64,000 nt of DNA. Origin: Shigella phage ESh21. Shown here one piece after another: positions 1 to 64,000 of this stretch. How positions within the stretch are numbered: the first letter of the stretch is position 1; the number at the start of each line of letters is the position of its first letter. The notes below the pieces were generated by a model that ran no database searches, was not told the origin of the DNA, and saw only the letters and a list, made by a program, of their open reading frames with translations. The stretch is taken from sequence record ON528731. One strand, given 5' to 3'. The position numbers and the translations under genes were made by a program.

Positions 1-133
1 ATGATGTTACTTATGAACATGAAAGCCGTGAAGATAAAGACTTGTTTGCACTGTCAATTGACAAAGCTGAAACAATTTATCTTTTTACCTTGACTTTAAA
101 AACATTTGAATATGAAATATATCGGAGCACAAA

Positions 134-271
134 ATGAAACACTCTAAAGCATTTGAAGCAGTATTTGGTGATTCCCTGAAAGCAACTGCTGGTAAGTCTG
201 CTGAACATTACGAAACGAAGCGAGTTCGCACTGGTAAGACTGCTCGTAAAGCTGCCAAGAAAGCTGCTTAA
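134..271 (+). CDS. small basic hypothetical protein (45 aa)
   Basis: ATG at 134 with GGAG about 7 nt upstream; stop TAA 269-271; codon usage like neighbouring genes; below the 60-aa ORF-track cutoff; antisense ORF 77..316 looks low-complexity. Confidence 0.3.
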   Translation: MKHSKAFEAVFGDSLKATAGKSAEHYETKRVRTGKTARKAAKKAA

Positions 272-358
272 AATGTTTGACATGGGGGTATGAAGCATGT
301 AAGATTGTACTCCCAATAAGATTTGAATTGATAGTTAATTTGAGAAAGAGGTATTAAA

Positions 359-1207
359 ATGTCTAAAGTTGTTAAAATGAAATCTCCGGTAGAAAAATAC
401 AACGGTAAAGAACTTGAAACTTATCGTTACCTGCTGAAAGATATTTGGTTCTACTACCTGAATACTATTCCACGTCCTCAGAAGGGCAAGTCTGTAGACA
501 AACATTTCCCAGGCAAAGACTGTAATTACAGCGTTTCAATTCTGGCAAAAGACGGTAACAAGCTCTTTAAAGAGTTCACCAAGTCTAAAAAAAATCCAGA
601 TGGTTGGGATAAGGTCACTACAGAGACTGTTGATGCAGATGACTTTGAAGAGAAGTTTGGTTGTGAGCCTCCATTCGAAGCTGACACTTATTACATCCTG
701 AAGGTTAGCCGTTCAGCAGCTTACAAAGATGGTGCTGTATGGTCAGCAAAACAGAGTTTCCCTGTGATGCTGGTTGAAGAACTGAACGGTAAACGTGTTG
801 CGGTTAAGCAACCTATGAAGAAAATTAAGGCAGCAAAATCTGACAAGCATGACGATGACAAGACTTACGATGTTGTCTGTCCAGATATTGCAGTCGGTAA
901 TGGTTCTTTTGGTAGTGTGATTCTTTCGACTCACTTCTACACCTTCGAAGGTAACGTTCTAACTAAGCCAATTCAGGAGCAGTTTATCATTGATACTCTG
1001 GTTCCATACACTGGTGGTACTGGTGGTGCAACCGAGACTGAACTTGATGAAGACGAACTGGCACTGCTTGGTCTCGCAGGTGTTGAAGACAACGGTGAAA
1101 TCTCTGAAGAAGATGCAAAAGATTCTGATGATGATAAAGGTGGTGATGACGATGACGACCTACCAACACCGGATGATGATGATGACGATTTTGATACTGA
1201 AGATTAA
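359..1207 (+). CDS. hypothetical protein with poly-acidic C-terminal tail (possible ssDNA-binding or DNA-mimic protein)
   Basis: 282-aa ORF, RBS GAGAAAGAGG upstream; C-terminus DDDKGGDDDDDLPTPDDDDDDFDTED; sits next to RNase H-like gene. Confidence 0.6.
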   Translation: MSKVVKMKSPVEKYNGKELETYRYLLKDIWFYYLNTIPRPQKGKSVDKHFPGKDCNYSVSILAKDGNKLFKEFTKSKKNPDGWDKVTTETVDADDFEEKFGCEPPFEADTYYILKVSRSAAYKDGAVWSAKQSFPVMLVEELNGKRVAVKQPMKKIKAAKSDKHDDDKTYDVVCPDIAVGNGSFGSVILSTHFYTFEGNVLTKPIQEQFIIDTLVPYTGGTGGATETELDEDELALLGLAGVEDNGEISEEDAKDSDDDKGGDDDDDLPTPDDDDDDFDTED

Positions 1208-1226
1208 TTCTCAGTAGTTACTACAA

Positions 1227-1256
1227 AGCCCTGTACAGAACGTATAGGGCTTTTTC
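1227..1256 (+). terminator. rho-independent terminator
   Basis: hairpin AGCCCT...AGGGCT followed by TTTTT directly after stop of 359..1207. Confidence 0.6.
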
Positions 1257-1269
1257 GTATGGAGGTACA

Positions 1270-2310
1270 ATGAATCAGTATACACTTACAAAGCTCCCAG
1301 AAAGCGTTACACACGTCTTCATTGACGCAGACAGCATTGCTTACAAGGGTGCTTGTGTAGTTGAAAAAGCAAAGTACAAGTATGTGAATAAACTTACCGC
1401 TGAAGAGTCTGATGACTTTGATAGTGCTAAGTTATCTTCACAATGGTTAGCTGACCAGAGAGTTCTTACAGAGGAACTTGGACTTGACTTTGATGAAGAT
1501 GAATGGGAAAGACAGACTTGGAAGGAAGCCAAGAGTGAAAAAGAAGCTATTATGGCGACTCAGCAGGTTCTTCAAGAATGGCTTAAAGTTGTCGGTAAAG
1601 AGCGTCAATGGATGGGTTACCTGACTGAGAAGGGTGTTCACAAACACAAAGACATTAAAGGTCTTGAACATCAATACCAAGGTAACAGGAAAGATGCGGT
1701 GACACCTACGCACCTAGTTGCTTGTCGTGAGTATCTTCTGTCACGACCTGAGTTTAAGCTTCTCAAAGGTGGCTTTGAAGCTGACTCAATCGTTATTGCA
1801 AAAGCTGAAAAGATGGGTAAAAAAGCTGCTCTTATGAGTATTGATAAAGACCTTCGTCAAGCTGAAGGTACATATTGTATTGATATGACTTATGAGAAAG
1901 CACCACTTATCTTTATTGCTGATAATAACGTTGGAGAGATTTGGGATTGCCCTATCAAATCCAAACCAAAAGCTAAGAAGACAGTCGGAGTAGGCTTCAA
2001 ATTCCTCTGCTATCAAGCTGTAGCAGGTGATAATGCAGATAACTACTTTGGCCTTAAGGGTGCTGGTAAAGTTGCTGTAATGAACGCTCTGGAAGGTAAA
2101 ACAACCTACAGAGAATGTTTAGATGCTGTTTATGAGTTGTATGCAAAGAAAGACTCTTACACCTATGTGTCGTGGGACGGTCAAACAATTACCAGAACAC
2201 CTTTAGAGTTAATGCACCAGCACTTCTGGATTGCATACCAAGAGCGAAATCCAAAGGATGATTTCACGTTTGAAAAATATGGATGGGAGCCTACTATGAA
2301 TGAAGATTAA
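1270..2310 (+). CDS. rnh: RNase H / 5'-3' exonuclease (FEN family, T4 rnh-like)
   Basis: N-terminal HVFIDADSIAYKGA, central SIDKDLRQAEG, C-terminal GDNADNYFGLKGAGKVAV H3TH-like motif; pattern matches T4 RNase H (memory-based comparison). Confidence 0.65.
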   Translation: MNQYTLTKLPESVTHVFIDADSIAYKGACVVEKAKYKYVNKLTAEESDDFDSAKLSSQWLADQRVLTEELGLDFDEDEWERQTWKEAKSEKEAIMATQQVLQEWLKVVGKERQWMGYLTEKGVHKHKDIKGLEHQYQGNRKDAVTPTHLVACREYLLSRPEFKLLKGGFEADSIVIAKAEKMGKKAALMSIDKDLRQAEGTYCIDMTYEKAPLIFIADNNVGEIWDCPIKSKPKAKKTVGVGFKFLCYQAVAGDNADNYFGLKGAGKVAVMNALEGKTTYRECLDAVYELYAKKDSYTYVSWDGQTITRTPLELMHQHFWIAYQERNPKDDFTFEKYGWEPTMNED

Positions 2311-2809
2311 AGGTTTCGGTAATTGTCCTGTTTATGGTCATTGGGTATCTTTATGCGGGGAAGTTGACCCCGCTAAACTGTTCGGGTTTGTCTATCTAGT
2401 CTATTGTAAGAAAACTGGACAGTATTACATTGGTAAAAAACAGTTCAATAGTATCACTAAGAAGAAGGTTGCTGGAAAGACCAGACGTAAGGTTGTCACC
2501 AAAGAGAGTGACTGGATGGTTTACCAGACTTCTTCTGAGTACATTAAGAAAGATATTGAAGCTTTTGGTATGAAAGAGTTTGACTTCTACATTGTGCAAA
2601 CCTATTATACACGAGGTGGATTAGTCTACGGAGAAGCAAATCTCCAACATAAGTTCGATGTTATGACAAAAAGGATTGACTCGAAACTCAGACTCTTCTA
2701 CAATGCCAATATTGCAGCTATCAAGTTCCTTACAAAAGAAACTTATGAAGAAGCTGAGAAACGTATTAACAAAATCATGAAGCTTAACGAGAGAGAAAAT
2801 CATGTTTAA
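2300..2809 (+). CDS. GIY-YIG-like nuclease domain protein (DenA/endonuclease II-like)
   Basis: motif FVYLVYCKKTGQYYIGKK resembles GIY-(10-11)-YIG; 11-nt overlap with upstream gene. Confidence 0.45.
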   Translation: MKIKGFGNCPVYGHWVSLCGEVDPAKLFGFVYLVYCKKTGQYYIGKKQFNSITKKKVAGKTRRKVVTKESDWMVYQTSSEYIKKDIEAFGMKEFDFYIVQTYYTRGGLVYGEANLQHKFDVMTKRIDSKLRLFYNANIAAIKFLTKETYEEAEKRINKIMKLNERENHV

Positions 2810-3011
2810 ATCTATCAAGCACGACCATCAAGCTAAAATCGAAGCTGGCTTGGATAATCTGAAGACGGTTATTGCAAAGGCTAAAGAAGCCACTGAAACA
2901 GAGATGGATGCTCTGGAGTCTCAAATTCAGCACCTGATTAACAAACGTGTTGAACTGAAAGCCCGTCTGGATTATATTTTGTCTAAACAGGAATTGTTTC
3001 AGGAGGTTTAA
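2802..3011 (+). CDS. small hypothetical protein (coiled-coil)
   Basis: 69-aa ORF, translationally coupled to neighbours. Confidence 0.45.
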   Translation: MFKSIKHDHQAKIEAGLDNLKTVIAKAKEATETEMDALESQIQHLINKRVELKARLDYILSKQELFQEV

Positions 3012-3766
3012 TGTTTAATTCCAGAGAATCCGTAGTAAATTGGAATCTTCGTTGTGGTAATACTCCAAAGGTTCTATACAGCCCTGAATATTGGGAATCA
3101 CTGAAGAGTCAATCTCTTTGTATGTTGGAAGAAGCTAAAGAGTTAGTGTCAGCAGTTGAAGCAAAAGACCCTGTTGAAACCCTTGATGCTCAGGCTGATT
3201 TGCAGTATGTTTTAGATGGTTTGGTATTCTTGTCACAGCATGACCACGATGGTGCTATGGAAGCTGTTTGCCAGAATAACAACCTGAAATATACAGATAA
3301 CTATCAAGAAGCTGTACAACGTATGTTTGACATTGAGAAACGTACTGGTGATGAATGCTATCTACGCCCGTCAATGGTTGAAGGTAAAGAGTGGTTTGCA
3401 GTAGTACGTAAATCAGATGGTAAGATTATGAAGCAGTCTAATCTCCCAAAAGTTCAGCTTGCAGAGTTTATCGCAGAGGTTGAATCTAAAGAGTTATTCG
3501 TGGTAGTATCTGACACATGTGTTATCTGTCAGGGCTTACTAGGAAGTCTGAGAAGCCTTGGTGTAGATAACTTCACAGAAATTACTCCAATCAGTTCTAA
3601 AGCTGATAGAGATTTCTGTAGAGATAATGACTTGTGGGTTGCAGATATCGTTTACTACGATGGTGAGAAGTTCCATACGACCTCATACCCGAAGTTGAAC
3701 TATGATGCAAATAACCTGAAGAATTGGTTAAAAGGGGTAGGTTATAATGGATTCACAGAACACTAA
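3011..3766 (+). CDS. MazG-like nucleotide pyrophosphohydrolase domain protein
   Basis: LEEAKELVSAVEAKDPVETLDAQADLQYVLDGLVF resembles the MazG EExxE...D helix pair; ATGA overlap with upstream stop. Confidence 0.45.
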   Translation: MFNSRESVVNWNLRCGNTPKVLYSPEYWESLKSQSLCMLEEAKELVSAVEAKDPVETLDAQADLQYVLDGLVFLSQHDHDGAMEAVCQNNNLKYTDNYQEAVQRMFDIEKRTGDECYLRPSMVEGKEWFAVVRKSDGKIMKQSNLPKVQLAEFIAEVESKELFVVVSDTCVICQGLLGSLRSLGVDNFTEITPISSKADRDFCRDNDLWVADIVYYDGEKFHTTSYPKLNYDANNLKNWLKGVGYNGFTEH

Positions 3767-4070
3767 TAAAGCAGAGGTGGCTCAGGAGAGCCATTTCTCA
3801 AACTATAATATTTCTATGACAGTATTCATGAATGATTCACTGTTAGCGAAATATGGTGAAACTCCAGATACACTTCTGGATAACGAACAAGTTCTTAAAG
3901 CTGTCCTGTACAAATATGGCTTTAACATTGATAAAAAGTTCTCTTATGAGATTTGTCAGCACAGAAATACTTATGGTCAAGTAGTTGTAGCTCCTCTGTT
4001 TATTGGTGTAGAACGCACAGATGAGCAGTGGACTTATTTAAAACGAAATCTGGATAGATACCATGTCTAA
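3747..4070 (+). CDS. hypothetical protein
   Basis: 107-aa ORF in operon context. Confidence 0.45.
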   Translation: MDSQNTNKAEVAQESHFSNYNISMTVFMNDSLLAKYGETPDTLLDNEQVLKAVLYKYGFNIDKKFSYEICQHRNTYGQVVVAPLFIGVERTDEQWTYLKRNLDRYHV

Positions 4071-4398
4071 AGCTAAAAAGTTGACTATTGAAGATGTTAA
4101 ATCTGGTGTAGAACTAGGTGTTGACAAATATGGAGAACCACTCCACTTCGGTGACTTTGTAATGTATACAGAAGATTGCAAAGGTCGTAGTGATATTAAG
4201 TTTGGTCGTGTTGTTTCTAAAGTTCGTGGTAACTTTTCAATTGCAAGGATTGATGACAATATCCATGAAAAACTTGAAAGAATCTTCAGTGACCAATATG
4301 GTAGCTGGTATTGCAATGCAATGTCTAAAGGCTCAATTACCAAAGTATCTCAAAGATTCTACGAACTCTGGGATAATCAAAAGATTTTTAGCATTTAA
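4063..4398 (+). CDS. hypothetical protein
   Basis: 111-aa ORF, 8-nt overlap with upstream gene. Confidence 0.45.
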   Translation: MSKAKKLTIEDVKSGVELGVDKYGEPLHFGDFVMYTEDCKGRSDIKFGRVVSKVRGNFSIARIDDNIHEKLERIFSDQYGSWYCNAMSKGSITKVSQRFYELWDNQKIFSI

Positions 4399-4405
4399 TC
4401 TCTAA

Positions 4406-4429
4406 GGGGTCTCTTCGGAGACCCTTTTC
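4406..4429 (+). terminator. rho-independent terminator
   Basis: GGGTCTC-TTCG-GAGACCC hairpin followed by TTTT. Confidence 0.7.
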
Positions 4430-4447
4430 ACCTGTAGGATTCAAATA

Positions 4448-6682
4448 ATGATTAAAACTATTCGCAAATCTAACGGAAACGTTGTAACATTCGAGCCTGA
4501 ACGTTTGAATAAGTGGGCTTCATGGGCTGACAAACGAGGTATTATCTGGTCAGAAGTTACAATGGAAGCTATGAAACGTGTCTATGAAGGTTGCACCACT
4601 AAAGAAATGCACCAAGCTATGATTGACGTTTGTATTGATAAGCAAAGTCAAGAATACTCTGACATGGCTGGACGACTTCTGTTAGGTATTATCTATAAAG
4701 AAGCTTTTGGTGGATTCACTAAAGTTCCAAATCTTTACGTATTTGTTAAGAATATGGAAGAGTCAGGTTTATGGGAGAAGATGGATTACTCACGAGAAGA
4801 GTTAGAATACCTTCAAGGCTTCATCGTTCACTCAAAAGATATCTCATATGGTTATGCAGTACTGAAACAGTTCCGTGACAAGTACGGAATCCGTGACATT
4901 AAAACTGGACAACTCTTTGAGTCACCTCAGTTTATGTTTATGGGAATGGCTATGAAAGCCTTTGAGAGACAGCCTAAGCACCGTCGCTTAGAGGATGTTA
5001 TCAAGCTGTATACTTATCTGTCAGACTTGAAAATTAATGCTCCAACTCCTTACCTGAATGGTTTGAGAGCTACTAAGTCAGGTTATGCTTCATGCTGCTT
5101 GATTAAAGCTAACGATACCGCTGAATCACTTGGTATTGCTACAAAGGTAGCTTATGATATGACTACAAAGCAAGCTGGTATTGGTATGCTTATGGAGACC
5201 AGAACGATTGGTGACGGGATTCGTCAGAATACCATTGAGCATATGGGGAAACTCCCTTATTATAAGCTTGTACGTGCTGCTGTAGAGGCTAATAAACAAA
5301 AGAGTCGAGGTGGTTCAGCGAACAACTTCTACACTGCTCTTGACCCTCAGATTGAAGATTTACTTCGTCTGAAGCACCCTACAACGGTTACTTCAAAGCG
5401 TATTAATGAGATGGATTACTCATTTGGAACAAACGATTACTTCTGGCAATGTGTGCAGTACGATACAGATTGGCTACTGTTCTCTTACAAGGACGCTCCA
5501 AAATTGTATGATATGTTCTATACAGCAAGTGCAGATGAGTTTGCAATGGCTGTTGGACATGCGGTTCACACTGGTGTTAAACATAAACGAGTAAAAGCTC
5601 GTGAGATTGCTAAGTTGTTTATCCAGCAACGTTATGCAACTGGTCGTGTTTATCCGTTCTTTACGAACAACGCAAACACACATACGCCGTTCAAAGAACC
5701 TTTGAAAATGTCTAACCTGTGCATGGAAATTATATTGCCAGTTTATGGATTTGAGAAAGAGACAGACCTTTACAGCTACAATGCTGCTAAAGAAGATGGT
5801 GAAGTAGCTCTTTGCTTCCTAGCTAGTTTGGTTGCAGGGAGAATTTCAGAAGATGAATACGCTGACGTTGCTTATTATGCTCTTGCAATGGTTGACTCCG
5901 TTATTGACCTTATGGATTACCCGTATCCGTCGATGTGTAACCATGTACAGAAACGTCGCTCTGTTGGGATTGGCCTTACAAATGTGGCTCATTACCTTGC
6001 AAAGAACTACGTGAACTACTCTTCAAGGGCTGGTAAAACGAAGCTACATGAACTTGCAGAGATGCACTCATTCTATCTGCATGAGGCTTCACTGAGACTG
6101 TCTAAAGAGCGTGGTGTACCTGAGTACATGAAGTTTACTAAGTACCCTGATGGTTGGGTTCCAACTAAGACAGCTAACAAGAAGATTGATGAAAAACATG
6201 ATGCAAAACTAAGATATGATTGGGATGACTTAGCACAACGTATCAAAGAAAATGGTGGAATCCGAAACTCTGTATTAGAAGCTTACATGCCTAACGAGAG
6301 TTCTTCACTAGCAACTAATACGACAAATGGCTTGTACCCAATCCGTGACTTTATTTTAACTAAAAAGTCTGCAACTGGTAACGTACTGTTTATCGTACCA
6401 GACTACGAAGAGTTGAAGTATGTCTATGAAATTGCTTGGGATATTGACACATTTGATATGATTGATTGCTATGCAATTGTTCAAAAATTCACTGGTCAAG
6501 CTATCTCTTCAGATTTCTATGTTGACTACTCGAAGTCTAAGAAGGTATCATTAGAGCAAGCTCTGAAGTACATGATTTATGCTAACTCAGTTGGTATGAA
6601 AACCATGTATTACCTTAACAGTCGTATTGGTGTTGGTAAGTCAGCACTACAAGATACTTACTGTGAAGGTTGTGGTGTTTAG
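4448..6682 (+). CDS. nrdA: ribonucleotide reductase class Ia large subunit
   Basis: 744 aa; N-terminal ATP-cone-like region; C-terminal CEGCGV redox tail; adjacent nrdB. Confidence 0.9.
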   Translation: MIKTIRKSNGNVVTFEPERLNKWASWADKRGIIWSEVTMEAMKRVYEGCTTKEMHQAMIDVCIDKQSQEYSDMAGRLLLGIIYKEAFGGFTKVPNLYVFVKNMEESGLWEKMDYSREELEYLQGFIVHSKDISYGYAVLKQFRDKYGIRDIKTGQLFESPQFMFMGMAMKAFERQPKHRRLEDVIKLYTYLSDLKINAPTPYLNGLRATKSGYASCCLIKANDTAESLGIATKVAYDMTTKQAGIGMLMETRTIGDGIRQNTIEHMGKLPYYKLVRAAVEANKQKSRGGSANNFYTALDPQIEDLLRLKHPTTVTSKRINEMDYSFGTNDYFWQCVQYDTDWLLFSYKDAPKLYDMFYTASADEFAMAVGHAVHTGVKHKRVKAREIAKLFIQQRYATGRVYPFFTNNANTHTPFKEPLKMSNLCMEIILPVYGFEKETDLYSYNAAKEDGEVALCFLASLVAGRISEDEYADVAYYALAMVDSVIDLMDYPYPSMCNHVQKRRSVGIGLTNVAHYLAKNYVNYSSRAGKTKLHELAEMHSFYLHEASLRLSKERGVPEYMKFTKYPDGWVPTKTANKKIDEKHDAKLRYDWDDLAQRIKENGGIRNSVLEAYMPNESSSLATNTTNGLYPIRDFILTKKSATGNVLFIVPDYEELKYVYEIAWDIDTFDMIDCYAIVQKFTGQAISSDFYVDYSKSKKVSLEQALKYMIYANSVGMKTMYYLNSRIGVGKSALQDTYCEGCGV

Positions 6683-6737
6683 TTTCAATAACTATGAGGG
6701 TCGTAAAAGACCCTCTAAAATTAACTTTGGAGAGTCT

Positions 6738-7013
6738 ATGATAGACTTAATAGAATCCGCAAGAAATAAAGCAGAAGGCAAATCTGTTTATCTGATGTAT
6801 AAGCCAAGAAATACACTTTACTATGTTGCCAGTACAGAGGTAATGGTAAAGCAGGATGATGATTCTTGGAAGAAATGTGTGAGATATATTGACTGCTTTA
6901 ATGGCGGCAAAGAATATGTTAGAGCACCTGAGTTATTTAATATGGAAAACTGGCTAGTCCTTACAAGACAAGCTGCGAGAGATATGTTCAGAACAGGAAA
7001 ATTACCAGAATGA
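6738..7013 (+). CDS. hypothetical protein
   Basis: ATG 6738 after GGAGAG; longer ORF-track version 6627..7013 overlaps nrdA 3' end, so a downstream start is preferred. Confidence 0.4.
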   Translation: MIDLIESARNKAEGKSVYLMYKPRNTLYYVASTEVMVKQDDDSWKKCVRYIDCFNGGKEYVRAPELFNMENWLVLTRQAARDMFRTGKLPE

Positions 7014-8083
7014 TTAATTCACATCCAATCTTCTTAGGTGAAGAACGTAAGACTTTTGATTCACTTAATAAATACTATCCAAAAATCTTTGAACTGTATA
7101 AGCAGCAGAAAGCTCAAGACTGGTCTGAAGAGGAATTTCCATTTGAGCAATCACGCTTAGACTTTGAGAGTGTCCCTCAGTCAATGTCTGGGGTTATGCT
7201 TGAAATTCTTAAATGGCAATGGGAAGCAGATACCCAAGTTGCCAAGAGTTTAGCATTCGCTTTTGCACCGTTTATCTCTGATGACATTTATGCAACTGCA
7301 ATCATGAAGCAATCTGAAATTGAGAACCTTCATGCTTTAACTTATTCTGAGATTGTTCGTCAGTGTATCAAGAATCCTGAAACAATCCTTGATGAGATTA
7401 ACAATAACGTTGCTGTTCAAGACCGTCTGAAGACAGTGAACAGAACTTTACAAGAACTACTTGACGAAGGTATCAACTATCGTTTAAGTTACGTTCGTCA
7501 GGAACTGACAGATAAAGACCCTTTACATTTCCATAAGGCAATCTTAAAGGCTCTCTTTGCAGTGACTGCTTTGGAAGGCATTTCCTTCATGGCATCTTTT
7601 GCATGTACTTTTGCACTGGATGCACAAGATAAGTTCCAAGGTATTGCACAAGCTGTTCAAAAGATTATGCTTGATGAAATTATTCACACCAAAATTGATA
7701 TCGAAGTGTTGAAAGAAACTCTGAAGGATGAGAACTGGCAGGAAGCATTCAGACAGATTATGCCAGAGATTAAAGTTATTCTGGACGAAGTTGTTGAATG
7801 TGAAGAGAAGTGGTCTTACTATATCTTCTCTGAAGGTCGAGCAGTTGTAGGTTTAAACACAAAACTTCTTCACGAATGGGTTTACTATAATGCTGCACCG
7901 CTGTATGATATGTTTGGAATCCCAAGAGATTTCGTAGCTCCTAAAGAAGCTCCACTTGCTTACATGATTAAGAAGATGGAAATCGACAAAGAGCAAAATG
8001 CTAACCAAGAACAGCAAAATGGTGCTTACTTGCTTAACACAGTTGTAGATGATTTATCTTCAGGATTTTTAGAGGTTCCTTAA
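7010..8083 (+). CDS. nrdB: ribonucleotide reductase class Ia small subunit
   Basis: 357 aa; ferritin-like di-iron radical subunit pattern; ATGA overlap with upstream gene. Confidence 0.85.
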   Translation: MINSHPIFLGEERKTFDSLNKYYPKIFELYKQQKAQDWSEEEFPFEQSRLDFESVPQSMSGVMLEILKWQWEADTQVAKSLAFAFAPFISDDIYATAIMKQSEIENLHALTYSEIVRQCIKNPETILDEINNNVAVQDRLKTVNRTLQELLDEGINYRLSYVRQELTDKDPLHFHKAILKALFAVTALEGISFMASFACTFALDAQDKFQGIAQAVQKIMLDEIIHTKIDIEVLKETLKDENWQEAFRQIMPEIKVILDEVVECEEKWSYYIFSEGRAVVGLNTKLLHEWVYYNAAPLYDMFGIPRDFVAPKEAPLAYMIKKMEIDKEQNANQEQQNGAYLLNTVVDDLSSGFLEVP

Positions 8084-8328
8084 TGACTTATGTAATTTAT
8101 TCAAAAGACGGTTGCCCTCAGTGTGTAACCGCAAAGAATTTTGCTCAAGCTCGTGGGATTGACCACATTGTAAGAATGCTTGGCAAAGACTATGAACTCC
8201 AAGATTTGATGGGCATTGCAAAAATGCCAGTTCGTCAAATGCCGTTCATCATGAAAACGGAAGATACAGTTTTAACTCCTGTAGGTACTTTACAAAACTT
8301 CATGGCAGAGGTGAATAATGCTGGATAA
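8083..8328 (+). CDS. glutaredoxin/NrdH-like redoxin
   Basis: 81 aa with CPQC active-site motif near N-terminus; directly follows nrdB. Confidence 0.7.
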   Translation: MTYVIYSKDGCPQCVTAKNFAQARGIDHIVRMLGKDYELQDLMGIAKMPVRQMPFIMKTEDTVLTPVGTLQNFMAEVNNAG

Positions 8329-8524
8329 AATCTTTAAAGGCTTCAAAGAAGATGCTCCTATGCTTCTCTGGGTAATTTTCTTGCTGAACATGTTCATTGA
8401 CTTTAAACAAGGTTTAATGTTCGGGTTTATGCTAGTATGGCTAATCATTGAAATTCTAGACATTCAGTTTGGATGGAGTACCAAGGTTAAAAACTTCCTT
8501 GATAATCTCTTAAACAAAAATTAA
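8318..8524 (+). CDS. small membrane protein (holin-like candidate)
   Basis: 68 aa, two hydrophobic segments (LLWVIFLLNMFI, FGFMLVWLIIEIL). Confidence 0.4.
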   Translation: MLDKIFKGFKEDAPMLLWVIFLLNMFIDFKQGLMFGFMLVWLIIEILDIQFGWSTKVKNFLDNLLNKN

Positions 8525-8529
8525 AATAA

Positions 8530-8552
8530 GGGTCTCTTCGGAGACCTTTTTC
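8530..8552 (+). terminator. rho-independent terminator
   Basis: GGGTCTC-TTCG-GAGACC hairpin + TTTTT. Confidence 0.7.
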
Positions 8553-8567
8553 ATATCAGGAGTTAGA

Positions 8568-10712
8568 ATGGTTAAAGTACAAATTATCAAAAAGAACGGC
8601 TCACTGGAAAAACCAGATATTAACAAAATCTTGACAGCCGTTGAGAAATCAGCTAATCGTGTTGGCTACAAAGAACTTCCACTAGAAGTTATCCATGCTT
8701 TAGAAGCAGCTTTCAAGAGGATTCTTGCAAAGGCATCTAATCAGAATGCTTTACTAATCTCTGTAGATGACATTCACAGTATTGTAGAAGGTGCTCTGGC
8801 TGTCACTAACCATGAGATTTATGAGTCATACTCAACGTATCGTAACTACCGTAAAGAGGTGGCACAGAATTGGGATTATCTGTATCAGAAGACTAAAGAC
8901 ACTCTCTTCTTAGGTGACCGTGAGAATGCTAACTTTGACAGTAGCTTAATCTCTACAAAGGGTTCTATTATTCGTGGATACCTGACAAAAGAAATCTTTA
9001 AACAGTATCACTTAACACCAGAAGAAATAAGAGCTATTGAAGATGGATTTATCTACATTCACGACCTAAGAGACTTGGTATTTGGTGGAATCAACTGTTG
9101 CTTATTTGATATTGGCAAAGTCTTGGAAGGTGGCTTTGAAATGTCTGGTATTGAATACTGTGAACCAAAGTCTGTTCTGTCAGCTTTACAGGTTATCGGT
9201 GACGTTGTTCTATCAGCAACTGCACAGCAATTTGGTGGATTCACTATCCCAGAGATTGATAAGATTTTAGTACCATATGCTAAGAAGTCTCAGAAGTATC
9301 ATGAGGAAATGGCTATTGCTTATGGAATCCCTCAAGACAAGATTTACCACTATGTCAAGAACCAGTTACAAATTGAGTTAACTCAGGGCTTTCAATCCCT
9401 TGAGATGAAACTTAACACTGTCCCTTGCAGTCGTGGTGACTTTGCTTTTACAACTTTAACATTTGGATTACTTGAACCAGATATATCAAATCATGATAAC
9501 CGTCTACAATATATGATTGCTAAGACTATCTTGGATGTTCGTATGAATGGTCAAGGTAAAGCCAAGAAACCAGTAGTATTCCCTAAACTGGTATATATCT
9601 ATGATGAGAAAAGACACTCTCTGGATATCTGGCAAGGTCAACTTTATGGAAAAGCTATTGAGTGTTGCTCTAAAGCAATGTACCCAGACTTCCTGAGTGT
9701 ATCTGGTCATGGTGCTGCAGCAGATGCTTTTAAACGCTCGGGTAAAGTGATTTCACCGATGGGTTGCAGGGCTTATCTGTCACCATACCTTGATGAAGAT
9801 GGTGGAGAGTTCTATGTAGGACGTGCTAACATTGGTGCTGTCTCACTGAACTTGCCAATGATTTATCAGTATGCTAAGGAGAATCAACTTGATTTCTTTG
9901 AAGAGATTGACAAGTACCTTGAAATGATTCGAGCATTCCACCAGAAGCGTTATGAAATGATTGCTAACATGCCAGCAAGTTCTAACCCTCTGGCGTTTAC
10001 TCAAGGTGGACTGTACAAAGGTCATAAGAAACCAACTGACAAGATTGGTTGGGATACTGTGAAATCCTTCACAGCTTCTTTTGGTGTTACCGCACTAGAT
10101 GAGCTTTCTGTTTTGGCTGGAGAAGGTAGACTTCATGAGTCATCTTCAGAAGGTATTGCACATCAAGTTATGGAGCACCTAAACACCAAGCTGGAGCAGT
10201 TTAAGCAAGAAGATGGATTCTTATATGCCCTTTATGGTACACCTGCTGAGAGCCTTTGTGGTACGCAATTGAAGCAGTTTCGTCACATGTTTGGAGTTAT
10301 TAAAGGTGTCTCCGATAAAGAGTACTTTACAAACAGCTTCCACATGAACGTAGCAGCAGATATTACACCATTTGAGAAGCAAGACTTAGAAGAACCTTTC
10401 TTCCATTCCTGCAATGGAGGGCATATTCAATATGTTCGTATTGCTAACCCAGAGAATCATAAAGCTATTGAAGCATGTGTTACAAGGGGTATGGGTAAGG
10501 GCTTCTATCAAGGTGTTAACTTTGACTTAGCAATCTGTGAAAATTGTGGTCACCGTCCAAGTGCAGATGTTGAAGAATGTCCTAAGTGTCACTCACATGA
10601 TATCTCTGTTATTAACCGTGTTTGTGGGTATCTTGGTTGGACTAAAATCAAGGGAACCTCAAGAATGAACGATGCAAAAATTGCAGAGATTAAAGACAGA
10701 AAATCTATGTAA
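8568..10712 (+). CDS. nrdD: anaerobic ribonucleoside-triphosphate reductase
   Basis: 714 aa; C-terminal zinc ribbon CENCGH...CPKCHSH and glycyl-radical motif RVCGYLG. Confidence 0.9.
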   Translation: MVKVQIIKKNGSLEKPDINKILTAVEKSANRVGYKELPLEVIHALEAAFKRILAKASNQNALLISVDDIHSIVEGALAVTNHEIYESYSTYRNYRKEVAQNWDYLYQKTKDTLFLGDRENANFDSSLISTKGSIIRGYLTKEIFKQYHLTPEEIRAIEDGFIYIHDLRDLVFGGINCCLFDIGKVLEGGFEMSGIEYCEPKSVLSALQVIGDVVLSATAQQFGGFTIPEIDKILVPYAKKSQKYHEEMAIAYGIPQDKIYHYVKNQLQIELTQGFQSLEMKLNTVPCSRGDFAFTTLTFGLLEPDISNHDNRLQYMIAKTILDVRMNGQGKAKKPVVFPKLVYIYDEKRHSLDIWQGQLYGKAIECCSKAMYPDFLSVSGHGAAADAFKRSGKVISPMGCRAYLSPYLDEDGGEFYVGRANIGAVSLNLPMIYQYAKENQLDFFEEIDKYLEMIRAFHQKRYEMIANMPASSNPLAFTQGGLYKGHKKPTDKIGWDTVKSFTASFGVTALDELSVLAGEGRLHESSSEGIAHQVMEHLNTKLEQFKQEDGFLYALYGTPAESLCGTQLKQFRHMFGVIKGVSDKEYFTNSFHMNVAADITPFEKQDLEEPFFHSCNGGHIQYVRIANPENHKAIEACVTRGMGKGFYQGVNFDLAICENCGHRPSADVEECPKCHSHDISVINRVCGYLGWTKIKGTSRMNDAKIAEIKDRKSM

Positions 10713-10723
10713 GTAATTGACAA

Positions 10724-10763
10724 GGTAGTGTAGGTCTTGATAGGCTTGCACTACCTTTTTTAT
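10724..10763 (+). terminator. rho-independent terminator
   Basis: GGTAGTG...CACTACC stem followed by TTTTTTATT. Confidence 0.6.
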
Positions 10764-10776
10764 TGGAGAGAATAAA

Positions 10777-10959
10777 ATGTTGGAAGTTGGGAAAGTCTAC
10801 CTGTTTGTTGGTAAAGTTGGTGGCACAACTCTTGAAGCAAAACTGAAATACATTCTTGACAATGGCTATGTAGTCTCTTGGCAGACTTCAAATGGCACTT
10901 GGTACGATGAGAAGTTAACAGGTGAGTTCTGGAAAGTCTATCAAGAGGTAACACCATGA
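10777..10959 (+). CDS. small hypothetical protein
   Basis: 60-aa ORF with GGAGAG RBS. Confidence 0.35.
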   Translation: MLEVGKVYLFVGKVGGTTLEAKLKYILDNGYVVSWQTSNGTWYDEKLTGEFWKVYQEVTP

Positions 10960-11213
10960 GTTATGACTTCTGGCATAACTTTTGGATGTGGGTTATTGGC
11001 ATTCTCTTAGTAGCTATGATAGGTTATGCTGCATACTATGCTTATCACACTTCTATCTGGATGGAGGCAAACCACTGTCAACAAACTTCACAGAGTAGAG
11101 AGTACACTTATTATGTGTCAGTTCAGGCAGGGAATACAACAATCCTAGTCCCACAAACTGGTACAGAGTACTTGTATACTTGTGATAACAATCAGTCAAT
11201 ATGGTGGTACTAA
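10956..11213 (+). CDS. small membrane protein
   Basis: 85 aa, N-terminal TM helix WMWVIGILLVAMIGYAAYYAY; ATGA coupling. Confidence 0.4.
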   Translation: MSYDFWHNFWMWVIGILLVAMIGYAAYYAYHTSIWMEANHCQQTSQSREYTYYVSVQAGNTTILVPQTGTEYLYTCDNNQSIWWY

Positions 11214-11307
11214 ATGATAAAAGAATTTTTATTGATAACACTAATAGGTTCGACTACACTAGGATTCTGTTTAGGATTACTTTACACACACTTTGCAGGA
11301 AATAAAA

Positions 11308-11700
11308 ATGATAAAACTAACTAAAGATATGAAAGAGTTCTTAGTAGAGTATGCTCTTGAGTTTGGGAGTTCTTCTAAAGAACATCGTCGTGGAAGCACT
11401 TTCTACATCTCAGCAGAGTGCTTGATTACTTCAGAGGTCTTTGCAGATGCTATTGATTCCAATCTACAACTTCCTCAAGAACTTGACGGGTTAGTTGTAG
11501 TCCTTCACGGTACTTGGTCTGATGACGATGGTACAGATGTAGGTTGCTTCGAGATTCACAGCCACCAGCAAATCATGAATCCCAAATACGTAGCTTTAAT
11601 AACAAGAGCACAGGAAGATGAATTGCTAACAGACTTCATCAAAGAACACTGTGAAGAGTATGTTGTTAAATATGAGAAGGTAGATTTTGAGGTGATTTAA
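11308..11700 (+). CDS. hypothetical protein
   Basis: ATG 11308 after GCAGGA; ORF-track start at 11293 is a TTG. Confidence 0.5.
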   Translation: MIKLTKDMKEFLVEYALEFGSSSKEHRRGSTFYISAECLITSEVFADAIDSNLQLPQELDGLVVVLHGTWSDDDGTDVGCFEIHSHQQIMNPKYVALITRAQEDELLTDFIKEHCEEYVVKYEKVDFEVI

Positions 11701-12185
11701 TGAATTACATGGAAATACGAAAATTTGATACAGCTAACGGTGAAGGTGCTCGTGTCAGTCTTTTTGTAGCTGGATGCCGACACCACTGTGAGGGTTGCTT
11801 TAACAGGGAATCTTGGAAGTTTAATGCAGGAAAAGAGTTTACTTACGCAAACCTTTATGGCATTATGCAGCTAATGAATGATAATGCTATTAGTGGGCTG
11901 TCAATACTTGGTGGAGAGCCTCTGGATGAGAGAAACATTCAAGAAGTCACCAACATATGTAAACGTATTAAAACTGTTTACCCAGAAAAGACTATATGGC
12001 TTTGGACAGGATTCCAGCTTCATGAAAAAATTAATAAAGAAGTGATGAAATATGTTGACGTAGTGATTGATGGTAAGTATGATGCTTCTAAACCAACGAA
12101 TAAACCGTATCGTGGTTCAGACAACCAAAACTTGTGGAGAAAAGAATATGGCTGGCAAGGTGACTGTCAATGGAGAGCAGAGTAG
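11700..12185 (+). CDS. nrdG: anaerobic RNR activating enzyme (radical SAM)
   Basis: CRHHCEGCFN radical-SAM cysteine motif; downstream of nrdD. Confidence 0.85.
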   Translation: MNYMEIRKFDTANGEGARVSLFVAGCRHHCEGCFNRESWKFNAGKEFTYANLYGIMQLMNDNAISGLSILGGEPLDERNIQEVTNICKRIKTVYPEKTIWLWTGFQLHEKINKEVMKYVDVVIDGKYDASKPTNKPYRGSDNQNLWRKEYGWQGDCQWRAE

Positions 12186-12214
12186 CGGTGGATTCAAACG
12201 CGGTGAGTTTGTTA

Positions 12215-12468
12215 TGTCGTACTGTAACATGTCACTATTTGGTAGCTACAAAGTAAATCCAGAAACCCTTGAAGAGTGGAAAGTCTATACTAAAAGTCTG
12301 TTTGATTCCACTGGTATGGAAGCATTGAAATGTATTGAGGATGCTGGAGTATTTAAAGTAAAATACAAAGCACATTTCTCAAATTTTTACGCGACAAACT
12401 TATGTGTTGATGATAAAGTTGTCGCAGTTACTGAAGAAGAACTTAATAAGTTCTGTATTAAACTTTAA
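12215..12468 (+). CDS. hypothetical protein
   Basis: ORF 12067..12468 overlaps nrdG; internal ATG 12215 after GGTGAG chosen as start (uncertain). Confidence 0.35.
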
Positions 12469-12483
12469 ATGAGAGAGATTAAA

Positions 12484-12741
12484 ATGGGAATTTTTAGTAA
12501 CATGAAAGCTGGTTTCTTAGCGGCACTGGCAAAAGCAGCAGCAATTGTTTCTATGACGGGTAAGCAGGTCGGTGTAGATGCTTCAGCAGTTGCACAGGTT
12601 CTTGCAAGCCAGATTGAACAGCAGCCTTACATTCACGTTGGACGTGGTAAAGGTGGTAAGAGACAAGCTCACCGTCCATCTGGTGCAGCAGCAATTAAAC
12701 GTGCAGCTAAAAAAGCTCGCAACCGTAAACGTAGCAAATAA
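12484..12741 (+). CDS. small protein with basic Lys/Arg-rich C-terminus
   Basis: ATG 12484 after GAGAGAG; C-terminus KRAAKKARNRKRSK. Confidence 0.4.
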   Translation: MGIFSNMKAGFLAALAKAAAIVSMTGKQVGVDASAVAQVLASQIEQQPYIHVGRGKGGKRQAHRPSGAAAIKRAAKKARNRKRSK

Positions 12742-12753
12742 GGGATAGCCAAC

Positions 12754-13065
12754 ATGGAAAAGCTTTATAACACTCGTAAGATTCAGATTGCAGTTCTGTG
12801 CCAATTTATGGTTGAGAAATATAATGCACATTATTGTGGCACAGGTTTTCTAGCTTTTGGTGGTGAATATATCCCGTTTAAGAAAGCTGTAAAGATGTAC
12901 AATGAGTCACTAGCTAGTGACAAAGAGGTAAAACAACTTAAGCTGACTTATGACAAGAAAGCTAAGAAGATTGTATGTCTGAACCATTCAATCAAACCTA
13001 CAGATTACGTTACAAGCAACATCGGTGAAGAAGGTTTCTTCAAAGTGTTGAAAGTCGCACAGTAA
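12754..13065 (+). CDS. hypothetical protein
   Basis: 103-aa ORF. Confidence 0.45.
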   Translation: MEKLYNTRKIQIAVLCQFMVEKYNAHYCGTGFLAFGGEYIPFKKAVKMYNESLASDKEVKQLKLTYDKKAKKIVCLNHSIKPTDYVTSNIGEEGFFKVLKVAQ

Positions 13066-13078
13066 AAGTATATGATTA

Positions 13079-13107
13079 GGGAACTGTAAAAGGTTCCCTT
13101 TTTATTT
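13079..13107 (+). terminator. rho-independent terminator
   Basis: GGGAAC-loop-GTTCCC + TTTTTATTTT. Confidence 0.65.
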
Positions 13108-13117
13108 TGGAGAAATC

Positions 13118-13633
13118 ATGTACTACTCAAACCTTAAACGTGCTGCTGCAATGTCTGTTTTACGTCTTGATTTTGATGAACGTCAAGAGTTCATTGAGTC
13201 TCACCAATATGACCCTTCAAACTCTAATCACATGGTTCTTTGGAATCGTGGGAAGTACCGTGATAGTTCCCTCTTTGCATATTACCCTCACTACACTATT
13301 GACAACCTCTATGAGTACTGTGTTGTAAAGAACACTATAGCTACCCTTAATAAGCTTTGTAGATATTCTGGAAAGAAAGCTTTCACGTTAGGCCACCATA
13401 AGCCCGTGACAAAAGGTGGAGAGCACCATTGCTCGAACTGGTTTATCCAGACTAAAGAAGATAACCAGAAGCAAGGAGAGAAGCTTCCAGAAGCTCCTAA
13501 GATGACTTGGGAAGAACAGGAAGCATATCTTATAAATAATATGCCACCAATGCTTGACAGGGAATATGCAGTTCTGGCAATATCTCTCTTGTTGAAGTTC
13601 GAGACTGTTTATGAGGCGACTTATAATGGCTAG
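13118..13633 (+). CDS. hypothetical protein with HNH-like (His-Me finger) motif
   Basis: GHHKPVTKGGEHHCSNWFIQTKEDN resembles HNH HH..P..GG...N core. Confidence 0.4.
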   Translation: MYYSNLKRAAAMSVLRLDFDERQEFIESHQYDPSNSNHMVLWNRGKYRDSSLFAYYPHYTIDNLYEYCVVKNTIATLNKLCRYSGKKAFTLGHHKPVTKGGEHHCSNWFIQTKEDNQKQGEKLPEAPKMTWEEQEAYLINNMPPMLDREYAVLAISLLLKFETVYEATYNG

Positions 13634-13904
13634 AGAACAATGGGAAATCAAAGAACTTATTAGTGAAGGTGGTAACGGTTGTGAAATGTACATGATACGT
13701 GGTCACGTTCCAAATGCCCTTGCACTTGAGATGGTAGACCATCAATCTAATGGCTACTACAAAGAGTTTGGAGAGCCAAACATTGAACGCACTTGGACAA
13801 AACCAGTTCCAGATGGTACAGGTAACTGTTCAGTGATTTATCATACTGTAGACCCAAAGAAATGCAAAACAGCTATGGCTGTAACCTTTGTAACTTTTGA
13901 TTGA
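13611..13904 (+). CDS. hypothetical protein
   Basis: 97-aa ORF overlapping upstream stop. Confidence 0.4.
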   Translation: MRRLIMAREQWEIKELISEGGNGCEMYMIRGHVPNALALEMVDHQSNGYYKEFGEPNIERTWTKPVPDGTGNCSVIYHTVDPKKCKTAMAVTFVTFD

Positions 13905-13916
13905 GAGATATTAAAT

Positions 13917-14798
13917 ATGAAAACTATTATTAGTGTACTGTTACACTCACGTAAAAAAGGTGCTCACCAAGAAGAGTTCAACATTATCCAGTTTCCGTCT
14001 GGAGAAATTGGTGGTAACTTCTCAGAAGACCTAGTAGCCTATGCTGAACAGAATGCTTCCCAGATTGAGAATGTAATCCTCACTGTACAGGGTTACGACA
14101 AAGATACTCTGTTTGCTTTAGCTCTGGCGAAAGAAGCTATTGACAAACTAATTCCTCAGAAATCAACTATGAAGACTGCTGTATTTGGCTTCTTACCAAA
14201 TGCTCGTTATGACCGTCACATGTTTAAAGGTGATGCAGCAGCATTGAAAGTCTTTGCAAATCTGGTAAATGCTATGGAGTTTGATGCAGTATGTGCTTTA
14301 GATACTCACAGCAACGTAGCAGAGAACTTGTTTAAGTGCTTCCATAACCTGCCCCAGAAAGAAGCAGCAGTACACTTTGCAAGTGACCCACGTATTGATT
14401 TCTTAGTGGCTCCAGATGCAGGTGCAGCCAAGAAGACTGAAGAGGCTGCTAAAGAGGTTGATAAGCCATATATCACAATGGCTAAGATTCGTAATCTGAA
14501 AACTGGTGAAATCACTGGTATGCGAATCCTTGATGATGTAGACTTAACTGGTAAAGCTGTCATGATTCTCGATGATATCTGTGATGGTGGTCGTACCTTT
14601 GTAGAAGCTGCAAAACATCTTCGTGAAGCTGGTGCAAGCCGTGTAGAACTTTATGTAACTCATGGGATTTTCTCAAAAGGTGTTGAAAATCTTCTTGACA
14701 ATGGCATTGACCATATCTACACTACAAACTCGCTAGGGGATGCTGAAGACCGTGGTCTGAATCAGTTCTCACAAGTAACTGTAGCAAACATTGAGTAA
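13917..14798 (+). CDS. prs: ribose-phosphate pyrophosphokinase (PRPP synthetase)
   Basis: 293 aa; PRPP-binding loop VMILDDICDGGRT resembles the DD(I/L)xDTGGT motif. Confidence 0.8.
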   Translation: MKTIISVLLHSRKKGAHQEEFNIIQFPSGEIGGNFSEDLVAYAEQNASQIENVILTVQGYDKDTLFALALAKEAIDKLIPQKSTMKTAVFGFLPNARYDRHMFKGDAAALKVFANLVNAMEFDAVCALDTHSNVAENLFKCFHNLPQKEAAVHFASDPRIDFLVAPDAGAAKKTEEAAKEVDKPYITMAKIRNLKTGEITGMRILDDVDLTGKAVMILDDICDGGRTFVEAAKHLREAGASRVELYVTHGIFSKGVENLLDNGIDHIYTTNSLGDAEDRGLNQFSQVTVANIE

Positions 14799-14846
14799 TA
14801 AACTTTGAAGGGGCTGAAAAGCCCCACTATTGAGAGAGATAAAATT

Positions 14847-16673
14847 ATGTCTAAATCAGTTTATGCAGTACCAGCAGGTCTTAATGCGGATGCTTACAAA
14901 GCTGGCCATATCTACCAGTACCCAAGTGCTACACAGTATCTGATGCTAAATCTTACACCTCGTGGTGATAAGTGGTTTAACACTCCACTTGATATTGACG
15001 GTGTAGTTGCTTTTGGTATTCAACGTTTCGTTAAAGATTACTTAGTAGACCACTGGAATGCTACCTTCTTTGAACGAGATAAGAAAGAAGTTGTTGACGA
15101 AATCTTAGAAATCATGAACGGTGTTCTCGGTGCAGATGCGATTGGTCGTGAGCATTGGGAAGAACTTCACGATTTAGGCTATCTGCCAGTCGAAGTCTAC
15201 TCTGTAGAAGAGGGTACAGTGGTTCCAATGCGTGTTCCAATGATTATCTTCAAGAATACTGTAGAGGGCTTCCATTGGGTAGCTGGATATCTGGAAGATG
15301 CTTTCTCTGCTGAAATTTGGAAAGCTTCTACGATTGCCACTATTGCATTACACTACAAACGCATCTGTAAGCAATGGGCTGATGTAACCTGTGATAATGA
15401 CTTCCATTTACCTTGGCAGTGTCATGATTTTGCAATGCGTGGTATGTCAGGCTTTACAGATGATGCTTTTAACGCTGTAGGTCACCTGACAAGCTTTAAA
15501 GGTACTGACAGCTTCCCTGCTGTCTACACTGCTAAACGTGCTTATGGTCAGTTTATGGAAGTAAGTGATATCGGCAACTCTGTACCAGCTACTGAACACT
15601 CTGTGATGTGCGCAAACATTTCATGGAATATGAAAGACTTGTCAGAGGAAGATATTCATTCACAGTACATCATGCAGTCTGATAGCTTGCTGGATGCAAA
15701 ACGTTGGCGTGGTGAGGTTAAAACCTTTGAGCATTTACTGGTAGACGTATATCCAACTGGTATTGCAAGTGTTGTTTCAGATACTTACAACTTCTGGCGT
15801 ACTGTTACAGAGATTCTCCCAGAACTCCGTGAAGTTATCCTGAAGCGTGAAGGTAAACTGGTAATACGTCCAGACTCTGGAGACCCCATTCACATTGTTG
15901 CTGGTTATCGTGCTGTTGAGTGGGAAAATGCCAAGAGTATGTTCTACAAACATATGAAAGAAATTGCACCGAACAATGATAAACTCCTGAATCTTATTCA
16001 GTATTGTGAGTTGCAGGATATGGGTTATGGGTTTGCTGCATGGCTTATCTCTGAAGGTTATGAGTTAGTTGTTGATAAAGAAGATTTTGAAACTGCTGAA
16101 ACAGTTAACTTGAAAGATTTTAATAAGACCGGAAATATTGTTGTTAAGCGTATGCTGACAGCAGAGATTGATGGGGCTATCCCAACTCTCTACAACATCT
16201 TTGGTGGTCGTGTGAACAGTAAAGGTTACAAAGTACTGGATGAGCACATCGGTTTAATCTATGGTGATTCTATCACCCTTGAGCGAGCTAATGAGATTCT
16301 TGGTCGTCTTGCTGACAAAGGTTTTGCAAGCTCTAACGTGGTCTTTGGTGTTGGTTCATACACTTACCAGTACCTGACTCGTGATACCTTTGCATTTGCT
16401 GTCAAGGCTACTCTTGCTCAGATGGACGGTGAAGAAATCATGCTGGCAAAAGACCCTAAAACTGACAGTGGTCTTAAGAAGTCTGCTTTTGGTGGTGTAG
16501 TTCCTATGTGTGACGGTGATAAACTGGAAGCTGTAGACGGCTTTGGCTTTGCAGAGTTTGAAGGTGTACTGGATAATCCAGAATGTGCTTTGAAGTTGGT
16601 GTTTAGCAACTCTCAACCATATGGTTATGTAAACCTTCGTGATGTTCGAAATAACATTGACAAACAACTCTAA
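14847..16673 (+). CDS. nadV: nicotinamide phosphoribosyltransferase (NAMPT/NadV)
   Basis: motif VIRPDSGDP characteristic of NAMPT/NAPRT type II PRTases; start 14847 after GAGAGAG preferred over 14805; C-terminal extension relative to typical NAMPT. Confidence 0.8.
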   Translation: MSKSVYAVPAGLNADAYKAGHIYQYPSATQYLMLNLTPRGDKWFNTPLDIDGVVAFGIQRFVKDYLVDHWNATFFERDKKEVVDEILEIMNGVLGADAIGREHWEELHDLGYLPVEVYSVEEGTVVPMRVPMIIFKNTVEGFHWVAGYLEDAFSAEIWKASTIATIALHYKRICKQWADVTCDNDFHLPWQCHDFAMRGMSGFTDDAFNAVGHLTSFKGTDSFPAVYTAKRAYGQFMEVSDIGNSVPATEHSVMCANISWNMKDLSEEDIHSQYIMQSDSLLDAKRWRGEVKTFEHLLVDVYPTGIASVVSDTYNFWRTVTEILPELREVILKREGKLVIRPDSGDPIHIVAGYRAVEWENAKSMFYKHMKEIAPNNDKLLNLIQYCELQDMGYGFAAWLISEGYELVVDKEDFETAETVNLKDFNKTGNIVVKRMLTAEIDGAIPTLYNIFGGRVNSKGYKVLDEHIGLIYGDSITLERANEILGRLADKGFASSNVVFGVGSYTYQYLTRDTFAFAVKATLAQMDGEEIMLAKDPKTDSGLKKSAFGGVVPMCDGDKLEAVDGFGFAEFEGVLDNPECALKLVFSNSQPYGYVNLRDVRNNIDKQL

Positions 16674-16687
16674 CTGAGTATTATAAG

Positions 16688-16710
16688 AGGCTCCTACGGG
16701 AGCCTTTTTA
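16688..16710 (+). terminator. rho-independent terminator
   Basis: AGGCTCC-TACG-GGAGCCT + TTTTT. Confidence 0.7.
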
Positions 16711-16726
16711 ATTTCTGGAGAATGCT

Positions 16727-17062
16727 ATGAAAATTAAGCAGATGAATATCAACCTTATCTTAGAAGAACGTTGGGAAAACATCAAATGTACTGAAGATGG
16801 TTATAAGTTTGTTAACAAGATTATGCAGGAAGCTCAGACTCAACTTGCTTCTGAGATTCATACAACGATTACTTTGAAGGTTTACATCAAAGGTCTTCCA
16901 CAAAATCACCAAGAAGCCCTTGACCTGTTCTGTGAACACTTCTATAATCCGAACAAAAGAATCCTTGAAGATAATTTTGCAGTCTCTTCAAGCATCGTTC
17001 ATGACAGAAGCTTTATCCTGTTCAAAACTGTAGGAGAGAATGTATGCAAGGTTATTGGTTAG
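16727..17062 (+). CDS. hypothetical protein
   Basis: 111-aa ORF. Confidence 0.45.
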   Translation: MKIKQMNINLILEERWENIKCTEDGYKFVNKIMQEAQTQLASEIHTTITLKVYIKGLPQNHQEALDLFCEHFYNPNKRILEDNFAVSSSIVHDRSFILFKTVGENVCKVIG

Positions 17063-17223
17063 AGATTATCTTATCACTTGGTTGTATTGTTGCTATTGCA
17101 GTATTGCTTTGCAAGTACTTTGCAGAGACTGAACCATGTAATGAGTGTGAAGGTTCTGGAATAGCTGGTATTGGGCATTGTTGCCCTTACTGTAACGGAA
17201 CTGGAAAGAAATTTAAAAAGTAA
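17044..17223 (+). CDS. small membrane-anchored zinc-ribbon protein (59 aa)
   Basis: RBS TAGGAGAGA; N-terminal TM helix then CNECEGSG...CCPYCNGTG (CxxCxGxG-like); below ORF-track cutoff. Confidence 0.35.
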   Translation: MQGYWLEIILSLGCIVAIAVLLCKYFAETEPCNECEGSGIAGIGHCCPYCNGTGKKFKK

Positions 17224-17224
17224 C

Positions 17225-17254
17225 TTGACAGAGGTATCTATAAAAGAATATAGT
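17225..17254 (+). promoter_or_regulatory. sigma70-type promoter
   Basis: TTGACA - 18 nt - TATAGT upstream of rIIA. Confidence 0.5.
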
Positions 17255-17286
17255 TACCTCACCAAACAACAAAGAGGAATCCTGTT

Positions 17287-19656
17287 ATGCGTATGGTAAA
17301 TGACCACGCAGAGATTATCAAAAGTTCAGACACTTTAGAAACTTCTCAAGCTCAGATTAAGATGACACCTGAAATGTTTAGTCTTCTGAGTTCTGGTGTA
17401 TACACCTACAAAGAACGTGCTGTAATTCGTGAGTTATCCTGTAACGCAGTAGATGCTCACATTGATTCAGGTAATAGTGATAAACCTTTCTTGGTTCACT
17501 TACCAACTCGTTTTGAGCCGTACTTTGAAGTTCGAGACTTTGGTACTGGATTGACCCATGATAAAGTAATGAAACTTTACATGACCTACGGAGAGTCAAC
17601 AAAGAATGACTCAAATGACTACATCGGTGCTATGGGTATCGGTTCAAAGTCACCGTTTGCAATTGCTCAATCATTCACTGTATCAAGCTACGTTGATGGT
17701 GTTGTTAACAAGTACTCTGTATATCTTGAGAATGGTATTCCTCAAGTTACTAAACTGACTACTAACCCAACAACTGAACCAAATGGTTTAGCAGTTCGAG
17801 TAGCAGTCTCTGAGAGTCGCATTTCTAAGTTCCAAGAAGAAGCAAGTAATGTATTCTCATACTTTAAAGTTAAACCAGATTGCAACATTGAGTTCTTCGA
17901 TATTCTTGCAGCAATGACTTCAATCTCTCGTGAAGATGGTGTTTATGATGCAATGAAATACAAAGAGGGTTGGCGCTCAAACAATAACAGTGTTCACTTC
18001 AACGTTGTAATGGGGAATATTGCATACCCTGTTGAAATGGGTGAATTACTTGGTTCAGAATTTACAACGGTTCTGCCTCAGTTCTTCCGTAGTTCTGTAG
18101 ACCTTGTAAACATCTACATGCCGATTGGTTCAGTGGCTATTGCTGCATCTCGTGAAGCATTGCAGATGAACGACACTACCAAAAACAAAATTGTTGAAGC
18201 AGTTAAAAAGATTACTTCAACTATTGTTGAGGATGTTATTAAAGAGGTTGCAGACAAACCCACGTTGATTGACGCTGCACAAGCTTATGATGATATGAGG
18301 AAGAATGCTCGTGAAATATTCTATCACGTTAATGATAAGTTAGAGTGGCAAGGTCAGAACTTAGCAGACCTTGAACGTAAACTTTTGGGTATTCGCCGTG
18401 GTCAATTGGCTGAGACTGATGGTTCACCATCCTTCTTAAAAGATGAGAATGGTAACTTCCGTCTTGACAAAGATGGTAATCAGGTTCCTAATATCGGTAA
18501 CTTGTATGAACCTGTTGCATACTACAAATACAGCAGTCTTGAGAATCGTATTCGTGCAACTTCAGCCACGCATACACAAGACTCTGCAATGTTTAGTATC
18601 TTCGGTGCAATGAGTAAAGATAAGTTGAGCAATTACCTGTTCCTTATCAATGACCGTCGAAACAAGAATGGTACTGAAAAGACAACTGGTAAGAATCAGA
18701 TTATTCGTGGTGCTTGCCGTGACCGTGAACAAGAAGAGTCAAACTTCCGTCGCTACAATGGTATTGCATTCCTGTTTAACAGTCAGGAACAATTTGATGC
18801 GTTTGTAACGCTACACATGCTTGATAAGAGTCTGCTAAGTGTTCACAATATGTCATCTAAAGAGCACCATTACGAGAAACGTACAATTACTCGTGGAGTT
18901 GTTAAACTCTACAAAGCTTTTGTCTTCAATGATGACCAAGTAGGTTACTCAGAAGTTAAAGAGAACTTTGATGAGATTGAAGAACCACAACTTTACATCA
19001 AAGCACAAAGTGATGAAGTAATTGGTGGCTTGTTCTCATGTTCTCCAGAGACTGCTGCTAAACTCGTGACAGAGTTAACTGGGCAGTCTGTGTATGTCTT
19101 CCGTAAAGCAAACTGGAAGAAAGTACCGGAAGACTGGATTGAAGTAACTGAACAAGTCTTCAAAGATTATGTTGACAGTTCTCATTGGGTAGATTACCAT
19201 CGTCACATGATTTACCAGTGGGCTGCAAATAAGTGTGACCTGACTGATAAACATATTATTTCTCGTGAATTTACGTTTAATAATAAGAAGAAGTCTAAAG
19301 GTTATGTTTACTCCAAGGATATCAAATTTACGATGTTCTTAGAAGGTAACGAAGACGCTGTAGAAGCAATGTTTGGACGTTTGGCTTACTCTGCTGGGAC
19401 TATTGCTTATGAGGGTACTAGCAGTGTTCTGGAGTCCTTACGTAAAGCAATGCGGCCTAAGACTAAGATGAGACAGTCTCTTGACAAAGCTAAGAGCCGT
19501 CTTAAAAGGAAAATTGAGAAGTATTTTGAGCATCGTCGCACAGAAAACTTCTTGCTTTCTAACTTAGACTGGAATAAAGTATCACCTGTTGAGGTTGGTA
19601 AGTTCTTAGGGTTTGATGTTAAGCACATCCCAGAAGATACTAATTCTTGGTCTTAA
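17287..19656 (+). CDS. rIIA: rIIA protector from prophage-induced early lysis
   Basis: 789 aa; N-terminal VIRELSCNAVDAH and DFGTGL...IGAMGIGSKSPF match the T4 rIIA ATPase-like region (memory-based). Confidence 0.8.
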   Translation: MRMVNDHAEIIKSSDTLETSQAQIKMTPEMFSLLSSGVYTYKERAVIRELSCNAVDAHIDSGNSDKPFLVHLPTRFEPYFEVRDFGTGLTHDKVMKLYMTYGESTKNDSNDYIGAMGIGSKSPFAIAQSFTVSSYVDGVVNKYSVYLENGIPQVTKLTTNPTTEPNGLAVRVAVSESRISKFQEEASNVFSYFKVKPDCNIEFFDILAAMTSISREDGVYDAMKYKEGWRSNNNSVHFNVVMGNIAYPVEMGELLGSEFTTVLPQFFRSSVDLVNIYMPIGSVAIAASREALQMNDTTKNKIVEAVKKITSTIVEDVIKEVADKPTLIDAAQAYDDMRKNAREIFYHVNDKLEWQGQNLADLERKLLGIRRGQLAETDGSPSFLKDENGNFRLDKDGNQVPNIGNLYEPVAYYKYSSLENRIRATSATHTQDSAMFSIFGAMSKDKLSNYLFLINDRRNKNGTEKTTGKNQIIRGACRDREQEESNFRRYNGIAFLFNSQEQFDAFVTLHMLDKSLLSVHNMSSKEHHYEKRTITRGVVKLYKAFVFNDDQVGYSEVKENFDEIEEPQLYIKAQSDEVIGGLFSCSPETAAKLVTELTGQSVYVFRKANWKKVPEDWIEVTEQVFKDYVDSSHWVDYHRHMIYQWAANKCDLTDKHIISREFTFNNKKKSKGYVYSKDIKFTMFLEGNEDAVEAMFGRLAYSAGTIAYEGTSSVLESLRKAMRPKTKMRQSLDKAKSRLKRKIEKYFEHRRTENFLLSNLDWNKVSPVEVGKFLGFDVKHIPEDTNSWS

Positions 19657-19662
19657 AAGAGT

Positions 19663-19691
19663 TTGACAGGGGCTGAAAAGCCCCTTAGAAT
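19663..19691 (+). promoter_or_regulatory. sigma70-type promoter with GC hairpin in spacer
   Basis: TTGACA - 17 nt (GGGGCTGAAAAGCCCCT) - TAGAAT. Confidence 0.5.
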
Positions 19692-19726
19692 ACGAAACTG
19701 TTAATTAACTAAAGAGAGATATTAAG

Positions 19727-20836
19727 ATGACTACTAAAACTAAAGCACAAATCGACGCAGAAATCTATGCACTGGTAATGGAAGGTAAACTGACCAAGAC
19801 TGCCATTGCAAATCGTTACAAAACTTCAACTCGTTCTGTTGGTCGTGCTGTAGAACGTCACCAAGCAACTCTGGGTAAGGCTCCAGCTAAACCAGCCAAA
19901 ACTCTGAAGTCTATTGCAAAAGCTGCTAAGACTTCTAAGAAAGCAACTTCCAAGACTACTGTTGTAAAAGCTGTTAAGAAAGAAGAAGTCAAAGCCGAAC
20001 CAGTAAATGCTCTACATGATGCAATGCAAAGTAACAGCAAGATTGAGTACATGATTACTGGGGATTCTGTTATCATGACTTTCGGTGCAGAGTCTGAGAT
20101 TGTTGAATCAACTCATCCAAACTTTGCAGAAATCAAAGTAGCAGTCGTTTCAGGTGAGTACAAGAAAGCATTTGACCTTATGAATATCCGTAAGTCTATT
20201 GAGAACTTCACTCAGGGTGCTATCACTATCAAGGGTGATAACCTGTACTACGGTGCTGTTCAGATGCGTTCAACTCTGGTAGACCGTATCCTGACCATGA
20301 TGAAGAATGGTGATGAAGGATTTACCCATCTATTAGCGTTCTTCGAGAAGCTGATGGAAAACCCATCCAAAGATTCTGTAGAACAACTTTGGGGATTCGT
20401 ATCACATCTTGACGTTGAGATTGACGAAGAAGGTTACATTATTGGTTGGAAGAAAGTAACTAGCCGTGGTGGTAAACTGTTTGACTCTCGTACTTGCAAG
20501 GTTCCTAATGATTTGGGTAACATTGTAGAGATGCCACGTTGGATGGTTGATAATAACCGTAACGTAACTTGCTCTCAGGGTCTTCATGTTGGTGCTTGGG
20601 ATTATGTAACAAGCTTCTCTGGAGATACCATCCTGAAAGTTCGTGTACACCCACGAGATGTTGTATCAGTACCAACTGATTACCAAGATATGAAAATGCG
20701 AGCTTCCCGTTATGAAGTAGCAGCAATCGTGAATGGCCGTCGTGAAGTTGTTAAAGAGTGGGATGGTTCAGAAGCACTACACGTAGTTGTAGGTACTGCT
20801 GGTGAACTGATTTCTCAGCGTAAACGTGAAGTTTAA
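19727..20836 (+). CDS. rIIB: rIIB protein
   Basis: C-terminal VRVHPRDVVSVPTDYQDMKMRASRYEV matches the conserved rIIB C-terminus; Lys/Ala-rich linker near N-terminus. Confidence 0.75.
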   Translation: MTTKTKAQIDAEIYALVMEGKLTKTAIANRYKTSTRSVGRAVERHQATLGKAPAKPAKTLKSIAKAAKTSKKATSKTTVVKAVKKEEVKAEPVNALHDAMQSNSKIEYMITGDSVIMTFGAESEIVESTHPNFAEIKVAVVSGEYKKAFDLMNIRKSIENFTQGAITIKGDNLYYGAVQMRSTLVDRILTMMKNGDEGFTHLLAFFEKLMENPSKDSVEQLWGFVSHLDVEIDEEGYIIGWKKVTSRGGKLFDSRTCKVPNDLGNIVEMPRWMVDNNRNVTCSQGLHVGAWDYVTSFSGDTILKVRVHPRDVVSVPTDYQDMKMRASRYEVAAIVNGRREVVKEWDGSEALHVVVGTAGELISQRKREV

Positions 20837-20852
20837 TTAGTAAGAATCCTAA

Positions 20853-20880
20853 AGGGCTGCTTCGGCAGCCTTTTTTATTT
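20853..20880 (+). terminator. rho-independent terminator
   Basis: GGGCTGC-TTCG-GCAGCC + TTTTTTATTT. Confidence 0.7.
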
Positions 20881-20906
20881 GAAAAATGTGCAGGATGGTG
20901 TATAAT
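20879..20906 (+). promoter_or_regulatory. sigma70-type promoter
   Basis: TTGAAA - 16 nt - TATAAT upstream of 20914 gene. Confidence 0.5.
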
Positions 20907-20913
20907 TGTCTGC

Positions 20914-21486
20914 ATGTTTAACAAAATAGGAGACCCAATGAAGAAATTCATTTTAGGTTTGTGCTTATTATTAACAGCACATGTTGCTACAGCGTCAGAT
21001 TGTCCAGAACTAACAATTAGCCAGAAAGTTAACATGTTAAAGGCTTACAATTATGGCGAGAAAGAGATGGGACAAGGTTGGGGAATCCCATTAGCAGCTA
21101 TAGCCTTACAAGAGTCACAATTAGGTGTCAAGGTTGTTAATAAAAAGACTCACGATTATGGAGTGTTCCAGAATCATTTGAAGACTGTTGTAAAGCGTAA
21201 CAAGATTTCACCTAACGTTGCAAAGAGAAAGCTTATCAGTGATTTCCATTACTCAGCTAAAGAGGCTCACAAGGAACTTCTTTTCTGGACAAATGTACAT
21301 GGTCACCCAAATGGAAAGTATTCTATGAAGCGTGTCTTAGCATCTTATAATGCTGGTTACAAATATAAGATTCCAAAGGCTAGACAATACTCTCAAGACG
21401 TGTACAATAACATGCAACTGCTTGCTCAATGTGAGTTTGCAACAAACATTAAAAAGGTAAAATATGAGCGAATCAAAACAATTTGA
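20914..21486 (+). CDS. secreted protein with lytic transglycosylase (SLT)-like motif
   Basis: N-terminal signal peptide MKKFILGLCLLLTAHVATA; ALQESQLG...DYGVFQN resembles the SLT catalytic E-S ... GLMQ region. Confidence 0.4.
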   Translation: MFNKIGDPMKKFILGLCLLLTAHVATASDCPELTISQKVNMLKAYNYGEKEMGQGWGIPLAAIALQESQLGVKVVNKKTHDYGVFQNHLKTVVKRNKISPNVAKRKLISDFHYSAKEAHKELLFWTNVHGHPNGKYSMKRVLASYNAGYKYKIPKARQYSQDVYNNMQLLAQCEFATNIKKVKYERIKTI

Positions 21487-22159
21487 TAAGGTGCTGTGTC
21501 ATGCTTATGATATCAAACCTTTGGATTTAGATATCAGTTCTGCAAGCTGGTCAGAAACTGTTAAAGCTGACTTTGCAGATACAGCAAGATATGTTGTGTG
21601 TCGTTTTGAAGATTTTCACTCAACGATGACAAAGATTCCTTGTCAAGATTTGCTAACTGGTAAGACTGTGTATGTAAATCGTAACAGCCTCATCTTAGTT
21701 GCAAAAGACTTAGAAGCAAAACGTAAAATGGTTCTGGCAGATATTGACGGAGTTCTTACAAGCTTTGACAAAAGTCTTAATGCAACCTTGTTAGATGATG
21801 GTACTTACTCACAGTACACAAACTTGGTAGACTCTCACAGGGCTAAACCAACTTATGTTTTTAACATCCTATGTGGAATCTCACAGAATGCTGATATAGG
21901 ATTCTTAACTGCTCGTGGTGAATCACAAAGAGTGGTTACACATCTCTTCCTGAATGAGAACACAGACAGTGACTTCCTACTATTTATGCGTGGATTCGGT
22001 GACAATGAGATTAGTGCAGAAAGTTTGAAAGTTCGTATGCTTCAGTCTTGCATTCTACCTTACTATGATGTAGTATGCTTTATAGAAGATACAGTAAAGA
22101 ACGTGGCAAAGGTCGAAAGAATCCTTCCACACATTAAAACAATGTTAGTTAAAAACTGA
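21464..22159 (+). CDS. hypothetical protein with HAD-like DxDG motif
   Basis: VLADIDGVLTSFD resembles HAD phosphatase motif I. Confidence 0.4.
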   Translation: MSESKQFDKVLCHAYDIKPLDLDISSASWSETVKADFADTARYVVCRFEDFHSTMTKIPCQDLLTGKTVYVNRNSLILVAKDLEAKRKMVLADIDGVLTSFDKSLNATLLDDGTYSQYTNLVDSHRAKPTYVFNILCGISQNADIGFLTARGESQRVVTHLFLNENTDSDFLLFMRGFGDNEISAESLKVRMLQSCILPYYDVVCFIEDTVKNVAKVERILPHIKTMLVKN

Positions 22160-22170
22160 GAGATAAAACC

Positions 22171-22635
22171 ATGCAAAATATTATCACAGTAGCTATCGAT
22201 GCAACCGGAAACAAATCTGAAGTTGTTCGTCGTATCATCAAAGACAACTTTGAAGGTAAAATCTTCCGAGCAGTAAACGTCAAAGCTGACGGAGAAATTC
22301 GTGAGTATCGTGCTCTGCTGAATGTTTCTAAACACGTTAAAGGTGTTGGTTCTACAACTGCCCACAAAGAAAATCTGATGACCATCTATGATATGGGTAT
22401 GGCTTCAGAACTTGGTGCAGCAGGGATTGTAAAACAGGGAGCACCATACCGTTCCTTCAATCTGGAAACTGCTCTTATGCTTTCCTTCACAAGTGGTGAA
22501 AAGACTACCACTTATCTGTTTACTGATGCTGCAACGGTATCAGCTATCAAGGACAGCACCATTAAAGCTGGGGTTAACGCTGCTGCTAAAGCCTCAACAA
22601 TGGCTGCAAATGTGCTTGCTAAAGTTCTAGGTTAA
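22171..22635 (+). CDS. hypothetical protein
   Basis: 154-aa ORF with GAGA RBS. Confidence 0.5.
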   Translation: MQNIITVAIDATGNKSEVVRRIIKDNFEGKIFRAVNVKADGEIREYRALLNVSKHVKGVGSTTAHKENLMTIYDMGMASELGAAGIVKQGAPYRSFNLETALMLSFTSGEKTTTYLFTDAATVSAIKDSTIKAGVNAAAKASTMAANVLAKVLG

Positions 22636-22645
22636 GGTTAATATA

Positions 22646-22669
22646 GAGGCTCCTTCGGGAGCCTTTTTC
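22646..22669 (+). terminator. rho-independent terminator
   Basis: GAGGCTCC-TTCG-GGAGCC + TTTTT. Confidence 0.7.
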
Positions 22670-22687
22670 ATTTCTAGGAGAAGTTAA

Positions 22688-23035
22688 ATGACATTTAAAG
22701 AATTTTGTCAAGCTGCTTTTGTAATCATGTTTCTGTTAGGTGTTGGTGCTTGGGGAGGTTATACTTACAAGACCAGCCAAGTTAACGAGAAAGAGTTGAC
22801 TAATCAGAGATTGGTTAGTGTTGCTAAGGATGCTTACCAAGAAGGTTTAGCAAACCTTAGCGCTAATTACAAAAACGATTTGAAAGATGTGCTTGCTAAA
22901 AACAAACACACAAAAGAGGTATTAACTTATGAAAAAACTAAGACAGAGTTTCTTAATATTTGTGCTACTGAGTCTTATGTCAGGGTGTTCAATGAACAAG
23001 GTGAACAGTACCTTCAAAAACTCCCAAGTAAGTGA
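22688..23035 (+). CDS. i-spanin-like protein (N-terminal TM, coiled-coil)
   Basis: 115 aa; TM helix FVIMFLLGVGAWGGY then charged helical region; 3' part overlapped out of frame by a lipoprotein ORF. Confidence 0.4.
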   Translation: MTFKEFCQAAFVIMFLLGVGAWGGYTYKTSQVNEKELTNQRLVSVAKDAYQEGLANLSANYKNDLKDVLAKNKHTKEVLTYEKTKTEFLNICATESYVRVFNEQGEQYLQKLPSK

Positions 23036-23198
23036 GAGTGACAAGTACACTCAGGAAGAAACTAGGTACACTGTCAAAGGTACTAAGGGTGAAGACCTTG
23101 CTAGTGCTATGGAGTTTTATCGTGATGGATTCTATGAATGTGCTATCAAGGCAAACAATTTGATTGATATGATTTTGTTAGGGAATAAGCAGCAATGA
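22929..23198 (+). CDS. o-spanin-like lipoprotein
   Basis: 89 aa; signal peptide with lipobox-like LSLMSGC; starts inside 22688..23035 in another frame (Rz/Rz1-like arrangement). Confidence 0.4.
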   Translation: MKKLRQSFLIFVLLSLMSGCSMNKVNSTFKNSQVSESDKYTQEETRYTVKGTKGEDLASAMEFYRDGFYECAIKANNLIDMILLGNKQQ

Positions 23199-23464
23199 CA
23201 GAGAAGAATGAAACGTTCTATGTAGAAGGTTATCTACTACTCCCAAGACCAAGCAACACTTACATGAGAATTGACTTCTTACCAACAATCATGGATGATA
23301 TCATGTGTCACCTATTCATACAGGGAATCACGGCACAGTTAAAACATGTTGGAAGAGAATGTAAGATTCGTGTTGACAACCATCCTGAAATCAAAGAGAA
23401 TCACTATATCTGGTTCGGTGAAGATTCCAAAGAAATCTACGCAACGTTAAAAACGAGGGAATGA
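23195..23464 (+). CDS. hypothetical protein
   Basis: 89-aa ORF, ATGA coupling. Confidence 0.4.
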   Translation: MTEKNETFYVEGYLLLPRPSNTYMRIDFLPTIMDDIMCHLFIQGITAQLKHVGRECKIRVDNHPEIKENHYIWFGEDSKEIYATLKTRE

Positions 23465-23631
23465 TTGTGGACAAACAGAAGCTTCTTAACTTGATTGAAG
23501 AGTATGGTGATACCCGTTTTAATATTGGTATTGCACAGGTTAAAGATTCAATTGAAAACTCTACCTTATGGGAAGAAGCTTCAGAAGCAATCTTACAACA
23601 AATTAAAGAGGTAATCTCTAATGGAACTTAA
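23461..23631 (+). CDS. small hypothetical protein (56 aa)
   Basis: ATGA overlap with upstream stop, fills gap 23464-23621; below ORF-track cutoff. Confidence 0.3.
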   Translation: MIVDKQKLLNLIEEYGDTRFNIGIAQVKDSIENSTLWEEASEAILQQIKEVISNGT

Positions 23632-23947
23632 TGGTAAAACCATTGTAGCCGTATTCTCAGATAATGAGAAAGATATTGGTGTAGCCCAAGTGACATATGG
23701 CAATGGTGAGTTTCTATATGGTGTAATCGCCATGATTGGTACAAGAGGTGATACCCCAACATTCCAAGATTGTGTACATAAGCTTGAAGAGTCTGTTAGA
23801 AATCATTGGTGTCTCGTTTGGATGAACGATAATGATATCAAAGAGCGTTACGCTAAAATTGGTATTGACATTGTTGGAATTGAACATGTAGACTTGTATC
23901 AACTAACTGAAAAGGTGATGTATGAAAGCAATAATCACACGCTGTAA
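23621..23947 (+). CDS. hypothetical protein
   Basis: 108-aa ORF. Confidence 0.45.
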   Translation: MELNGKTIVAVFSDNEKDIGVAQVTYGNGEFLYGVIAMIGTRGDTPTFQDCVHKLEESVRNHWCLVWMNDNDIKERYAKIGIDIVGIEHVDLYQLTEKVMYESNNHTL

Positions 23948-24176
23948 GAAGACTAGAAAAGCACTTGGTGGTGCAATCTTTGTAGGTCGCCGAGAAGTAA
24001 TTCCATTTAGCGCAAAGATTTGTGAAGGTTCTGTGTTAGGGCATAGACATTTCAAAGATGGTGATTTCAAACATTACGTAGGCAAGTACCTGAGTGAGTC
24101 ATTGGGAGAGTACAAACAACGCCAATATAAAACTCACAATGATGTTTTCTTCCAAGAGGTAATTTCAAATGGCTGA
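23922..24176 (+). CDS. hypothetical protein
   Basis: 84-aa ORF. Confidence 0.4.
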   Translation: MKAIITRCKKTRKALGGAIFVGRREVIPFSAKICEGSVLGHRHFKDGDFKHYVGKYLSESLGEYKQRQYKTHNDVFFQEVISNG

Positions 24177-24369
24177 TTTCTGCAAAGATTGCTCTATTGA
24201 AATGTTTGGACGAGATACAGGAGACTTGAAAGGTCTTATCACTGAAGAAGATTTCAAAGCTGGTTATGCTATGCCAACACTCTGTGAAGGTTGTGGTGGA
24301 ATCTGGGTAGACCATGAAGGGCAACGTGTAAAACCTTCTGAAGATAAAGAATCGTGGGAGAAATGGTAA
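24169..24369 (+). CDS. small zinc-ribbon protein
   Basis: 66 aa with CKDC ... CEGCGG cysteine pairs. Confidence 0.4.
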   Translation: MADFCKDCSIEMFGRDTGDLKGLITEEDFKAGYAMPTLCEGCGGIWVDHEGQRVKPSEDKESWEKW

Positions 24370-24370
24370 C

Positions 24371-25165
24371 ATGGGCATTGTAAAAATCATTAAAGGTGAT
24401 ATCTTTGAAGCCTTTGATAACCAGAAGTTTGATATCATTGGTCACGGATGCAACTGCATGAACTTGATGGGTGCAGGTATTGCAGCAACAATCTCAAAAC
24501 GCTACCCAAAAGCTTATGAGACTGACGCTGAAGTTTATGAGACAGTTGGTGGTGAGAACCATAAACCTGTACATCTTATGCTTGGCAATATCTCTGTAGC
24601 ACGTTTCAAGCAGGGTCGAATTGCTAACCTATACACTCAGGTTATCACTGGTAAAGATGCACGTTACAATGCCTTAGAAGCAGCTTTGCAGCGTCTTAAC
24701 AACTACTGCAAAGTAAACCAGCTTAAGAAGGTTGGTCTTCCAATGATTTGTGCAGGGATTGGTGGTCTGGATATCTTTGCAGTTACTTCAATCATTAACC
24801 AGACAATGAAAGATGTAGACGTTTACCTTTATGTCTATGAAGAAACAATGCACAGACGACTAACCAATAACATAGTTGGTTGGAACAACTACAGTGAACC
24901 TCAACACTTTGATGGTGTCGCAGTTGTGAAGGATAATCAAGTTACACTACGGGTAAAACGGAAGGGTAAGGTGCATAAAAGTAACCCTCCGGTTGAGAAG
25001 TACTCTCTGAGTAACGCTCAAGTTACCCACCCGTTACATGACCACTGTTTGAGAGCAGTAACATTTGGTGACAATGCAAGTGTTTACCTTCTTGCACAAG
25101 ACCATGAAGAAGCTGATAAGATTATCTCTGATAAACGTTTTAGCTTTGTTGAAGCACGTAACTAA
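24371..25165 (+). CDS. macro domain protein (ADP-ribose binding/hydrolase-like)
   Basis: IKGDIFE...DIIGHGCNCMNLMGAGIAATISKRYP and GLPMICAGIGGLD follow the macro-domain GD(I/V)T, N-x6-GGGV, G-x-P-x-I-S-x-G pattern (compared from memory with E. coli YmdB). Confidence 0.55.
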   Translation: MGIVKIIKGDIFEAFDNQKFDIIGHGCNCMNLMGAGIAATISKRYPKAYETDAEVYETVGGENHKPVHLMLGNISVARFKQGRIANLYTQVITGKDARYNALEAALQRLNNYCKVNQLKKVGLPMICAGIGGLDIFAVTSIINQTMKDVDVYLYVYEETMHRRLTNNIVGWNNYSEPQHFDGVAVVKDNQVTLRVKRKGKVHKSNPPVEKYSLSNAQVTHPLHDHCLRAVTFGDNASVYLLAQDHEEADKIISDKRFSFVEARN

Positions 25166-25233
25166 GTAACTTTGTAAAGTATTCACAATAGAGTAAGCCT
25201 TTCTTGTTCTTGCAAACACAAGGTAAGGAGGGC

Positions 25234-25424
25234 TTTTTCATTTCAAAATCGTGCAGATAAAGGTCTATAAAGAAATCTGTAGAGTGAAATCAAAGTCAAC
25301 TCCAAAGGGAAAATTCATTTTCAATTTGTGCAGGTGAACTCCAAAGAGCTTTTTCATTTCAAAATTGTGCAGAGAAAAATCAGGTCGGGCAAGAAAATTC
25401 ATTTTCAATTTGTGCAGGTAGCCA
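25234..25424. repeat. tandem duplicated about 90-bp unit containing TTTTCATTTCAAAAT(C/T)GTGCAGA and AAATTCATTTTCAATTTGTGCAGGT
   Basis: two copies of each sub-repeat at 25234/25350 and 25309/25399, non-coding. Confidence 0.7.
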
Positions 25425-25427
25425 GAT

Positions 25428-25472
25428 ATAGCCAGCCAGCCCCACCACCCCCTCTTACTCCCCTTCCTCCCA
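25428..25472 (-). other. G-rich tract with G-quadruplex potential (C-rich on plus strand)
   Basis: plus strand CCAGCCAGCCCCACCACCCCCTCTTACTCCCCTTCCTCCC; minus strand has four or more G3-5 runs; atypical in AT-rich context. Confidence 0.5.
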
Positions 25473-25671
25473 AAAGTCAAGAGAAAAATTTGTAGCGGAT
25501 TAAAAAATAATTCTTGACTAGTTTTCTGTTTAGTGCTATGTGTACGCGCCCGTTTCATTCACAACATGCCAAAAATATTTTTAAAAATTTGCTTGACTCT
25601 AAAAAACCAGTCTTATAGTATTTGCATCAACGGGAAGCAATCCCAACAATCCTAAACTGGAGATTCAAAAA

Positions 25672-25878
25672 ATGTTATATCAACGGGAATTAATGATTGT
25701 CGATAATAACAAAACTAAAAAACGTCGCTTCTTTATGTTAATCTGTGACGTGTGGCAAAGAATATCTGAAAAGGATTATGACAAGTATGTTGATACATCA
25801 ATCAGGTCGGATTGTTATTTGACAAATCACACAAGACAGTTTACAAGACATACAGCAGTTTACTACTATGACGTTTAA
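25672..25878 (+). CDS. small orphan protein
   Basis: preceded by conserved CCTAAACTGGAGATTCAAAAA RBS module. Confidence 0.45.
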   Translation: MLYQRELMIVDNNKTKKRRFFMLICDVWQRISEKDYDKYVDTSIRSDCYLTNHTRQFTRHTAVYYYDV

Positions 25879-25890
25879 AAGGGCTTGACA

Positions 25891-26052
25891 ATGATTAAAG
25901 AAAGCAATGTAATACGTTACAAGGATTTAGACGGCTACCCTAAAACGGGAAAAGTTTTCTATCTTTACAAGTCAGTGATGGGTAATGACTGCATAGCCCT
26001 AACAAATGGCGACAAAATAACCATGAAAGATTTTATAAAAATTATTGCATAA
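25891..26052 (+). CDS. small orphan protein (53 aa)
   Basis: fills gap between cassette genes; weak RBS; below cutoff. Confidence 0.3.
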   Translation: MIKESNVIRYKDLDGYPKTGKVFYLYKSVMGNDCIALTNGDKITMKDFIKIIA

Positions 26053-35796: not shown

Positions 35797-36011
35797 TGTT
35801 CAATCCTCTTTAATCGTGCATTCCACTCTCTGTCAATCATTCTCTGGAATGTCTTACCTCTGGGAGTAACGTTCTTAAGTGATTCTTCAGTACATACTAA
35901 GATATCACCTCTGGCAAACTTGCCATAACACTGTTTAATCTTCTTGGCTCGTCTGTACTGCTCAGAAATAGAGAGCGTCCAGTATTCGCCTAGAGTTGTA
36001 AACTTTTTCAT
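35793..36011 (-). CDS. small hypothetical protein
   Basis: 72-aa ORF, ATGA coupling. Confidence 0.4.
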   Translation of the reverse strand: MKKFTTLGEYWTLSISEQYRRAKKIKQCYGKFARGDILVCTEESLKNVTPRGKTFQRMIDREWNARLKRIEQ

Positions 36012-36757
36012 TCTGTCACCATTGCGTTGTAGAATTGCCTTTGAATCTCTTCAGCAATCTGATAAGGTGTGAAACCAGCTTTTAACATCATCCTGACTGT
36101 GTACTCAATGTCATTCTTATTAACCACATGGTCTGTGACACTGATTGCTTCTTTTAACTCTTCCACATTCTTTTTAGCATCTTCACAAGTGCTGGTCAAC
36201 ATGGAGTCAAATTTCTTTTGTGGTGTAGTCCAAGCATGGCTATGTGGATTTGCATCACAGAAATACTTGAAGTAATCTCTGACATTATCTACAACCAGAG
36301 TTTGATGACCGACTTCTTTAGTTGTGTATCGAGACTCTTGCTCAGGTAAATCTGCAAGTCTGTGTGTAGGAGCCTCAATAGTAACATCAATCGCTCTAAC
36401 CTTTGGAGTTACCTCTTTCTTCAGAGTCGGAGTTGCCTCAAAAGTTGCCTTTTCAGACTCTTCATAATCTTCATCTTTAACAATCCCAGTATCTACCAAA
36501 GCAATACCAAGGAGGTCTCTAAAGCTTCCTGTGAATACCAGATTTTCTATATCAGCAGTTGAATAAACTTTACCAGCCCACAAATGTCCTTCTGCAAGGT
36601 TTTGAGAATCTGGGTACAGCTTGAAGTGTATATTTTTCAAAGGTCTGAAGTACACCACACCACTATCAGAGACATGCGTGACCGTAGCTGCAACTCTACG
36701 CAATGGGTTTTCCTTGACATATATAAAAATTGTGTCTGATTCTTTAACTTTGTTCAT
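36008..36757 (-). CDS. hypothetical protein
   Basis: 249-aa ORF. Confidence 0.5.
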   Translation of the reverse strand: MNKVKESDTIFIYVKENPLRRVAATVTHVSDSGVVYFRPLKNIHFKLYPDSQNLAEGHLWAGKVYSTADIENLVFTGSFRDLLGIALVDTGIVKDEDYEESEKATFEATPTLKKEVTPKVRAIDVTIEAPTHRLADLPEQESRYTTKEVGHQTLVVDNVRDYFKYFCDANPHSHAWTTPQKKFDSMLTSTCEDAKKNVEELKEAISVTDHVVNKNDIEYTVRMMLKAGFTPYQIAEEIQRQFYNAMVTE

Positions 36758-36827
36758 TTTATCTCTCCAATAAAAAAGGGAACCACCTTTCGATAGCTCC
36801 CATCATACAAAATTCTATATATTACTG

Positions 36828-37421
36828 TCAAGCATATCTTTTAGGCAGTAGTGTACTTTTTCTGCTTCGAACATCTTCAAGGATAGATATAAAGTCATCA
36901 GAAGCACCCTTCCAAGGGCTGAAGTTTGGGATGTGTTGACGAATAGCTTCAATAATCGTCTTCATACCTGTGTTCTTCATCCACCAATCTGAACTTGAGG
37001 CAGTCATAACAAAGAACTGCTCATCATCTGTTAAGATGACCTCTTTAGTGAATGGAGAAGTGTACGTAGTGATAATAGAACCACCATTCATATAATATGT
37101 ACGCTTGTGAACTTTATCAAGCATATCATGCAGGTCACCAAACAGTTTCACAACCTCTTGGTGGTTAATGTCTTTCTCAAGGTCTAAACGGTACTTCAGA
37201 AGTGCTTCATCAACTTCTTTAGATGAGAACTTAAAGTACTGCACATCTTCAATGATACATGCAGAGATGTTGTTCACATCCATAGTCAATTTGGCAATTT
37301 TTGCTGGTGAGTTAATGTTTGGCTGGAACGCAGCAAGCACACCCTGAACATTGCCGTAGTGTTGAACTAATGCAACTTGTGGAGAGTCAACTCCACCATT
37401 TTCTTTAATGTTTACACTCAT
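36828..37421 (-). CDS. hypothetical protein
   Basis: 197-aa ORF. Confidence 0.5.
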   Translation of the reverse strand: MSVNIKENGGVDSPQVALVQHYGNVQGVLAAFQPNINSPAKIAKLTMDVNNISACIIEDVQYFKFSSKEVDEALLKYRLDLEKDINHQEVVKLFGDLHDMLDKVHKRTYYMNGGSIITTYTSPFTKEVILTDDEQFFVMTASSSDWWMKNTGMKTIIEAIRQHIPNFSPWKGASDDFISILEDVRSRKSTLLPKRYA

Positions 37422-37422
37422 A

Positions 37423-37773
37423 CTATAGCTTCCTCACTAAATACTTTTTAAGTGGTGTCTTCGGTTTTTCAAAGACCTCAATAGAATTTATTTTAATACC
37501 CTCACCACGCATACCTGTGGATTGGTAGATATAGAACTCAAGCATCCCTATACTCTTAGCTGGCATATCATGCTTAACAAAAATGGTCACTGATTCTTTA
37601 CTTTTCAGTATTACTGTACCATCTTTATACACAAGCTTATCAGGTTGTTTATAGTCAAGCATGTCGAACATCAGAAATAATCTTTGCTGACACATATCAA
37701 GTCTTGATGATAGGGATTCTTGTATATCTGCGAAATTCTTATAAACAACTATGTGGAGCTTAAGCATCTGCAT
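37423..37773 (-). CDS. hypothetical protein
   Basis: 116-aa ORF. Confidence 0.45.
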   Translation of the reverse strand: MQMLKLHIVVYKNFADIQESLSSRLDMCQQRLFLMFDMLDYKQPDKLVYKDGTVILKSKESVTIFVKHDMPAKSIGMLEFYIYQSTGMRGEGIKINSIEVFEKPKTPLKKYLVRKL

Positions 37774-38053
37774 ATTCTCTGACGAAGAAGTAGTTGATTT
37801 TGTTATCAGATATCATAAGGTCATAGCAAGTAATCTCAAACTTACTCTTTTCAGCATCATAGCTTGTGTATGGCTCAGAAACTTGCTTTGTTGATACCTT
37901 CGGGTTATTAGGGTTTAAAAGGCCACCATAAAGTTTCTTAATGGCCTTTGTTACTACACCCCAGATAACATCATCAGTCAGTTCTTCGTACAGGTCAAAA
38001 TCAGCTTCATAGCTGAAGTCATTAATTGGAAAGATAACCTGTACTCTACTCAT
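37760..38053 (-). CDS. hypothetical protein
   Basis: 97-aa ORF. Confidence 0.45.
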   Translation of the reverse strand: MSRVQVIFPINDFSYEADFDLYEELTDDVIWGVVTKAIKKLYGGLLNPNNPKVSTKQVSEPYTSYDAEKSKFEITCYDLMISDNKINYFFVREYADA

Positions 38054-38054
38054 A

Positions 38055-38435
38055 TCAGATTACCTGTGTCACTTGCAGCGCTTCTGTTATAGAAATATCA
38101 CCAACTTTCTCTTCTTTGATAAAGGTGAAGGTTAGTAAGGTATCTTGCAGTTCTTCTTCAAGTGGTACTCCGTTCAGTTCATCATAGATAGATTGGGTAG
38201 TCCAGCCTTCCTGACCATCTGGGTAGTAAATGGCATATTTCGGGAAGTCAATACCACACCAACCAAAGACAGGACAACCATCTTCATCGTTATATCGGTG
38301 ATGTAGGACACTACCACTTTTCACAAAACGAAGTCGCAACTCACCGTTATGTTGGTACACAACTGCATTTGCTTCTTGCTCACCCATGTTTCCATGAGCA
38401 GAAACGTCAACAATTACTGGAATCTCTTTATTCAT
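38055..38435 (-). CDS. hypothetical protein
   Basis: start moved to ATG 38435 (MNKEIPVIVD) giving ATGAATAA overlap with upstream stop. Confidence 0.45.
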   Translation of the reverse strand: MNKEIPVIVDVSAHGNMGEQEANAVVYQHNGELRLRFVKSGSVLHHRYNDEDGCPVFGWCGIDFPKYAIYYPDGQEGWTTQSIYDELNGVPLEEELQDTLLTFTFIKEEKVGDISITEALQVTQVI

Positions 38436-38826
38436 AATAACCTCTCTCAGCTTTCTCAATCTTATCCAGAAGTTTATTGCACTGGTCGTTGTGGTAAATA
38501 GCCTCACGATTGTGCATTGCTTTCTGTTTCTCAAGTAGAGTTTTATAGTAACCTGATAACTGTGCTCTTGTCAAGGGGTGTTCTGAAATAATATCTAAAG
38601 AACTTTCACCGAGAGAGCAGAAAAGGCCATCATCGTTCACGTCATAAAGTTCGTTTGTGTAGAACCCTTTGTTAGCCATTGTGATAGGTGAACGCTCAAC
38701 GACCTCGACAATAAACTTGGTGACAACCTTACCTCCGTAAGTGATAAGTTTGCTTCCATAGACTCTGACCTTCATACCGCTTCTTGTGTACTTAAAAGTA
38801 CCAACATCATCAGCCCAAAGTTTCAT
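38428..38826 (-). CDS. hypothetical protein
   Basis: 132-aa ORF. Confidence 0.45.
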   Translation of the reverse strand: MKLWADDVGTFKYTRSGMKVRVYGSKLITYGGKVVTKFIVEVVERSPITMANKGFYTNELYDVNDDGLFCSLGESSLDIISEHPLTRAQLSGYYKTLLEKQKAMHNREAIYHNDQCNKLLDKIEKAERGYYE

Positions 38827-38841
38827 AGTTTTCTCCTAGAT

Positions 38842-38867
38842 ATAAAAAAGGCTCCCGAAGGAGCCTA
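38842..38867 (-). terminator. rho-independent terminator (minus strand)
   Basis: AGGCTCC-CGAA-GGAGCCT hairpin with T-run on minus strand, downstream of endolysin. Confidence 0.6.
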
Positions 38868-38875
38868 TGAATATA

Positions 38876-39340
38876 TTACTTTGGATATACCGCGTCAAGA
38901 TAAATCTTCGCTTCCATTCTACGTCTGTTTGTCAGACCTTTAGAAGCAACTTTCTTACCGTTGATGGTTACCTTATTCCACCACTGCATAGCTTCTGCAC
39001 AGCCAACTTTGTTACCAGCATTGTGACGCCTCATGAAGGTTGATTCCTTCATAGCCCCAATACCGATGTTGTAGGTTTCAATAACCAGTGCGTCAAATTC
39101 ATTCTGGGTAGTTGGAGCACTGATAGCTTTGTTCACAGCTACTACAAACTTCTCAACATCAGCAAGTAGATAACTGTTAGCTTGGGCTTCATTGATTTTC
39201 ATACCCATCTTGACAGGTTGACCATTGATACGGATTGTACCATAACCAATTGTAGGAATACCAGCAGAGTCTTTGTAGGCTTCTAAACGAAGCCCCTCAA
39301 AGAACTTGATAGCTTCCAATCCTTGAGGGGATAATTGCAT
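38876..39340 (-). CDS. endolysin (phage lysozyme, GH24-like)
   Basis: GLEAIKFFEGLRLEAYKDSAGIPTIGYG matches the lysozyme E...D...T catalytic region. Confidence 0.8.
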   Translation of the reverse strand: MQLSPQGLEAIKFFEGLRLEAYKDSAGIPTIGYGTIRINGQPVKMGMKINEAQANSYLLADVEKFVVAVNKAISAPTTQNEFDALVIETYNIGIGAMKESTFMRRHNAGNKVGCAEAMQWWNKVTINGKKVASKGLTNRRRMEAKIYLDAVYPK

Positions 39341-39342
39341 TT

Positions 39343-40227
39343 TTAACCTCCTACTACGTTAACCACTACAGTAGCTGGGTTTGAAGTAACACTTCCACCT
39401 GCTCCAGTAACTACACATACATAACTTCCTGCATCACCAGCAGTCGTAGTATTCTCTTTGGTGTAGGTTGCTGCTGTAGCACCAGAGATTTCTACATTAT
39501 CTTTCTTCCACTGGTAACCTGTAGCTCCGGTTGCAACAATATCAAGAGTCAGTGTGTCACCTTCAGTGATTTCTTGGTTTGCTGGCTGTTTAGTGATTAC
39601 TGGAAGTGCATTCACAGTAACTGTTGCAGCATCTGAAGTGACAGTTGCACCACCATCACCAGTAACTACACAGGTGTAAGACCCAGCATCAGCAGGGGTT
39701 ACGTTTGTTTTAGTGTATGTTGCAGAAGTTGCACCAGAGATGTTAGAAGCACCCTTCTTCCACTGGTAACCAGTTGCATTTGTAGCAACAACTGTCAAGG
39801 TTAGAGTACCACCCTCATTAACAGTTTGGTTAGTTGGCTGCGTGGTGATAGCTGGTGGCACAACTGCATCAATCAGTTTAGCATTCAGCATTGAGAAAGG
39901 TTTAACCCTTGCAAGCCATTCACAGTAAATAGTGTCAACATCTTTACCGTTGATGATTGCATACTGCAAATCCATGAAGAAGTCAGCAGTTCTCATTTGA
40001 GCACCTACAGAGTATAGTAGTTCTTCAGAGAATGGAACTGTGTAGCTTGGGGTGTAGTTTAAATCGGTAACCTCAGCAATGTCTGACTCAGGCCACGGAG
40101 AGCTATATGTCAGTGGTAGCACAGCTTCTTGATACGTTCTGAAGTCGTATCTCTTACCAGCTTTAACATTCGCAATAAAAACCTTTACGAACTCTTTAAA
40201 ATCTGGATATGTTTTTGCTTTAATCAT
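39343..40227 (-). CDS. protein with N-terminal paralog domain and two C-terminal Ig-like repeats
   Basis: two 80-aa repeats (TLTLTVVATNATGYQWKK...SYTCVVTG and TLTLDIVATGATGYQWKK...SYVCVVTG); N-terminal 120 aa paralogous to 40224..40592. Confidence 0.55.
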   Translation of the reverse strand: MIKAKTYPDFKEFVKVFIANVKAGKRYDFRTYQEAVLPLTYSSPWPESDIAEVTDLNYTPSYTVPFSEELLYSVGAQMRTADFFMDLQYAIINGKDVDTIYCEWLARVKPFSMLNAKLIDAVVPPAITTQPTNQTVNEGGTLTLTVVATNATGYQWKKGASNISGATSATYTKTNVTPADAGSYTCVVTGDGGATVTSDAATVTVNALPVITKQPANQEITEGDTLTLDIVATGATGYQWKKDNVEISGATAATYTKENTTTAGDAGSYVCVVTGAGGSVTSNPATVVVNVVGG

Positions 40228-40592
40228 TTATTAGCCTCTAATCTTGCGTTTAGTCTGAAATAACCTTTGTGTTGAGGTGATACATCACCAACTACAACAC
40301 CTTCAATCTTATAACCCTTTCCCATTACATACTGAATGTCCATTAAGAATGTCCCTAGACCAACAATATGAAACATCGGATAAAGTAACTCTTCAGAATC
40401 TGGTAGGTCAGTTTTTGGGATGTATTTAACGGTAGCTGTAGTTGGGTTGATATCCTTCTCAGGCCATTTACTATCACGCCATGTTAAGGGTGTCGGAAGT
40501 ACATCATCAAGATTATACCTTTCACCTTCTTGAACACTTTGGACATAAGATTGTAGGAAGCAATAAAAGTCTTTTCTACTCTTTGCCTTCAT
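40224..40592 (-). CDS. paralog of N-terminal domain of 39343..40227
   Basis: shared motifs SEELLY, FxMDxQY, LNAxL. Confidence 0.5.
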   Translation of the reverse strand: MKAKSRKDFYCFLQSYVQSVQEGERYNLDDVLPTPLTWRDSKWPEKDINPTTATVKYIPKTDLPDSEELLYPMFHIVGLGTFLMDIQYVMGKGYKIEGVVVGDVSPQHKGYFRLNARLEANK

Positions 40593-40607
40593 TATCTTTC
40601 CTTAACA

Positions 40608-40630
40608 AATAAAAAGGGGCTTTCGCCCCA
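40608..40630 (-). terminator. hairpin terminator (bidirectional-looking)
   Basis: GGGGC-TTTC-GCCCC flanked by A/T runs. Confidence 0.5.
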
Positions 40631-40635
40631 AAAAC

Positions 40636-41226
40636 TTAAGCCATCGTCTTAAGCATATTTTTAAGTTTTTTGAGATTCATTGTCTCGTCCAACTTAAATC
40701 CAAACCCATTGACGTAATCAATGAAATCAGATTTCTTACTCAGAGATAAAGCATATGACATATCAAAGTCATTACTTGGGGTTGATTCTGGTGAAGTGTT
40801 CACATCAAAAGAAATCTCTGTAGCAATGCTTTCACGCTCTCTCATATTATCAATAAGATTACATGTGTAGTTTGCTGGATAGAATGATGTTGAGCCAGAT
40901 ACATAACTATACTTTGAGTTATGGATGAGGTTAGAGAACACTTTGAAGAATGTCTCTGAATCGTGGCATACAAGCTTAAATTCACTATTAGCACCAAGAG
41001 CCATTAATGAATATGGGCTTTCACCATCAATTGTGTAGTCTGGATTTCTGGATTGTACAGTCACGCGCATAAGGTTGTTTGAAATAGTCTTCTGCTTAAA
41101 TGAGTTTGGAACATAGTGCATACCTCTTTCACACTGATTGACCAATTCTTTTAGAAGGTCATCAGAATACGGTGAAGTAATTGATACAGAACCATCACCG
41201 TTGTAATTAAAACTTACGTTTAACAT
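40636..41226 (-). CDS. hypothetical protein
   Basis: 196-aa ORF. Confidence 0.5.
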   Translation of the reverse strand: MLNVSFNYNGDGSVSITSPYSDDLLKELVNQCERGMHYVPNSFKQKTISNNLMRVTVQSRNPDYTIDGESPYSLMALGANSEFKLVCHDSETFFKVFSNLIHNSKYSYVSGSTSFYPANYTCNLIDNMRERESIATEISFDVNTSPESTPSNDFDMSYALSLSKKSDFIDYVNGFGFKLDETMNLKKLKNMLKTMA

Positions 41227-41453
41227 TTACCTGTTCTCCTACGGTTAATAATCTTGCTGCAATAGAGAAATGAAGCAAATTCACTGGAAGAAACCATTAA
41301 CACTTGTTCACTAGATTGAGCGATAGCTCTGAAATACATACCAGTTAAAGCATCATAGTGCTTATTCTTACCAATCGAAGCTATATACCCATGACTCTTT
41401 GCAGTTTGGTACAAATCAATAATATCTGTGATTTCTAATTGGGAGCTACACAT
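41220..41453 (-). CDS. hypothetical protein
   Basis: 77-aa ORF. Confidence 0.4.
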   Translation of the reverse strand: MCSSQLEITDIIDLYQTAKSHGYIASIGKNKHYDALTGMYFRAIAQSSEQVLMVSSSEFASFLYCSKIINRRRTGKC

Positions 41454-41596
41454 AAGTAATCCTCTTGTCGTCTATAATTTTGAAAATATAGGTACAAACC
41501 AATTTCAGAGGATGTATAGTGGATTGCTTCCACACGTTTTGATTCCTTACAGTGATTGGTATTATTACCTTTTTTCTTCTTTGTTAGTTTTCTCAT
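41436..41596 (-). CDS. small basic protein (53 aa)
   Basis: strong RBS AAGGAGA upstream of ATG at 41596 (minus); below cutoff; first gene of minus-strand block. Confidence 0.3.
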
Positions 41597-41695
41597 TTAG
41601 TCTCCTTTGTAGATAAAGCAGACCTACAGCTTTAAGTAAGATGGTACAGTAATCCATACAACAAGTCAAGAACTATTGCAACCTAAAAATTTTAC

Positions 41696-41724
41696 TTGAC
41701 AAGGGGATTGACAAGATGTAGTGT
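41696..41724 (+). promoter_or_regulatory. candidate sigma70-type promoter
   Basis: TTGACA - 17 nt - TAGTGT upstream of 41848 gene; weak -10. Confidence 0.35.
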
Positions 41725-41847
41725 AATAAAACACTTAGAAGATAACTTAAAAGACTCTTCTAAAAAGGCTATTTAAACAGATATCTTTCTGGATATCTAT
41801 CTCTTATCTTAAAAGCCTTTTAAGAAGTCTTCATAGTAGGAGGTTGA

Positions 41848-42219
41848 ATGACCAAAAGAACAAACAAAGGCCAGTTTAAAAAAGGTCAATCTGGTAACCC
41901 TTCTGGGAGACCAAAAGGTTCACGTAACAAGAGTTCTCTTGTAAAAGCTCAACTAACCATTGACAACTCAGCAGAGTTTGCTGCAAAGTTATTTGAAGCA
42001 ATTGTTACAAGGGATGCTACAAAGCTGGCAGAGTTTGGACTCAAGCCTGATGAAGTCAATTTGAAGTCGATGATGGAAGCTGGTAAAACTATCATGACTC
42101 ACTCAGCAGGTGAGATGAAAGCAATTGCAGCAGATGTTAAAGGTGGTGGTGAAAAGGGTGGAGAGAAACCACAAGACAACAAACCAACGTTCTCTGCTGT
42201 AGCAACTCTGAAGAAATAA
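41848..42219 (+). CDS. hypothetical protein with N-terminal GNPSGRPKG motif
   Basis: 123 aa; KGQFKKGQSGNPSGRPKGSRNK basic Gly/Pro-rich N-terminus. Confidence 0.5.
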   Translation: MTKRTNKGQFKKGQSGNPSGRPKGSRNKSSLVKAQLTIDNSAEFAAKLFEAIVTRDATKLAEFGLKPDEVNLKSMMEAGKTIMTHSAGEMKAIAADVKGGGEKGGEKPQDNKPTFSAVATLKK

Positions 42220-42297
42220 TTTAAAAAGGTGTTGACAGACTTTATTGGTTACTTTAGAGTCTGTCTCATCAACAACAATGAGAGAAGAGAGAGTATT

Positions 42298-43713
42298 ATG
42301 AGCGAATTATTTAACCACGCAAAATTACATGCTGGTTTGACTGAAAACGGTGCTGTTAACCATCTGACCTCAATGTCTGCCTTGGTAGACTTTTATAAGG
42401 CTGCTGGTTCAAGCCGTAACTACCCAGAGACTTTACCAAATCTGTTTTACAAAGCTCTGCGAGAAGATATCGATGTAGCGGTTCGAATCTTACTCCATAT
42501 GCGAGATGCGCGAGAAGGTATGGGAGAACGTAAAGCATTCAGAACTGTCCTCTCAGAATCTATCAGAACCAACATACTTGATGAGTTCCAAGTTCTGCGT
42601 ATCATGGCTAAGATTTCTGAACTAGGTCGTTATGATGACTTCAAAATCTTCGTAGGTACTCGTTACGAGACTGATGCTTTCAAGCACATTGAGCAAGGAT
42701 TGTTAGACCCAAATACTTCAGCGTTAGCTGCTAAGTGGTTGCCAAGGGTTAAGAAGCGTCACATGAATTTTGTAAAGCGTTTCTGCAAGTTTGCAAATCT
42801 AAGCCAGAAAGAGTATCGTCTGATGTTATCAGCACTGTCAGATACCGTAGAGCAAAAGATTTCTGCAAATGAGTTTGGTGAGATTGATTACAGCAAGCTT
42901 CCTTCACTGGCTGCTGCACGTTATCAGAAATTGTTCACACGAAAAGGTGGAGAACGTTATGCAGAGTATGTAAAAGCTCTGACAGAGGGTACTACCAAGA
43001 TTAACGCTGGTGCTGTTTACCCATATGATATCACCAAAGCTGTGAAGTACGGTCGTAGTGAAGTGGCTAATGAGCAATGGAAAGCACTGCCAAACTGGAT
43101 GAAGGATGGTGAAAACATTCTTTGCATGACTGACGTATCAGGCTCTATGACGTGTGAACGTCACGGTTCTGTAGATGCTCTTGATATTGGTGTATCTTTG
43201 GCGTTATACGTCGCAGAACGCAATACAGGGTGTTTTAAAGATGAGTTAATGGTTTACTCCACAAATCCATTCTTTATCACTCTAAGTGGCTCTCTGAAGA
43301 ATCGTATGGCTCAGGTCATGTCACATGTAGAGTATGGTTCAACAAACCTCCAAGCTGCTTTTGACAGGATTCTTGAAATTGGTAAAAGAAATAACTTGAC
43401 TCAAGATGCAATGCCACGTAAGCTTATCATCTTCTCTGACATGCAGTTTAACTCTGTTGATGGTCAGCGTGGTAATACTAACTTCGAAGCAATTCGTCGT
43501 AAGTATGAAGAATCAGGTTATGAAATGCCTCAGTTGGTATTCTGGTATCTGGCAAATCGTGGTGGTAACTGCGAAGTGTCTATTAAGGATAACGGAGTAG
43601 CAATGGTTTCAGGGTTCTCTCCAGCTACATTAAAGGCTCTACTTGGTGGTGAGAAGTTTGACCCAATCAGCGTAATGCTCAAAGCAGTAATGTCTGAACG
43701 TTACGATTGGTAA
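42298..43713 (+). CDS. vWA-domain protein (MIDAS DxSxS), Ro60/TROVE-like architecture possible
   Basis: C-terminal half has ILCMTDVSGSMT (DxSGS MIDAS) and IFSDMQFN; N-terminal half predicted helical; start 42298 after GAGAGAAGAGAGAG preferred over 42229. Confidence 0.55.
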   Translation: MSELFNHAKLHAGLTENGAVNHLTSMSALVDFYKAAGSSRNYPETLPNLFYKALREDIDVAVRILLHMRDAREGMGERKAFRTVLSESIRTNILDEFQVLRIMAKISELGRYDDFKIFVGTRYETDAFKHIEQGLLDPNTSALAAKWLPRVKKRHMNFVKRFCKFANLSQKEYRLMLSALSDTVEQKISANEFGEIDYSKLPSLAAARYQKLFTRKGGERYAEYVKALTEGTTKINAGAVYPYDITKAVKYGRSEVANEQWKALPNWMKDGENILCMTDVSGSMTCERHGSVDALDIGVSLALYVAERNTGCFKDELMVYSTNPFFITLSGSLKNRMAQVMSHVEYGSTNLQAAFDRILEIGKRNNLTQDAMPRKLIIFSDMQFNSVDGQRGNTNFEAIRRKYEESGYEMPQLVFWYLANRGGNCEVSIKDNGVAMVSGFSPATLKALLGGEKFDPISVMLKAVMSERYDW

Positions 43714-43731
43714 AAAGTTTTAAAAAGGGTA

Positions 43732-43760
43732 TTGACAAGGTTGTTGATACCCTGTAAGAT
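43732..43760 (+). promoter_or_regulatory. sigma70-type promoter
   Basis: TTGACA - 17 nt - TAAGAT. Confidence 0.5.
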
Positions 43761-43822
43761 GTTCTACATCGAAACGAAAAAGAGTTTTTCTAAAAGATTT
43801 TCAAAATGTTTTAAAAAACCTC

Positions 43823-43852
43823 TTGACAAACACTAAAAAATAATGTTATAGT
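43823..43852 (+). promoter_or_regulatory. sigma70-type promoter for tRNA array
   Basis: TTGACA - 18 nt - TATAGT, 27 nt upstream of first tRNA. Confidence 0.55.
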
Positions 43853-43878
43853 GGTTTCATAGAGTTTAAAAAGATTAT

Positions 43879-43955
43879 CTCTGTTTAGCTCAGCTTGGTA
43901 GAGCGTTCCGTTTGGGGCGGTAAGGCCAGAGGTTCAAGTCCTCTAACAGAGACCA
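43879..43955 (+). tRNA. tRNA-Pro (anticodon TGG)
   Basis: manual cloverleaf: acceptor CTCTGTT/AACAGAG, T-loop TTCAAGT, CCA encoded. Confidence 0.7.
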
Positions 43956-43962
43956 AATTAAT

Positions 43963-44037
43963 GTCGTAGAAGGCAAATGGTTAGCCACCTGACCTTCAAT
44001 CAGTTGCTCGCGGGTTCGAATCCCGTCTACGACTCCA
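43963..44037 (+). tRNA. tRNA, anticodon probably TTC (Glu), tentative
   Basis: acceptor GTCGTAG/CTACGAC, T-arm GCGGG-TTCGAAT-CCCGT, CCA encoded; anticodon loop CCTTCAA has C at position 33. Confidence 0.55.
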
Positions 44038-44122
44038 AATTTGACAGAAGACCAAATACAGCAAACAACTTTTACTTTTCGCGCATAGAAAACATAAAAA
44101 GCTTGGTCTGGTCATTAAGAAT
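44038..44122 (+). repeat. structured inter-tRNA spacer element (family CAGAAGACC...GGTCTGG), copy 1
   Basis: begins right after CCA; conserved ends shared with copies at 44200, 44604, 44685. Confidence 0.6.
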
Positions 44123-44199
44123 CGCGGGTATAGAGAAAGGGCGTCTCACATGTCTCATTAGCATGGCAACGGTTGGTTCGACTCCAACACCCGCCTCCA
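44123..44199 (+). tRNA. tRNA with anticodon CAT (Met or Ile2 or fMet)
   Basis: anticodon arm CATGT-CTCATTA-GCATG, T-loop TTCGACT, CCA encoded; C1-C72 mismatch. Confidence 0.6.
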
Positions 44200-44282
44200 A
44201 ATTTACAGAAGACCGTTTACAGCAATTTAAAAACAATTTTATCGGAAAATTAAAATGAATACGGTCTGGTAATGTTAAACAT
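44200..44282 (+). repeat. structured inter-tRNA spacer element, copy 2
   Basis: AAATTTACAGAAGACCGTTTACAGCAATTTAAA...ACGGTCTGGTAAT. Confidence 0.6.
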
Positions 44283-44359
44283 GGTTAGGAAGCACATAAG
44301 GCATGTGCGGTCGGCTGTTAACCGAATGGCACAGGGTTCGAATCCCTGACTAACCGCCA
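44283..44359 (+). tRNA. tRNA-Asn (anticodon GTT)
   Basis: D-arm GCAC/GTGC, anticodon loop CTGTTAA, T-arm CAGGG-TTCGAAT-CCCTG, CCA encoded. Confidence 0.7.
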
Positions 44360-44369
44360 AAATTTAAAT

Positions 44370-44457
44370 GCGTCGTTATCCCGTAGATGGAAGCGGTGGC
44401 GACTGTAAATCGCTTGTCATTACGACTCGGTAGGTTCGACTCCTTCACGGCGCACCA
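44370..44457 (+). tRNA. tRNA-Tyr (anticodon GTA), long variable arm
   Basis: 88 nt; anticodon arm GGCGA-CTGTAAA-TCGCT; variable stem GTC/GAC; resembles E. coli tRNA-Tyr layout. Confidence 0.6.
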
Positions 44458-44463
44458 AATAAA

Positions 44464-44541
44464 GGTTATGTAGTTTAATCTGGTTAAAATACCTCCCTGT
44501 CACGGAGGAAGATGTGGGTTCGAGTCCCATCGTAACCGCCA
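44464..44541 (+). tRNA. tRNA-Asp (anticodon GTC)
   Basis: anticodon arm CCTCC-CTGTCAC-GGAGG, T-loop TTCGAGT, CCA encoded. Confidence 0.7.
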
Positions 44542-44603
44542 ATTTTGAGAAGGGCTTTTTTAGCCCCTCCCTTAAAGAGTTCTTGTGAGTATTCTTTAAA
44601 GGA

Positions 44604-44685
44604 GCAGAAGACCAAATTCAGCAAGCAACAAAAATATTTCAAGCCAATTAATTTGAAAAATTTAAAACTTGGTCTGGTTCCAACA
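44604..44685 (+). repeat. structured inter-tRNA spacer element, copy 3
   Basis: GCAGAAGACCAAATTCAGCAAGC...CTTGGTCTGGTTCC. Confidence 0.6.
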
Positions 44686-50676: not shown

Positions 50677-52143
50677 ATGGCAGATATCACAGAAACACAA
50701 GAAAGCCTTCCTCCATTCAGAATGGGTGAGGTTGGGAGTCTTGGCCTTAAAGTTCGTTCAGGAAGAATCTATGAAGAACCTAGACAGGCTTTAAGATTCC
50801 CAGAAAGTATTAAGACTTTCCAACTTATGATGCGAGACCCAGCAGTAGCTGCATCTGTGAACATTATTAAAATGTTTGTCAGAAAGGTTAACTGGAGATT
50901 CGTACCACCGAAGGGTAAAGAGAAAGATGCGAAGCTAATTGAAAGAGCAGAGTTCTTCAACTCATTAATGAATGACATGGAGCATGATTGGGCTGACTTT
51001 ATTAACTCTGTTATGTCATTCTGTACTTATGGCTTCTGCGTAAATGAAAAGGTTTATAAGAAACGTCAAGGTAAGAAAGGTAAATATCCTTCCAAGTACA
51101 ATGATGGTTTAATTGGTTGGGCTAAGTTACCAATCAGAAATCAGTCAACACTGGATAAGTGGTATTTTGATGCTGACTACAGAAAAGTTACTGGAGTTAG
51201 ACAGAACCTGAGAAATGTCTCTTATATTACTGGTGCAATCAATCTTGCAGAACAACCATTGACAAGAAAACTCCCTAGAAGTAAATTCTTGCTATTCAAG
51301 TATGATGATGAATATGGAAACCCAGAGGGACGTTCACCACTCCTTAATGCTTATGTACCTTGGAAATATAAGGTTCAGATTGAAGAGTATGAAGCAGTTG
51401 GTGTATCAAGAGACTTAGTGGGTATGCCTAAGATTGGTCTTCCACCAGATTATCTGGATGAGAATGCAGAACCTGAAAAGAAAGCTTTCGTGAAGTATTG
51501 CAAAGATATCGTGAATGATTTAATTGCAAATGATAGAGCAGGTATTATCTGGCCTAGATTTATCGACCCAGAAACTAAAGAAGATATCTTTGAGTTCTCA
51601 TTAGTTTCTAGACAGGGTGCTAAGGCTTATGATACAGGTTCAATCATTGACAGATATTCTAAGCAGATTATGATGGCCTTTATGTCAGATGTTCTTGCTA
51701 TGGGACAATCAAAATATGGTTCATTCTCTTTGGCAGACTCTAAGACAAGCTTGTTAGCAATGTCTGTAGATATTCTTCTGAAGCAAATCAAGAACGTTAT
51801 TAACCGTGACCTAGTAGCACAGACTTACGCTCTGAATATGTGGGATGACGAAGAACACGTTGAGATTGTTTATGATGATATTGAAACTCCAGACCTAGAA
51901 GCTATTGGTGCTTATATTCAGAAGACCGTTGCAGTTGGGGCTATGGAAGTTGATAAGCCATTGTCTGATAAGTTAAGAGAACATATTGGTTTACCACCTG
52001 CTGATTCATCTAAACCTGTATCTGAAGAATTATCTCCTAACACTCAAAGTCGTTCTGGAGATGGTTATAAGACTGCTGGAGAGGGAACTGCTAAGACTCC
52101 TTCAGCAAAAGACCCAAGTACAGCTAACAAGGCAAACAAATAA
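50677..52143 (+). CDS. portal protein
   Basis: 488 aa immediately after terminase; position and size typical. Confidence 0.65.
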   Translation: MADITETQESLPPFRMGEVGSLGLKVRSGRIYEEPRQALRFPESIKTFQLMMRDPAVAASVNIIKMFVRKVNWRFVPPKGKEKDAKLIERAEFFNSLMNDMEHDWADFINSVMSFCTYGFCVNEKVYKKRQGKKGKYPSKYNDGLIGWAKLPIRNQSTLDKWYFDADYRKVTGVRQNLRNVSYITGAINLAEQPLTRKLPRSKFLLFKYDDEYGNPEGRSPLLNAYVPWKYKVQIEEYEAVGVSRDLVGMPKIGLPPDYLDENAEPEKKAFVKYCKDIVNDLIANDRAGIIWPRFIDPETKEDIFEFSLVSRQGAKAYDTGSIIDRYSKQIMMAFMSDVLAMGQSKYGSFSLADSKTSLLAMSVDILLKQIKNVINRDLVAQTYALNMWDDEEHVEIVYDDIETPDLEAIGAYIQKTVAVGAMEVDKPLSDKLREHIGLPPADSSKPVSEELSPNTQSRSGDGYKTAGEGTAKTPSAKDPSTANKANK

Positions 52144-52643
52144 TGGCAGAAGTTATCTCTATTTCAAATGCTACTAGAGTGCATTCCTATAGAGGTGTCT
52201 TAATTATCACTGATGATTTAACTATAGAGGCTGGCTCAAGAGTCAGCCTATCAGGGTATATTAGTGGTGGTGGAACCTCTGACGTTTTCACTATTTGCAG
52301 GTTACTTGATGCTCCAATGAACGGAAATCCGTTTATTTCAAACAATTGTAGCGAAATTGTTAAAATTCCATTTGACAGTTCATGCCTTTTGGGTGTAAAG
52401 TTATATAACTGTGAGAATAAACGTGTTAACGTTAATAGTGTTGAAGCTGCTTTCATTACCATTGATACAGCATTTCAATCTCCAATGACAGTAAACAAGT
52501 CTACTAACAGACTTGAATACATTTTTTCACAAAATGATTACAAAGTACTTGTCAAAGGTAAAGTTTATGATATGATTGTAAATGTGGTGGATGAATCTGG
52601 TAACCATTCAACAGTCCTTAAACAAAAAGTAAGGTTTAATTAA
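52143..52643 (+). CDS. hypothetical head-module protein
   Basis: 166 aa, ATGA coupling. Confidence 0.45.
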   Translation: MAEVISISNATRVHSYRGVLIITDDLTIEAGSRVSLSGYISGGGTSDVFTICRLLDAPMNGNPFISNNCSEIVKIPFDSSCLLGVKLYNCENKRVNVNSVEAAFITIDTAFQSPMTVNKSTNRLEYIFSQNDYKVLVKGKVYDMIVNVVDESGNHSTVLKQKVRFN

Positions 52644-52975
52644 TGGGAACATTAACTATTGATGGTAAGAATAAAATCCTAGCCACACTAACCCCGACGA
52701 CTATTGTATTACACAATGTAGACCCAACGGCAGACCCTACAGCAAATAAGGTTACTCAGCCAGTGGCTATCTTCTTTTCGGAACCTGATAATGGTCTAAT
52801 TGCCTCAGAAGATACGGTAAACATTACTGTTCCGGCTTCTGCAACGGTTTCACATTATAGCCTATGGGATGAGAATATCAAGTGCGTTGCAACAGGTACT
52901 TTGAGTAAACCTCAGTTCTTTGCTGAAGAAGGTATCTATGTTATCTCTTCAGTGTCCGTTGACTTAAACAAATAG
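52643..52975 (+). CDS. hypothetical head-module protein
   Basis: 110-aa ORF. Confidence 0.45.
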   Translation: MGTLTIDGKNKILATLTPTTIVLHNVDPTADPTANKVTQPVAIFFSEPDNGLIASEDTVNITVPASATVSHYSLWDENIKCVATGTLSKPQFFAEEGIYVISSVSVDLNK

Positions 52976-52986
52976 GGTGAGTAATA

Positions 52987-54324
52987 ATGAGTTCGAATAT
53001 CTTCAGGCTTGCTGATAGATTGTTCAACCAACCTTTACTAGCCACTGAATCATTAGCTCACTCAGCAGCGACTTATGTAAATAACCGCTTGCTAGGTGAA
53101 GTACAAGCAGCAGTAAACTTCGACAAACCTAAAGGTGAAGCAAGAAGTCTTTTAAAAGTTAAAGATGATATTGCTATCATCCCTATTATGGGTGGCCTAA
53201 CACATCGTATGACATTTATGGATGCTATGTGTACTGGTGGTCTGAGTTCTTATGAAGGTTTACGCAGAGGCTTCGACGAAGCTTTAGCAGATGAATCTAT
53301 TAAGACTATCGTACTGCATGTTGACTCAGGTGGTGGTGAAGCGTCAGGTTGCTTTGAGTTGGCACGTCACATCATGGCTTCAAGAGGCCAAAAGAAAATT
53401 ATCGCTTATGTAGATGAGTTCGCTTGTTCCGCTGCATATGCTCTTGCATCTTCTGCCGAAGAAATTATTTCATCACCAGACGCAGACGTTGGTTCAATCG
53501 GTGTAATTATGGTTCACCAAGAATTAACAAAGGCTTTTGAAAAGAATGGCGTTACAATTAACGTTATTAAAGCTGGTGAGTTTAAAGGTATGGGTTCTCC
53601 CTTCCAAGCACTTTCAGAAGAAAGCAAAGAAAGACTTCAAAAGAGAATTAATGACACCTATTCAACCTTTACAGGTTTTGTAGCTGAATCTCGTAATCTC
53701 TCTGAAGAAGCTGTAAAGAATACTGAGGCGAATGTTTATTCTGCTCAGGAAGCTCTTGAACTTGGTTTAATCAATTCAATCATGTCTCAAGATGATTTCT
53801 TAAATTACTTACAAGGTTCTGAAGAGGCTCCTGTAAGTTTAAACGTTGACAATTCAGGTGAAGAAATGACTGAACAAGAAAAGCAAGAACTAGAAGCTTT
53901 GCGTCTTCAGGTTGCTCAAATGAAAGCTAAAGAACAGGAAGCTACTCTGTCAGATTTAACTGGCAAGATTTCTGCTTCTGCTGAAGCTTTTGGGTTTGAT
54001 GCAAAAGAAGCTGCAACAGCTATTTTAGGTGCTGGTCTTGACAACCCTCTGAGTGTTCTGTTTATGAATGCTATGGAAGGTGCTAACCAGAAACTTAATG
54101 AAACTATCGCGTCCCATGCTTCTGCAATGTCTGAGAAGGACTCAGAAATCACTAAGCTGAAAGAAACTGCTGGTGCTGTTCTGGAACATTCTACAGCAAT
54201 GGAAGAAATTGGCAATAACGGTGAAGCAGATTTGGAAGAAGAACAAGAAGCTCCAAATGCTGATGCAAACACCGACCAACGCAAACTGGCTCTCCAGAAT
54301 GCTTTGAAATCTCTTATCAAATAA
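52987..54324 (+). CDS. prohead protease (S49/ClpP-like) fused to scaffold-like coiled-coil C-terminus
   Basis: N-terminal half resembles signal-peptide-peptidase/ClpP fold motifs (IVLHVDSGGGEASG, SSPDADVGSIGV); C-terminal half E/A/K-rich helical. Confidence 0.65.
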   Translation: MSSNIFRLADRLFNQPLLATESLAHSAATYVNNRLLGEVQAAVNFDKPKGEARSLLKVKDDIAIIPIMGGLTHRMTFMDAMCTGGLSSYEGLRRGFDEALADESIKTIVLHVDSGGGEASGCFELARHIMASRGQKKIIAYVDEFACSAAYALASSAEEIISSPDADVGSIGVIMVHQELTKAFEKNGVTINVIKAGEFKGMGSPFQALSEESKERLQKRINDTYSTFTGFVAESRNLSEEAVKNTEANVYSAQEALELGLINSIMSQDDFLNYLQGSEEAPVSLNVDNSGEEMTEQEKQELEALRLQVAQMKAKEQEATLSDLTGKISASAEAFGFDAKEAATAILGAGLDNPLSVLFMNAMEGANQKLNETIASHASAMSEKDSEITKLKETAGAVLEHSTAMEEIGNNGEADLEEEQEAPNADANTDQRKLALQNALKSLIK

Positions 54325-54336
54325 GGAACACAAATA

Positions 54337-54714
54337 ATGGCATATCAAGGTTTTACTAAATTAGGTGAAAGAGAACCTCTGAATGATATCATTCTATGGG
54401 AACAGATTACACCAACTGGTCACTCTCGTAAAGAGTATGCTCCTGTAGCCAGCACAGAATACCGTGTAGGTGAAGTTCTGAAAGCTGACGGCTCTAAAGT
54501 AGCTGCTGGTCAAGAAGCTCAGGCTGACTCTGTTTGTATCGTAAACTTCTATGCAGACCTGCAACTGTCTTACCACGGTCAGTTGAAAGTTGTTGGCATT
54601 TACCGTGACGCTGAACTGAAGGACATGCTTACACTGGAAGACAGTGTTGATGCTGCTGCTGTTAAGTCTGCCCTGAAAGCAAAAGGTATTGATTTCGTAC
54701 CAACTGGCCTGTAA
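54337..54714 (+). CDS. head decoration protein (lambda gpD-like)
   Basis: 125 aa between protease and major capsid protein. Confidence 0.5.
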   Translation: MAYQGFTKLGEREPLNDIILWEQITPTGHSRKEYAPVASTEYRVGEVLKADGSKVAAGQEAQADSVCIVNFYADLQLSYHGQLKVVGIYRDAELKDMLTLEDSVDAAAVKSALKAKGIDFVPTGL

Positions 54715-54745
54715 TTAATAATAAGACATTCTGGAGAATTTTATA

Positions 54746-55852
54746 ATGGCATTAACTAATTCTGAAAAAAGCAGATTTTTCCTTGCTGACCTGACTGGTG
54801 AAGTCCAGTCTATCCCAAATACTTACGGTTATATTTCCGGTTTGGGACTGTTCCGTTCTGCTCCACAGACTCAAACTACTTTCCTGATGGACTTGACAGA
54901 TTGGGATATCAGCTTGCTTGACGCTGTAGACCGCACTAGCCGTAAAGCTGAAACAAGTGCTCCTGAACGTGTTAAGCAGATTAGCTTCCCAATGATGTAC
55001 TTCAAGGAAGTTGAAAGCATCACTCCTGACGAAATTCAGGGTGTACGTCAGCCAGGCACTGCAAATGAACTGACTACTGAAGCAGTTGTACGTGCTAAGA
55101 AGCTGATGAAGATTCGTACCAAGTTCGATATTACTCGTGAGTTCTTGTTCATGCAAGCCCTGAAGGGTAAAGTAATTGACGCTAACGGTGTTCTGTACGC
55201 AGACCTGTACAAGCAGTTCGATGTAACTAAGAAGACTATCTACTTCGACCTTGACAACCCGAACTCTGATATCGATGCGCACATTGAAGACCTGCGTATG
55301 CACATGGAAGACGAAGCTAAGACAGGTACTGTAATTAACGGTGAAGAAATTCACATCGTTGTTGACAGAACTTTCTTCAGCAAACTTACCAAGCATCCGA
55401 AGATTCGTGACGCATATCTTGCACAGCAGACTCCTCTTGCTTGGCAGCAGATTACTGGTTCTCTAAGAACTGGTGGTTCTGATGGTGTTCAGGCTCATAT
55501 GAACACATTCTACTACGGTGGTGTTAAGTTTGTCCAGTACAACGGTAAGTTCAAAGACAAGCGTAACAAGACTCACACTCTGGTGAGCATTGACGGTGTG
55601 TCCGATGTTAATATCGGTGTAGGTCACGCTTTCCCTAACGTTGCAATGCTGGGTGAAGCAAACAACATCTTTGAAGTGGCTTATGCTCCATGTCCTAAGA
55701 TGGGTTACGCAAACACTCTTGGTCAGGAACTGTACGTATTCGAATATGAAAAAGACCGTGACGAAGGTATTGACTTCGAAGCTCACTCTTACATGCTTCC
55801 ATACTGCACACGTCCTCAGTTACTGGTTGACGTTCGTTCAGATGCTGCTTAA
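54746..55852 (+). CDS. major capsid protein (lambda gpE-like/HK97 fold)
   Basis: 368 aa, high-expression codon usage, position after protease and decoration genes. Confidence 0.7.
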   Translation: MALTNSEKSRFFLADLTGEVQSIPNTYGYISGLGLFRSAPQTQTTFLMDLTDWDISLLDAVDRTSRKAETSAPERVKQISFPMMYFKEVESITPDEIQGVRQPGTANELTTEAVVRAKKLMKIRTKFDITREFLFMQALKGKVIDANGVLYADLYKQFDVTKKTIYFDLDNPNSDIDAHIEDLRMHMEDEAKTGTVINGEEIHIVVDRTFFSKLTKHPKIRDAYLAQQTPLAWQQITGSLRTGGSDGVQAHMNTFYYGGVKFVQYNGKFKDKRNKTHTLVSIDGVSDVNIGVGHAFPNVAMLGEANNIFEVAYAPCPKMGYANTLGQELYVFEYEKDRDEGIDFEAHSYMLPYCTRPQLLVDVRSDAA

Positions 55853-55873
55853 TACAGATAAGGAGGGTTATTA

Positions 55874-56323
55874 ATGTGTTACACAGGCGACCCAGCCAAT
55901 AACCCTCTTGATAGAGTTAGAATCCTCTGCACCGATACTGACAATAACGAATTACTTATTGAACAGTCGGTGCTTGAGTGGTTCTACCAAGAATCTGGAA
56001 AGGATGAAAAGAAAGCAGCCATCAAAGCTCTTAAATATTTACTCTTTCAAGTAGCCAAGATGGGAGATGAGAAAGTTGGTGGTGTTTATTTACGTAACTC
56101 TTCCAGATTCAAATCTCTAAAAGCTGCATATGACGACCTAGTTAAAAGCTCTGTTAATGGAATCCCTTATGCGGGAGGTATTAATCAGTGCGACATTGAT
56201 ATGCGTCGTCAAAATCCTTGCTCTGTCAAGAAATATACTGAATACGGTGATGCTGCACGTTATTATGGTAGAGATTACTGTGAACGTGTGAATGGTGTAT
56301 TTGTTATCGAGCGAGATGAATAA
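55874..56323 (+). CDS. head completion / neck protein candidate
   Basis: 149 aa, position. Confidence 0.4.
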   Translation: MCYTGDPANNPLDRVRILCTDTDNNELLIEQSVLEWFYQESGKDEKKAAIKALKYLLFQVAKMGDEKVGGVYLRNSSRFKSLKAAYDDLVKSSVNGIPYAGGINQCDIDMRRQNPCSVKKYTEYGDAARYYGRDYCERVNGVFVIERDE

Positions 56324-56805
56324 TGGTTAAAAGGGTTATTCACCCCGCTAGAGCTAAATTAGTCGGGGCTATGAAGAACTTGCATACGGCTAATGCTCAA
56401 GTTGGGTATTTTCAAGAACAAGGTCAACATAGCTCTGGTTTTTCTTATCCTGCTTTAATGTATTTACACGAAGTTATTGGGGTTCCCTCTGCTTCTGGTA
56501 AAGTTTATCGTAGGCTGTTTGAAATTACTATGATGTTATCTCAACAGACCTTGTTAGAGCAGACTAAGAAGAATCTCTATAAGCAATTAAACAGTCTTAA
56601 TACTGACCCCTCAGATACTTTAGAAGCGTTTGCAAAGAGTGCTCAGAAAGCAATTAAAAGAGGTTTTGGTAATACGGCTATATTGCCTCCTAACGCTCCA
56701 TCTACAGTTAAAAAGAAAGGCTTTAATGCCCCTCTTGTGGAAACTGGAGATTTACGAGATAACCTTGCTTATAAAATTTCTACAAAGAAAGGTATTAAGA
56801 AATGA
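56323..56805 (+). CDS. head-tail connector candidate
   Basis: 160 aa, position. Confidence 0.4.
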   Translation: MVKRVIHPARAKLVGAMKNLHTANAQVGYFQEQGQHSSGFSYPALMYLHEVIGVPSASGKVYRRLFEITMMLSQQTLLEQTKKNLYKQLNSLNTDPSDTLEAFAKSAQKAIKRGFGNTAILPPNAPSTVKKKGFNAPLVETGDLRDNLAYKISTKKGIKK

Positions 56806-57203
56806 GGCTCTTGAACAGACACAGTTTTGTAGTTAAACGTAAGGTCTCTGAAGATGGTTATTACAATAACGATGGTGATTGGGTAGCTTCTCAGGATATT
56901 GTAGCAATTAACTGCAAAGGTAATATTCAACCTTATATCAAGGGTTCTGTAAAGAATGGTACTCAGATTGTTTTACCTGAAGGTATCAGATTAACAGATA
57001 CAAGAATCCTTTTCACTGTAGCTAAATTAAGAACGTCTGATGACGTTGATTGGACTGAATCTGACATTGTTATGATTGATGGACACGAATACGAAGTCTT
57101 CATGACGATGGATTGGTCTGAACAATTAGCTCACACATCCCATTATGAATATATCATCATTAGAAGGGATAAGATGAATGCAGTTAGAAACAGCAGAACT
57201 TGA
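56802..57203 (+). CDS. neck/tail completion candidate
   Basis: 133 aa, position. Confidence 0.4.
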   Translation: MRLLNRHSFVVKRKVSEDGYYNNDGDWVASQDIVAINCKGNIQPYIKGSVKNGTQIVLPEGIRLTDTRILFTVAKLRTSDDVDWTESDIVMIDGHEYEVFMTMDWSEQLAHTSHYEYIIIRRDKMNAVRNSRT

Positions 57204-57777
57204 AAAGGGGATTGTTAGAACTTTGGTAGATGTTATTGGTCACCGTTTAGCAAGAGATAAGAATAACAGACCAAACGTTATTAGGGCTTACCCTTCTGAC
57301 AATTCTAATGACAAAGGTTTAAAACCTGACCAGCCATTTATTACGGTTTATTGTCAAGATGCTACCACTCCTTATGGATGGGTTCTTGATAAGTTTGTGG
57401 AAGACGATGTAGTTTGTTACAGAATTGCTTTTCAGATTCCAGTATTAATTACCGTGAATGGTAAAGGTGCTCACAGTATTATGCTGGAGCTAAAACAAAG
57501 ATTAGAGATGAGTACGACAAGAGATTTATTAGCTCAAGAGACAGGTGCTTCAGTACTTGACACAGGGGCTATCCCAAATGACTACACTTATCTCAACACA
57601 GACTTTGAAAATTCTGCACCTCTTGTTGTAACCCTTGTAAAAAATTCAGTATTAAAAGATGAACATGGAAGTATTATTGAACATGTCATTGTGGATGGTG
57701 AATTAGTTTACGAGGAAGGACAGGAGCCACCAGAATATACTATCCATCTAGATGTAGACTCCAAAGGGGTAAAATAA
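57178..57777 (+). CDS. tail completion candidate
   Basis: 199 aa, position. Confidence 0.4.
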   Translation: MQLETAELEKGIVRTLVDVIGHRLARDKNNRPNVIRAYPSDNSNDKGLKPDQPFITVYCQDATTPYGWVLDKFVEDDVVCYRIAFQIPVLITVNGKGAHSIMLELKQRLEMSTTRDLLAQETGASVLDTGAIPNDYTYLNTDFENSAPLVVTLVKNSVLKDEHGSIIEHVIVDGELVYEEGQEPPEYTIHLDVDSKGVK

Positions 57778-59130
57778 ATGTGGAATCCAATTGTTAATGT
57801 AGATATTACATTGAACACAGCAGGGACTACAAGAGAAGGTTTTGGTTTACCATTATTCCTTGCTTCAACAGATAACTTTGAAGAAAGAATCCGTGGTTAT
57901 ACTTCATTAACAGAAGTGGCTGAAGACTTTGATGAAAGTACTGCTGCATATAAAGCTGCAAAACAGCTATGGAGCCAAACTCCAAAAGTAACTCAACTGT
58001 ATATTGGTAGAAGAACTATGCAATATACAGTTTCTATTCCTGATACAGTTGCTGAAGGAAGTGAATATTCATTAACAGTTGCTATTGGTGGTGGTGTTTC
58101 TCAGCCATTCCAATACACTGCAAAAGAAAGTGACACAGCACTTATTGTCTTGAGTGAGTTTAAATCACAGATTGAAGCAAGCCCAACAATTAAAAATAGT
58201 GTGAATGTTAGTGTAACAGGTACTGGTGCTTCTGCGACGATGATTATTACTAAAGCTGGTGATAATGATTTCGTAAAAGTAACATCTATCACGGCTACAA
58301 CATCTATTGCAGCTACAACTGCTGACACAGCTTCCGCTGCTCTGGCGTCCATCGAAACTTATTCAACAGATTGGTACTTCATCTCAGCAGAAGACAGAAC
58401 TCAACAGTTTGTCTTGGCAATGGCTTCAGAGATTCAGGCTCGTAAGAAGATTTTCTTCACAGCTAATGCTGACGTTAAAGCTTTGCAAGGAACTGAATTA
58501 ACCTCTGCAACCGATGTTCCGGCACAGTTAGCTAAAAATAGGTACACTCGTACAGTTTGCTTGTGGCATCACACATCTGAGTATGACTACCCAGAAATGG
58601 CTTACATCGCATATGGAGCACCATATGATGCAGGTTCAATTGCTTGGGGTAATGCTCAATTAACTGGTGTTGCAGCATCTCTACAACCTGCTAACCGTAG
58701 ACCACTGACAAGTATTCAGAAGTCAGCTTTGGATACTCGTAACTGTAACTTCATTGACCTTGATGGTGGAGTTCCTGTAGTGCGTAGGGGTATCACTTCT
58801 GGTGGTGAATGGATTGATATTGTACGTGGTGTTGATTGGCTTGAATCTGATTTGAAAACATCTCTAAGAGACTTGCTAATTAACCAGAAGGGTGGTAAGA
58901 TTACTTATGATGATACTGGTATTACCCGTATTCGTCAAGTCATTGAAACCTCTCTACAAAGAGCAGTTAACAGAAACTTCCTGTCATCTTACACAGTTAA
59001 TGTTCCTAAAGCCTCTCAAGTTGCTTTGGCAGATAAGAAAGCTCGTATCCTGAAAGATGTTACCTTCGCAGGTATCTTAGCAGGGGCTATCTTGGATGTT
59101 GACTTGAAAGGTACAGTGGCTTACGAATAA
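57778..59130 (+). CDS. tail sheath protein
   Basis: 450 aa followed by 148-aa tube-like gene, chaperone pair and tape measure (myovirus order). Confidence 0.55.
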   Translation: MWNPIVNVDITLNTAGTTREGFGLPLFLASTDNFEERIRGYTSLTEVAEDFDESTAAYKAAKQLWSQTPKVTQLYIGRRTMQYTVSIPDTVAEGSEYSLTVAIGGGVSQPFQYTAKESDTALIVLSEFKSQIEASPTIKNSVNVSVTGTGASATMIITKAGDNDFVKVTSITATTSIAATTADTASAALASIETYSTDWYFISAEDRTQQFVLAMASEIQARKKIFFTANADVKALQGTELTSATDVPAQLAKNRYTRTVCLWHHTSEYDYPEMAYIAYGAPYDAGSIAWGNAQLTGVAASLQPANRRPLTSIQKSALDTRNCNFIDLDGGVPVVRRGITSGGEWIDIVRGVDWLESDLKTSLRDLLINQKGGKITYDDTGITRIRQVIETSLQRAVNRNFLSSYTVNVPKASQVALADKKARILKDVTFAGILAGAILDVDLKGTVAYE

Positions 59131-59145
59131 TAGAGGTAAATTGGA

Positions 59146-59592
59146 ATGGCTATGTATCAGCAATATTCCCCTAAAGACGTTGTATGTAGCTGGAACGGCA
59201 TTGCTATCGAAGGCTTTGCCCCAGACTCATTCTTGCGTCTACAGAGAACATCACCACTTGTTACACCAGTTGTAGGTGCAGGTGGTCAAGTAGCTCTGAC
59301 AAGAAATGCAGATAAGACAGGTACTATTGAGATTGAGCTAATGCAGACTTCTCTCTCTAACCAGATGCTTTCTGCAATTCAAGCTAAACAAGATGACATG
59401 GAACTTGAAGAAGATATCTCATCTAACTTTGTAATTTATGACCCATCTGGTTCAGTTCTGGCAACAGGTATCAATGCTTGGTTGCAAGAGCTTCCACAGA
59501 TTGAATTAGGTCGTGACCAGAACTCGAAAACTTGGATTTTCGGTTGTGAGAAGTTAGATTACACTTCAACAATCCCTGCATCAAGCGTTTAA
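59146..59592 (+). CDS. tail tube protein
   Basis: 148 aa between sheath and chaperone genes. Confidence 0.55.
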   Translation: MAMYQQYSPKDVVCSWNGIAIEGFAPDSFLRLQRTSPLVTPVVGAGGQVALTRNADKTGTIEIELMQTSLSNQMLSAIQAKQDDMELEEDISSNFVIYDPSGSVLATGINAWLQELPQIELGRDQNSKTWIFGCEKLDYTSTIPASSV

Positions 59593-59603
59593 CAAATCCT
59601 AAT

Positions 59604-59645
59604 AAGGGGGAGACTGTAAAAGGTCTTCCCCTTTTGTGTTTTTAT
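59604..59645 (+). terminator. hairpin (attenuator-type terminator)
   Basis: AAGGGGGAGACT...GTCTTCCCCCTT + TTTTGTGTTTTT. Confidence 0.5.
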
Positions 59646-59668
59646 AGCATAACTTTTAAGGAATCACA

Positions 59669-60076
59669 ATGAAGACTGAAACAAAACATATTAATGGTAA
59701 GAAGGTGACGATTATCCTTCTTGGTGCAAGAGATGGTATCAAAATTTCTATGAAGCTTGGTAAGGTCGTTGTACCCACCTTTGCTCAGATGATTACCAGT
59801 CTTGCTGGTAAAGATGAGAATCCAGAAGCTCCTAAAGTTCCTTTCAAAGAACTGGTAGAAGCTTGCTTTGACAGAATTGATGAGTTAGATATTGACTCAA
59901 TGGCAGAATTACTATTTCAGGGGGCAACTGTTGATGACTTCCCACTGAAAATTGATAGTTACTTCCAAGCAAACTACGGTGAATTTATTGACTTCTTAGC
60001 CTTTGCTTTGGAGGCAAACTTCGGAAGTTTTTTCGAGGCAAGCATTTTCAAAAGCCTAACTTCTCAGGAAGCTTAA
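59669..60076 (+). CDS. tail assembly chaperone (G-like)
   Basis: 135 aa; contains slippery heptamer near 3' end. Confidence 0.55.
   Translation: MKTETKHINGKKVTIILLGARDGIKISMKLGKVVVPTFAQMITSLAGKDENPEAPKVPFKELVEACFDRIDELDIDSMAELLFQGATVDDFPLKIDSYFQANYGEFIDFLAFALEANFGSFFEASIFKSLTSQEA
60028..60034 (+). other. programmed -1 ribosomal frameshift site (T TTT TTC)
   Basis: X XXY YYZ heptamer in zero frame of 59669..60076; -1 frame is open from 60031 to 60312. Confidence 0.55.
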
Positions 60077-60084
60077 AGTATGTT

Positions 60085-60312
60085 ATGCAGACCCCGCTGA
60101 CTGACGGGGCTGTAGAATCAACTTATGAAGAAGCAGATGAGATGAAATTTGTGCTTGCCATTTATGGAATGGAAGGGTGTAAAGAAACACTCGACCAACT
60201 TTTCTCAATGACTTTCGTTGACCTATTATCTCTTCGTCAATATCTGGAAATCCAGAAGTCATACAAAGAAGAAATGGCCTATAACGAACTCAGAAAGGCA
60301 GGTAAAATTTAA
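60085..60312 (+). CDS. tail assembly chaperone frameshift extension (GT-like, T part)
   Basis: 75-aa ORF in -1 frame relative to upstream chaperone; likely expressed as fusion via frameshift. Confidence 0.45.
   Translation: MQTPLTDGAVESTYEEADEMKFVLAIYGMEGCKETLDQLFSMTFVDLLSLRQYLEIQKSYKEEMAYNELRKAGKI

Positions 60313-64000: not shown

Follow-up and report, generated by a model that had tools for sequence, protein, structure and literature searches.

[quoted passage not shown] It is not a new kind of protein, and ours is a re-annotation of modest novelty. The first-pass annotation of the window, by which we mean the whole 64,000-nucleotide stretch analysed (record ON528731), had singled out a 282-aa product with a poly-acidic C-terminus. 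The open reading frame, which starts at ATG 359, encodes just such a product, with Asp or Glu at 17 of its last 26 positions, and the protein is identical to URY12572.1 of this phage. The accompanying suggestion of an SSB, a class in which such tails are typical, is supported by a T7-type fold and by profile links to gp2.5-like and DUF2815 SSBs.

The gene is labelled "hypothetical" in nearly all of the ∼300 Felix O1-like phage genomes. In the literature on Felix O1, Felixounavirus, and Ounavirinae, we found no SSB or gp2.5 assignment, and a listing by Kazlauskas et al. (2016) is possible. A single UniRef entry, for a cluster member of 285 aa, already carries the name "Single-stranded DNA-binding protein." Two other depositor labels, "Putative DNA primase/helicase" in JLBYU28 and "methyltransferase" in Yersinia phage P778, were unsupported in every search and were rejected.

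A predicted promoter-to-terminator unit among replication genes

The gene appears to be a stand-alone promoter-to-terminator unit (Table 1). The candidate promoter matches the consensus at 10 of 12 positions, and the locations of both its −35 TTG and its −10 hexamer (TAAGAT, TAGAAT, or TAAAGT) are kept in Moogle, Felix O1, and JLBYU28 as well as in the Yersinia, Hafnia, and Erwinia relatives. A ribosome-binding site is annotated in Moogle at the position equivalent to the one that we read here. The terminator was not listed by a simple pattern scan and was therefore confirmed through folding and conservation. Its folding energy of −18.8 kcal/mol (z = −4.39) was equalled by none of 200 shuffles, and a terminator is annotated at the matching place in Moogle. 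Moogle, Felix O1, and the Yersinia phage have a hairpin and T-run at the corresponding position, and the Hafnia and Erwinia phages have an altered version.

Table 1. Features of the SSB-like gene and its product, in positions of the window
Feature	Position	Strand	Basis or remark
Sigma-70-like candidate promoter, TTGACA-17 nt-TAAGAT	277..305	+	Just 5′ of the gene; consensus match only
Ribosome-binding site, AAGAGG	346..351	+	Sequence read; 7 nt upstream of the ATG
Coding sequence of the 282-aa protein, probable T7-type (gp2.5-like) ssDNA-binding protein	359..1207	+	Stop codon included
Folded core, residues 1–218, predicted beta-rich modified OB fold	359..1012	+	AlphaFold core model and Foldseek
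Lineage-specific insertion, about residues 133–170, three short strands and lysine-rich loop KQPMKKIKAAKSDKH	755..868	+	hhalign, alignment
G-N-G-S motif, residues 180–183	896..907	+	Most conserved signature of the whole family
Tyr194, predicted base-stacking aromatic	938..940	+	Alignment-based
Disordered acidic linker and tail, residues 219–282	1013..1204	+	pLDDT <50, composition
Acidic-hydrophobic motif ELDEDELALLGL, residues 228–239, start of tail	1040..1075	+	Conserved
Tail tip F-D-T-E-D, residues 278–282	1190..1204	+	Conservation among relatives
Intrinsic terminator, 12-bp hairpin then T-run	1225..1258	+	Between the SSB-like gene and the exonuclease gene

The first-pass annotation had placed the gene next to an RNase H. 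A nuclease does adjoin it, at 1270–2310, but it is a 5′-3′ exonuclease of the FEN/T7 gene 6 type, and thus "RNase H" holds only in the phage T4 sense. Its product matches phrog_107 ("exonuclease") with an E value of 6e-64 and the 5′-nuclease region of Taq polymerase weakly, and in Felix O1 the gene is named gene "6" exodeoxyribonuclease. The wider setting in replication and nucleotide metabolism is as had been described: A MazG-like gene and nrdA lie further downstream, and a primase/helicase, a dNMP kinase, and a DNA polymerase lie upstream in relatives.

This setting is a stable one. In all Ounavirinae examined, the SSB-like gene sits between the primase/helicase gene and the 5′-3′ exonuclease gene, and this order is kept in the Felix O1, Moogle, Erwinia, Hafnia, and Yersinia phages. 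Three distant metagenomic lineages have a similar replication module, in which a protein of ∼700–750 aa, probably the polymerase, is encoded between the helicase and the SSB-like gene. Felix O1 has genes for a helicase-primase, polymerase, exonuclease, and ligase, and no other SSB is named in its complete RefSeq record.

Fold and family of the core

Residues 1–218 are modelled with confidence (pLDDT 94.8 and pTM 0.89 in the AlphaFold core model; core pLDDT 88 in another model) as a modified OB fold of the T7 type, basic and rich in aromatic residues. This part of the protein has a net charge of +3, a pI of 8.5, and 27 aromatic residues. The first-pass annotation had proposed structure prediction for an OB fold as a check, and the outcome is positive: The core matches only T7-type SSBs, whose OB folds are modified ones. 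Two Foldseek runs that started from different models and searched 350,542 PDB chains returned at ranks 1–9 only 4KLK, 5ODJ/5ODK/5ODL, 1JE5, and 4JG2 (probability 0.97–1.00, TM by target 0.39–0.53), and at rank 10 the probability was 0.03–0.08 in both runs. The T7-type SSB group has been defined as precisely the four proteins in this match list (PMC5686142). Matches in a viral structure library reach TM values of 0.67 and bear the names ssDNA-binding, DNA helix destabilizing, and DUF2815. In the PDB matches the rmsd values are large and the TM values modest, owing to some 40–50 extra residues and to real divergence. Thus, the modest TM values mark the protein as a divergent member of the T7-type group. 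No SSB of the PF00436 type or of the T4 gp32 type was among the best 50 fold matches.

The best PDB match in both runs (E values of 8e-5 and 3e-4) was 4KLK, a phage-related DUF2815 protein of Enterococcus faecalis, with TM by target of 0.48–0.53; it differs in having 166 modelled residues and 15% identity. We know of no published biochemical characterization of 4KLK. Enc34 ORF6 (5ODJ/5ODK/5ODL; PF10991, formerly DUF2815) is also among the best matches, with TM by target of 0.45–0.48 and a probability of 1.00. It shares with our protein the added N-terminal strands ahead of the barrel and a disordered acidic C-terminus, but it has only ∼190 aa and lacks the insertion described below. In Enc34, the primase and the helicase are separate, as opposed to a gp4-type fusion (PMC5686142).

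The likeness to T7 gp2.5 (1JE5; PF21265, SBB_T7) is one of overall design. In each protein, a core with a modified OB fold leads into a tail that is disordered and acidic and has an aromatic tip, and the accompanying genes include those for a primase/helicase of the gp4 type, a polymerase of the PolA type, and an exonuclease of the gp6 type. In detail, the two proteins differ considerably. Identity in the structural alignment is ∼14%–18%, TM by target is only 0.39, and the window protein, at 282 aa, is 50 residues longer than gp2.5 (232 aa), to which it adds N-terminal strands and a lysine-rich insertion of ∼40 residues. This insertion has no counterpart in gp2.5 or in the shorter family members (200–240 aa). 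It falls in insert states in hhalign, and most of the distant relatives are gapped across it; its three strands (136–142, 145–150, and 153–156) are modelled with pLDDT >90.

Conserved positions of the core can be paired with positions of T7 gp2.5. In the GNGS motif, N181, G182, and S183 are invariant in 37 sequences, and the motif pairs with GGGS 144–147 of T7 gp2.5 in the alignment. Tyr194, invariant in a 14-sequence alignment, is paired by hhalign with Tyr158 of T7 gp2.5, the residue that has been equated with Trp150 of Enc34 ORF6, which stacks on ssDNA (PMC5686142). By alignment, Tyr194 would therefore correspond to the stacking aromatic of Enc34. Lys109 of the T7 protein aligns with Ser117, adjacent to the invariant Arg118.

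Direct sequence searches were uninformative. Run with the single protein and with a 14-sequence profile, they gave no match in Pfam, NCBIfam, or the PDB, including none to bacterial-type (PF00436) or T4 gp32-type SSBs, and the 14 close relatives found no Pfam family at E values up to 10. In PHROG, at E values up to 0.01, only phrog_3877, whose function is unassigned, was found (E value 1e-156, full length), and phrog_112 was not reached. Weak matches to a fimbrial adhesin, VirD4, TFIIA, and others (E >0.05) were dismissed as noise. A word-indexed homolog search returned close relatives only. Deeper homologs required an exhaustive profile search followed by two additional rounds, and relatives of 200–240 aa were reached via the N-terminal core and not the tail. 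All 20 distant relatives match phrog_3877, and 12 of them also match phrog_112 ("Gp2.5-like ssDNA binding protein") over the whole core, with a best E value of 8e-14. The family profile further found the protein P0073 (E value 3.5e-9), which passes the PF10991 cut-off (32.6 bits vs. 26) and carries the GNGS...LIPYTGG signature, including the GNGS motif, in common with the family of the window protein. In hhalign, a 31-sequence profile matched T7 gp2.5 with 84.5% probability and an E value of 7e-6; an earlier comparison from a shallow alignment gave 24% and was not used alone. Since the window protein has no direct match to the curated models PF21265, PF10991, and PHROG 112, the homology rests on transitive and structural evidence.

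The acidic tail and its tip

Residues 219–282 form a disordered tail with a conserved aromatic tip and a net charge of −28 over 64 residues, from 30 Asp or Glu and 2 Lys or Arg. The C-terminus reads ...DSDDDKGGDDDDDLPTPDDDDDDFDTED, and shuffling the protein 200,000 times never gave as many acidic residues among the last 26. Of the 69 open reading frames in the window with 100 aa or more, no other comes close to this one in the acidity of its C-terminus: The last 30 residues include 18 acidic ones here and 10 in the runner-up. In relatives, the acidity is kept while length and sequence vary. At the start of the tail, the acidic-hydrophobic motif contains D232, L234, L237, and G238, all invariant in 14 sequences, and a short helix is predicted with low confidence at 232–235.

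The tip is the other conserved element. F278 is the sole aromatic residue of the tail, and both it and T280 are invariant or nearly so among relatives. Every family member has an acidic run with an aromatic residue at or near the C-terminus. Four residues (D-T-E-D) follow the aromatic here and three in most relatives, whereas shorter family members end in Trp or Phe; the C-termini of distant relatives read ...DDW, ...PF, or ...PW. This is a difference from T7 gp2.5, in which the aromatic is C-terminal; its C-terminal Phe (Phe232) has been shown to be essential, and mutants of the T7 tail can be dominant lethal. In tail design only, the protein also resembles E. coli SSB (PF00436), whose acidic C-terminal tail recruits partner proteins through a hydrophobic or aromatic tip. 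The C-terminal motif of E. coli SSB is DDDIPF, and distant family members end in the similar ...D[LIV]PF. E. coli SSB belongs to another OB-fold subtype and has a tetrameric organization.

The primase/helicase of related phages has the same tip. Its tail ends in ...EDEDDCPFETD, and that of the window's SSB-like protein in ...PDDDDDDFDTED. Helicase and SSB tips are alike in Moogle (FETD and FETD, respectively), Felix O1 (FETE and FDTED), Erwinia phage phiEa21-4 (IPFRTE and VPFKTE), and the metagenomic lineage L011 (PPFDIDE and NPFDVED). The pairs thus follow three variants: F-E/D-T-D/E in Felix O1 and Moogle, P-F-R/K-T-E in Erwinia phages, and P-F-D-I/V-D/E in the metagenomic lineage. In Felix O1, such an ending occurs in 2 of 203 open reading frames, those of the helicase and the SSB-like protein. 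The Hafnia phage, L009, and L012 lack such a match. A fraction of 0.029–0.053 of cross-genome pairings reach the observed score, a borderline result of the permutation test, and we therefore report the co-variation of the tips as suggestive only. The tails of T7 gp4 and gp2.5 likewise share a tip arrangement (PMC12339929), ...DTDF in gp4 and ...DGDF in gp2.5, where the present phages have FETD and FDTED. Tentatively, and with some doubt on our part, the tips might evolve together as an address, specific to each lineage, that directs both proteins to a single docking site on the cognate polymerase. If this is true, the docking tolerates an internal aromatic, unlike that of the C-terminal Phe of T7 gp2.5 and E. 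coli SSB.

A working scheme for the protein can be drawn by analogy with T7 and Enc34. The core would coat ssDNA through a basic cleft in which Tyr194 stacks on the bases. Without DNA, the acidic tail would fold back into the same cleft, which would give selectivity for ssDNA over dsDNA. For Enc34 ORF6 and T7 gp2.5, removal of the tail is reported to abolish this discrimination or to raise the affinity. The tip of the tail, at F278, would dock on the phage DNA polymerase at a basic patch, and the tail of the primase/helicase, which carries this F-x-T-D/E tip as well, would use that site too. We propose that this shared use of one site would coordinate polymerase, helicase, and SSB at the fork. 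A role in annealing ssDNA, like that of gp2.5, is also possible.

Competing explanations and significance

The protein might have the T7-type OB fold and yet have another main role: to mediate strand annealing or recombination, or to act through its tail as a scaffold or regulator of the replisome, with the host SSB covering the lagging strand. The computed evidence presented here fits both coating and annealing, phrog_112 is labelled "ssDNA binding protein and ssDNA annealing protein," so that both activities occur in the family, and the lysine-rich insertion and non-terminal aromatic tip are departures from T7. Nevertheless, we consider this unlikely: In T7, one protein does both jobs, and this phage supplies a helicase-primase, polymerase, exonuclease, and ligase of its own and has no other recognizable SSB. 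The position of the gene and its stand-alone promoter and terminator also fit an abundantly made replication protein. It is very unlikely that the likeness in fold and profile is fortuitous, arising from a generic beta-rich fold and low-complexity bias in a protein with an unrelated role. Only the four T7-type SSB proteins score among all of the PDB chains before a sharp cliff, in both runs, and the profile links depend on the folded core and not on the acidic tail. TM values below 0.55, high rmsd, and the lack of a direct match to a curated model would suit a chance resemblance, but the GNGS...L[VI]PYTGG signature recurs in a bona fide PF10991 member, and synteny with T7-like replication genes supports the relationship independently.

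The first-pass annotation had also offered a DNA-mimic inhibitor as an option, and here the results go against it. Such a protein would counter the host, for example by anti-restriction or by sequestering host DNA-binding proteins, with its poly-acidic stretch mimicking the phosphate backbone. Known DNA mimics display acidic residues on a rigid folded surface, whereas here the folded part is net basic and the excess negative charge, extreme as it is locally, lies in a disordered tail of variable length. The tails of Erwinia phages, DDDD[I/V]PF, do resemble the tip of host SSB, and thus competition for the partners of host SSB is conceivable. However, the core is homologous to SSBs, the gene lies in the replication module and not among early anti-host genes, and the Foldseek search of the PDB found no fold match to Ocr- or ArdA-like DNA mimics. 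We regard this explanation as very improbable.

The assignment as a T7-type SSB would fill the sole gap in an otherwise T7-like set of replication genes, and in a myovirus it would complete a T7-like replisome of helicase-primase, polymerase, SSB, exonuclease, and ligase. It would also widen the range of sequences known for T7-type SSBs, a superfamily whose members are hard to recognize from sequence. The matched tips of helicase and SSB are a natural set for work on how acidic tails are directed to partners in the replisome. Felix O1 is a classical phage for the typing and biocontrol of Salmonella, and its relatives, the Ounavirinae, with hundreds of sequenced genomes, have actual or proposed uses in phage therapy and food safety. 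The annotation is transferable to ∼300 phage records and to metagenomic relatives. Phage SSBs are reported as triggers of bacterial defense systems such as Retron-Eco8 (PMC13402713). Thus, knowing which gene encodes the SSB may help to interpret escape mutants of these phages.

The acidic-tailed protein and its annotation

The open reading frame is as the first-pass annotation described it. It has 282 codons, an ATG start, AAGAGG 5' of the start and the C-terminal end ...DSDDDKGGDDDDDLPTPDDDDDDFDTED. Acidic residues account for 17 of 26 positions at this end, a count not reached once when the same protein was shuffled 200,000 times. The last 30 residues hold 18 acidic ones, versus 10 in the runner-up among window ORFs of at least 100 aa. 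Domain anatomy was drawn from 14 aligned relatives, the most distant at 45% identity, and an AlphaFold model. Residues 1-218 form a beta-rich domain modelled with confidence (pLDDT about 88 at full length; pLDDT 94.8 and pTM 0.89 for the core modelled with 37 sequences), and residues 219-282 are predicted to be disordered. The core contains 27 aromatic residues and is basic, with a net charge of +3 and a pI of 8.5; net charge in the tail is -28, and F278 is its sole aromatic residue. Three tail elements are conserved among the relatives (an ELDEDELAxLGL motif, a P-D-D/E element and the tip F-x-T-D/E), and the acidic stretch between them differs in length and sequence.

The window belongs to a Felix O1-like myovirus (Ounavirinae) and shares 96.9% identity with Shigella phage ESh22 across its first 4.5 kb. 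The protein is identical to URY12572.1, a "hypothetical protein" of Shigella phage ESh21, and homologs are present in about 300 phage records. Within a 60-row sample spread evenly over these hits, none was named as an SSB; most read "hypothetical protein", others were unannotated or bore just a gene number, and two had unsupported names. The depositor names "putative DNA primase/helicase" (phage JLBYU28, L002 3001-3858) and "methyltransferase" (Yersinia phage P778, L008 4486-5337) are backed by none of our searches. The best PHROG, 3877 (E 1e-156), has no assigned function, and searches of Pfam, NCBIfam and PDB sequences with the protein gave no match. Named cluster members are "hypothetical" or "uncharacterized" in 32 of 33 cases; one UniRef cluster entry (Salmonella phage SapYZU01) already bears the name "Single-stranded DNA-binding protein". 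Our literature searches found no published assignment of the Felix O1-like gene as an SSB. Annotation of Shigella phage SFPB splits the homolog into two neighboring ORFs, 135 and 150 aa long (SFPB_047 and SFPB_048; P0086 and P0087). The split implies a frameshift, whether from an error in sequencing or because the gene is disrupted. A true disruption would count against essentiality of the SSB-like gene.

Fold and sequence links to T7-type SSBs

The OB fold proposed as a check by the first-pass annotation is borne out in the models. Foldseek searches of 350,542 PDB chains gave the same outcome with the full-length and core models: ranks 1-9 were 4KLK, 5ODJ/5ODK/5ODL, 1JE5 and 4JG2 (probability 0.97-1.00, TM by target 0.39-0.53), and at rank 10 the probability fell to 0.03-0.08. 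These nine ranks comprise T7 gp2.5, Enc34 ORF6 and two DUF2815 proteins, exactly the members of the T7-type SSB group as the Enc34 structure paper defines it, with modified OB folds and acidic unstructured C-termini (PMC5686142). The modest TM-scores are a sign of genuine divergence and of about 40-50 additional residues. Among predicted viral structures, TM reaches 0.67, and some of the matches bear the names ssDNA-binding, DNA helix destabilizing and DUF2815.

Sequence comparison provides a bridge to the same group. An exhaustive HMM search with the family profile against 1.84 billion representatives recovered 24 proteins, the distant ones 200-240 aa long and aligned via the N-terminal core rather than the tail. 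Distant relatives share the motifs FYY, EYxVDxL, AEEFExxFKxxPPxEAExYY, GNGSxG and LVEY, and in every one the tail is acidic, with W or F at or near its end. All 20 match phrog_3877, and for 12 of them a match to phrog_112 ([quoted passage not shown]) spans the whole core (best E 8e-14). A further search with a merged profile recovered the protein P0073 (E 3.5e-9), which scores 32.6 bits against PF10991 (Enc34_ssDNA-bd; Pfam threshold 26) and shares a GNGS...LIPYTGG signature with the window protein. With hhalign, a 31-sequence profile aligned to T7 gp2.5 residues 104-188 (84.5% probability, E 7e-6), pairing GNGS with T7 GGGS and Tyr194, invariant in the close family, with T7 Tyr158. The T7 residue is reported to be experimentally required for ssDNA binding and has been equated with the stacking Trp150 of Enc34 (PMC5686142). 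The window protein itself does not directly match the curated models (Pfam PF21265 and PF10991, PHROG 112); it does have the predicted fold, tail and context of the T7-type SSB superfamily.

Genomic context and rival readings

A replication neighborhood, as claimed at first pass, is evident in the relatives. The Felix O1 homolog, ORF104, lies between genes "4A" (primase/helicase) and "6" (exodeoxyribonuclease), names the depositors borrowed from T7, with a dNMP kinase, a PolA-type DNA polymerase and a ligase nearby; none of the 149 features in that record is annotated as an SSB. The order helicase, SSB-like gene, exonuclease is kept in Moogle and in Hafnia, Erwinia and Yersinia relatives. Three distant metagenomic members have similar modules, comprising a primase/helicase, a protein of ~700-750 aa that is probably the polymerase, the SSB-like gene and an exonuclease. 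From predicted promoter to terminator, the SSB-like gene reads as a stand-alone transcription unit, a layout that fits a protein required in large amounts.

Features of the window and the helicase genes of relatives
Feature	Location	Strand	Details
Conserved 45-aa ORF	134-271	+	Just upstream of SSB-like gene; phrog_4424, E 5e-28
Promoter-like site	277-305		TTGACA-17-TAAGAT; position conserved in relatives aligned
SSB-like gene	359-1207	+	282 aa
Lineage-specific insertion	755-868		Residues about 133-170; three short strands and lysine-rich loop KQPMKKIKAAKSDKH; insert in hhalign versus T7 gp2.5; modelled confidently
Predicted hairpin terminator	1225-1258		Hairpin and T-run; dG -18.8 kcal/mol, z -4.4; same position in relatives aligned
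Homing-endonuclease-like protein, 169 aa	2300-2809	+	Pfam SegE_GIY-YIG, E 5.7e-27
MazG-like pyrophosphatase, 251 aa	3011-3766	+	PF01503, phrog_2144
107-aa protein	3747-4070	+	phrog_4007
Helicase, Moogle	L001 9810-11801		...CPFETD; SSB-like ...DDFETDDE
Helicase, Felix O1	L005 20960-22945		...CPFETE; SSB-like ...EDFDTED
Helicase, Erwinia phiEa21-4	L007 2428-4341		...DDDDIPFRTE; SSB-like ...DDDDDVPFKTE
Helicase, metagenomic L011	1212-3143		...APPFDIDEGEDL; SSB-like ...DNPFDVEDDD

Several neighbors deserve comment. The 45-aa ORF, which Moogle and Felix O1 also have as a small hypothetical gene, has a strongly basic C-terminus rich in Lys and Ala (...KRVRTGKTARKAAKKAA), a curious placement beside the gene of a protein with a -28 tail. 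The 169-aa protein is homing-endonuclease-like because of its SegE_GIY-YIG match; the name "NAD synthetase" given to it by its best PHROG (phrog_447) and by several RefSeq records is apparently a mis-annotation that has spread. The start of the 169-aa gene overlaps the exonuclease gene's end. Between these two, ESh22 and Moogle (L001 14389-14727) have an additional gene for an HNH endonuclease, absent from the window at about 2310, and the ESh22 match falls in two pieces (4991 bp versus 4500 bp of query). This points to presence/absence polymorphism of a homing endonuclease in the replication module. The pyrophosphatase and 107-aa genes form part of a nucleotide-metabolism block upstream of nrdA (4448-6682); the 107-aa protein also matches phrog_3506, which is labelled thymidylate synthase, more weakly (E 1e-12) and over residues 45-96 only.

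The SSB reading offered at first pass gains from the T7-type OB core in the model, the basic core with its acidic disordered tail, the conserved aromatic tip and the replication-module context. Its companion suggestion, a DNA mimic or inhibitor, is unlikely, given that the acidic charge lies only in a floppy tail on a basic, SSB-like core. That the fold match arose by chance is hard to sustain, since the Foldseek hit list is exclusive to T7-type SSBs, the profile links run via the core and synteny agrees. A specialized annealing or scaffold role, which computation cannot tell apart from replicative coating, would be a variation inside the same family. Most likely, the 282-aa protein is homologous to T7 gp2.5 and Enc34 ORF6.

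Tail tips and a proposed mechanism

The most interesting lead of our analysis is that, in several relatives, the gp4-like primase/helicase tail is acidic and ends in a tip matching the one on the same phage's SSB-like protein. The window starts downstream of the helicase gene, and the comparison was made in relatives. Helicase/SSB-like pairs are FETD/FETD, FETE/FDTED, IPFRTE/VPFKTE and PPFDIDE/NPFDVED. Of the 203 six-frame ORFs across the Felix O1 genome, only those of the helicase and the SSB-like protein have the ending [FWY]-x-T-[DEN]. The Yersinia phage tips match in part (FSTT versus FETD), and the match is absent in the Hafnia phage and at the loci L009 and L012. A permutation test with seven genomes or eight was borderline: matched pairs summed to 105 versus 86.5 +/- 9.7 for cross-genome pairings, of which a fraction of 0.029 reached the observed score (0.053 with Felix O1 included). 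Same-genome matching is thus suggestive.

The gp4 helicase and gp2.5 tails of T7 are arranged as in the relatives with matching tips. The T7 gp2.5 tail (...DGDF) anchors on a basic patch at the polymerase front; PDB 6P7E holds a DTDF peptide mimicking the gp4 helicase tail, to which the authors aligned the gp2.5 C-terminus for their starting model (PMC12339929). The titles of Hamdan 2005, Ghosh 2009 and Marintcheva 2009 indicate that a polymerase loop binds helicase-primase and SSB and that the gp2.5 C-terminal Phe is important. In Erwinia phage phiEa21-4, the helicase and gene 96 tails both carry DDDD[I/V]PF followed by three more residues (RTE or KTE). The E. coli SSB tip, DDDIPF, is nearly the same, except that RTE or KTE comes after it in the phage tails.

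Like T7 gp2.5 and Enc34 ORF6, the 282-aa protein has a modified OB core and an acidic disordered tail. It differs from characterized T7-type SSBs in being longer, with extra N-terminal strands, in carrying a ~40-residue lysine-rich insertion and in having three to four more residues after the aromatic tip residue. Ounavirinae proteins have the insertion, and neither T7 gp2.5 nor family members of 200-240 aa do; it might add a DNA contact or serve as an oligomerization element. By analogy with T7 and Enc34, the core would hold ssDNA in its basic cleft with Tyr194 stacking, and without DNA the tail would compete for the cleft, sharpening ssDNA specificity. The tip would recruit the polymerase, or be passed to it, at a site that the helicase tail would use as well. 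Overall, the protein most likely represents a new, divergent sub-family within the T7-type SSBs, which makes for a useful re-annotation.

Follow-up and report, generated by a model that had tools for sequence, protein, structure and literature searches.

Layout and relatives of the adps-namat operon

The window analyzed here is a 64,000-nucleotide stretch of Shigella phage ESh21 (ON528731), and it carries two adjacent genes in the same orientation, one for a protein with a PRPP synthetase (PRPS)-like fold and one for a protein with a nicotinamide phosphoribosyltransferase (NAMPT)-like fold, which we name adps and namat after their orthologs in Escherichia phage Bas63 (Table 1). A sequence-only reading of this DNA had described two neighboring genes with the motifs DDICDGGRT and RPDSGDP, and both are present on the + strand; its assignment of the PRPS-like and NAMPT-like fold families is likewise borne out by family matches far beyond chance (phrog_619, E 7e-98; phrog_448, E 1e-195; NF006629, 461 bits). 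The short spacer and the similar ribosome-binding sites (RBSs) fit the layout of a single unit, as does the terminator that immediately follows namat. A start codon at TTG 14805, which gives a namat ORF of 622 aa, was considered and rejected in favor of ATG 14847, which is preceded by an RBS and matches the start in ESh22 and Bas63, where the annotated length is 608 aa; the first 14 residues of the longer ORF are an ORF-calling artefact. Namat residues are nevertheless given below in the 622-aa numbering.

Table 1. Coordinates of the operon, its signals, the diagnostic motifs of the two proteins and the distant Macro gene (positions in the window)
Feature	Position	Strand	Remarks
adps RBS GAGAGA	13903-13908	+	
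adps	13917..14798	+	ORF A; predicted PRPS-like ADP-ribose pyrophosphate synthetase, 293 aa
Adps Lys190 codon	14484..14486	+	catalytic beta-hairpin lysine; aligns with ICP1 Lys185, SPbetaL1 Lys162, human PRPS1 Lys194
Adps PP loop DDICDGGRT	14571..14597	+	residues 219-227
adps stop, two TAA in tandem	14796-14801	+	
Intercistronic spacer adps/namat	14799..14846	+	48 nt
Spacer hairpin GGGGCT-GAAA-AGCCCC	14810-14825	+	kept in Bas63 despite differing flanks
namat RBS GAGAGAGA	14832-14839	+	upstream of ATG 14847
namat	14847..16673	+	ORF B; predicted NAMPT-like nicotinamide ADP-ribose transferase, 608 aa
Namat selectivity-clamp loop (SCL) TPRGDKWF	14955..14978	+	third residue after TPR Lys, fourth Trp
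Namat insertion 1, ~32 aa	15618..15713	+	residues 272-303 (622-aa numbering); helical, lower model confidence, variable length
Namat catalytic-core strand RPDSGDP	15867..15887	+	Arg355/Asp357 (622-aa) = Arg341/Asp343 (608-aa); aligns with SPbetaL1 Arg306/Asp308
Namat insertion 2, ~88 aa	15909..16172	+	residues 369-456 (622-aa numbering) = 355-442 (608-aa); compact alpha/beta mini-domain
Namat selectivity-clamp helix (SCH) GSYTYQYLTRD	16353..16385	+	SPbetaL1 Namat: GSFTYQYNTRD
Intrinsic terminator 3' of namat	16685..16708	+	10-bp stem then T-run; conserved in Bas63
Poa1p/Adpp-like Macro-domain protein	24371-25165		7.7 kb downstream of the operon, >10 genes away

The operon region is 100% identical to that of Shigella phage ESh22 (Ounavirinae, Mooglevirus). 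Adps shares 82% identity with Bas63 gp79 Adps in a gap-free alignment, Namat shares 74% with Bas63 gp80 Namat, and the synteny from nrdG to rIIA/rIIB is identical in Bas63. In GenBank, over 200 genomes of related phages still carry these genes under the names PRPP synthetase and NAMPT. The operon follows immediately on the ribonucleotide reductase genes nrdA, nrdB, nrdD and nrdG in a part of the genome devoted to nucleotide metabolism, and this position would suit a role in nucleotide supply, where the PRPS-like enzyme raises PRPP for phage nucleotide synthesis and the NAMPT-like gene is only loosely coupled to it. We find this scarcely credible, given that the pairing of the two genes is tight and conserved (97% of Adps-clade genes neighbor a Namat), that they are separated by only 48 nt and share a terminator, and that both the residue-level features of Adps and the Bas63 phenotype, discussed below, speak against it.

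Family placement and diagnostic residues of the two enzymes

Adps is 37% identical (E 2e-35) to the Adps of ICP1, which has been characterized by structure and biochemistry, and 32% identical to that of SPbetaL1; among PDB entries, no canonical PRPS does better than E 9e-18. It scores far below every NCBIfam PRPS equivalog and PRK cut-off (e.g. 97 bits vs 297), and the only model that passes is the broad TIGR01251 subfamily (127 vs a cut-off of 113), whose match extends no further than position 289 of 309. The alignment places the end of the protein ~23 residues before that of E. coli Prs, and the C-terminal alpha11-alpha12 module of PRPS (regulatory, filament) is absent. The catalytic residues, on which the sequence-only reading depended, are present in both proteins, for example Lys190 in Adps; in ICP1 Adps, the K185A substitution abolishes formation of the pyrophosphorylated product of ADP-ribose (ADPR), ADPR-PP (PMC13586617). 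The PP loop, which in Adps holds the ATP-derived pyrophosphate donor, has a DDICDG core that is identical in ICP1 and Pseudomonas phage Adps (alignment A2) and reads DDLCDG in Vibrio phage eugene 12A10, and the loop is unlike the DDMIDTGGT of E. coli Prs. The ADPR acceptor groove is also retained, with Arg97, His131, Asp167, Asp219, Asp220 and Asp223 corresponding to ICP1 Arg87, His121, Asp161, Asp212, Asp213 and Asp216. As for the aromatic contacts to the adenine of ADPR, Phe26 corresponds to ICP1 Phe18, and ICP1 Phe92 aligns with Met102, to which Phe103 is adjacent.

The catalytic core of Namat is intact (Asp29, Tyr31, Phe209, Arg212, Asp235, Ala262, His265, Arg355 and Asp357); in SPbetaL1 Namat, activity is abolished by either R306A or R306G. 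Both elements of the Namat-specific adenine clamp are present. In the SCL, the third residue is Arg, Lys or Tyr, and with Lys or Tyr in this position the fourth stacks; the loop found here is of the Bas63 type, where stacking on adenine falls to the fourth residue. The SCH carries aromatics that are absent from true Nampts (GAQTYQRNTRD in HdNadV and GGALLQKVDRD in Xcc Nampt), although its third small residue is Leu in place of the usual Asn or Val. An AlphaFold2 model of Namat (pLDDT 92.4) finds its best PDB fold matches in SPbetaL1 Namat (9W5X and 9W5W; E 5e-53, target TM 0.94-0.95), which outranks the true Nampts HdNadV and human NAMPT.

The C-terminal extension that had been proposed for the NAMPT-like protein does not exist: profile and PDB alignments leave no more than 3-8 residues uncovered at the C-terminal end, and the protein owes its greater length to a pair of internal insertions together with the 14 residues added by the spurious TTG start. 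Neither SPbetaL1 Namat nor the 495-496-aa forms have insertion 1, which in ESh21 exceeds its Bas63 counterpart by 15 aa. Insertion 2 is confidently predicted by the structure model to be a small domain, for which searches by sequence and by fold found no relatives; SPbetaL1 Namat has a 10-residue loop in its place.

A predicted two-step route to NAD+ and its role against host defense

NAD+ reconstitution pathway 1 (NARP1) was discovered in the Bas63 operon, genes 79-80 (Osterman et al. 2024, bioRxiv 10.1101/2024.02.11.579819), and the tables of that study already hold the ESh22 proteins, Adps as ON528732_00076 in the Adps table and Namat as ON528732_00075, "Adps-associated", in the Namat table, both in the supplement. 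We consider the operon to be the NARP1 of a Moogle-like Ounavirinae phage, with a probability of roughly 0.93. The pathway has been described and the finding is not new; orthology, synteny and the published catalytic and specificity residues are all present in this copy. According to the published scheme, a host defense NADase of the SIR2, TIR or SEFIR type would cleave NAD+ to ADPR and nicotinamide, Adps would transfer the beta-gamma pyrophosphate of ATP to the 1'' hydroxyl of ADPR to give ADPR-PP, and Namat would have nicotinamide replace the pyrophosphate of ADPR-PP to yield NAD+, in two steps in all. PRPP, NMN and NMN adenylyltransferase (NMNAT) would play no part.

The activities and the anti-defense effect of this copy would be those of its orthologs, which have been studied in vivo in Bas63 and in vitro or structurally in SPbetaL1 and ICP1. 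The PRPS-like enzyme, in the form of the SPbetaL1 homolog, has no Prs activity and pyrophosphorylates ADPR, and the NAMPT-like enzyme converts ADPR-PP and nicotinamide directly to NAD+ (Osterman et al. 2024). The full conversion of ADPR, ATP and nicotinamide to NAD+ via ADPR-PP has been demonstrated with the enzymes of SPbetaL1, ICP1, DyoEdafos and P. foliorum alone. Bas63 without genes 79-80 becomes sensitive to SIR2-HerA, and the protection given by its operon persists in a host without pncC and nadR (Osterman et al. 2024). For Bas63, published work already compares wild-type and deletion phage on a SIR2 host and includes NAD+ measurements. Judging from this deletion phenotype, the sequence-only reading was probably right to propose a counter to NAD+-depleting immunity. 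The chemistry it gave, from ribose-5-phosphate through PRPP to NMN, is the expectation raised by Pfam, and was tested and rejected on the Bas63 ortholog (Osterman et al. 2024).

That chemistry corresponds to canonical NMN salvage, where a true PRPP synthetase and a true NAMPT produce NMN, and host NadR/PncC or an undetected phage NMNAT completes NAD+. The Pfam, NCBIfam and PHROG names and the GenBank annotation all say PRPS and NAMPT, and SPbetaL1 Namat does keep roughly half of the PRPP-to-NMN activity of human NAMPT in vitro, so that a minor NMN side route may accompany NARP1. As an account of the operon, however, canonical salvage is very unlikely: the Bas63 operon works where pncC and nadR are lacking, the SPbetaL1 homolog acts on ADPR without being a Prs, the PRPS-like ORF fails all PRPS equivalog cut-offs and lacks the C-terminal regulatory/filament module, and the NAMPT-like ORF shows the adenine clamp of Namat, a feature missing in true Nampts. 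The search for a partner gene was performed on the near-identical genome of ESh22. The NMNAT, Nudix, NadR and PnuC families had no match among its 35 unannotated non-structural proteins (119-471 aa), and none is annotated in the ESh22 genome either. The earlier remark that no NMNAT is visible therefore holds as an observation, but not as a gap, since NARP1 rebuilds NAD+ directly from ADPR and nicotinamide and no third enzyme is missing.

A Macro or RyR (RyDEP) gene, as found in DyoEdafos and Vibrio phage Gary, is present neither in the operon nor among its immediate neighbors. Pfam scans located a Poa1p/Adpp-like Macro-domain protein further downstream (Table 1); a simple regex search based on the classical motifs of Macro domains had given no hits. 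The protein is 27% identical (E 2e-15) to Gary Adpp and 36% identical (E 9e-20) to the NARP1-associated Macro protein of Pseudomonas phage PN09, has a C-terminal extension of ~100 aa, and has homologs in T4-like phages as well. In Vibrio phage Gary, NARP1-AP consists of Adps, the Macro phosphatase Adpp and Namat (bioRxiv 10.64898/2026.01.28.702374), and the published search for NARP1-AP covered no more than two genes on each side of NARP1. We tentatively suggest, as an idea we ourselves rate as doubtful, that NARP1 of Ounavirinae has been elaborated twice, by the Namat insertions (the ~88-aa orphan fold and the ~30-aa helical one) and by an unlinked Macro phosphatase. The insertions could provide a function absent in the 491-aa Namat, such as regulation, escape from a host inhibitor, or docking to Adps so that the labile ADPR-PP is channeled, and the Macro protein could convert the ADPR-1''-phosphate made by RES-type NADases to ADPR. 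If this is true, the Macro protein and the operon together would form a dispersed NARP1-AP that the published search overlooked.

Names based on fold are misleading here, as "PRPP synthetase and NAMPT" points to the wrong substrates and makes a third enzyme seem to be missing. Reading the operon as NARP1 predicts instead that the phage resists SIR2, TIR and DSR-type NAD+-depleting defenses, but not the RES type, and such predicted resistance is relevant when choosing therapeutic phages against Shigella or E. coli. Some modest interest attaches to the domain inserted in the Namat of Ounavirinae and to the Adpp-like Macro protein encoded away from the operon.

Comparison with known systems

The closest counterpart is the NARP1 of Bas63 (Escherichia phage JohannRWettstein), which has the same gene order, neighbors, hairpin, terminator, Namat insertions and Lys-Trp SCL. 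It differs in genus (Felixounavirus, vs Mooglevirus here), in the shorter insertion 1 and in the SCH, which has Met where the present protein has Leu. The NARP1 of SPbetaL1 (9W5W, 9W5X; PMC12774641) shares the catalytic core of Namat and the aromatic clamp of the SCH, whereas its Namat, at 491 aa, has neither insertion, Arg40 of its SCL serves directly in place of Lys-Trp, and its Adps loop reads DDLSSFGGT. With ICP1 Adps, known from crystal and cryo-EM structures (PMC13586617), our Adps has in common the acceptor-site residues, the catalytic Lys, the DDICDG loop and the same C-terminal truncation; the differences are at ICP1 Phe92, to which Met102/Phe103 correspond, and in the tail of the PP loop, which is GGRT here and GAAS in ICP1. 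As in the NARP1-AP of Gary, a Poa1p-like Macro protein is encoded in the genome, but in ESh21 its gene lies outside the operon and no Macro gene is found within two genes of NARP1.

More distant systems share folds and parts of the chemistry. NARP2 of Vibrio phage KVP40, made up of a Nampt and a bifunctional Nmnat/Nudix enzyme, resembles the present operon in its NAMPT fold and in the restoration of NAD+ during infection, but it starts from PRPP, passes through NMN and requires Nmnat, whereas the ESh22 scan found no Nmnat and the Namat clamp is present here. E. coli Prs, human PRPS1 and the NAMPTs of human, Xcc and H. ducreyi (NadV) are alike in fold, in the transfer of pyrophosphate from ATP and in the attack of nicotinamide on C1'' of a ribose pyrophosphate. 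In contrast to these canonical enzymes, the acceptor here would be ADPR rather than ribose-5-phosphate and the donor for the second enzyme would be ADPR-PP rather than PRPP, as orthologs indicate; the first enzyme lacks the regulatory elements of PRPS, and the second has gained an adenine clamp.

Gene pair and operon anatomy

The sequence-only reading had placed two adjacent genes here, and ORF calling recovered both in the same orientation (table below), with its two motifs located in the respective proteins, DDICDGGRT as residues 219-227 of the first (nt 14571-14597) and RPDSGDP in the second at nt 15867-15887. Profile searches assign the first protein to Pribosyl_synth/Pribosyltran, TIGR01251, and phrog_619 (E 7e-98) and the second to NAPRTase/NAMPT_N, NF006629 (461 bits), and phrog_448 (E 1e-195), in both cases far beyond chance. 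We call the genes adps and namat, after the enzymes described below. The mechanical start of namat at 14805 is ruled out by a ribosome-binding site, GAGAGAGA, at 14832-14839 upstream of ATG 14847, of like kind to that of adps (GAGAGA, 13903-13908), together with the 608-aa length annotated in related phages, which is what the 14847 start gives.

The adps gene ends in tandem TAA stops and is separated from namat by a 48-nt spacer. The hairpin in this spacer is not followed by a T-run, and its stem is kept in Bas63 despite differing flanks; it may act as an attenuator or influence mRNA stability. The two small ORFs in 13118-13904 may be co-transcribed with the pair, because they lie between the upstream hairpin and adps.

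Features of the adps-namat region and its surroundings (window positions)
Feature	Position	Strand	Remarks
Terminator-like hairpin	13078-13099		upstream of two small conserved ORFs
Small conserved ORF, 171 aa	13118-13633	+	phrog_3500; weak HNH-endonuclease-like matches (E 2e-5); Bas63 orthologue gene 77
Small conserved ORF, about 93-97 aa	13611-13904	+	phrog_4726; Bas63 orthologue gene 78
adps ORF	13917-14798	+	293 aa
Second ORF, mechanical call	14805-16673	+	622 aa
GC-rich hairpin GGGGCT-GAAA-AGCCCC	14810-14825	+	inside adps-namat spacer
Strong terminator	16685-16708		3' of namat; also kept in Bas63
231-aa protein	21464-22159	+	downstream of rIIB; matches phage polynucleotide kinase families (phrog_3970); contains HAD-like DIDGVL motif
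Macro-domain protein, 264 aa	24371-25165	+	PF01661 (30 bits; cut-off 22); phrog_335 'phosphatase'

Chemistry of the pathway

The best explanation of the operon, to which we give a probability of about 0.93, is NAD+ reconstitution pathway 1 (NARP1), from a study by Osterman et al. that reportedly appeared in Nature in 2024. They set out from four BASEL phages in which the gene pair bore these Pfam annotations, and deletion of genes 79-80 from Bas63 (JohannRWettstein, Felixounavirus) led to SIR2-HerA sensitivity and NAD+ collapse (Osterman et al., bioRxiv 10.1101/2024.02.11.579819). Wild-type Bas63 still escapes when the host has neither pncC nor nadR, and therefore NMN is not the product; the PRPS-like enzyme, Adps, showed no Prs activity and pyrophosphorylates ADP-ribose to ADPR-PP, from which the NAMPT-like enzyme, Namat, makes NAD+ with nicotinamide, and this pathway was named NARP1 (bioRxiv 10.1101/2024.02.11.579819).

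The sequence-only reading was largely right in what it observed and half right in how it interpreted this. A role against NAD+-depleting immunity agrees with the phenotype of the orthologous Bas63 deletion, but the proposed conversion of ribose-5-phosphate and nicotinamide to NMN is contradicted by the escape, the lack of Prs activity, and the direct route to NAD+. The C-terminal extension ascribed to the NAMPT also falls, as profile and PDB alignments reach the last few residues and the extra length is internal. These roughly 110 residues form two insertions, 272-303 and 369-456 (622-aa numbering). Every 582-610-aa Namat from Felix O1-, Moogle-, Yersinia-, Pectobacterium-, and SB18-type phages has both, with identity as low as 42%; neither is present in the 494-500-aa forms or in the SPbetaL1 Namat (491 aa). 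As for the remark that no NMN adenylyltransferase (NMNAT) was in view, with its call for a genome-wide partner search, a Pfam scan covering 35 non-structural proteins without annotation (119-471 aa) from the related phage ESh22 gave no match to CTP_transf_like, NUDIX, NadR-type kinase, or PnuC, and no NMNAT, Nudix, NadR, or PnuC is annotated in the ESh22 record. NARP1 needs no NMNAT.

Family-defining residues of Adps and Namat

For Adps, defining features were taken from a 2026 structural paper on the ICP1 enzyme (PMC13586617). Its catalytic Lys185 corresponds to Lys190 in the window protein, and its acceptor residues Arg87, His121, Asp161, Asp212, Asp213, and Asp216 to Arg97, His131, Asp167, Asp219, Asp220, and Asp223. 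Phe18 is retained as Phe26, and Phe92 aligns to Met102, which Phe103 adjoins. The PP loop DDICDG is the same in the aligned ICP1 and Pseudomonas phage Adps and unlike that of E. coli Prs (DDMIDTGGT), and the PRPS C-terminal alpha11-alpha12 module is absent. Validated Adps enzymes match at E 2e-35 (ICP1) and 2e-26 (SPbetaL1), whereas the best PDB PRPS match is weaker (E 9e-18) and the protein lies far below every NCBIfam PRPS equivalog cut-off.

For Namat, the reference was a 2026 structural paper on the SPbetaL1 enzyme (PMC12774641). The Nampt-like core is preserved (Asp29, Tyr31, Phe209, Arg212, Asp235, His265, Arg355, and Asp357), and the selectivity-clamp helix, GSYTYQYLTRD, carries aromatics missing from two true Nampts, HdNadV (GAQTYQRNTRD) and Xcc Nampt (GGALLQKVDRD). 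The clamp loop, TPRGDKW, is of the Bas63 type, where an aromatic residue at the fourth position stacks on adenine. An AlphaFold2 model (pLDDT 92.4) finds its best fold matches in the Namat crystal structures 9W5X and 9W5W (E 5e-53, target TM 0.94-0.95), with HdNadV and human NAMPT ranking below them.

Relation to known NARP1 systems

NARP1-AP adds a third enzyme, Adpp, which lets NARP1 handle RES-type NADases leaving ADPR-1''-phosphate (bioRxiv 10.64898/2026.01.28.702374). The Macro-domain protein has yeast Poa1p, an ADP-ribose 1''-phosphate phosphatase, as its best PDB sequence match, and resembles Adpp of Vibrio phage Gary (27% identity, E 2e-15) and a Macro protein associated with NARP1 in Pseudomonas phage PN09 (36%, E 9e-20). 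It has about 100 additional residues at the C-terminus and is kept in Bas63 (bas63_0095, 'putative phosphatase'). Its gene sits 7.7 kb downstream of namat, beyond the reach of the NARP1-AP study, which searched two genes to either side. We offer a link to NARP1 only as a hypothesis, because homologues occur in 2775 phage records, T4-like phages included.

The NARP1 region is matched by 211 phage records in all; it is 100% identical to that of Shigella phage ESh22 (ON528732.1; Ounavirinae, Mooglevirus), and many Moogle- and Felix O1-like phages match it at 84-89% identity. Among the matches listed, most name the two genes 'ribose-phosphate pyrophosphokinase' and 'nicotinamide phosphoribosyltransferase'. 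Outside this region, identity to ESh22 is 87-99.7% (87-97% in 1-3027 and 26526-45410), and therefore the window derives from a phage very closely related to ESh22, or from a mosaic of it, rather than from ESh22 itself. The window Namat shares 44-46% identity with chromosomal homologues of 495-496 aa from Klebsiella, Kosakonia, Phytobacter, Kluyvera, and Erwinia; the ones that were aligned carry a Namat-type clamp, GVGS[YF]TYQYNTRD, consistent with the bacterial NARP1 homologues of PMC12774641.

Compared with Bas63 (MZ501086.1), Adps is 82% identical to gp79 over 293 aa, gap-free, Namat is 74% identical to gp80, and the gene order is the same (nrdG, two small ORFs, adps, namat, rIIA, rIIB). The ESh22 proteins themselves are in the supplementary tables of Osterman et al. 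(bioRxiv 10.1101/2024.02.11.579819) as ON528732_00076 (Adps) and ON528732_00075 (Namat, 'Adps-associated'). What novelty remains is limited to the uncharacterised insertion domain of Namat and a possible unlinked Adpp; the operon itself is NARP1, a system described before, this very phage included.

Follow-up and report, generated by a model that had tools for sequence, protein, structure and literature searches.

We analyzed a window of 64,000 nucleotides from Shigella phage ESh21 (sequence record ON528731). The phage is a Mooglevirus (Ounavirinae, Felix-O1-like), and the window was 99.9% identical to Shigella phage ESh22. The exact 16-mer GGGGCTGAAAAGCCCC was found in two copies, both on the + strand: one between the prs stop codon (14798) and the nadV ATG (14847), termed site 1, and one between the rIIA stop codon (19656) and the rIIB ATG (19727), termed site 2. 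A related hairpin constitutes site 3 (Table 1). A previous sequence-only reading had described the identical pair and placed these hairpins inside promoter spacers. Its position for copy 1 was correct, while copy 2 is located at 19669-19684 and not at 19671-19686 (2 nt off). The site 3 hairpin does follow a TTGACA, which starts at 31186 and not at 31188, but the accompanying -10 sequence is weak (only 3/6).

Table 1. Stem-loops and promoter-like sequences in the analyzed window.
Feature	Position	Strand	Remarks
Promoter-like TTGACA-17-TACACT in prs 3' end	14695..14723	+	10/12; possible nadV promoter
Site 1 stem-loop GGGGCU-GAAA-AGCCCC, no T-run, outside any promoter	14810..14825	+	dG -11.3 kcal/mol, d = -36.7, z = -4.37
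Promoter TTGACA-16-TATTAT, -10 adjoining canonical terminator (16685-16708)	16657..16708	+	conserved in 28 related loci
rIIA promoter TTGACA-18-TATAGT with hairpin GAGGUAUCUAUA...UAUAGUUACCUC	17225..17260	+	5' arm in spacer, 3' arm over -10
-35 hexamer TTGACA of rIIB promoter	19663..19668	+	present in 29/30 related loci; TTGACT in one
Site 2 stem-loop A-GGGGCU-GAAA-AGCCCC-U	19668..19685	+	7 bp, GNRA tetraloop, occupies whole 17-nt spacer; dG -12.9 kcal/mol, d = -29.3, z = -4.57
-10 hexamer TAGAAT of rIIB promoter	19686..19691	+	relatives TAGAAT or TAAAAT; most distant TCTAAT
Array of ~85-nt intergenic promoter/stem-loop cassettes, small-ORF region	26053..31251	+	
Cassettes TTTACA-17-TAGTAT	26058, 26533, 27131, 28193, 29621	+	GGGG...CCCC arms either side of -10
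Cassettes with hairpin right after predicted start	27829-27911, 30360, 30952	+	
Site 3: TTGACA 31186-31191, hairpin AGGGGC-AUAAAA-GCCCCU (AGGGGCATAAAAGCCCCT) 31192-31209, weak -10 TACTTT 31209-31214	31186..31214	+	dG -19.5 kcal/mol, z = -5.2; fold stretched to 31182-31220 by outer stem
T-run-less hairpin AGGGG-UGUAAAAG-CCCCU, no promoter, between two leftward genes	34985..35002	-	z = -2.9
Leftward promoter TTGACA-18-TATGAT, canonical terminator directly after	36778..36831	-	design as at 16657
Promoter TTGACA-17-TAGAGT forming long palindrome	42232..42265	+	arms take part of -35 and whole -10; dG -17.5 kcal/mol

Allowing up to three mismatches, the 16-mer had 5 matches compared to 0.18 expected, and none of 100 shuffles contained 5. 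The three hairpins fold well below shuffled sequences (z = -4.4 to -5.2). Stable hairpins of exactly this 16-nt sequence are generic and occur in at least 120 IMG/VR contigs from unrelated viruses; in unrelated phages a T-run lay beside the sequence in 37% of occurrences, among the matches listed. Two identical copies are therefore no evidence of a special element.

At site 2 the hairpin was indeed found to be the entire promoter spacer, as had been claimed. The 16-mer and one additional T (19669-19685) make up the 17 nucleotides between TTGACA and TAGAAT, which together match the sigma-70 consensus in 11 of 12 positions. The hexamers were kept in 29 of 30 loci with rIIB protein identities of ~57-88%, and no indels were found at the site in any of the 30. 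Hexamers and stem are kept over three genera, while loop and flanks differ. Among 23 distinct orthologues the stem was invariant and the loop variable, with 98% of alignment cells paired and zero covariation; the loop variants GAAA, GAGA, and GCAA all retain the GNRA RNA motif. The GenBank record of AYO145A labels the orthologous 30 nt "promoter." Judged from hexamer conservation and this annotation, the site 2 promoter is real. Transcription of rIIB would start at about 19697-19699, i.e., ~13 nt past the stem, and the hairpin would therefore be present only on RNA derived from upstream.

The same junction carries different stems in related phages. The stem GGGGCU/AGCCCC was found between rIIA and rIIB in Mooglevirus, SUSP1/SUSP2 phages, and Felixounavirus. 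In Kolesnikvirus the stem is GGGCUG/CAGCCC, the loop is GAAA, and the junction is promoterless, and in L043 a stem of AAGUGGUC/GGCCACUU overlaps the -10. The hairpin thus persists throughout the subfamily in three stem sequences, with the promoter present or absent, which argues for a function as a structure in RNA. Since the Kolesnikvirus hairpin is found without any promoter, such a function would be separable from the promoter.

At site 1 the hairpin stands alone. The best candidate for a promoter with copy 1 as its spacer, TTGAAG-17-TATTGA, matched in 7 of 12 positions, lacked the T at position 6 of the -10, and was lost in relatives; we rejected it. A scan of the window for promoter-like sites revealed none between hairpin 1 and nadV, and expression of nadV therefore needs read-through. 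For the promoter-like sequence at the 3' end of prs, the hexamers, synonymous positions included, were invariant in 14 relatives, and four synonymous spacer sites varied. If this sequence drives nadV, hairpin 1 would be located at about +80 of that transcript. In 20 distinct orthologues of site 1 the stem was invariant and the loop variable, again with zero covariation in these close alignments. The bona fide nadV terminator showed this same pattern in these genomes. In Felix O1 and ST11 a homing endonuclease gene lies exactly in place of hairpin 1, and phiEa21-4, where prs and nadV overlap, has no such hairpin. Several lineages do without hairpin 1, and any benefit must therefore be small. 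A coupling between hairpin and promoter, as previously suggested, was retained for rIIA/rIIB, where hexamers and stem are conserved over three genera. It does not hold as a general rule, because the prs/nadV copy is promoterless and lost in some lineages, and because Kolesnikvirus has the hairpin without a promoter.

The zero covariation speaks against an RNA reading. Moreover, the half-sites of sites 1 and 2 are invariant and always 4 nt apart, which a DNA-binding protein acting as a dimer could equally explain. GGGGCT-N4-AGCCCC could accordingly be an operator in double-stranded DNA, recognized by a dimeric regulator of the phage or the host, that would repress the promoter from the spacer at rIIA/rIIB and act as a roadblock at prs/nadV. 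At both sites, in more than 40 genomes, the central bases are variable between these half-sites, the centers of which are ~10 bp or roughly one helical turn apart. We consider this quite improbable: similar hairpins in the window have loops of 5-8 nt or the reversed CCCC...GGGG polarity, the stem sequences differ at the orthologous junction of Kolesnikvirus and L043, and the loops retain an RNA motif. Moreover, a true terminator shows the same invariant stem, the 16-mer is common in unrelated phages and often has a T-run, and the analysis yielded no candidate for the regulator.

No T-run follows any of the three hairpins, in agreement with the sequence-only reading. Only 2-3 T residues were found in the next 8 nt, and scores of the d'Aubenton-Carafa type were negative (d = -29 to -41), whereas d was above 0 for all but one of the window's 12 canonical terminators. 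The hairpins thus score as non-terminators and not as efficient intrinsic terminators. Promoter-early stem-loops (PeSLs) are known from the T4-like phages RB49/phi1, PST/T4, and nt-1/KVP40 (Arbiol et al., 2010, PMC2839356; Comeau et al., 2014, PMC4122927), and with the tested stem-loop of PeSL211/210, lacZ expression fell by as much as with rrnB T1 (Arbiol et al., 2010, PMC2839356). Given that result, hairpins without a U-tract may terminate better than their score suggests.

It is conceivable, if rather unlikely, that the hairpins terminate efficiently without a U-tract and that rIIA/rIIB is a true insulator, where transcription ends and then starts anew. The -10 region would then supply UUAGAAU, and a polymerase on the overlapping promoter would stall the incoming one. 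Besides the PeSL result, this agrees with bacterial promoter-coupled terminators, where a weak terminator became more efficient, both in vitro and in vivo, when a promoter overlapped it (Fletcher et al., 2026, bioRxiv 10.64898/2026.08.19.745784). Two U residues directly follow the site 2 stem. In Felixounavirus, ATTTTG comes after the orthologous prs/nadV hairpin, which the AYO145A record labels a rho-independent terminator. However, the phage freely uses terminators with positive scores elsewhere, nadV has to be reached by read-through, hairpin 1 was lost without replacement in the homing endonuclease lineages and in phiEa21-4, and Kolesnikvirus has no promoter to restart transcription of rIIB.

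Most strong intergenic promoters of the window were found to overlap a stem-loop in some register. In intergenic DNA, the 18 promoter-like sites that matched in at least 10 of 12 positions had a mean fold of -10.6 kcal/mol, compared to -6.6 kcal/mol for 35 intragenic look-alikes (Mann-Whitney p = 4e-4). At 16657 the start would fall within the terminator stem, in its 5' arm. The design extends to other phages: with rIIB-type promoters of Ounavirinae left out, 29% of IMG/VR cases of TTGACA with a GGGGC hairpin had a -10 of at least 5/6 at a distance of 16-18 nt, compared to 9% of controls (Fisher p = 2e-6). Among the hairpins that we tabulated, 10 of 11 intergenic 4-nt loops were UNCG or GNRA when read in gene sense, including the GAAA of sites 1 and 2.

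Felix O1 has equivalent cassette repeats. The site 3 cassette was absent from Felix O1 and the five IMG/VR relatives examined; in these, another promoter/hairpin cassette occupies the position. A 343-bp segment of ESh22, consisting of a small ORF and a cassette, is missing from the cassette array (26053-31251) of the window and is bounded by direct repeats of the 89-nt cassette. These differences, together with the exact replacement of hairpin 1 by a homing endonuclease insertion and the PeSL-mediated shuffling and mini-circles documented in RB49/phi1 (Arbiol et al., 2010, PMC2839356), would fit hairpins that matter mainly as DNA, as repeats or hot spots for recombination, cassette exchange, and homing endonuclease insertion, with no significant role in RNA. 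This is highly improbable, since what recombines is the complete cassette of ~85 nt rather than the hairpin of 16 nt, the genes around sites 1 and 2 belong to the conserved core with site 2 free of indels, and the tetraloop bias on the sense strand favors RNA. Recombination more plausibly arises as a side effect of regulatory cassettes being repeated.

The anatomy, its conservation, the non-terminator scores, and the genome-wide association are shown here, and we infer that the 16-mer probably serves transcripts from upstream as a 3'-end barrier or a weak attenuator, set in a sequence-neutral promoter spacer at site 2. The very stable RNA stem-loop, with a GC stem of 6-7 bp, a GAAA tetraloop, and no U-tract, lies in gaps between cistrons of the early rightward transcription unit. 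It would act on RNA arriving from upstream, as an exonuclease barrier at the 3' end and/or by weak attenuation, and would thereby define where the prs and rIIA messages end. Downstream expression would result from read-through at prs/nadV and from new initiation at rIIA/rIIB, by a host sigma-70 promoter on the same DNA. Because a 17-nt sigma-70 spacer is largely sequence-neutral, the hairpin would fit there at no cost, and RNA from the rIIB promoter, starting past the stem, would lack it. The rIIA/rIIB junction would represent one register of a genome-wide, PeSL-like promoter/stem-loop overlap, a habit that would shorten intergenic regions and provide repeats for gene gain and loss.

The hairpins resemble canonical rho-independent terminators in their GC-rich stem of 6-7 bp, stable tetraloop, and intergenic location, and their stem stability equals that of the true terminators of the window (-11 to -13 kcal/mol). 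They differ by having no U-tract and strongly negative d, and the genes after site 1 rely on read-through. REP-type elements and other 3' hairpins are intercistronic barriers to PNPase and RNase II that stabilize mRNA in polycistronic operons. By analogy, the hairpins described here would share with them a stable stem-loop without U-tract between cistrons of one transcription unit, dispensable yet conserved. REP elements are, unlike these hairpins, larger and host-encoded.

With PeSLs the cassettes share a near-consensus sigma-70 early promoter, an AT-rich upstream region, and an intergenic G(n)-loop-C(n) stem-loop. [quoted passage not shown] Further shared features are the many repeats clustered among small ORFs of unknown function and cassette-bounded indels between near-identical genomes. 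In the literature searched, PeSLs were described only in T4-like phages, whereas the present phage belongs to a different subfamily of myoviruses, the Ounavirinae. Sites 1 and 2 lie in the conserved core (nucleotide metabolism and rII) and not in hyperplastic regions, and site 1, being promoterless, is not a PeSL. Function and mini-circles of PeSLs were shown by experiment, while the present cassettes are known from sequence.

Bacterial promoter-coupled terminators likewise place the stem-loop of the upstream unit and the promoter of the downstream unit on one intergenic DNA between tandem genes, with a predicted RNA 3' end ~10 nt from the next start, and intergenic space is saved. Their stem-loop DNA lies on the -35 with a T-tract just upstream of the -10, whereas at site 2 the stem-loop fills the spacer and has no T-tract. 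The bacterial sites were mapped by Term-seq and cappable-seq; ours are predicted. Altogether, the short GC hairpins between early genes, one of them in a promoter gap, are real but ordinary, and the space-saving promoter/stem-loop design is already known from T4-like phages and bacteria.

Positions 14000-20500 of the window share 99.9% identity with Shigella phage ESh22, a Mooglevirus of the Ounavirinae; identity is about 83% with other Mooglevirus genomes and 60-80% with those of Felixounavirus. The sequence-only reading had guessed the flanking genes correctly: prs, nadV, rIIA and rIIB. The 16-mer GGGGCTGAAAAGCCCC that it reported as repeated is indeed present in two exact copies, at 14810-14825 between prs and nadV (site 1) and at 19669-19684 between rIIA and rIIB (site 2), the latter 2 nt upstream of where it had been placed. 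When up to three mismatches were allowed, GGGGCTGAAAAGCCCC had five matches in the window vs. 0.18 expected. A related hairpin behind a third TTGACA was also recovered (AGGGGCATAAAAGCCCCT, 31192-31209; site 3), with the TTGACA at 31186-31191 and not at the coordinate first assigned to it. The observation is therefore real, with small coordinate errors. Sites 1-3 fold far better than shuffled sequence (z = -4.4 to -5.2).

It had also been noted that none of the three hairpins is followed by a T-run. This holds for the present genome, where the 8 nt behind each stem contain 2-3 T, and the U-rich tract that follows the GC hairpin of a rho-independent terminator is absent at all three sites. Every intergenic hairpin was scored by a d'Aubenton-Carafa-type discriminant (d), which combines stem stability per nucleotide with a weighted T count. 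Eleven of the 12 canonical terminators of the window had d > 0, while sites 1, 2, and 3 scored -36.7, -29.3, and -41.4, respectively, despite equally stable stems (-11 to -13 kcal/mol). Sites 1-3 were also missing from the output of a terminator scan of the window. As the stems are equally stable but d is strongly negative, T-run-less GC hairpins form a class of their own in this phage.

Site 2 lies between the rIIA stop codon (19654-19656) and the rIIB ATG (19727), and here the proposal that the hairpin forms a promoter spacer was correct. TTGACA (19663-19668) and TAGAAT (19686-19691) match the sigma-70 hexamers at 11 of 12 positions and are separated by 17 nt, the 16-mer and a T, so that GGGGCU-GAAA-AGCCCC occupies the whole spacer. 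Unbiased orthologue sets were obtained by querying IMG/VR with the rIIB and nadV proteins. The rIIA|rIIB junction carried a TTGACA -35 in 29 of 30 loci, a -10 of TAGAAT or TAAAAT and a spacer of 17 or 18 nt. In these 30 loci the stem GGGGCT/AGCCCC was almost invariant, with one mismatch each in two sequences; the loop was GAAA, GCAA, TTGA, or TCAA, and the downstream 5' UTR was free to vary. Alignments of the orthologues of both main sites showed 98% pairing and zero covariation, the stems never varying within Mooglevirus, the SUSP1/SUSP2 phages or Felixounavirus. The bona fide nadV terminator of the same genomes, used as control, likewise had an invariant stem and a variable loop. In Kolesnikvirus (phiEa21-4 and two IMG/VR relatives) the junction contains GGGCUG-GAAA-CAGCCC, with no T-run and no promoter hexamers. 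In L043, a relative of 56% identity, the promoter reads TTGACA-17-TCTAAT and the hairpin has a different stem, AAGUGGUC...GGCCACUU, displaced onto the -10. The presence of three different stems at this junction, with or without a promoter, argues for selection on the structure itself and for a role that can be separated from that of the promoter.

The more general claim, that such hairpins are placed inside promoter spacers, went too far, since copy 1 has no promoter. The best reading at site 1, TTGAAG-17-TATTGA, scores 7/12, misses the key final T of the -10 and is lost in relatives, which read ACTTTA-hairpin-ACTTTG or TTTATA-hairpin-ATTTTG. Among prs|nadV orthologues the stem is invariant and the loop is found in about ten forms. 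In Felixounavirus ATTTTG comes after the hairpin, and the AYO145A record annotates this hairpin as a rho-independent terminator. A homing endonuclease gene precisely replaces the hairpin in Felix O1, ST11 and several IMG/VR genomes; the hairpin-bearing spacer is removed exactly and the nadV Shine-Dalgarno sequence GAGAGAGA is left whole. phiEa21-4 has no hairpin at this position, and prs and nadV overlap. Judged from these genomes, the prs|nadV hairpin is dispensable. Nothing promoter-like was found between the hairpin of site 1 and nadV, and the hairpin must therefore be read through. Inside prs, a promoter-like sequence has hexamers whose synonymous positions do not change in 14 relatives, but four synonymous sites of its spacer vary; this is possibly an embedded nadV promoter. 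A search of 14600-19800 against Rfam 15 with E-values up to 5 gave no credible match upstream of nadV, either to a riboswitch or to another known RNA family.

Two explanations for the identity of the copies were rejected. The 16-mer is not a special mobile element, as the exact sequence is carried by at least 120 unrelated viral contigs in IMG/VR, often as an ordinary terminator; a T-run follows in 37%. Concerted evolution of copies 1 and 2 was discarded, as their loops differ independently contig by contig (e.g., GCAT vs. GAAA; GAAA vs. GCAA). That the two copies are identical here is thus due to a shared stem and a common GAAA loop and not to ongoing gene conversion. IMG/VR was also scanned for GGGGC...GCCCC hairpins behind a TTGACA, which gave at least 120 loci. 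Among the matches listed, excluding the rIIB type of Ounavirinae, a -10 matching at least 5/6 was found at 16-18 nt in 29%, compared to 9% for the same hairpins behind other hexamers (Fisher p = 2e-6). This association, together with the widespread occurrence of the 16-mer, indicates that the hairpin is a generic stable module and that promoters with a hairpin in the spacer are a design common among phages.

Every tandem-gene gap in the window was folded, and promoters were found to overlap stem-loops in a number of registers (Table). The 18 intergenic promoter-like sites (at least 10/12) had a mean fold of -10.6 kcal/mol compared to -6.6 kcal/mol for 35 look-alikes inside genes (Mann-Whitney p = 4e-4), and random windows had a mean of -7.5 kcal/mol. 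At five promoters the -10 lies so close to a terminator hairpin that the inferred start falls inside the 5' arm of the stem. RNA from upstream would be terminated there, and RNA started from the promoter would be unable to form the stem. At the 3' end of nadV this arrangement is kept in 28 related loci.

Table. Promoter, hairpin and insertion features (window coordinates unless a comparison locus, L, is named)
Feature	Position	Remark
Hairpin wholly inside spacer	19663, 31186	
Hairpin arms flank or cover -10	17225; 277; 26-30 kb	Five TTTACA-17-TAGTAT cassettes at 26-30 kb
Hairpin directly past inferred start	27829, 30360, 30952	
-10, then canonical terminator hairpin within 0-3 nt	8499-8546, 13048-13099, 16657-16708 (+); 36831-36778, 38898-38849 (-)	
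Terminator T-tract overlapping -35	20855-20906	-35 TTGAAA
Fully palindromic promoter	42232	
Promoter-like TTGACA-17-TACACT inside prs	14695-14723	About 100 nt upstream of site 1
Intergenic 4-nt-loop hairpins (examples)	4407, 8531, 14810, 16688, 19668, 20855, 22647, 36778, 38849, 40616	
HNH homing endonuclease insertion between prs and nadV	L011 17206-17724	Felix O1
Same insertion in other loci		L015 (ST11); L047, L048, L052, L053, L057, L061

The hairpin is probably a 3'-end barrier or weak attenuator for transcripts from upstream, accommodated in the promoter spacer for compactness. It would act on RNA arriving from upstream, and its packing into the spacer would leave promoter-initiated RNA without a hairpin. 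The sequence-only reading had suggested that a hairpin serving both as promoter spacer and as 3' stabiliser or processing site of the upstream message would couple termination and re-initiation; at rIIA|rIIB this is plausible, and it matches a design already described. A DNA operator, the alternative at the DNA level, is improbable. In our tabulation UNCG or GNRA was found in 10 of 11 intergenic hairpins with a 4-nt loop, read in the sense of the neighboring genes, leftward ones included; by our own arithmetic the chance is about 5% per loop. As strand-specific RNA stability motifs these tetraloops are evidence for a role at the RNA level.

About ten cassettes of about 85 nt are located among small ORFs at 26-31 kb. 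ESh22 (99.5% identical) has a 343-bp segment that is missing from the window and comprises a 258-nt small ORF and one promoter/hairpin cassette. The junction (window 26526-26614; ESh22, L001, 32526-32958) lies inside direct repeats of the approximately 89-nt cassette, as would be expected for recombination between cassettes. The catalogue presented here explains this gene-cassette indel between near-identical isolates, and provides positions of promoters and hairpins that can be used in annotation and transcript mapping. That the role of the hairpins is purely recombinational is very improbable; sites 1 and 2 are situated in conserved core regions instead. The interval 25166-25671 contains approximately 500 nt without ORF, with four repeats of TTCATTT(T)CAA(N)(T)TGTGCAG and, behind them, a polypyrimidine run, CCCCACCACCCCCTCTTACTCCCCTTCCTCCC. 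The motif is also found at 20870-20894, and the Felix O1 counterpart of the repeat region is 7915-8423. The region may serve as an origin or contain promoters of a second class.

The promoter of site 3, TTGACA-17-TACTTT, is marginal (9/12), TACTTT being the sole -10 at a proper distance. It belongs to a cassette (31180-31251) upstream of an 83-aa gene at 31252, with the hairpin in the spacer behind TTGACA. At the same position relatives (L074-L078; L010 11989-12057) have TTGCAA-17-TAATAT and then a GGGGAGGG...CTTCCCC hairpin past the inferred start. The two cassettes differ in kind, which indicates replacement of the whole cassette. Further downstream, transcription switches from rightward to leftward within 31504-33007, where ORFs are scarce over more than 1 kb. 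This stretch opens with a T-less hairpin (31518-31532), followed by a terminator-like AAGCCCC-UUAAAU-GGGGCUU and UUU (31544-31563); Felix O1 and five relatives retain both hairpins. At 43879-48614 (+) 25 tRNA genes form a cluster, with TTGACA-type promoters interspersed at 43732, 43823, and 45215; in a search of the whole window against Rfam 15 tRNAs alone reached the gathering score.

Felix-O1-like phages are widely used in typing and biocontrol of Salmonella, E. coli and Shigella. The genome paper on Felix O1 lists 57-bp and 39-bp intergenic repeats without interpretation, and states that neither the passage of transcription through the many terminators nor its timing is known. A search of the literature on Felix-O1-like phages for transcriptomes or transcription start maps gave nothing usable.

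In the promoter-coupled terminators of bacteria an overlapping promoter raises terminator efficiency, and the mapped RNA 3' end precedes a same-strand start by no more than about 35 bp, with a mode of about 10 bp (Fletcher et al. 2026, bioRxiv 10.64898/2026.08.19.745784). The geometry of site 2, with the stem ending at 19685 and the inferred start at about 19698, is compatible with this. However, promoter-coupled terminators have a T-tract just upstream of the -10 and stem-loop DNA doubling as -35, whereas the site 2 stem-loop is located between the hexamers, with a single T ahead of the -10. The element with a T-tract over the -35 TTGAAA (Table) is closer to the bacterial design than site 2. 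Efficient termination at site 2, helped by promoter-bound polymerase, is an unlikely though not negligible explanation. Less likely still is the bolder combination in which the spacer hairpin is a conditional insulator, the U-tract-less hairpin terminating upstream transcription only while the overlapping promoter is occupied by RNA polymerase, and PeSL-type cassettes serve large lytic phages far outside the T4 group as a general module for recombination. If the insulator were real, the rIIA/rIIB boundary and similar cassettes in many phages would switch from being insulated early in infection to read-through later.

The closest resemblance is to the promoter-early stem-loops (PeSLs) of the T4-like phages RB49 and phi1. 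A PeSL combines a sigma-70-like early promoter, preceded by an AT-rich region, with a GGGG...CCCC stem-loop; the stem-loop takes one of five registers, of which the spacer between -35 and -10 and the -10 itself are the most frequent. PeSLs had promoter and attenuator activity in reporter assays, and the cassettes recombine, shuffling small ORFs (Arbiol et al. 2010, PMC2839356). PeSLs were later extended to other T4-like phages only (Comeau et al. 2014, PMC4122927), and in the literature searched their descriptions were confined to T4-like phages. We judged PeSL membership from the descriptions in these papers. A near-consensus sigma-70 promoter is present at site 2, absent at site 1 and marginal at site 3, and the 22 nt upstream of the -35 are 73% A+T at sites 2 and 3. 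A stable G(n)-loop-C(n) stem-loop overlaps the promoter in the spacer at site 2 and in other registers elsewhere in the window. The cassettes at 26-31 kb correspond to the PeSL repeats concentrated among small ORFs in plastic regions, cassettes bound the 343-bp indel relative to ESh22, and the cassette of site 3 is itself swapped in relatives. Compared by description only, the window thus has the sequence-level characteristics of PeSLs, the cassette-bounded indel included. The finding reveals no new mechanism, as the design has been described before; its meaning is that the composite promoter/stem-loop design of T4-like phages would also organize early transcription in the unrelated Felix-O1-like phages.

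Follow-up and report, generated by a model that had tools for sequence, protein, structure and literature searches.

The rIIA-rIIB operon of Shigella phage ESh21, an orthologue of the T4 rII pair with a probable role in counter-defence

The stretch of Shigella phage ESh21 DNA analysed here (64,000 nt, record ON528731; hereafter the window) carries two adjacent plus-strand genes, rIIA and rIIB. In the list of open reading frames, positions 17287-20836 extend exactly from the start codon of one frame to the stop codon of the next; rIIA is the upstream gene and ends at 19656, while rIIB begins at 19727, which leaves a gap of 70 nt between them. The following features were delineated along the locus:

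17225..17254, plus strand: putative sigma-70-like promoter site upstream of rIIA, TTGACA-18-TATAGT, agreeing with the consensus at 11 of 12 positions
17273..17278, plus strand: Shine-Dalgarno-like AGAGGA, 8 nt 5' of the rIIA ATG, seen directly in the sequence
17287..19656, plus strand: rIIA, ATG start, 789 aa, 90 kDa, without a predicted transmembrane segment
17419..17775, plus strand: GHKL (Bergerat-fold) ATPase domain of RIIA, residues 45-163, predicted from Pfam HATPase_c_3 and motifs
19663..19691, plus strand: putative intergenic sigma-70-like promoter site for rIIB, TTGACA-17-TAGAAT, a sequence match
19669-19684, plus strand: perfect hairpin GGGGCT-GAAA-AGCCCC, which constitutes the spacer of the intergenic promoter site, 13 nt past the rIIA stop
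19727..20836, plus strand: rIIB, ATG start, 369 aa, 41 kDa
19742..19873, plus strand: N-terminal three-helix HTH module of RIIB, residues 6-49, from the structure model
19874..20008, plus strand: disordered Lys/Ala-rich basic linker of RIIB, residues ~50-94, pLDDT 35-52
20009..20833, plus strand: conserved alpha/beta core of RIIB, residues 95-369 (275 residues), no solved relative of the fold
20851..20880, plus strand: intrinsic terminator-like hairpin, GC-rich 10-bp stem with a T-run, 15 nt past the rIIB stop

Each gene is preceded by a promoter-like site (sigma-70-like) and a ribosome-binding site of its own, and a strong terminator-like hairpin lies 3' of rIIB. The TTGACA and TATAGT hexamers of the rIIA promoter-like site are found with the same letters in phages SUSP1 and Sf14. 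The promoter-plus-hairpin element in the gap is also conserved in phages SUSP1, Felix O1 and Sf14; the stem of the hairpin does not vary among them, the loop does, and the hairpin has a folding energy of -12.5 kcal/mol. We infer that this element may provide rIIB with its own promoter, act as a partial terminator or define an RNA 3' end. The pair is neighbored directly upstream by NAD-salvage genes, and downstream of rIIB by SLT-like, PNK and spanin genes, the last of these at 22688-23198, ~2 kb away.

The sequence-only reading had placed an rIIA/rIIB pair at 17287-20836, and this was borne out by PHROG profile searches, in which RIIA matched phrog_612 (E=8.9e-181, residues 1-767, profile positions 1-712 of 725) and RIIB matched phrog_609 (E=5.2e-86, residues 4-337). 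Alignment with the T4 proteins, which the same reading had proposed as a check, was performed by pairwise BLASTP and returned E=9e-42 for RIIA (177/682 identical, 26%; query 24-664, T4 22-626) and E=1e-57 for RIIB (118/323 identical, 37%; query 11-331, T4 13-303 of 312). Since both alignments are long and significant, the matches are not confined to short chance motifs. The N-terminal rIIA and C-terminal rIIB signatures that had suggested the assignment coincide with the best-conserved parts of the proteins (RIIA ~24-330, RIIB ~190-335), and homology to T4 reaches beyond these signatures to nearly the full length of both. Judged by sequence, T4 rIIA and rIIB have true orthologues in these two genes.

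Homologues of each protein were found in ~2,900 phage records, where they are overwhelmingly labelled rIIA or rIIB. Shigella phage ESh22 (Ounavirinae, Mooglevirus) shares 99.9% nucleotide identity with the window, and its record annotates both coding sequences: RIIA agrees with the ESh22 'rIIA lysis inhibitor' at 100% of its residues, and RIIB is 99.5% identical to the 'putative rII lysis inhibitor'. The family PF26926 is precomputed on 119 of the 120 listed RIIB homologues, some of them 95% identical to RIIB, and the Pfam-A copy that we searched, evidently older, gave no such match. The phage is a Felix-O1-like myovirus of the genus Mooglevirus, subfamily Ounavirinae, and the locus is its rIIA-rIIB operon; the pair is already known, being ordinary phage rIIA/rIIB counter-defence genes named in the public record.

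At the N-terminus of RIIA, Pfam HATPase_c_3 is matched with 26.2 bits, above the gathering cut-off of 25 (E=9e-6), while NCBIfam yields only sub-threshold partial matches to HSP90-family and sacsin ATP-binding models. The motifs typical of this fold can be recognised as an N-box (E49xxxN53xxD56), a G1 box (D84xGxG88) and a G2 box (G114xxGxG119), and all nine motif residues (E49/N53/D56, D84/G86/G88 and G114/G117/G119) are invariant in an alignment of this phage, SUSP1, Felix O1 and T4. The N-terminal domain is thereby predicted to be a GHKL-type module that binds and hydrolyses ATP. The highest 19-residue hydropathy averages are 1.29 for RIIA and 0.77 for RIIB, hence neither protein has a segment fit to serve as a signal or an anchor, and hydropathy analysis detected no transmembrane segment or signal sequence in either. 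Searches of both sequences against all PDB chains returned nothing at E<=1.

RIIB is built differently. Its HTH is modelled with confidence and the model resembles DNA-bound regulators and sigma region 4 (sigma-region-4/LuxR type); the segment can be aligned across this phage, T4 and a fusion protein of phage RB43. The linker that follows is strongly basic: residues 46-100 include 13 lysines and 12 alanines, residues 1-100 have a pI of 10.3, and both length and sequence of the linker differ among relatives. Within RIIB, conservation in the family alignment is lowest at the N-terminal region. For the core, a fold search with the structure model found no structural analogue among solved structures, and against BFVD the RIIB model matched only RIIB-type phage proteins (from N4-like, T4-like and further phages), the best of them at E=2.5e-42. 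NCBIfam gave no meaningful match to RIIB.

In phage RB43, both proteins are joined in the same order in one ORF of 1049 aa (RB43ORF001c). Its residues 33-311 correspond to the ATPase region of RIIA (E=1e-48, 37% identity) and residues 765-1038 to RIIB including the HTH (E=4e-49, 34% identity), and phrog_609 covers both halves. Together with the adjacency, shared orientation and 70-nt spacing of the two genes in this phage, we count this in favour of one functional unit. Because RB43 encodes the two as a single fusion, RIIA and RIIB probably act as one unit, as far as sequence comparison can tell. The organization in this phage differs from the single polypeptide of RB43 in that the two are separate genes with separate promoter-like and ribosome-binding sites. 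No further RIIA-RIIB fusion occurs among the 120 listed RIIB homologues, the longest of which is <=549 aa. A protein of Klebsiella phage AmPh_EK29 labelled 'rIIA-rIIB' was considered as a candidate fusion and rejected, as the label sits on a normal RIIB of 301 aa.

Compared with the T4 rII region (Benzer's locus), the pair retains the two proteins and their order, the PHROG families 612 and 609, the GHKL motifs and the HTH-linker-core layout of RIIB. Yet, RIIA is 64 residues longer than its T4 counterpart and only 26% identical to it, RIIB is longer by 57 residues, mainly in the Lys/Ala-rich linker, at 37% identity, and the 70-nt gap of this phage holds the conserved promoter-plus-hairpin element. 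The gene context also differs: topoisomerase and denB in T4, NAD-salvage, SLT-like, PNK and spanin genes here. The closest experimentally tested orthologues are gp081 and gp082 of phage SUSP1 (NC_028808), with amino-acid identities of 82% for RIIA and 87% for RIIB; they are collinear with this pair over the full length and the neighbouring genes are identical. In contrast, SUSP1 is a Suspvirus of E. coli, this phage a Mooglevirus of Shigella, and small indels distinguish the RIIB linkers. Felixounavirus relatives are in general more distant (RIIA ~64-65%, RIIB ~76-77% identical). The Felixounavirus Bas63 (JohannRWettstein) likewise belongs to Ounavirinae and carries an rII pair, g85/g84, but the defence countered there is QatABCD and not RexAB.

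The function of such pairs can be approached through these relatives, and for the SUSP1 orthologues the role named in the sequence-only reading, countering RexAB exclusion, has experimental backing. Knock-down of RIIA or RIIB in SUSP1 lowers the EOP only on E. coli expressing lambda RexAB (PMC11879866), and rII is dispensable on naive hosts and required in the presence of RexAB for SUSP1, T4, N4, MM02 and EdH4 (PMC11879866). In T4, transposon insertions in rII are depleted on RexAB hosts (HIDEN-SEQ). Deletion of g84 or g85 in Bas63 reduces the EOP 1e4-1e5 fold on QatABCD hosts, and complementation largely restores it (PMC11482910). As judged from these relatives, the rII module is not RexAB-specific, since it counters QatABCD in a Felixounavirus. 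By analogy, the pair studied here would be accessory, dispensable on naive hosts and needed against membrane-acting abortive-infection defences (RexAB and, in a Felixounavirus, QatABCD). That the two genes are rII orthologues which act in counter-defence against membrane-acting abortive infection is, in our opinion, very likely the right overall explanation.

A narrower version of this explanation deserves serious, if tentative, consideration: in natural Shigella and E. coli hosts the pair may mainly counter defences other than RexAB (QatABCD-like or others), and the RexAB phenotype would be a by-product, seen in the laboratory, of an activity of wider scope. It agrees with the need for both g84 and g85 of Bas63 for plating on QatABCD (PMC11482910), with the Bas37 RIIA and RIIB orthologues, which on uropathogenic isolates stand among the fitness genes of highest significance, and with the small reach of RexAB, which acts on only 2-3 of ~70 BASEL phages. 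The ~2,900 phage records with rII pairs also include hosts as far apart as Streptomyces and Vibrio, in which lambda Rex does not occur. As RexAB may be missing altogether from natural Shigella hosts, a different defence may be the relevant target for this phage. Such a reading refines rather than contradicts the best explanation; on the other side, sensitivity to RexAB upon rII knock-down was shown directly in SUSP1, the closest tested relative (PMC11879866), and the link of QatABCD to membrane depolarisation is a proposal only (PMC11482910).

The architecture of RIIB invites another reading, which we regard as improbable, namely that RIIB, by itself or together with RIIA, has DNA or RNA polymerase as its target and not the membrane, and that protection against Rex is indirect, e.g., through masking of the RexA-activating intermediates of replication or recombination. 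Its likeness to DNA-bound regulators and sigma region 4, the alignable HTH segment in this phage, T4 and the RB43 fusion, and the strongly basic linker would all suit such a role. Moreover, the GHKL ATPases include the DNA-manipulating proteins gyrase B, MutL and MORC. Against it stand the low conservation of the RIIB N-terminal region in the family and the classical T4 frameshift work, in which the start of the B cistron could be grossly altered and growth on K-12(lambda) was kept, so that the Rex phenotype probably does not depend on the HTH. Because the HTH and linker are conserved between T4, RB43 and Ounavirinae, yet by classical genetics dispensable on lambda lysogens, they might instead mark a second RII activity on DNA or RNA polymerase, RIIA and RIIB forming an ATP-driven nucleic-acid-associated machine whose effect on membrane defence is indirect; this we hold to be unlikely.

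Least credible of all, and in our view highly improbable, is that the pair serves as a lysis-inhibition device that delays holin-mediated lysis as T4 rI does: the PHROG category of both families is 'lysis', the RefSeq name is 'lysis inhibitor', the spanin genes are not far downstream and T4 r mutants were originally isolated as rapid-lysis plaque types, but in all the phages examined, knocking down or deleting the genes made no difference on defence-free hosts and a strong one when RexAB or QatABCD was present; this is a conditional counter-defence phenotype and not one of lysis timing. Lysis inhibition in T4 is reportedly exerted by RI on holin T, with rII unneeded on most hosts, according to the 1998 account of Paddison et al. 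in Genetics. The lack of a signal sequence or transmembrane segment in RIIA and RIIB likewise speaks against this role, Pfam, PHROG and NCBIfam searches placed neither of them in the RI or T families, and neither has the make-up of a secreted or membrane-anchored periplasmic antiholin that binds the holin, as in T4-type lysis inhibition. The 'lysis inhibitor' label used in databases goes back to history and does not denote a demonstrated activity.

For counter-defence against membrane-acting abortive infection, we propose the following working model. Host RNA polymerase would produce both proteins early in infection from the sigma-70-type promoters, and RIIA and RIIB would assemble into one complex, as the single polypeptide of RB43 suggests. 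This complex may be located peripherally at the inner membrane, because neither protein has a transmembrane segment. RIIA would supply the GHKL-type ATP-binding and hydrolysing module, and RIIB the HTH, the basic linker and the family-specific core. Together they might avert, or undo, the loss of membrane potential caused by the defence, and thus allow infection to be completed.

With regard to the window as a whole, the pair serves as a landmark that places it in Ounavirinae/Mooglevirus, as a phage essentially the same as ESh22. It also marks an early-gene counter-defence neighbourhood, a designation based on the NAD-salvage genes directly upstream. The locus adds nothing new on rII itself, as the genes are publicly annotated and RexAB has already been tried on a close orthologue. 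Three features could aid the design of experiments, though they do not settle a mechanism: the GHKL motifs, which are intact, the combination of HTH, linker and orphan fold in RIIB, and the natural fusion in RB43.

Some further observations concern RIIB. Its conserved HTH of DNA-binding type has no part in the membrane model, and its core is without a structural analogue that could serve as a guide to mechanism. In phage T6, RIIB itself is a trigger of CARD/gasdermin systems, and by analogy the RIIB of this phage may also be a liability that sets off systems of this type.

We found that the interval 17287-20836, which the sequence-only reading had called a rIIA/rIIB pair, coincides exactly with two genes, as position 17287 is the ATG of a 789-aa ORF and 20836 the end of the stop codon of a 369-aa ORF. 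They lie side by side on the same strand, 70 nt apart. The locus is organized as follows:

13917-14798, + strand, PRPP synthetase (ribose-phosphate pyrophosphokinase)-like gene (Pfam, PHROG)
14847-16673, + strand, NAMPT (nicotinamide phosphoribosyltransferase) gene (Pfam, PHROG)
17044-17223, + strand, 59-aa ORF immediately upstream of rIIA (phrog_3931)
17225-17254, + strand, sigma-70-like site upstream of rIIA (consensus match only)
17287-19656, + strand, rIIA, ORF of 789 aa with an ATG start
19663-19691, + strand, sigma-70-like site in the rIIA/rIIB gap, TTGACA-GGGGCTGAAAAGCCCC-TTAGAAT (consensus match only)
19727-20836, + strand, rIIB, ORF of 369 aa directly after the rIIA ORF
20851-20874, + strand, strong terminator-like hairpin just after rIIB (consensus match only)
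20938-21486, + strand, SLT-domain (lytic transglycosylase-like) protein, 3' of rIIB (just below the Pfam cut-off)
21464-22159, + strand, polynucleotide kinase family protein, 3' of rIIB (phrog_3970)
22688-23198, + strand, overlapping Rz-like i-spanin/o-spanin pair, 3' of rIIB

In the PHROG library, RIIA matches the RIIA family phrog_612 over residues 1-767 (E=8.9e-181) and RIIB the RIIB family phrog_609 (E=5.2e-86). When compared by BLASTP with the T4 proteins (record OZ209057.1), RIIA aligns over 682 columns with 26% identity (E=9e-42; query 24-664, T4 22-626 of 725) and RIIB over 323 columns with 37% identity (E=1e-57; query 11-331, T4 13-303 of 312). These alignments are long and collinear, so the proposed identity does not come down to short chance motifs. 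Homologues of each protein were detected by tblastn in approximately 2,900 phage records and, where annotated, are named rIIA or rIIB in almost every case. Several independent sequence comparisons concur on the rIIA/rIIB identity and show orthology to the T4 pair.

Over its 3,550 nt, the interval shares 99.9% identity with Shigella phage ESh22 (ON528732.1; Ounavirinae, Mooglevirus), in whose record the first CDS is already named 'rIIA lysis inhibitor' and the second 'putative rII lysis inhibitor'; this GenBank record is flagged UNVERIFIED and classified under Mooglevirus. At the rII locus, identity falls to about 82% for the remaining Mooglevirus and Suspvirus phages and to about 72-75% for Felixounavirus phages. 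Since no second close relative was found in the 50,697-record phage collection and every other Mooglevirus/Suspvirus record stands at about 82%, ESh22 looks like a fairly isolated lineage inside this group.

Residues 45-163 of RIIA match Pfam HATPase_c_3 (26.2 bits, just above the gathering score of 25), accompanied by partial matches to HSP90-family and sacsin ATP-binding models in NCBIfam. The protein has all three boxes of the Bergerat fold (E49xxxN53xxD56, D84xGxG88, G114xxGxG119), and their nine motif residues are all invariant in an alignment of the window phage, SUSP1, Felix O1 and T4, indicating that the ATPase motifs are intact. The rest of RIIA (about 600 residues) matches no Pfam family, though it aligns with T4 rIIA. 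No hydrophobic segment was found in the protein, and a sequence search returned no matching PDB chain.

The AlphaFold2 model of RIIB (mean pLDDT 86.9) consists of three parts:

residues 6-49, three-helix module
residues ~50-94, disordered Lys/Ala-rich linker
residues 95-369, confidently modelled alpha/beta core

Residues 1-100 have a pI of 10.3. No solved structural counterpart of the core was found, and all 32 significant matches to the model in BFVD are RIIB-type phage proteins. Among 87 aligned homologues, taken from one large-database search, the core residues G236, K242, R271, C282, G285, H287, P309 and V313 are invariant. The precomputed family PF26926 is assigned to 119 of the 120 RIIB homologues listed, a few of which also carry N-terminal HTH families.

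The N-terminal part of phrog_609 (1,055 positions) is matched by RIIA and its C-terminal part by RIIB, because a natural RIIA-RIIB fusion exists: Escherichia phage RB43 (NC_007023; 1-3150, - strand) encodes a single 1049-aa ORF, gene 'rIIA-rIIB'. In BLASTP, window RIIA matches the fusion at residues 33-311 (E=1e-48) and RIIB, HTH included, at residues 765-1038 (E=4e-49). This Rosetta-stone type of evidence supports joint action of both proteins, probably as a complex.

As for expression, the sigma-70-like site at 17225-17254 is conserved in SUSP1 and Sf14, and an AGAGGA ribosome-binding site lies between it and rIIA. The 17-nt spacer of the intergenic site forms a perfect, stable GC hairpin (GGGGCT-GAAA-AGCCCC, -12.5 kcal/mol). 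Relatives as distant as Felix O1 retain it, the stem unchanged and the loop differing. A similar hairpin-spacer site, TTGACAAGGGGCATAAAAGCCCC, was observed at 31186-31214 (+ strand, -9.6 kcal/mol). Such elements may serve as compact junctions between a terminator and a promoter, or as hairpins at RNA 3' ends. Host-type promoters would be compatible with early expression of the rII pair.

The closest relative studied by experiment is Escherichia phage SUSP1 (NC_028808), which shares 82% (RIIA) and 87% (RIIB) identity with the window proteins along their full length. The genes around its pair follow the order of the window (NAMPT, small ORFs, rIIA, rIIB, SLT-like gene, polynucleotide kinase, spanins). 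When RIIA or RIIB was knocked down by CRISPRi-ART in T4, MM02, EdH4, SUSP1 and N4, no effect was seen on Rex-less E. coli, and EOP dropped when the E. coli host expressed lambda RexAB (PMC11879866); HIDEN-SEQ agrees, as T4 rII shows conditional essentiality there too. In Bas63 (Felixounavirus), loss of either rII gene by deletion caused a 1e4-1e5 fold fall in EOP on a host with QatABCD, and complementation largely reversed it (PMC11482910). T6 RIIB also acts as the trigger for the CARD/gasdermin system from Lysobacter (PMC10312443). Taken through these orthologues, the anti-RexAB reading is supported with one refinement, namely that the range of the module is broader than 'anti-Rex'. The PhageMaP preprint credits Bas63 g84 and g85 with '>80% sequence homology' to T4 RIIA/B (PMC11482910), which probably denotes something else, e.g., coverage or another reference, given the 26 and 37% identity of the window Ounavirinae pair to T4.

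We propose that rIIA and rIIB would be expressed early and that their products would form a complex, associate peripherally with the membrane and protect membrane energetics, in an ATP-dependent manner, from abortive infection of the RexAB or Qat type. For T4 RIIA/RIIB, association with the membrane is established in the older literature; the present analysis shows orthology, the arrangement of domains, intact ATPase motifs and the fusion in a relative. It is plausible, and compatible with this model, that the primary target in natural hosts is other than Rex. The HTH of RIIB suggests a role directed at DNA or RNA polymerase, which is speculative. A true lysis-inhibition device is unlikely, as the phenotypes are conditional and export signals are absent. 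The sequence-only reading interpreted the rII pair correctly, and the finding is real, already in public annotation and well backed by experiments on close orthologues; we agree that the pair is useful as a landmark, and it offers little new in itself.

The PRPP synthetase-like and NAMPT genes, which precede rIIA by two to three genes, look like a pair with which the phage salvages or reconstitutes NAD+. Bas63 g79 and g80, located a few genes ahead of its rII pair, were reported to act against Sir2-HerA (PMC11482910), and counter-defence genes may be grouped in this region of the genome. The 59-aa ORF is hydrophobic near its N-terminus and contains the CxxCxGxG motif twice (CNECEGSG ... CPYCNGTG), similar to a zinc-finger repeat of the DnaJ type, and its position is conserved in SUSP1 (agp080), Sf14 (gp104) and ESh22. 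The SLT-domain protein carries a signal-like N-terminus and is annotated as 'putative lysin' in Sf14.

What the first reader, a model, noticed from the sequence alone, without database searches (positions are those of the whole stretch)
22688..23198. Overlapping out-of-frame gene pair resembling an Rz/Rz1-type spanin, far from the endolysin
A type-II membrane protein with a coiled-coil periplasmic region (22688..23035) is overlapped in another frame by an ORF starting with a lipoprotein-like signal (LSLMSGC). This is the embedded/overlapped i-spanin/o-spanin layout, but it lies 16 kb away and on the opposite strand from the endolysin at 38876, and the putative o-spanin is longer than usual.
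Basis: inference. Interest (0 to 1): 0.45.

Follow-up and report, generated by a model that had tools for sequence, protein, structure and literature searches.

The report
Known Felix O1-type overlapped spanin genes
This is the ordinary, already catalogued two-gene "spanin" pair that Felix O1-like phages use to break the host outer membrane at lysis; its distance from the endolysin is normal for this phage group.

Summary
ORF A (22688..23035, 115 aa, N-terminal membrane anchor) and ORF B (22929..23198, 89 aa, lipoprotein signal LMSG|C) overlap by 107 nt in the +1 frame.

- **Source:** the window is Shigella phage ESh22 (Ounavirinae, Mooglevirus).
- **Prior annotation:** the same two genes are annotated i-spanin and o-spanin in Citrobacter phages Moogle and Mijalis (96.6% nt identity). 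Kongari et al. 2018 list them in the "JH2/Felix O1" overlapped spanin families with the same 107-nt overlap.
- **Distance from the endolysin:** the Moogle paper says the lysis genes of Felix O1-like phages are scattered, so the 15.7 kb and the opposite strand are expected.
- **Both frames are coding:** in 27 distinct relatives, wobble-site diversity is 0.23 in the i-only part and 0.33 in the o-only part. It is about 0.05-0.07 at every codon position in the overlap.
- **Conserved features:** the membrane anchor, the lipobox Cys with Ser at +2, and one periplasmic Cys per protein are kept in all eight aligned loci, down to 28-35% o-spanin identity. In Proteus phage RS10pmA the pair sits in a holin-endolysin-spanin cassette.
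- **Length:** 89 aa is long only next to lambda Rz1.
- **Limit:** function is inferred. I found no experiment on this family.

Already known; low interest.

The parts
22645..22666 (+). Intrinsic-terminator-like hairpin (9 bp stem, GC-rich, T tail) between the upstream gene (stop at 22635) and the i-spanin start
   Evidence: The same position is annotated 'terminator' in Mijalis.
22676..22680 (+). Shine-Dalgarno AGGAG, 7 nt upstream of the i-spanin ATG
   Evidence: Sequence read. An RBS is annotated at the equivalent site in Mijalis. Kongari's supplement lists 'AGGAG' for Moogle.
22688..23035 (+). i-spanin gene (115 aa): N-terminal transmembrane anchor of about residues 6-24, a predicted helical periplasmic domain, and a conserved periplasmic Cys92 (codon 22961..22963)
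   Evidence: phrog_1152 'Rz-like spanin', E=4.8e-36. 93% identical to the Mijalis/Moogle i-spanin. tblastn finds it in 278 phage records.
22916..22919 (+). Shine-Dalgarno GAGG inside the i-spanin gene, 9 nt upstream of the o-spanin ATG
   Evidence: An RBS is annotated at the equivalent site in Mijalis.
22929..23198 (+). o-spanin gene (89 aa): signal peptide 1-19, lipobox LMSG|C with lipid-modified Cys20 (codon 22986..22988), Ser at +2, a linker of about 35 residues, a C-terminal helix at about 55-88 with conserved Cys71 (codon 23139..23141), and no prolines
   Evidence: phrog_4180, E=3.7e-48. 96.6% identical to the Mijalis o-spanin. tblastn finds it in 319 phage records. AlphaFold2 model.
22929..23035 (+). 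107-nt dual-coding overlap. i-spanin residues 81-115 and o-spanin residues 1-35 are read from the same DNA in two frames
   Evidence: nucleotide diversity is 0.048-0.066 at all three codon positions here, against 0.233 and 0.332 at wobble positions in the flanking single-coding parts. Of 30 variants in the overlap, none is synonymous in both frames. The 107-nt overlap is also listed for Moogle and Felix O1 in Kongari's supplement.
38876..39340 (-). Endolysin (soluble lysozyme type), the functional partner whose action on the cell wall is thought to let the spanins act; 15.7 kb away on the other strand
   Evidence: phrog_7 endolysin, E=2.1e-55. The Moogle orthologue is annotated 'endolysin, FelixO1-like, lysozyme', about 14.4 kb from its spanins and on the opposite strand.

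Best explanation
The two ORFs are the two subunits of a two-component spanin of the Felix O1/JH2 family, in the overlapped gene arrangement.

**Shown from sequence**
- ORF A is a type-II inner-membrane protein with a mainly helical periplasmic domain.
- ORF B has a signal peptidase II lipobox with Ser at +2, the pattern of a lipoprotein sent to the outer membrane.
- Each protein keeps one conserved periplasmic cysteine.
- Both reading frames are under purifying selection.

**Inferred from the lambda Rz/Rz1 and T4 PseT.3/PseT.2 paradigms**
- The C-terminal parts of the two proteins bind each other in the periplasm, forming a bridge from inner to outer membrane that threads the cell-wall meshwork.
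- Homotypic disulfide bonds through the conserved cysteines covalently link the subunits.
- The complexes accumulate harmlessly until the holin lets the endolysin (38876..39340) degrade the cell wall.
- The freed complexes then disrupt the outer membrane, probably by fusing it with the inner membrane. This is the last step of lysis.

Because the spanin is held in check physically by the cell wall, its genes do not need to be next to, or co-transcribed with, the endolysin gene.
For: **Identity with annotated spanins**
- The window is 100% identical to phage ESh22 and 96.6% (nt) to Moogle and Mijalis, where the same CDS are annotated i-spanin and o-spanin.
- Kongari et al. 2018 place Moogle and Felix01 in the JH2 i-spanin and o-spanin families, overlapped class, with a 107-nt overlap.
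- ORF A hits phrog_1152 'Rz-like spanin' at E=4.8e-36.

**Defining sequence features**
- Membrane anchor, lipobox, Ser at +2 and ribosome-binding sites are all present.

**Conservation**
- The o-spanin is found in 319 phage records and the i-spanin in 278.
- Eight loci were aligned, from Mooglevirus, Felixounavirus, Suspvirus, Kolesnikvirus, a Gordonclarkvirinae podophage and a Proteus Gorganvirus. All keep a +1 overlap of 107-137 nt, the anchor, the lipobox Cys with Ser at +2, and one invariant periplasmic Cys in each protein.

**Dual-coding signature**
- Shown across 27 distinct sequences.

**Lysis context elsewhere**
- In Proteus phage RS10pmA the homologous pair follows a holin (phrog_198, E=4.4e-23) and an endolysin (phrog_465, E=9.2e-51) directly.

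**Scattered lysis genes are the published norm**
- Stated for Felix O1-like phages in PMC4319497.
Against: - No experiment on this spanin family was found in the papers searched. [quoted passage not shown]
- There is no detectable sequence similarity to lambda Rz/Rz1 (no Pfam hit) or to T4 PseT.3/PseT.2.
- The o-spanin has no prolines, so it lacks the proline-rich region that is essential in Rz1.
- PHROGs label the o-spanin families 4180 and 2425 'unknown function'.
- The pair sits in an early-looking gene block (rIIA, rIIB, polynucleotide kinase), directly behind a terminator and with no promoter-like site in between. When and how it is expressed is not known.
- The i-spanin structure model has low confidence.
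Confidence: 0.9

Rival explanations
1. The pair is an envelope system with a non-lysis role. For example, it could be an early-expressed outer-membrane lipoprotein plus inner-membrane protein that blocks superinfection or masks a receptor, as the T5 Llp and TP-J34 Ltp lipoproteins do.
For: - It lies in an early-type gene block next to rIIA/rIIB, far from the endolysin.
- The o-spanin PHROG families are labelled 'unknown function'.
- There is a non-significant PDB match (E=0.54) to 4eqq, 'putative host cell surface-exposed lipoprotein'.
Against: - Homologues of both proteins sit in a holin-endolysin-i-spanin-o-spanin cassette in Proteus phage RS10pmA.
- The overlapped architecture, the membrane anchor plus lipoprotein pairing and the conserved periplasmic cysteines are exactly the spanin criteria.
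- It is the only convincing lipoprotein ORF in the 64-kb window, so no other spanin candidate is seen there.
- T4 spanins are also encoded away from the holin and endolysin genes.
Confidence: 0.06
2. ORF B is a chance open frame inside and beyond a real gene. Only ORF A, and perhaps the 30-aa ORF called in the ESh22 record, is expressed.
For: - ESh22's own GenBank annotation does not call the 89-aa ORF.
- Lipobox-like ORFs occur by chance at about 0.8 per shuffled window.
Against: - ORF B is intact in 27 of 27 distinct relatives.
- In its non-overlapped part, variation is concentrated at ORF B's own third codon positions: 46 of 54 sites vary, against 8-15 of 53 at the other two positions.
- It is recognisable at 28-35% identity, with the lipobox kept, in other phage subfamilies.
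- It has its own ribosome-binding site.
- Kongari et al. note that gene callers routinely miss overlapped o-spanins.
Confidence: 0.01

Closest known systems
Felix O1 / JH2-family overlapped spanins (Citrobacter phage Moogle CPT_Moogle122/121; Felix O1 p014/p015), as catalogued by Kongari et al. 2018
   Same: - Orthologous: the i-spanin is 93% and the o-spanin 96.6% identical to Mijalis/Moogle.
- Same lengths (115 and 89 aa), same 107-nt +1 overlap, and same neighbours (rIIB, hypothetical, polynucleotide kinase, hypothetical, spanins).
- The endolysin lies about 14-16 kb away on the other strand in both.
   Different: Only point substitutions: 8 in the i-spanin and 3 in the o-spanin against Mijalis. 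The ESh22 GenBank record leaves the i-spanin as 'hypothetical' and miscalls the o-spanin.
Lambda Rz/Rz1
   Same: Same inferred job and topology: a type-II inner-membrane protein plus an outer-membrane lipoprotein, with the o-spanin gene in the +1 frame of the i-spanin gene and periplasmic cysteines in both.
   Different: - No sequence similarity (no Pfam hit at E<=0.1).
- Overlapped rather than fully embedded.
- Mature o-spanin is 70 aa against 40 aa (the Rz1 figure is from my own knowledge).
- No proline-rich region: 0 Pro.
- A predicted C-terminal helix instead of an unstructured chain.
- Not part of a lysis cassette.
T4 PseT.3/PseT.2
   Same: - Spanin genes lie far from the holin and endolysin genes and within one gene of a polynucleotide kinase gene.
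- Similar sizes: 117 and 99 aa in the RefSeq record.
- The o-spanin has no proline-rich region and has a predicted C-terminal helix.
   Different: - No BLASTP similarity.
- T4 genes are 'separated' rather than overlapped.
- The T4 i-spanin has no periplasmic Cys and its o-spanin has two. Here each protein has one.
- Gene order relative to the kinase is reversed.
- The kinase-like proteins are only marginally similar (E=0.065).

Membership tests
Two-component spanin (functional class; criteria of Summer et al. 2007 and Kongari et al. 2018) | i-spanin: small protein with a single N-terminal transmembrane domain and a mostly helical periplasmic domain | tested here: met
   Kyte-Doolittle maximum of 1.97 at residues 6-22. 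A membrane anchor is present in all 8 aligned homologues. The AlphaFold2 model is all-helical but of low confidence. Kongari's table gives 66% helix for the Moogle orthologue.
Two-component spanin (functional class) | o-spanin: signal peptidase II lipobox, with a residue at +2 compatible with outer-membrane sorting (not Asp) | tested here: met
   PS51257-type match IFVLLSLMSG|C with Cys20 and Ser at +2. The lipobox Cys followed by Ser is invariant in 8 loci from 6 phage genera. LipoP itself was not available.
Two-component spanin (functional class) | o-spanin gene embedded in, overlapping or directly following the i-spanin gene on the same strand | tested here: met
   107-nt overlap in the +1 frame. 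Overlaps of 107-137 nt are conserved in relatives. Dual-coding constraint is shown.
Two-component spanin (functional class) | At least one periplasmic cysteine available for homotypic intermolecular disulfide bonds | tested here: met
   i-spanin Cys92 and o-spanin Cys71 are invariant in the 8-locus alignment. Disulfide formation itself was not tested.
Two-component spanin (functional class) | The two proteins form a complex, and the pair is required for outer-membrane disruption (complements lambda Rz/Rz1 amber mutants) | not testable with these tools
   Needs genetics and biochemistry. No such experiment on this family was found in the papers searched.
Two-component spanin (functional class) | Location in a lysis cassette (common, but not required) | tested here: not met
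   The endolysin is 15.7 kb away on the opposite strand. This is the stated norm for Felix O1-like phages and for T4. The homologous pair is in a cassette in Proteus phage RS10pmA.
Felix O1/JH2 i-spanin family (phrog_1152) | Significant full-length sequence similarity | tested here: met
   phrog_1152, E=4.8e-36, covering residues 1-115. 77-93% identity to Felix O1-type and Moogle-type proteins.
Felix O1/JH2 o-spanin family (phrog_4180; distant relatives in phrog_2425) | Significant full-length sequence similarity | tested here: met
   phrog_4180, E=3.7e-48; phrog_2425, E=1.7e-8. 78-97% identity in Ounavirinae and 28-35% in Kolesnikvirus, EP335 and RS10pmA.
Lambda Rz / Rz1 sequence families (Pfam) | Match to the Pfam Rz and Rz1 models; proline-rich region in the o-spanin | tested here: not met
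   No Pfam-A family at E<=0.1 for either protein. The o-spanin has 0 prolines. There is only a marginal hit to a second 'Rz-like spanin' PHROG (phrog_1327, E=0.001).
T4 PseT.3 / PseT.2 families | Sequence similarity to the T4 proteins | tested here: not met
   BLASTP finds no alignment at E<=100 for either pair.

The most novel reading that the evidence does not exclude
This proline-free o-spanin has a flexible linker of about 35 residues followed by a conserved amphipathic C-terminal helix, with the motif L-E-[FWY]-[YW]-x-D-x-[FY]-x-x-C-A-x-x-x-N-x-L-[IV]-[DE]. It might dock on the conserved Cys-containing C-terminal helix of the i-spanin and disrupt the outer membrane by a mechanism different from lambda's proline-rich Rz1. 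Its expression from an early-type gene block, directly behind a terminator, might reflect a separate timing control such as read-through or antitermination. This would be a mechanistic variant inside an already catalogued family, not a new system.
Probability: 0.15. Interest if true: 0.3.

Novelty: already known. Interest (0 to 1): 0.08.

Why it matters
It matters little beyond annotation.
- The GenBank record of this phage (ESh22) labels the i-spanin 'hypothetical' and misses the o-spanin. Both could be corrected by transfer from Moogle and Mijalis.
- This is another example of gene callers missing overlapped o-spanin genes, a problem Kongari et al. already described.
- The Felix O1-type spanin family has apparently not been tested experimentally. 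Its o-spanin differs in composition from lambda Rz1, so it could be a useful comparison for spanin mechanism studies.
- The locus itself raises no open question.

Tried and rejected
1. **Homology to T4 PseT.3/PseT.2.** The nearby polynucleotide kinase gene suggested it, but BLASTP found nothing. The kinase-like protein itself is only marginally similar to T4 PseT (E=0.065, phosphatase-domain motif only). Gene order relative to the kinase is also reversed. The resemblance is limited to 'scattered lysis genes'.
2. **Pfam scan of both proteins.** No family was found.
3. **Sequence search of solved structures.** Nothing significant for either protein.
4. **Single-sequence AlphaFold2.**
   - The o-spanin model is usable only for the C-terminal helix.
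   - The i-spanin model has low confidence.
   - No fold search was run because the models are too weak.
5. **Lipobox frequency as a significance test.** It is not decisive on its own: 3 observed against about 0.8 in shuffles. The conservation and dual-coding tests carry the argument.
6. **Promoter scan.** It found no sigma-70-like site between the terminator and the i-spanin start, so expression remains unexplained.
7. **Large protein searches.** The phage collection and IMG/VR already gave hundreds of homologues.
8. **First attempt to fetch the T4 region.** It used the wrong coordinates.

Full report
**What is there**

The ORF listing and the raw sequence show both ORFs at the reported coordinates.
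- ORF A is 22688..23035 (115 aa): MTFKEFCQAAFVIMFLLGVGAWGG...
- ORF B is 22929..23198 (89 aa): MKKLRQSFLIFVLLSLMSGCSMNK...
- They share 107 nt, with B in the +1 frame of A.
- A has an N-terminal hydrophobic segment: Kyte-Doolittle 17-residue maximum 1.97 at residues 6-22.
- B satisfies the PROSITE-type lipobox rule, with Cys20, three basic residues in the first seven, and Ser at +2. By established knowledge of lipoprotein sorting in Enterobacteria, a non-Asp +2 residue is compatible with transfer to the outer membrane.
- Each ORF has its own Shine-Dalgarno-like site: AGGAG at 22676..22680 and GAGG at 22916..22919.
- A terminator-like hairpin (22645..22666) lies just upstream of A.

**Where the window comes from**

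- Megablast of 22000..24000 gives 100% identity to Shigella phage ESh22 (ON528732.1; Ounavirinae, Mooglevirus).
- It gives 96.6% identity to Citrobacter phages Moogle and Mijalis.
- In Moogle and Mijalis the two CDS are annotated i-spanin and o-spanin, each with its RBS, and the upstream terminator is annotated too.
- In ESh22's own record ORF A is 'hypothetical protein'. ORF B is not called; a 30-aa ORF at window 23109..23198 stands in its place.

**Published status**

[quoted passage not shown] - The Mijalis paper (PMC5543628) speaks of 'an overlapping bimolecular spanin complex'.
- Kongari et al. 2018 (PMC6139136) place Moogle, Felix01, UAB_phi87, JH2 and others in the 'JH2' i-spanin family (15 members) and the 'JH2' o-spanin family (11 members), in the overlapped class.
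- Their supplementary tables give Moogle i-spanin 84600..84948 and o-spanin 84437..84707, with a 107-nt overlap. The same 107 nt is listed for Felix O1.
- The same paper notes that gene callers usually miss overlapped o-spanin genes. That is what happened in the ESh22 record.

**Is it more than chance?**

A lipobox-bearing ORF alone is weak evidence. The window has three in six frames, and mononucleotide shuffles give about 0.8. The other two have TTG starts and poor signal peptides. The decisive evidence is comparative.
- tblastn finds the o-spanin in 319 phage records and the i-spanin in 278. Many are annotated as spanins.
- In 27 distinct nucleotide sequences (the window plus IMG/VR loci), both ORFs are intact in every case.
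- Nucleotide diversity by codon position shows dual coding:
  - In the i-only part, variation peaks at frame-A third positions (pi 0.233; 59 of 79 sites variable).
  - In the o-only part, it peaks at frame-B third positions (pi 0.332; 46 of 54 sites variable).
  - In the overlap, all three positions are equally quiet (pi 0.048-0.066).
  - None of the 30 overlap variants is synonymous in both frames.
- Both frames are therefore under purifying selection.

**Conserved features across distant relatives**

Eight loci were compared: Mooglevirus, Felixounavirus, Suspvirus, two Kolesnikvirus phages of Erwinia, the podophage EP335 (Gordonclarkvirinae) and Proteus phage RS10pmA (Gorganvirus). All eight keep the following:
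- a +1 overlap of 107-137 nt;
- the i-spanin membrane anchor;
- the o-spanin lipobox Cys followed by Ser;
- one invariant periplasmic Cys in each protein (i-spanin Cys92 and o-spanin Cys71 in window numbering);
- a conserved o-spanin C-terminal motif (LEFYRDGFYECAIKANNLID and variants).

The conserved Cys-containing motif of the i-spanin is encoded by the same DNA as the o-spanin signal peptide.

In RS10pmA the pair follows a holin (phrog_198, E=4.4e-23) and an endolysin (phrog_465, E=9.2e-51) directly. That is a classical lysis cassette. It gives independent context support for a lysis role of the family.

**Structure**

- The single-sequence AlphaFold2 model of the o-spanin has mean pLDDT 65.8. 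It shows a signal-peptide helix, a disordered stretch (residues 26-48 below pLDDT 50) and a confident C-terminal helix at 55-88 (pLDDT 85-92 over residues 61-80).
- The i-spanin model is all-helical (H3-29, H39-71, H81-111) but of low confidence (47.8).
- A crude heptad score favours residues about 41-78 of the i-spanin.
- Kongari's table predicts a coiled coil at 52-79 for Moogle's protein but none for Felix O1's. The coiled-coil claim is plausible, not established.
- No solved structure is related by sequence.

**The two 'oddities'**

- The endolysin at 38876..39340 (minus strand) is confirmed (phrog_7, E=2.1e-55). It is 15.7 kb away.
- In Moogle the arrangement is the same: endolysin at 69546..70010 (+) and spanins at 84438..84948 (-).
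- T4 likewise encodes its spanins (pseT.3 and pseT.2) away from the t and e genes.
- In the accepted model, spanin complexes are restrained by the cell wall until the endolysin acts, so linkage is not needed. This is established knowledge from the lambda system, applied here by inference.
- The 89-aa length is unusual only next to lambda Rz1. Overlapped o-spanins in Kongari's table range from about 65 to 157 aa.

**Comparison with paradigms**

- The pair is not a sequence relative of lambda Rz/Rz1 (no Pfam hit) or of T4 PseT.3/PseT.2 (no BLASTP alignment).
- The o-spanin has no prolines, so it lacks the proline-rich region that is mutationally sensitive in Rz1.
- In this respect, and in having a predicted C-terminal helix, it resembles T4 PseT.2 more than Rz1.
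- It works like an Rz/Rz1 pair by inference. By membership it belongs to the Felix O1/JH2 families.

**Limits**

- Function rests on family criteria, curated annotation and context. I found no experiment on this family.
- How the pair is transcribed is unknown. It sits behind a terminator in an early-looking block of rIIA, rIIB, an SLT-like gene and a polynucleotide-kinase-like gene.

**Verdict**

The feature is already known and ordinary for this phage group. Interest is low.

Noticed in passing
window 20938..21486 (+) (the longest ORF starts at 20914): A 182-aa protein with a Sec-type signal peptide (MKKFILGLCLLLTAHVATA|SD) and the three motifs typical of SLT lytic transglycosylases (LQES, GVFQ, SYNAG). 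The Pfam SLT match is just under the cut-off (21.1 vs 21.3 bits, E=2.3e-4). phrog_600 is labelled 'unknown function'. It lies between rIIB and the polynucleotide-kinase-like gene, 1.2 kb upstream of the spanins, behind a strong sigma-70-like promoter match (20879..20906, 11 of 12). It is 'hypothetical' in Moogle and Mijalis. An exported cell-wall-cutting enzyme encoded in an early-type block is unexplained. No PDB relative was found by sequence.
   Followed up: partly
window 23109..23198 (+); ON528732.1 24830..24919: The GenBank record of the source phage (ESh22) calls a 30-aa ORF here instead of the 89-aa o-spanin, and labels the i-spanin 'hypothetical protein'. This is an annotation gap, not biology.
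   Followed up: yes
window 43879..48614 (+); L040 17253..21012: There is a block of 25 tRNA genes, all on the window's + strand. In Moogle's GenBank record (KM236239.1) the homologous tRNA genes are annotated on the + strand of the record. ARAGORN places them all on its - strand, which agrees with the window. The strand in that record therefore appears to be wrong. ARAGORN also reports a 749-nt permuted 'tmRNA*' spanning several tRNA genes in Moogle, but nothing of the kind in the window. It is probably a false positive.
   Followed up: partly
window 21464..22159 (+): The 'polynucleotide kinase' (phrog_3970, E=3.2e-124) aligns with T4 PseT only weakly, and only over the phosphatase (HAD-type DxDG) region: E=0.065, 231 aa against 301 aa. 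It may carry only the phosphatase-like part. Its annotation as a kinase looks untested.
   Followed up: partly
L007 (EP335) 1266..1761; L005/L006 (Erwinia Kolesnikvirus) 1281..1776; L008 (Proteus RS10pmA) 1320..1740: o-spanin homologues at 28-35% identity accompany the shared i-spanin family in Kolesnikvirus, Gordonclarkvirinae and Gorganvirus phages. Several of these records do not annotate the o-spanin ORF at all. Kongari's table lists 15 i-spanin but only 11 o-spanin members for the JH2 family. The o-spanin family may therefore be somewhat broader than listed there.
   Followed up: partly
window 24371..25165 (+): A 264-aa protein matching phrog_335 'phosphatase' (E=9.8e-96). Its Moogle orthologue is noted as 'contains Macro domain'. 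It lies a few genes downstream of the spanins and was not examined further.
   Followed up: no

Follow-up and report, generated by a model that had tools for sequence, protein, structure and literature searches.

The protein encoded at positions 24371-25165 of the window (the whole 64,000-nucleotide stretch of Shigella phage ESh21, record ON528731, that was analysed) is very probably a counter-defence enzyme. As judged from the sequence, its macro domain would bind ADP-ribose and hydrolyse whatever sits on ribose C1''. The substrate tentatively favoured here is the ADP-ribose that the toxin DarT2 places on phage single-stranded DNA. An earlier note on this DNA had proposed a candidate eraser of ADP-ribosylation-based host defence. 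Sequence comparison and analogy support this proposal, since the fold and the binding loops are present and the homologues AdfM and Adpp in PHROG 335 act in this manner.

The gene and its source

The open reading frame was found exactly as described earlier, on the plus strand, with an ATG start and 264 codons, the stop being included in the coordinates. The start lies 1 nt past the stop codon of the preceding small ORF, and a ribosome-binding site of the GGAG type is located about 10 nt 5' of it. The parts of the gene are as follows:

24371-25165, plus strand: coding sequence of the two-domain protein (ORF list; ATG start; 264 amino acids and stop)
24371-24838, plus strand: macro domain of the Poa1p/TARG1/DarG class, residues 1-156 (PF01661, AlphaFold2 model, Foldseek)
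24443-24445, 24452-24454, 24638-24640 and 24749-24751, plus strand: key codons of the macro domain, for H25, N28, Q90 and C127, respectively
24839-25162, plus strand: C-terminal orphan domain, residues 157-264, beta-rich with two short helices

The 3-kb stretch round the gene has 99.3% identity to Shigella phage ESh22, in which an ORF encodes a protein 100% identical to that of the window. Suspvirus and Mooglevirus phages, members of the subfamily Ounavirinae, match the stretch at 80-86% identity. By sequence, the source of the window is thus assigned to the Ounavirinae. Orthologues in SUSP1, SFPB, HP1, Sf18 and SapYZU01 carry the annotation 'phosphatase' or 'macro domain-containing protein'. 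When the full protein was used as a tblastn query, related macro domains were found in 2,775 phage records, 268 of which contain the two-domain form (at least 80% query coverage).

Identification and fold of the macro domain

The Pfam Macro profile PF01661 matches residues 25-141 (E 5.4e-7, 30 bits against a cut-off of 22), and PHROG 335, labelled 'phosphatase', matches the whole protein (residues 1-263, E 1e-95). A family profile and an AlphaFold2 model were both built on an alignment of 21 family members. Among PDB entries, the profile matched TARG1 (E 5e-16), Poa1p (1.6e-14) and Mycobacterium tuberculosis DarG (1.2e-12). The full-length model (mean pLDDT 91, pTM 0.88) has the three-layer alpha/beta/alpha macro fold, and its best Foldseek matches in the PDB, all at probability 1.0, are TARG1 (TM 0.87), Thermus aquaticus DarG (0.83) and Poa1p (0.77). 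The agreement of the Pfam match above threshold, PHROG 335, the PDB profile matches and the structural comparison establishes the macro-domain identity given in the earlier note, and the assignment is far beyond chance.

The profile search recommended earlier thus recovered the macro fold, and it confirmed the ADP-ribose-binding loops. Both glycine-rich ADP-ribose/phosphate-binding loops are present, M33-GAGIA38 and I126-C-A-G-I-G-G132, and they align with MGAGIA and IGCGLD of TARG1. The signature read from the sequence alone was largely correct: G9-D10-I11, N28, M33-G-A-G-I-A38 and P124-M-I-C-A-G-I-G-G132 were all found, but the spacing is N-x4-MGAGIA and not N-x6. Purifying selection on the macro domain is strong, with pairwise dN/dS (omega) of 0.08-0.15.

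Characterised relatives and motif classes

Three phage macro proteins with reported functions may be compared with the window protein. T4 Tk.4 (AdfM) was the single hit of a transposon screen on cells expressing DarTG2, and its clean knockout makes T4 sensitive to DarTG2; this evidence is genetic only (10.1101/2025.11.20.689424). [quoted passage not shown] In Vibrio phage Gary, the gene for Adpp lies between those for Adps and Namat, the two enzymes of the NAD+ pathway NARP1; Adpp converts ADPR-1''-phosphate to ADP-ribose. Its product lets NARP1 rebuild NAD+ despite the RES-domain NAD+ phosphorylase aRES, and the H24A and N27A substitutions abolish its function (10.64898/2026.01.28.702374). 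Tk.4 and gp104 are both assigned to PHROG 335, like the window protein.

The residues invariant in the 21-sequence family alignment are G9, I23, H25, G26, N28, G36, A38, N86, T89, Q90, G94, P124 and G129. H25 and N28 align with H24 and N27 of Gary Adpp, and N28 also with N23 of PhiKZ gp104. The catalytic lysine of TARG1 (K84; K80 in DarG) aligns with Gln90 in all 21 family members, and Gln occupies this position in T4 Tk.4 and Gary Adpp as well. The acidic residue D125 of TARG1 aligns with Gly131. Among the Poa1p residues mutated in deposited structures, H23 is kept as H25, whereas S30 and F152 are changed to L32 and G131. The window protein thus belongs to a Poa1p-like, Gln-type subgroup. Human TARG1/OARD1 and yeast Poa1p, the best matches among solved structures by fold and profile, have the N-terminal loop motifs and the Poa1p H23 equivalent in common with it but differ at the positions just given.

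The macro domain of T4 Tk.4 is 35.8% identical to that of the window protein (tblastn E 9e-15). It contains the same HGCNC...NLYTQ...IG(A/C)GI(A/G)GG pattern and Gln at the lysine position, but it is a single domain of 159 amino acids, and the window protein adds a C-terminal domain of 108 residues. The HGCNC...NLYTQ class also includes the NARP1-adjacent protein of Acinetobacter phage phiAbaA1, whereas Gary and Pseudomonas phages carry HQ(C/A)NC...YGQ instead. The identity to the window protein is 34-36% for JG004, phiPsa374 and phiAbaA1, 28.8% for Gary Adpp and 21.7% for PhiKZ gp104. The last of these is likewise an orphan macro domain of a phage, with the conserved Asn, but it consists of one domain only, is imported into the phage nucleus, keeps a DarG-type 'PTK' lysine, lacks the His of HGCNC and matches the DarG profile far better than the window protein does (E 4e-39 against 8e-14).

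DarG of DarTG2 resembles the window protein in that a second domain follows a macro fold of the same class. It differs in its unrelated C-terminal domain, in its catalytic Lys, replaced here by Gln, and in its partner DarT; no DarT gene was found next to the macro gene, the neighbours of which are small phage ORFs and spanins. Only the macro part of the DarG profiles is matched, namely positions 2-153 of 338 in NCBIfam NF048014 (E 1.6e-13, 50.7 bits against a cut-off of 250) and positions 3-147 of 329 in PADLOC PDLC02990 (E 8e-14). The DarG match was considered as evidence for an AdfM function and set aside, as four NARP1-associated proteins of the Adpp type match the PADLOC model equally well (E 1e-11 to 4e-15). 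A MAFFT/NJ tree of 30 macro domains, which has no support values and few characterised anchors, was also rejected as a guide to function; in it T4 Tk.4 clusters with the window protein, but so does the NARP1-adjacent protein of phiAbaA1.

Codon 127 (24749-24751) belongs to the second phosphate-binding loop and reads TGT in the window; the residue is Cys here and in the identical ESh22 protein. Six relatives, one of them only 41% identical, have Gly (GGT) at this position, a difference of a single G-to-T change, and all other aligned family members have Gly. The restriction of this change to the window phage and ESh22, the absence of the TARG1/DarG catalytic Lys and a polynucleotide-kinase-like gene 2 kb upstream (21464-22159) could be taken to indicate a binder or weakened enzyme without a catalytic counter-defence role, or a housekeeping protein that cleans up by-products of RNA repair. 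Such explanations are very improbable. The low omega and the invariance of H25, N28, N86, T89 and Q90 across 21 sequences speak against them, and Cys at 127 is probably tolerated. Other macro classes have Ser at this position, for example SARS-CoV-2 Mac1 with the loop LSAGIFG. To our knowledge, T4-type kinase-and-ligase RNA repair yields no ADPR-1''P, which counts against the clean-up function.

Genomic context and the relation to NARP1

The neighbouring features needed for the following comparison are listed here:

13917-14798, plus strand: Adps, the first NARP1 enzyme, annotated as ribose-phosphate pyrophosphokinase (phrog_619, E 7e-98)
14805-16673, plus strand: Namat, the second NARP1 enzyme, annotated as nicotinamide phosphoribosyltransferase (phrog_448, E 1e-195)
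22645-22666, plus strand: terminator-like hairpin with a 9-bp stem, 5 G-C pairs and a T-run
25191-25242, plus strand: intrinsic terminator, hairpin and U-run ending the macro-gene unit (-20.4 kcal/mol, z -5.0)

The earlier note placed the macro gene in the same block as an NAD+ salvage pair. By their PHROG assignments, the two genes are Adps and Namat of NARP1 and not a classical salvage pair. They lie on the same strand as the macro gene, but 7.7 kb, about 15 genes and three terminator-like hairpins (16685-16708, 20851-20874 after rIIB, and 22645-22666) separate the two loci. The position of the macro gene directly upstream of an orphan-gene island was given correctly. NARP1 was first described in Bas63, a Felixounavirus of the subfamily Ounavirinae. 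In the window, strong terminator-like hairpins flank the pair, one at 13078-13099 and the other, directly 3' of Namat, at 16685-16708, and the pair appears to be a self-contained two-gene transcription unit.

The hairpin at 22645-22666 is probably the upstream boundary of the transcription unit of the macro gene, which would extend from the i-spanin gene at 22688 to the end of the macro gene at 25165. The unit opens with the genes for i-spanin and o-spanin (22688-23198), and six small ORFs, PHROGs 4453, 6082 and 2210 among them, also precede the macro gene. The macro gene, the last of the unit, appears to be co-transcribed with these spanins and small ORFs, which are odd partners for counter-defence. 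The region of the terminator at 25191-25242 is kept in six relatives, and in SUSP1 a stem of another sequence gives the same structure.

The order Namat, rIIA, rIIB, polynucleotide-kinase-like gene and macro gene is kept in an 86-kb metagenomic relative, L006, the macro protein of which is 41% identical. Because the gene order persists at this distance, the nearness to NARP1 is ordinary genome synteny and not an operon. The ORF at 21464-22159, called 'polynucleotide kinase' in relatives, belongs to phrog_3970; in L006 only the HAD phosphatase part is matched, weakly, by PF25109, and the ORF may encode a phosphatase-only protein rather than a full Pnkp. A gene with an HNH/AP2 domain, probably a homing endonuclease, lies directly upstream of the macro gene in L006 (9694-10023) and overlaps its start; the window does not contain it.

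The possible connection with NARP1 leads to the main rival explanation, by which the protein is a phosphatase of the Adpp type. It would convert ADPR-1''-phosphate, formed by RES-domain NAD+ phosphorylases such as aRES, to ADP-ribose, and Adps and Namat would turn this into NAD+, so that a NARP1-AP pathway would act in trans across two transcription units. This explanation is considered somewhat unlikely, though little less probable than the favoured one. In its favour, the phage encodes NARP1, a pathway first found in a phage of its own subfamily. Gary Adpp belongs to the same macro family, the two residues needed in it correspond to the invariant H25 and N28, and among solved structures the sequence is matched best by that of yeast Poa1p, which dephosphorylates ADPR-1''P. 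The NARP1-adjacent proteins of JG004, phiPsa374 and phiAbaA1 are closer still to the window protein than Gary Adpp, and that of phiAbaA1 falls into the same HGCNC/YTQ motif class. Phage records with Adps (252) and with the two-domain macro protein (243), counted at 60% identity or more, are also about equally many; these numbers show that the two occur together in the subfamily, which does not identify a function.

On the other side, Gary Adpp is encoded within the NARP1 operon, whereas the gene of the window lies outside it, behind the hairpins at 16685, 20851 and 22645, and this spacing is kept even in the relative of 41% identity. No phage of Escherichia, Salmonella or Shigella is included among the NARP1-associated macro proteins in Table S1 of the Adpp study (10.64898/2026.01.28.702374), because NARP1 and the macro protein of Ounavirinae do not lie in one operon. 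Gary Adpp further differs in its HQCNC...YGQ motif and in having no C-terminal domain. A small-molecule phosphatase needs no extra 108 residues, and no characterised Adpp has them. S30 and F152 of Poa1p are not kept.

The possible substrate

Both characterised reactions of the family are of one chemical type, in which ADP-ribose is released from thymidine N3 or from phosphate, and sequence cannot decide between the DarT2 adduct and ADPR-1''P as substrate. Removal of DarT2-placed ADP-ribose is preferred, although we hold it at somewhat less than even probability. In this mechanism, a host DarT2 toxin would put ADP-ribose on thymidines of the phage single-stranded DNA, and the macro protein, as an orphan antitoxin of the AdfM type, would strip the adducts; replicable DNA would be restored and ADP-ribose set free.

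Three considerations lead to this preference. The characterised relative nearest by identity and motif class is AdfM of T4, and we know of no NARP1 in the T4 genome; the HGCNC...NLYTQ class therefore has a function independent of NARP1. The macro gene lies outside the NARP1 operon. The added domain is easier to reconcile with a macromolecule as substrate or partner than with a metabolite. The modelled fold, which is closest to TARG1 and DarG, is consistent with DarT2-adduct removal, and the second domain recalls by analogy the two-domain plan of DarG. Further points in favour are the placing of the window protein, Tk.4 and gp104 in one PHROG, the action of gp104 on DarT2-modified DNA together with the match of its N23 to the invariant N28, and the strong purifying selection on the macro domain.

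Several features may argue against DarT2 as the source of the substrate. The Lys and Asp of TARG1 (the Lys also of DarG) are replaced by Gln90 and Gly131, although T4 Tk.4 likewise has Gln. The NARP1-associated macro proteins (34-36% identity) are as similar to the window protein as Tk.4 is. The second domain is unlike the toxin-binding domain of DarG, and the wide range of isoelectric points among orthologues (see below) opposes a conserved nucleic-acid-binding surface. Cys127, at a position that is Gly in the other aligned members, may also weigh against it.

A different ADP-ribose conjugate, or a promiscuous enzyme, is a less probable explanation than either of the above and is considered unlikely. 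The substrate could be ADP-ribosylated RNA (for example, of the CmdTAC type) or protein, O-acetyl-ADP-ribose from sirtuin-type effectors, or an ADPR-derived immune signal; a promiscuous enzyme would accept several of these, the DarT2 adduct and ADPR-1''P among them. Macro domains of the TARG1 class accept several C1''-linked substrates, and PDB depositors name TARG1 both O-acetyl-ADP-ribose deacetylase and terminal ADP-ribose glycohydrolase. The two reported functions of the family, AdfM and Adpp, already differ in substrate, and one NARP1-associated member weakly matches the ThsA macro profile. Against this explanation, no link of the phage family to RNA, protein or signal substrates was found in the searchable literature, and the neighbourhood has no pointer to such a system.

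The C-terminal domain

The earlier note had left about 100 C-terminal residues unassigned, and this was borne out: 108 residues have no Pfam match. The domain folds confidently in the full-length AlphaFold2 model, with a pLDDT of 82.5 when modelled alone, and six or seven beta strands and two short helices are predicted. A profile search of 1.84 billion representative proteins found no relative beyond its own family; besides the family, only two fragments and one spurious retrotransposon polyprotein were returned. A fold search with the domain gave no match, and no similarity to the toxin-binding domain of DarG was detected by sequence or fold search. From these sequence comparisons, the domain appears to be found only in this phage group. 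Its most conserved stretch, N-Y-x-x-P-x-x-F-D-G, is located at the junction of the two domains.

The C-terminal domain evolves 3-6 times faster than the macro domain. Its pairwise omega is 0.28-0.45 against 0.08-0.15, so that selection is purifying in both, and when the window is compared with Mooglevirus and Suspvirus relatives, the domain has accumulated 5-6 times the non-synonymous divergence of the macro domain. Positive selection on the domain was considered and rejected, as pairwise omega remains below 1. A basic nucleic-acid-binding domain was likewise found to be unsupported; the isoelectric point is 8.2 here and ranges from 4.6 to 9.8 among orthologues. Since every characterised relative does without the domain, and since its rate of evolution is several times that of the catalytic domain, our guess is that it engages a macromolecule (a toxin, another host protein or DNA) and takes no part in the chemistry.

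Two bolder ideas, improbable in our estimation, follow from the architecture. In one, the C-terminal domain would be a second, non-enzymatic counter-defence module, which might bind and so inhibit DarT2, aRES or some other host enzyme of NAD+ or ADP-ribose, or might tether the macro domain to its target. The protein would then be an 'enzyme plus inhibitor' antitoxin like DarG, independently invented by phages with an unrelated binding fold. In the other, the macro domain would accept both DarT2 adducts and ADPR-1''P, and the ADP-ribose released would be fed through NARP1 into NAD+, which would link two counter-defences.

Novelty and significance

Macro domains of this kind have been described before, and public records already label the gene as one. 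As far as the literature is searchable, no description of the two-domain architecture with its clade-restricted orphan domain, no combination of Felixounavirus with 'macro domain' and no assay of any Ounavirinae member were found. Macro-domain proteins of PHROG 335 occur in about 2,800 phage records, and their connection with two different defences, DarTG2 and aRES, is very recent. In the Ounavirinae, to which the therapy-relevant Felix O1 group and the model phage Bas63 belong, NARP1 and the macro protein are both present but do not form an operon. The function of this protein bears on the prediction of phage host range from the content of defence and counter-defence genes.

The region downstream of the macro gene

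Between 25166 and 25671 there is a gap of 506 nt without an annotated gene, which is 87% conserved in six Ounavirinae phages and is more conserved than the adjacent C-terminal coding region. It contains, in order, the terminator, a group of repeats, a C-rich tract (about 25432-25470) and two sigma-70-like promoters:

25229-25261 and 25345-25377; 25306-25338 and 25393-25419, each preceded by ACTCCAAAGrG: direct repeat of 27-33 nt, four copies in two alternating variants
25514 (TTGACT) and 25593-25621: sigma-70-like promoters

A search of the gap for structured RNA gave no Rfam match at E values up to 1. The gap may serve the island of small ORFs as a regulatory or early-promoter region. Elsewhere in the window, the plus strand carries a cluster of 25 tRNA genes at 43879-48614, typical of Felix-O1-like phages.
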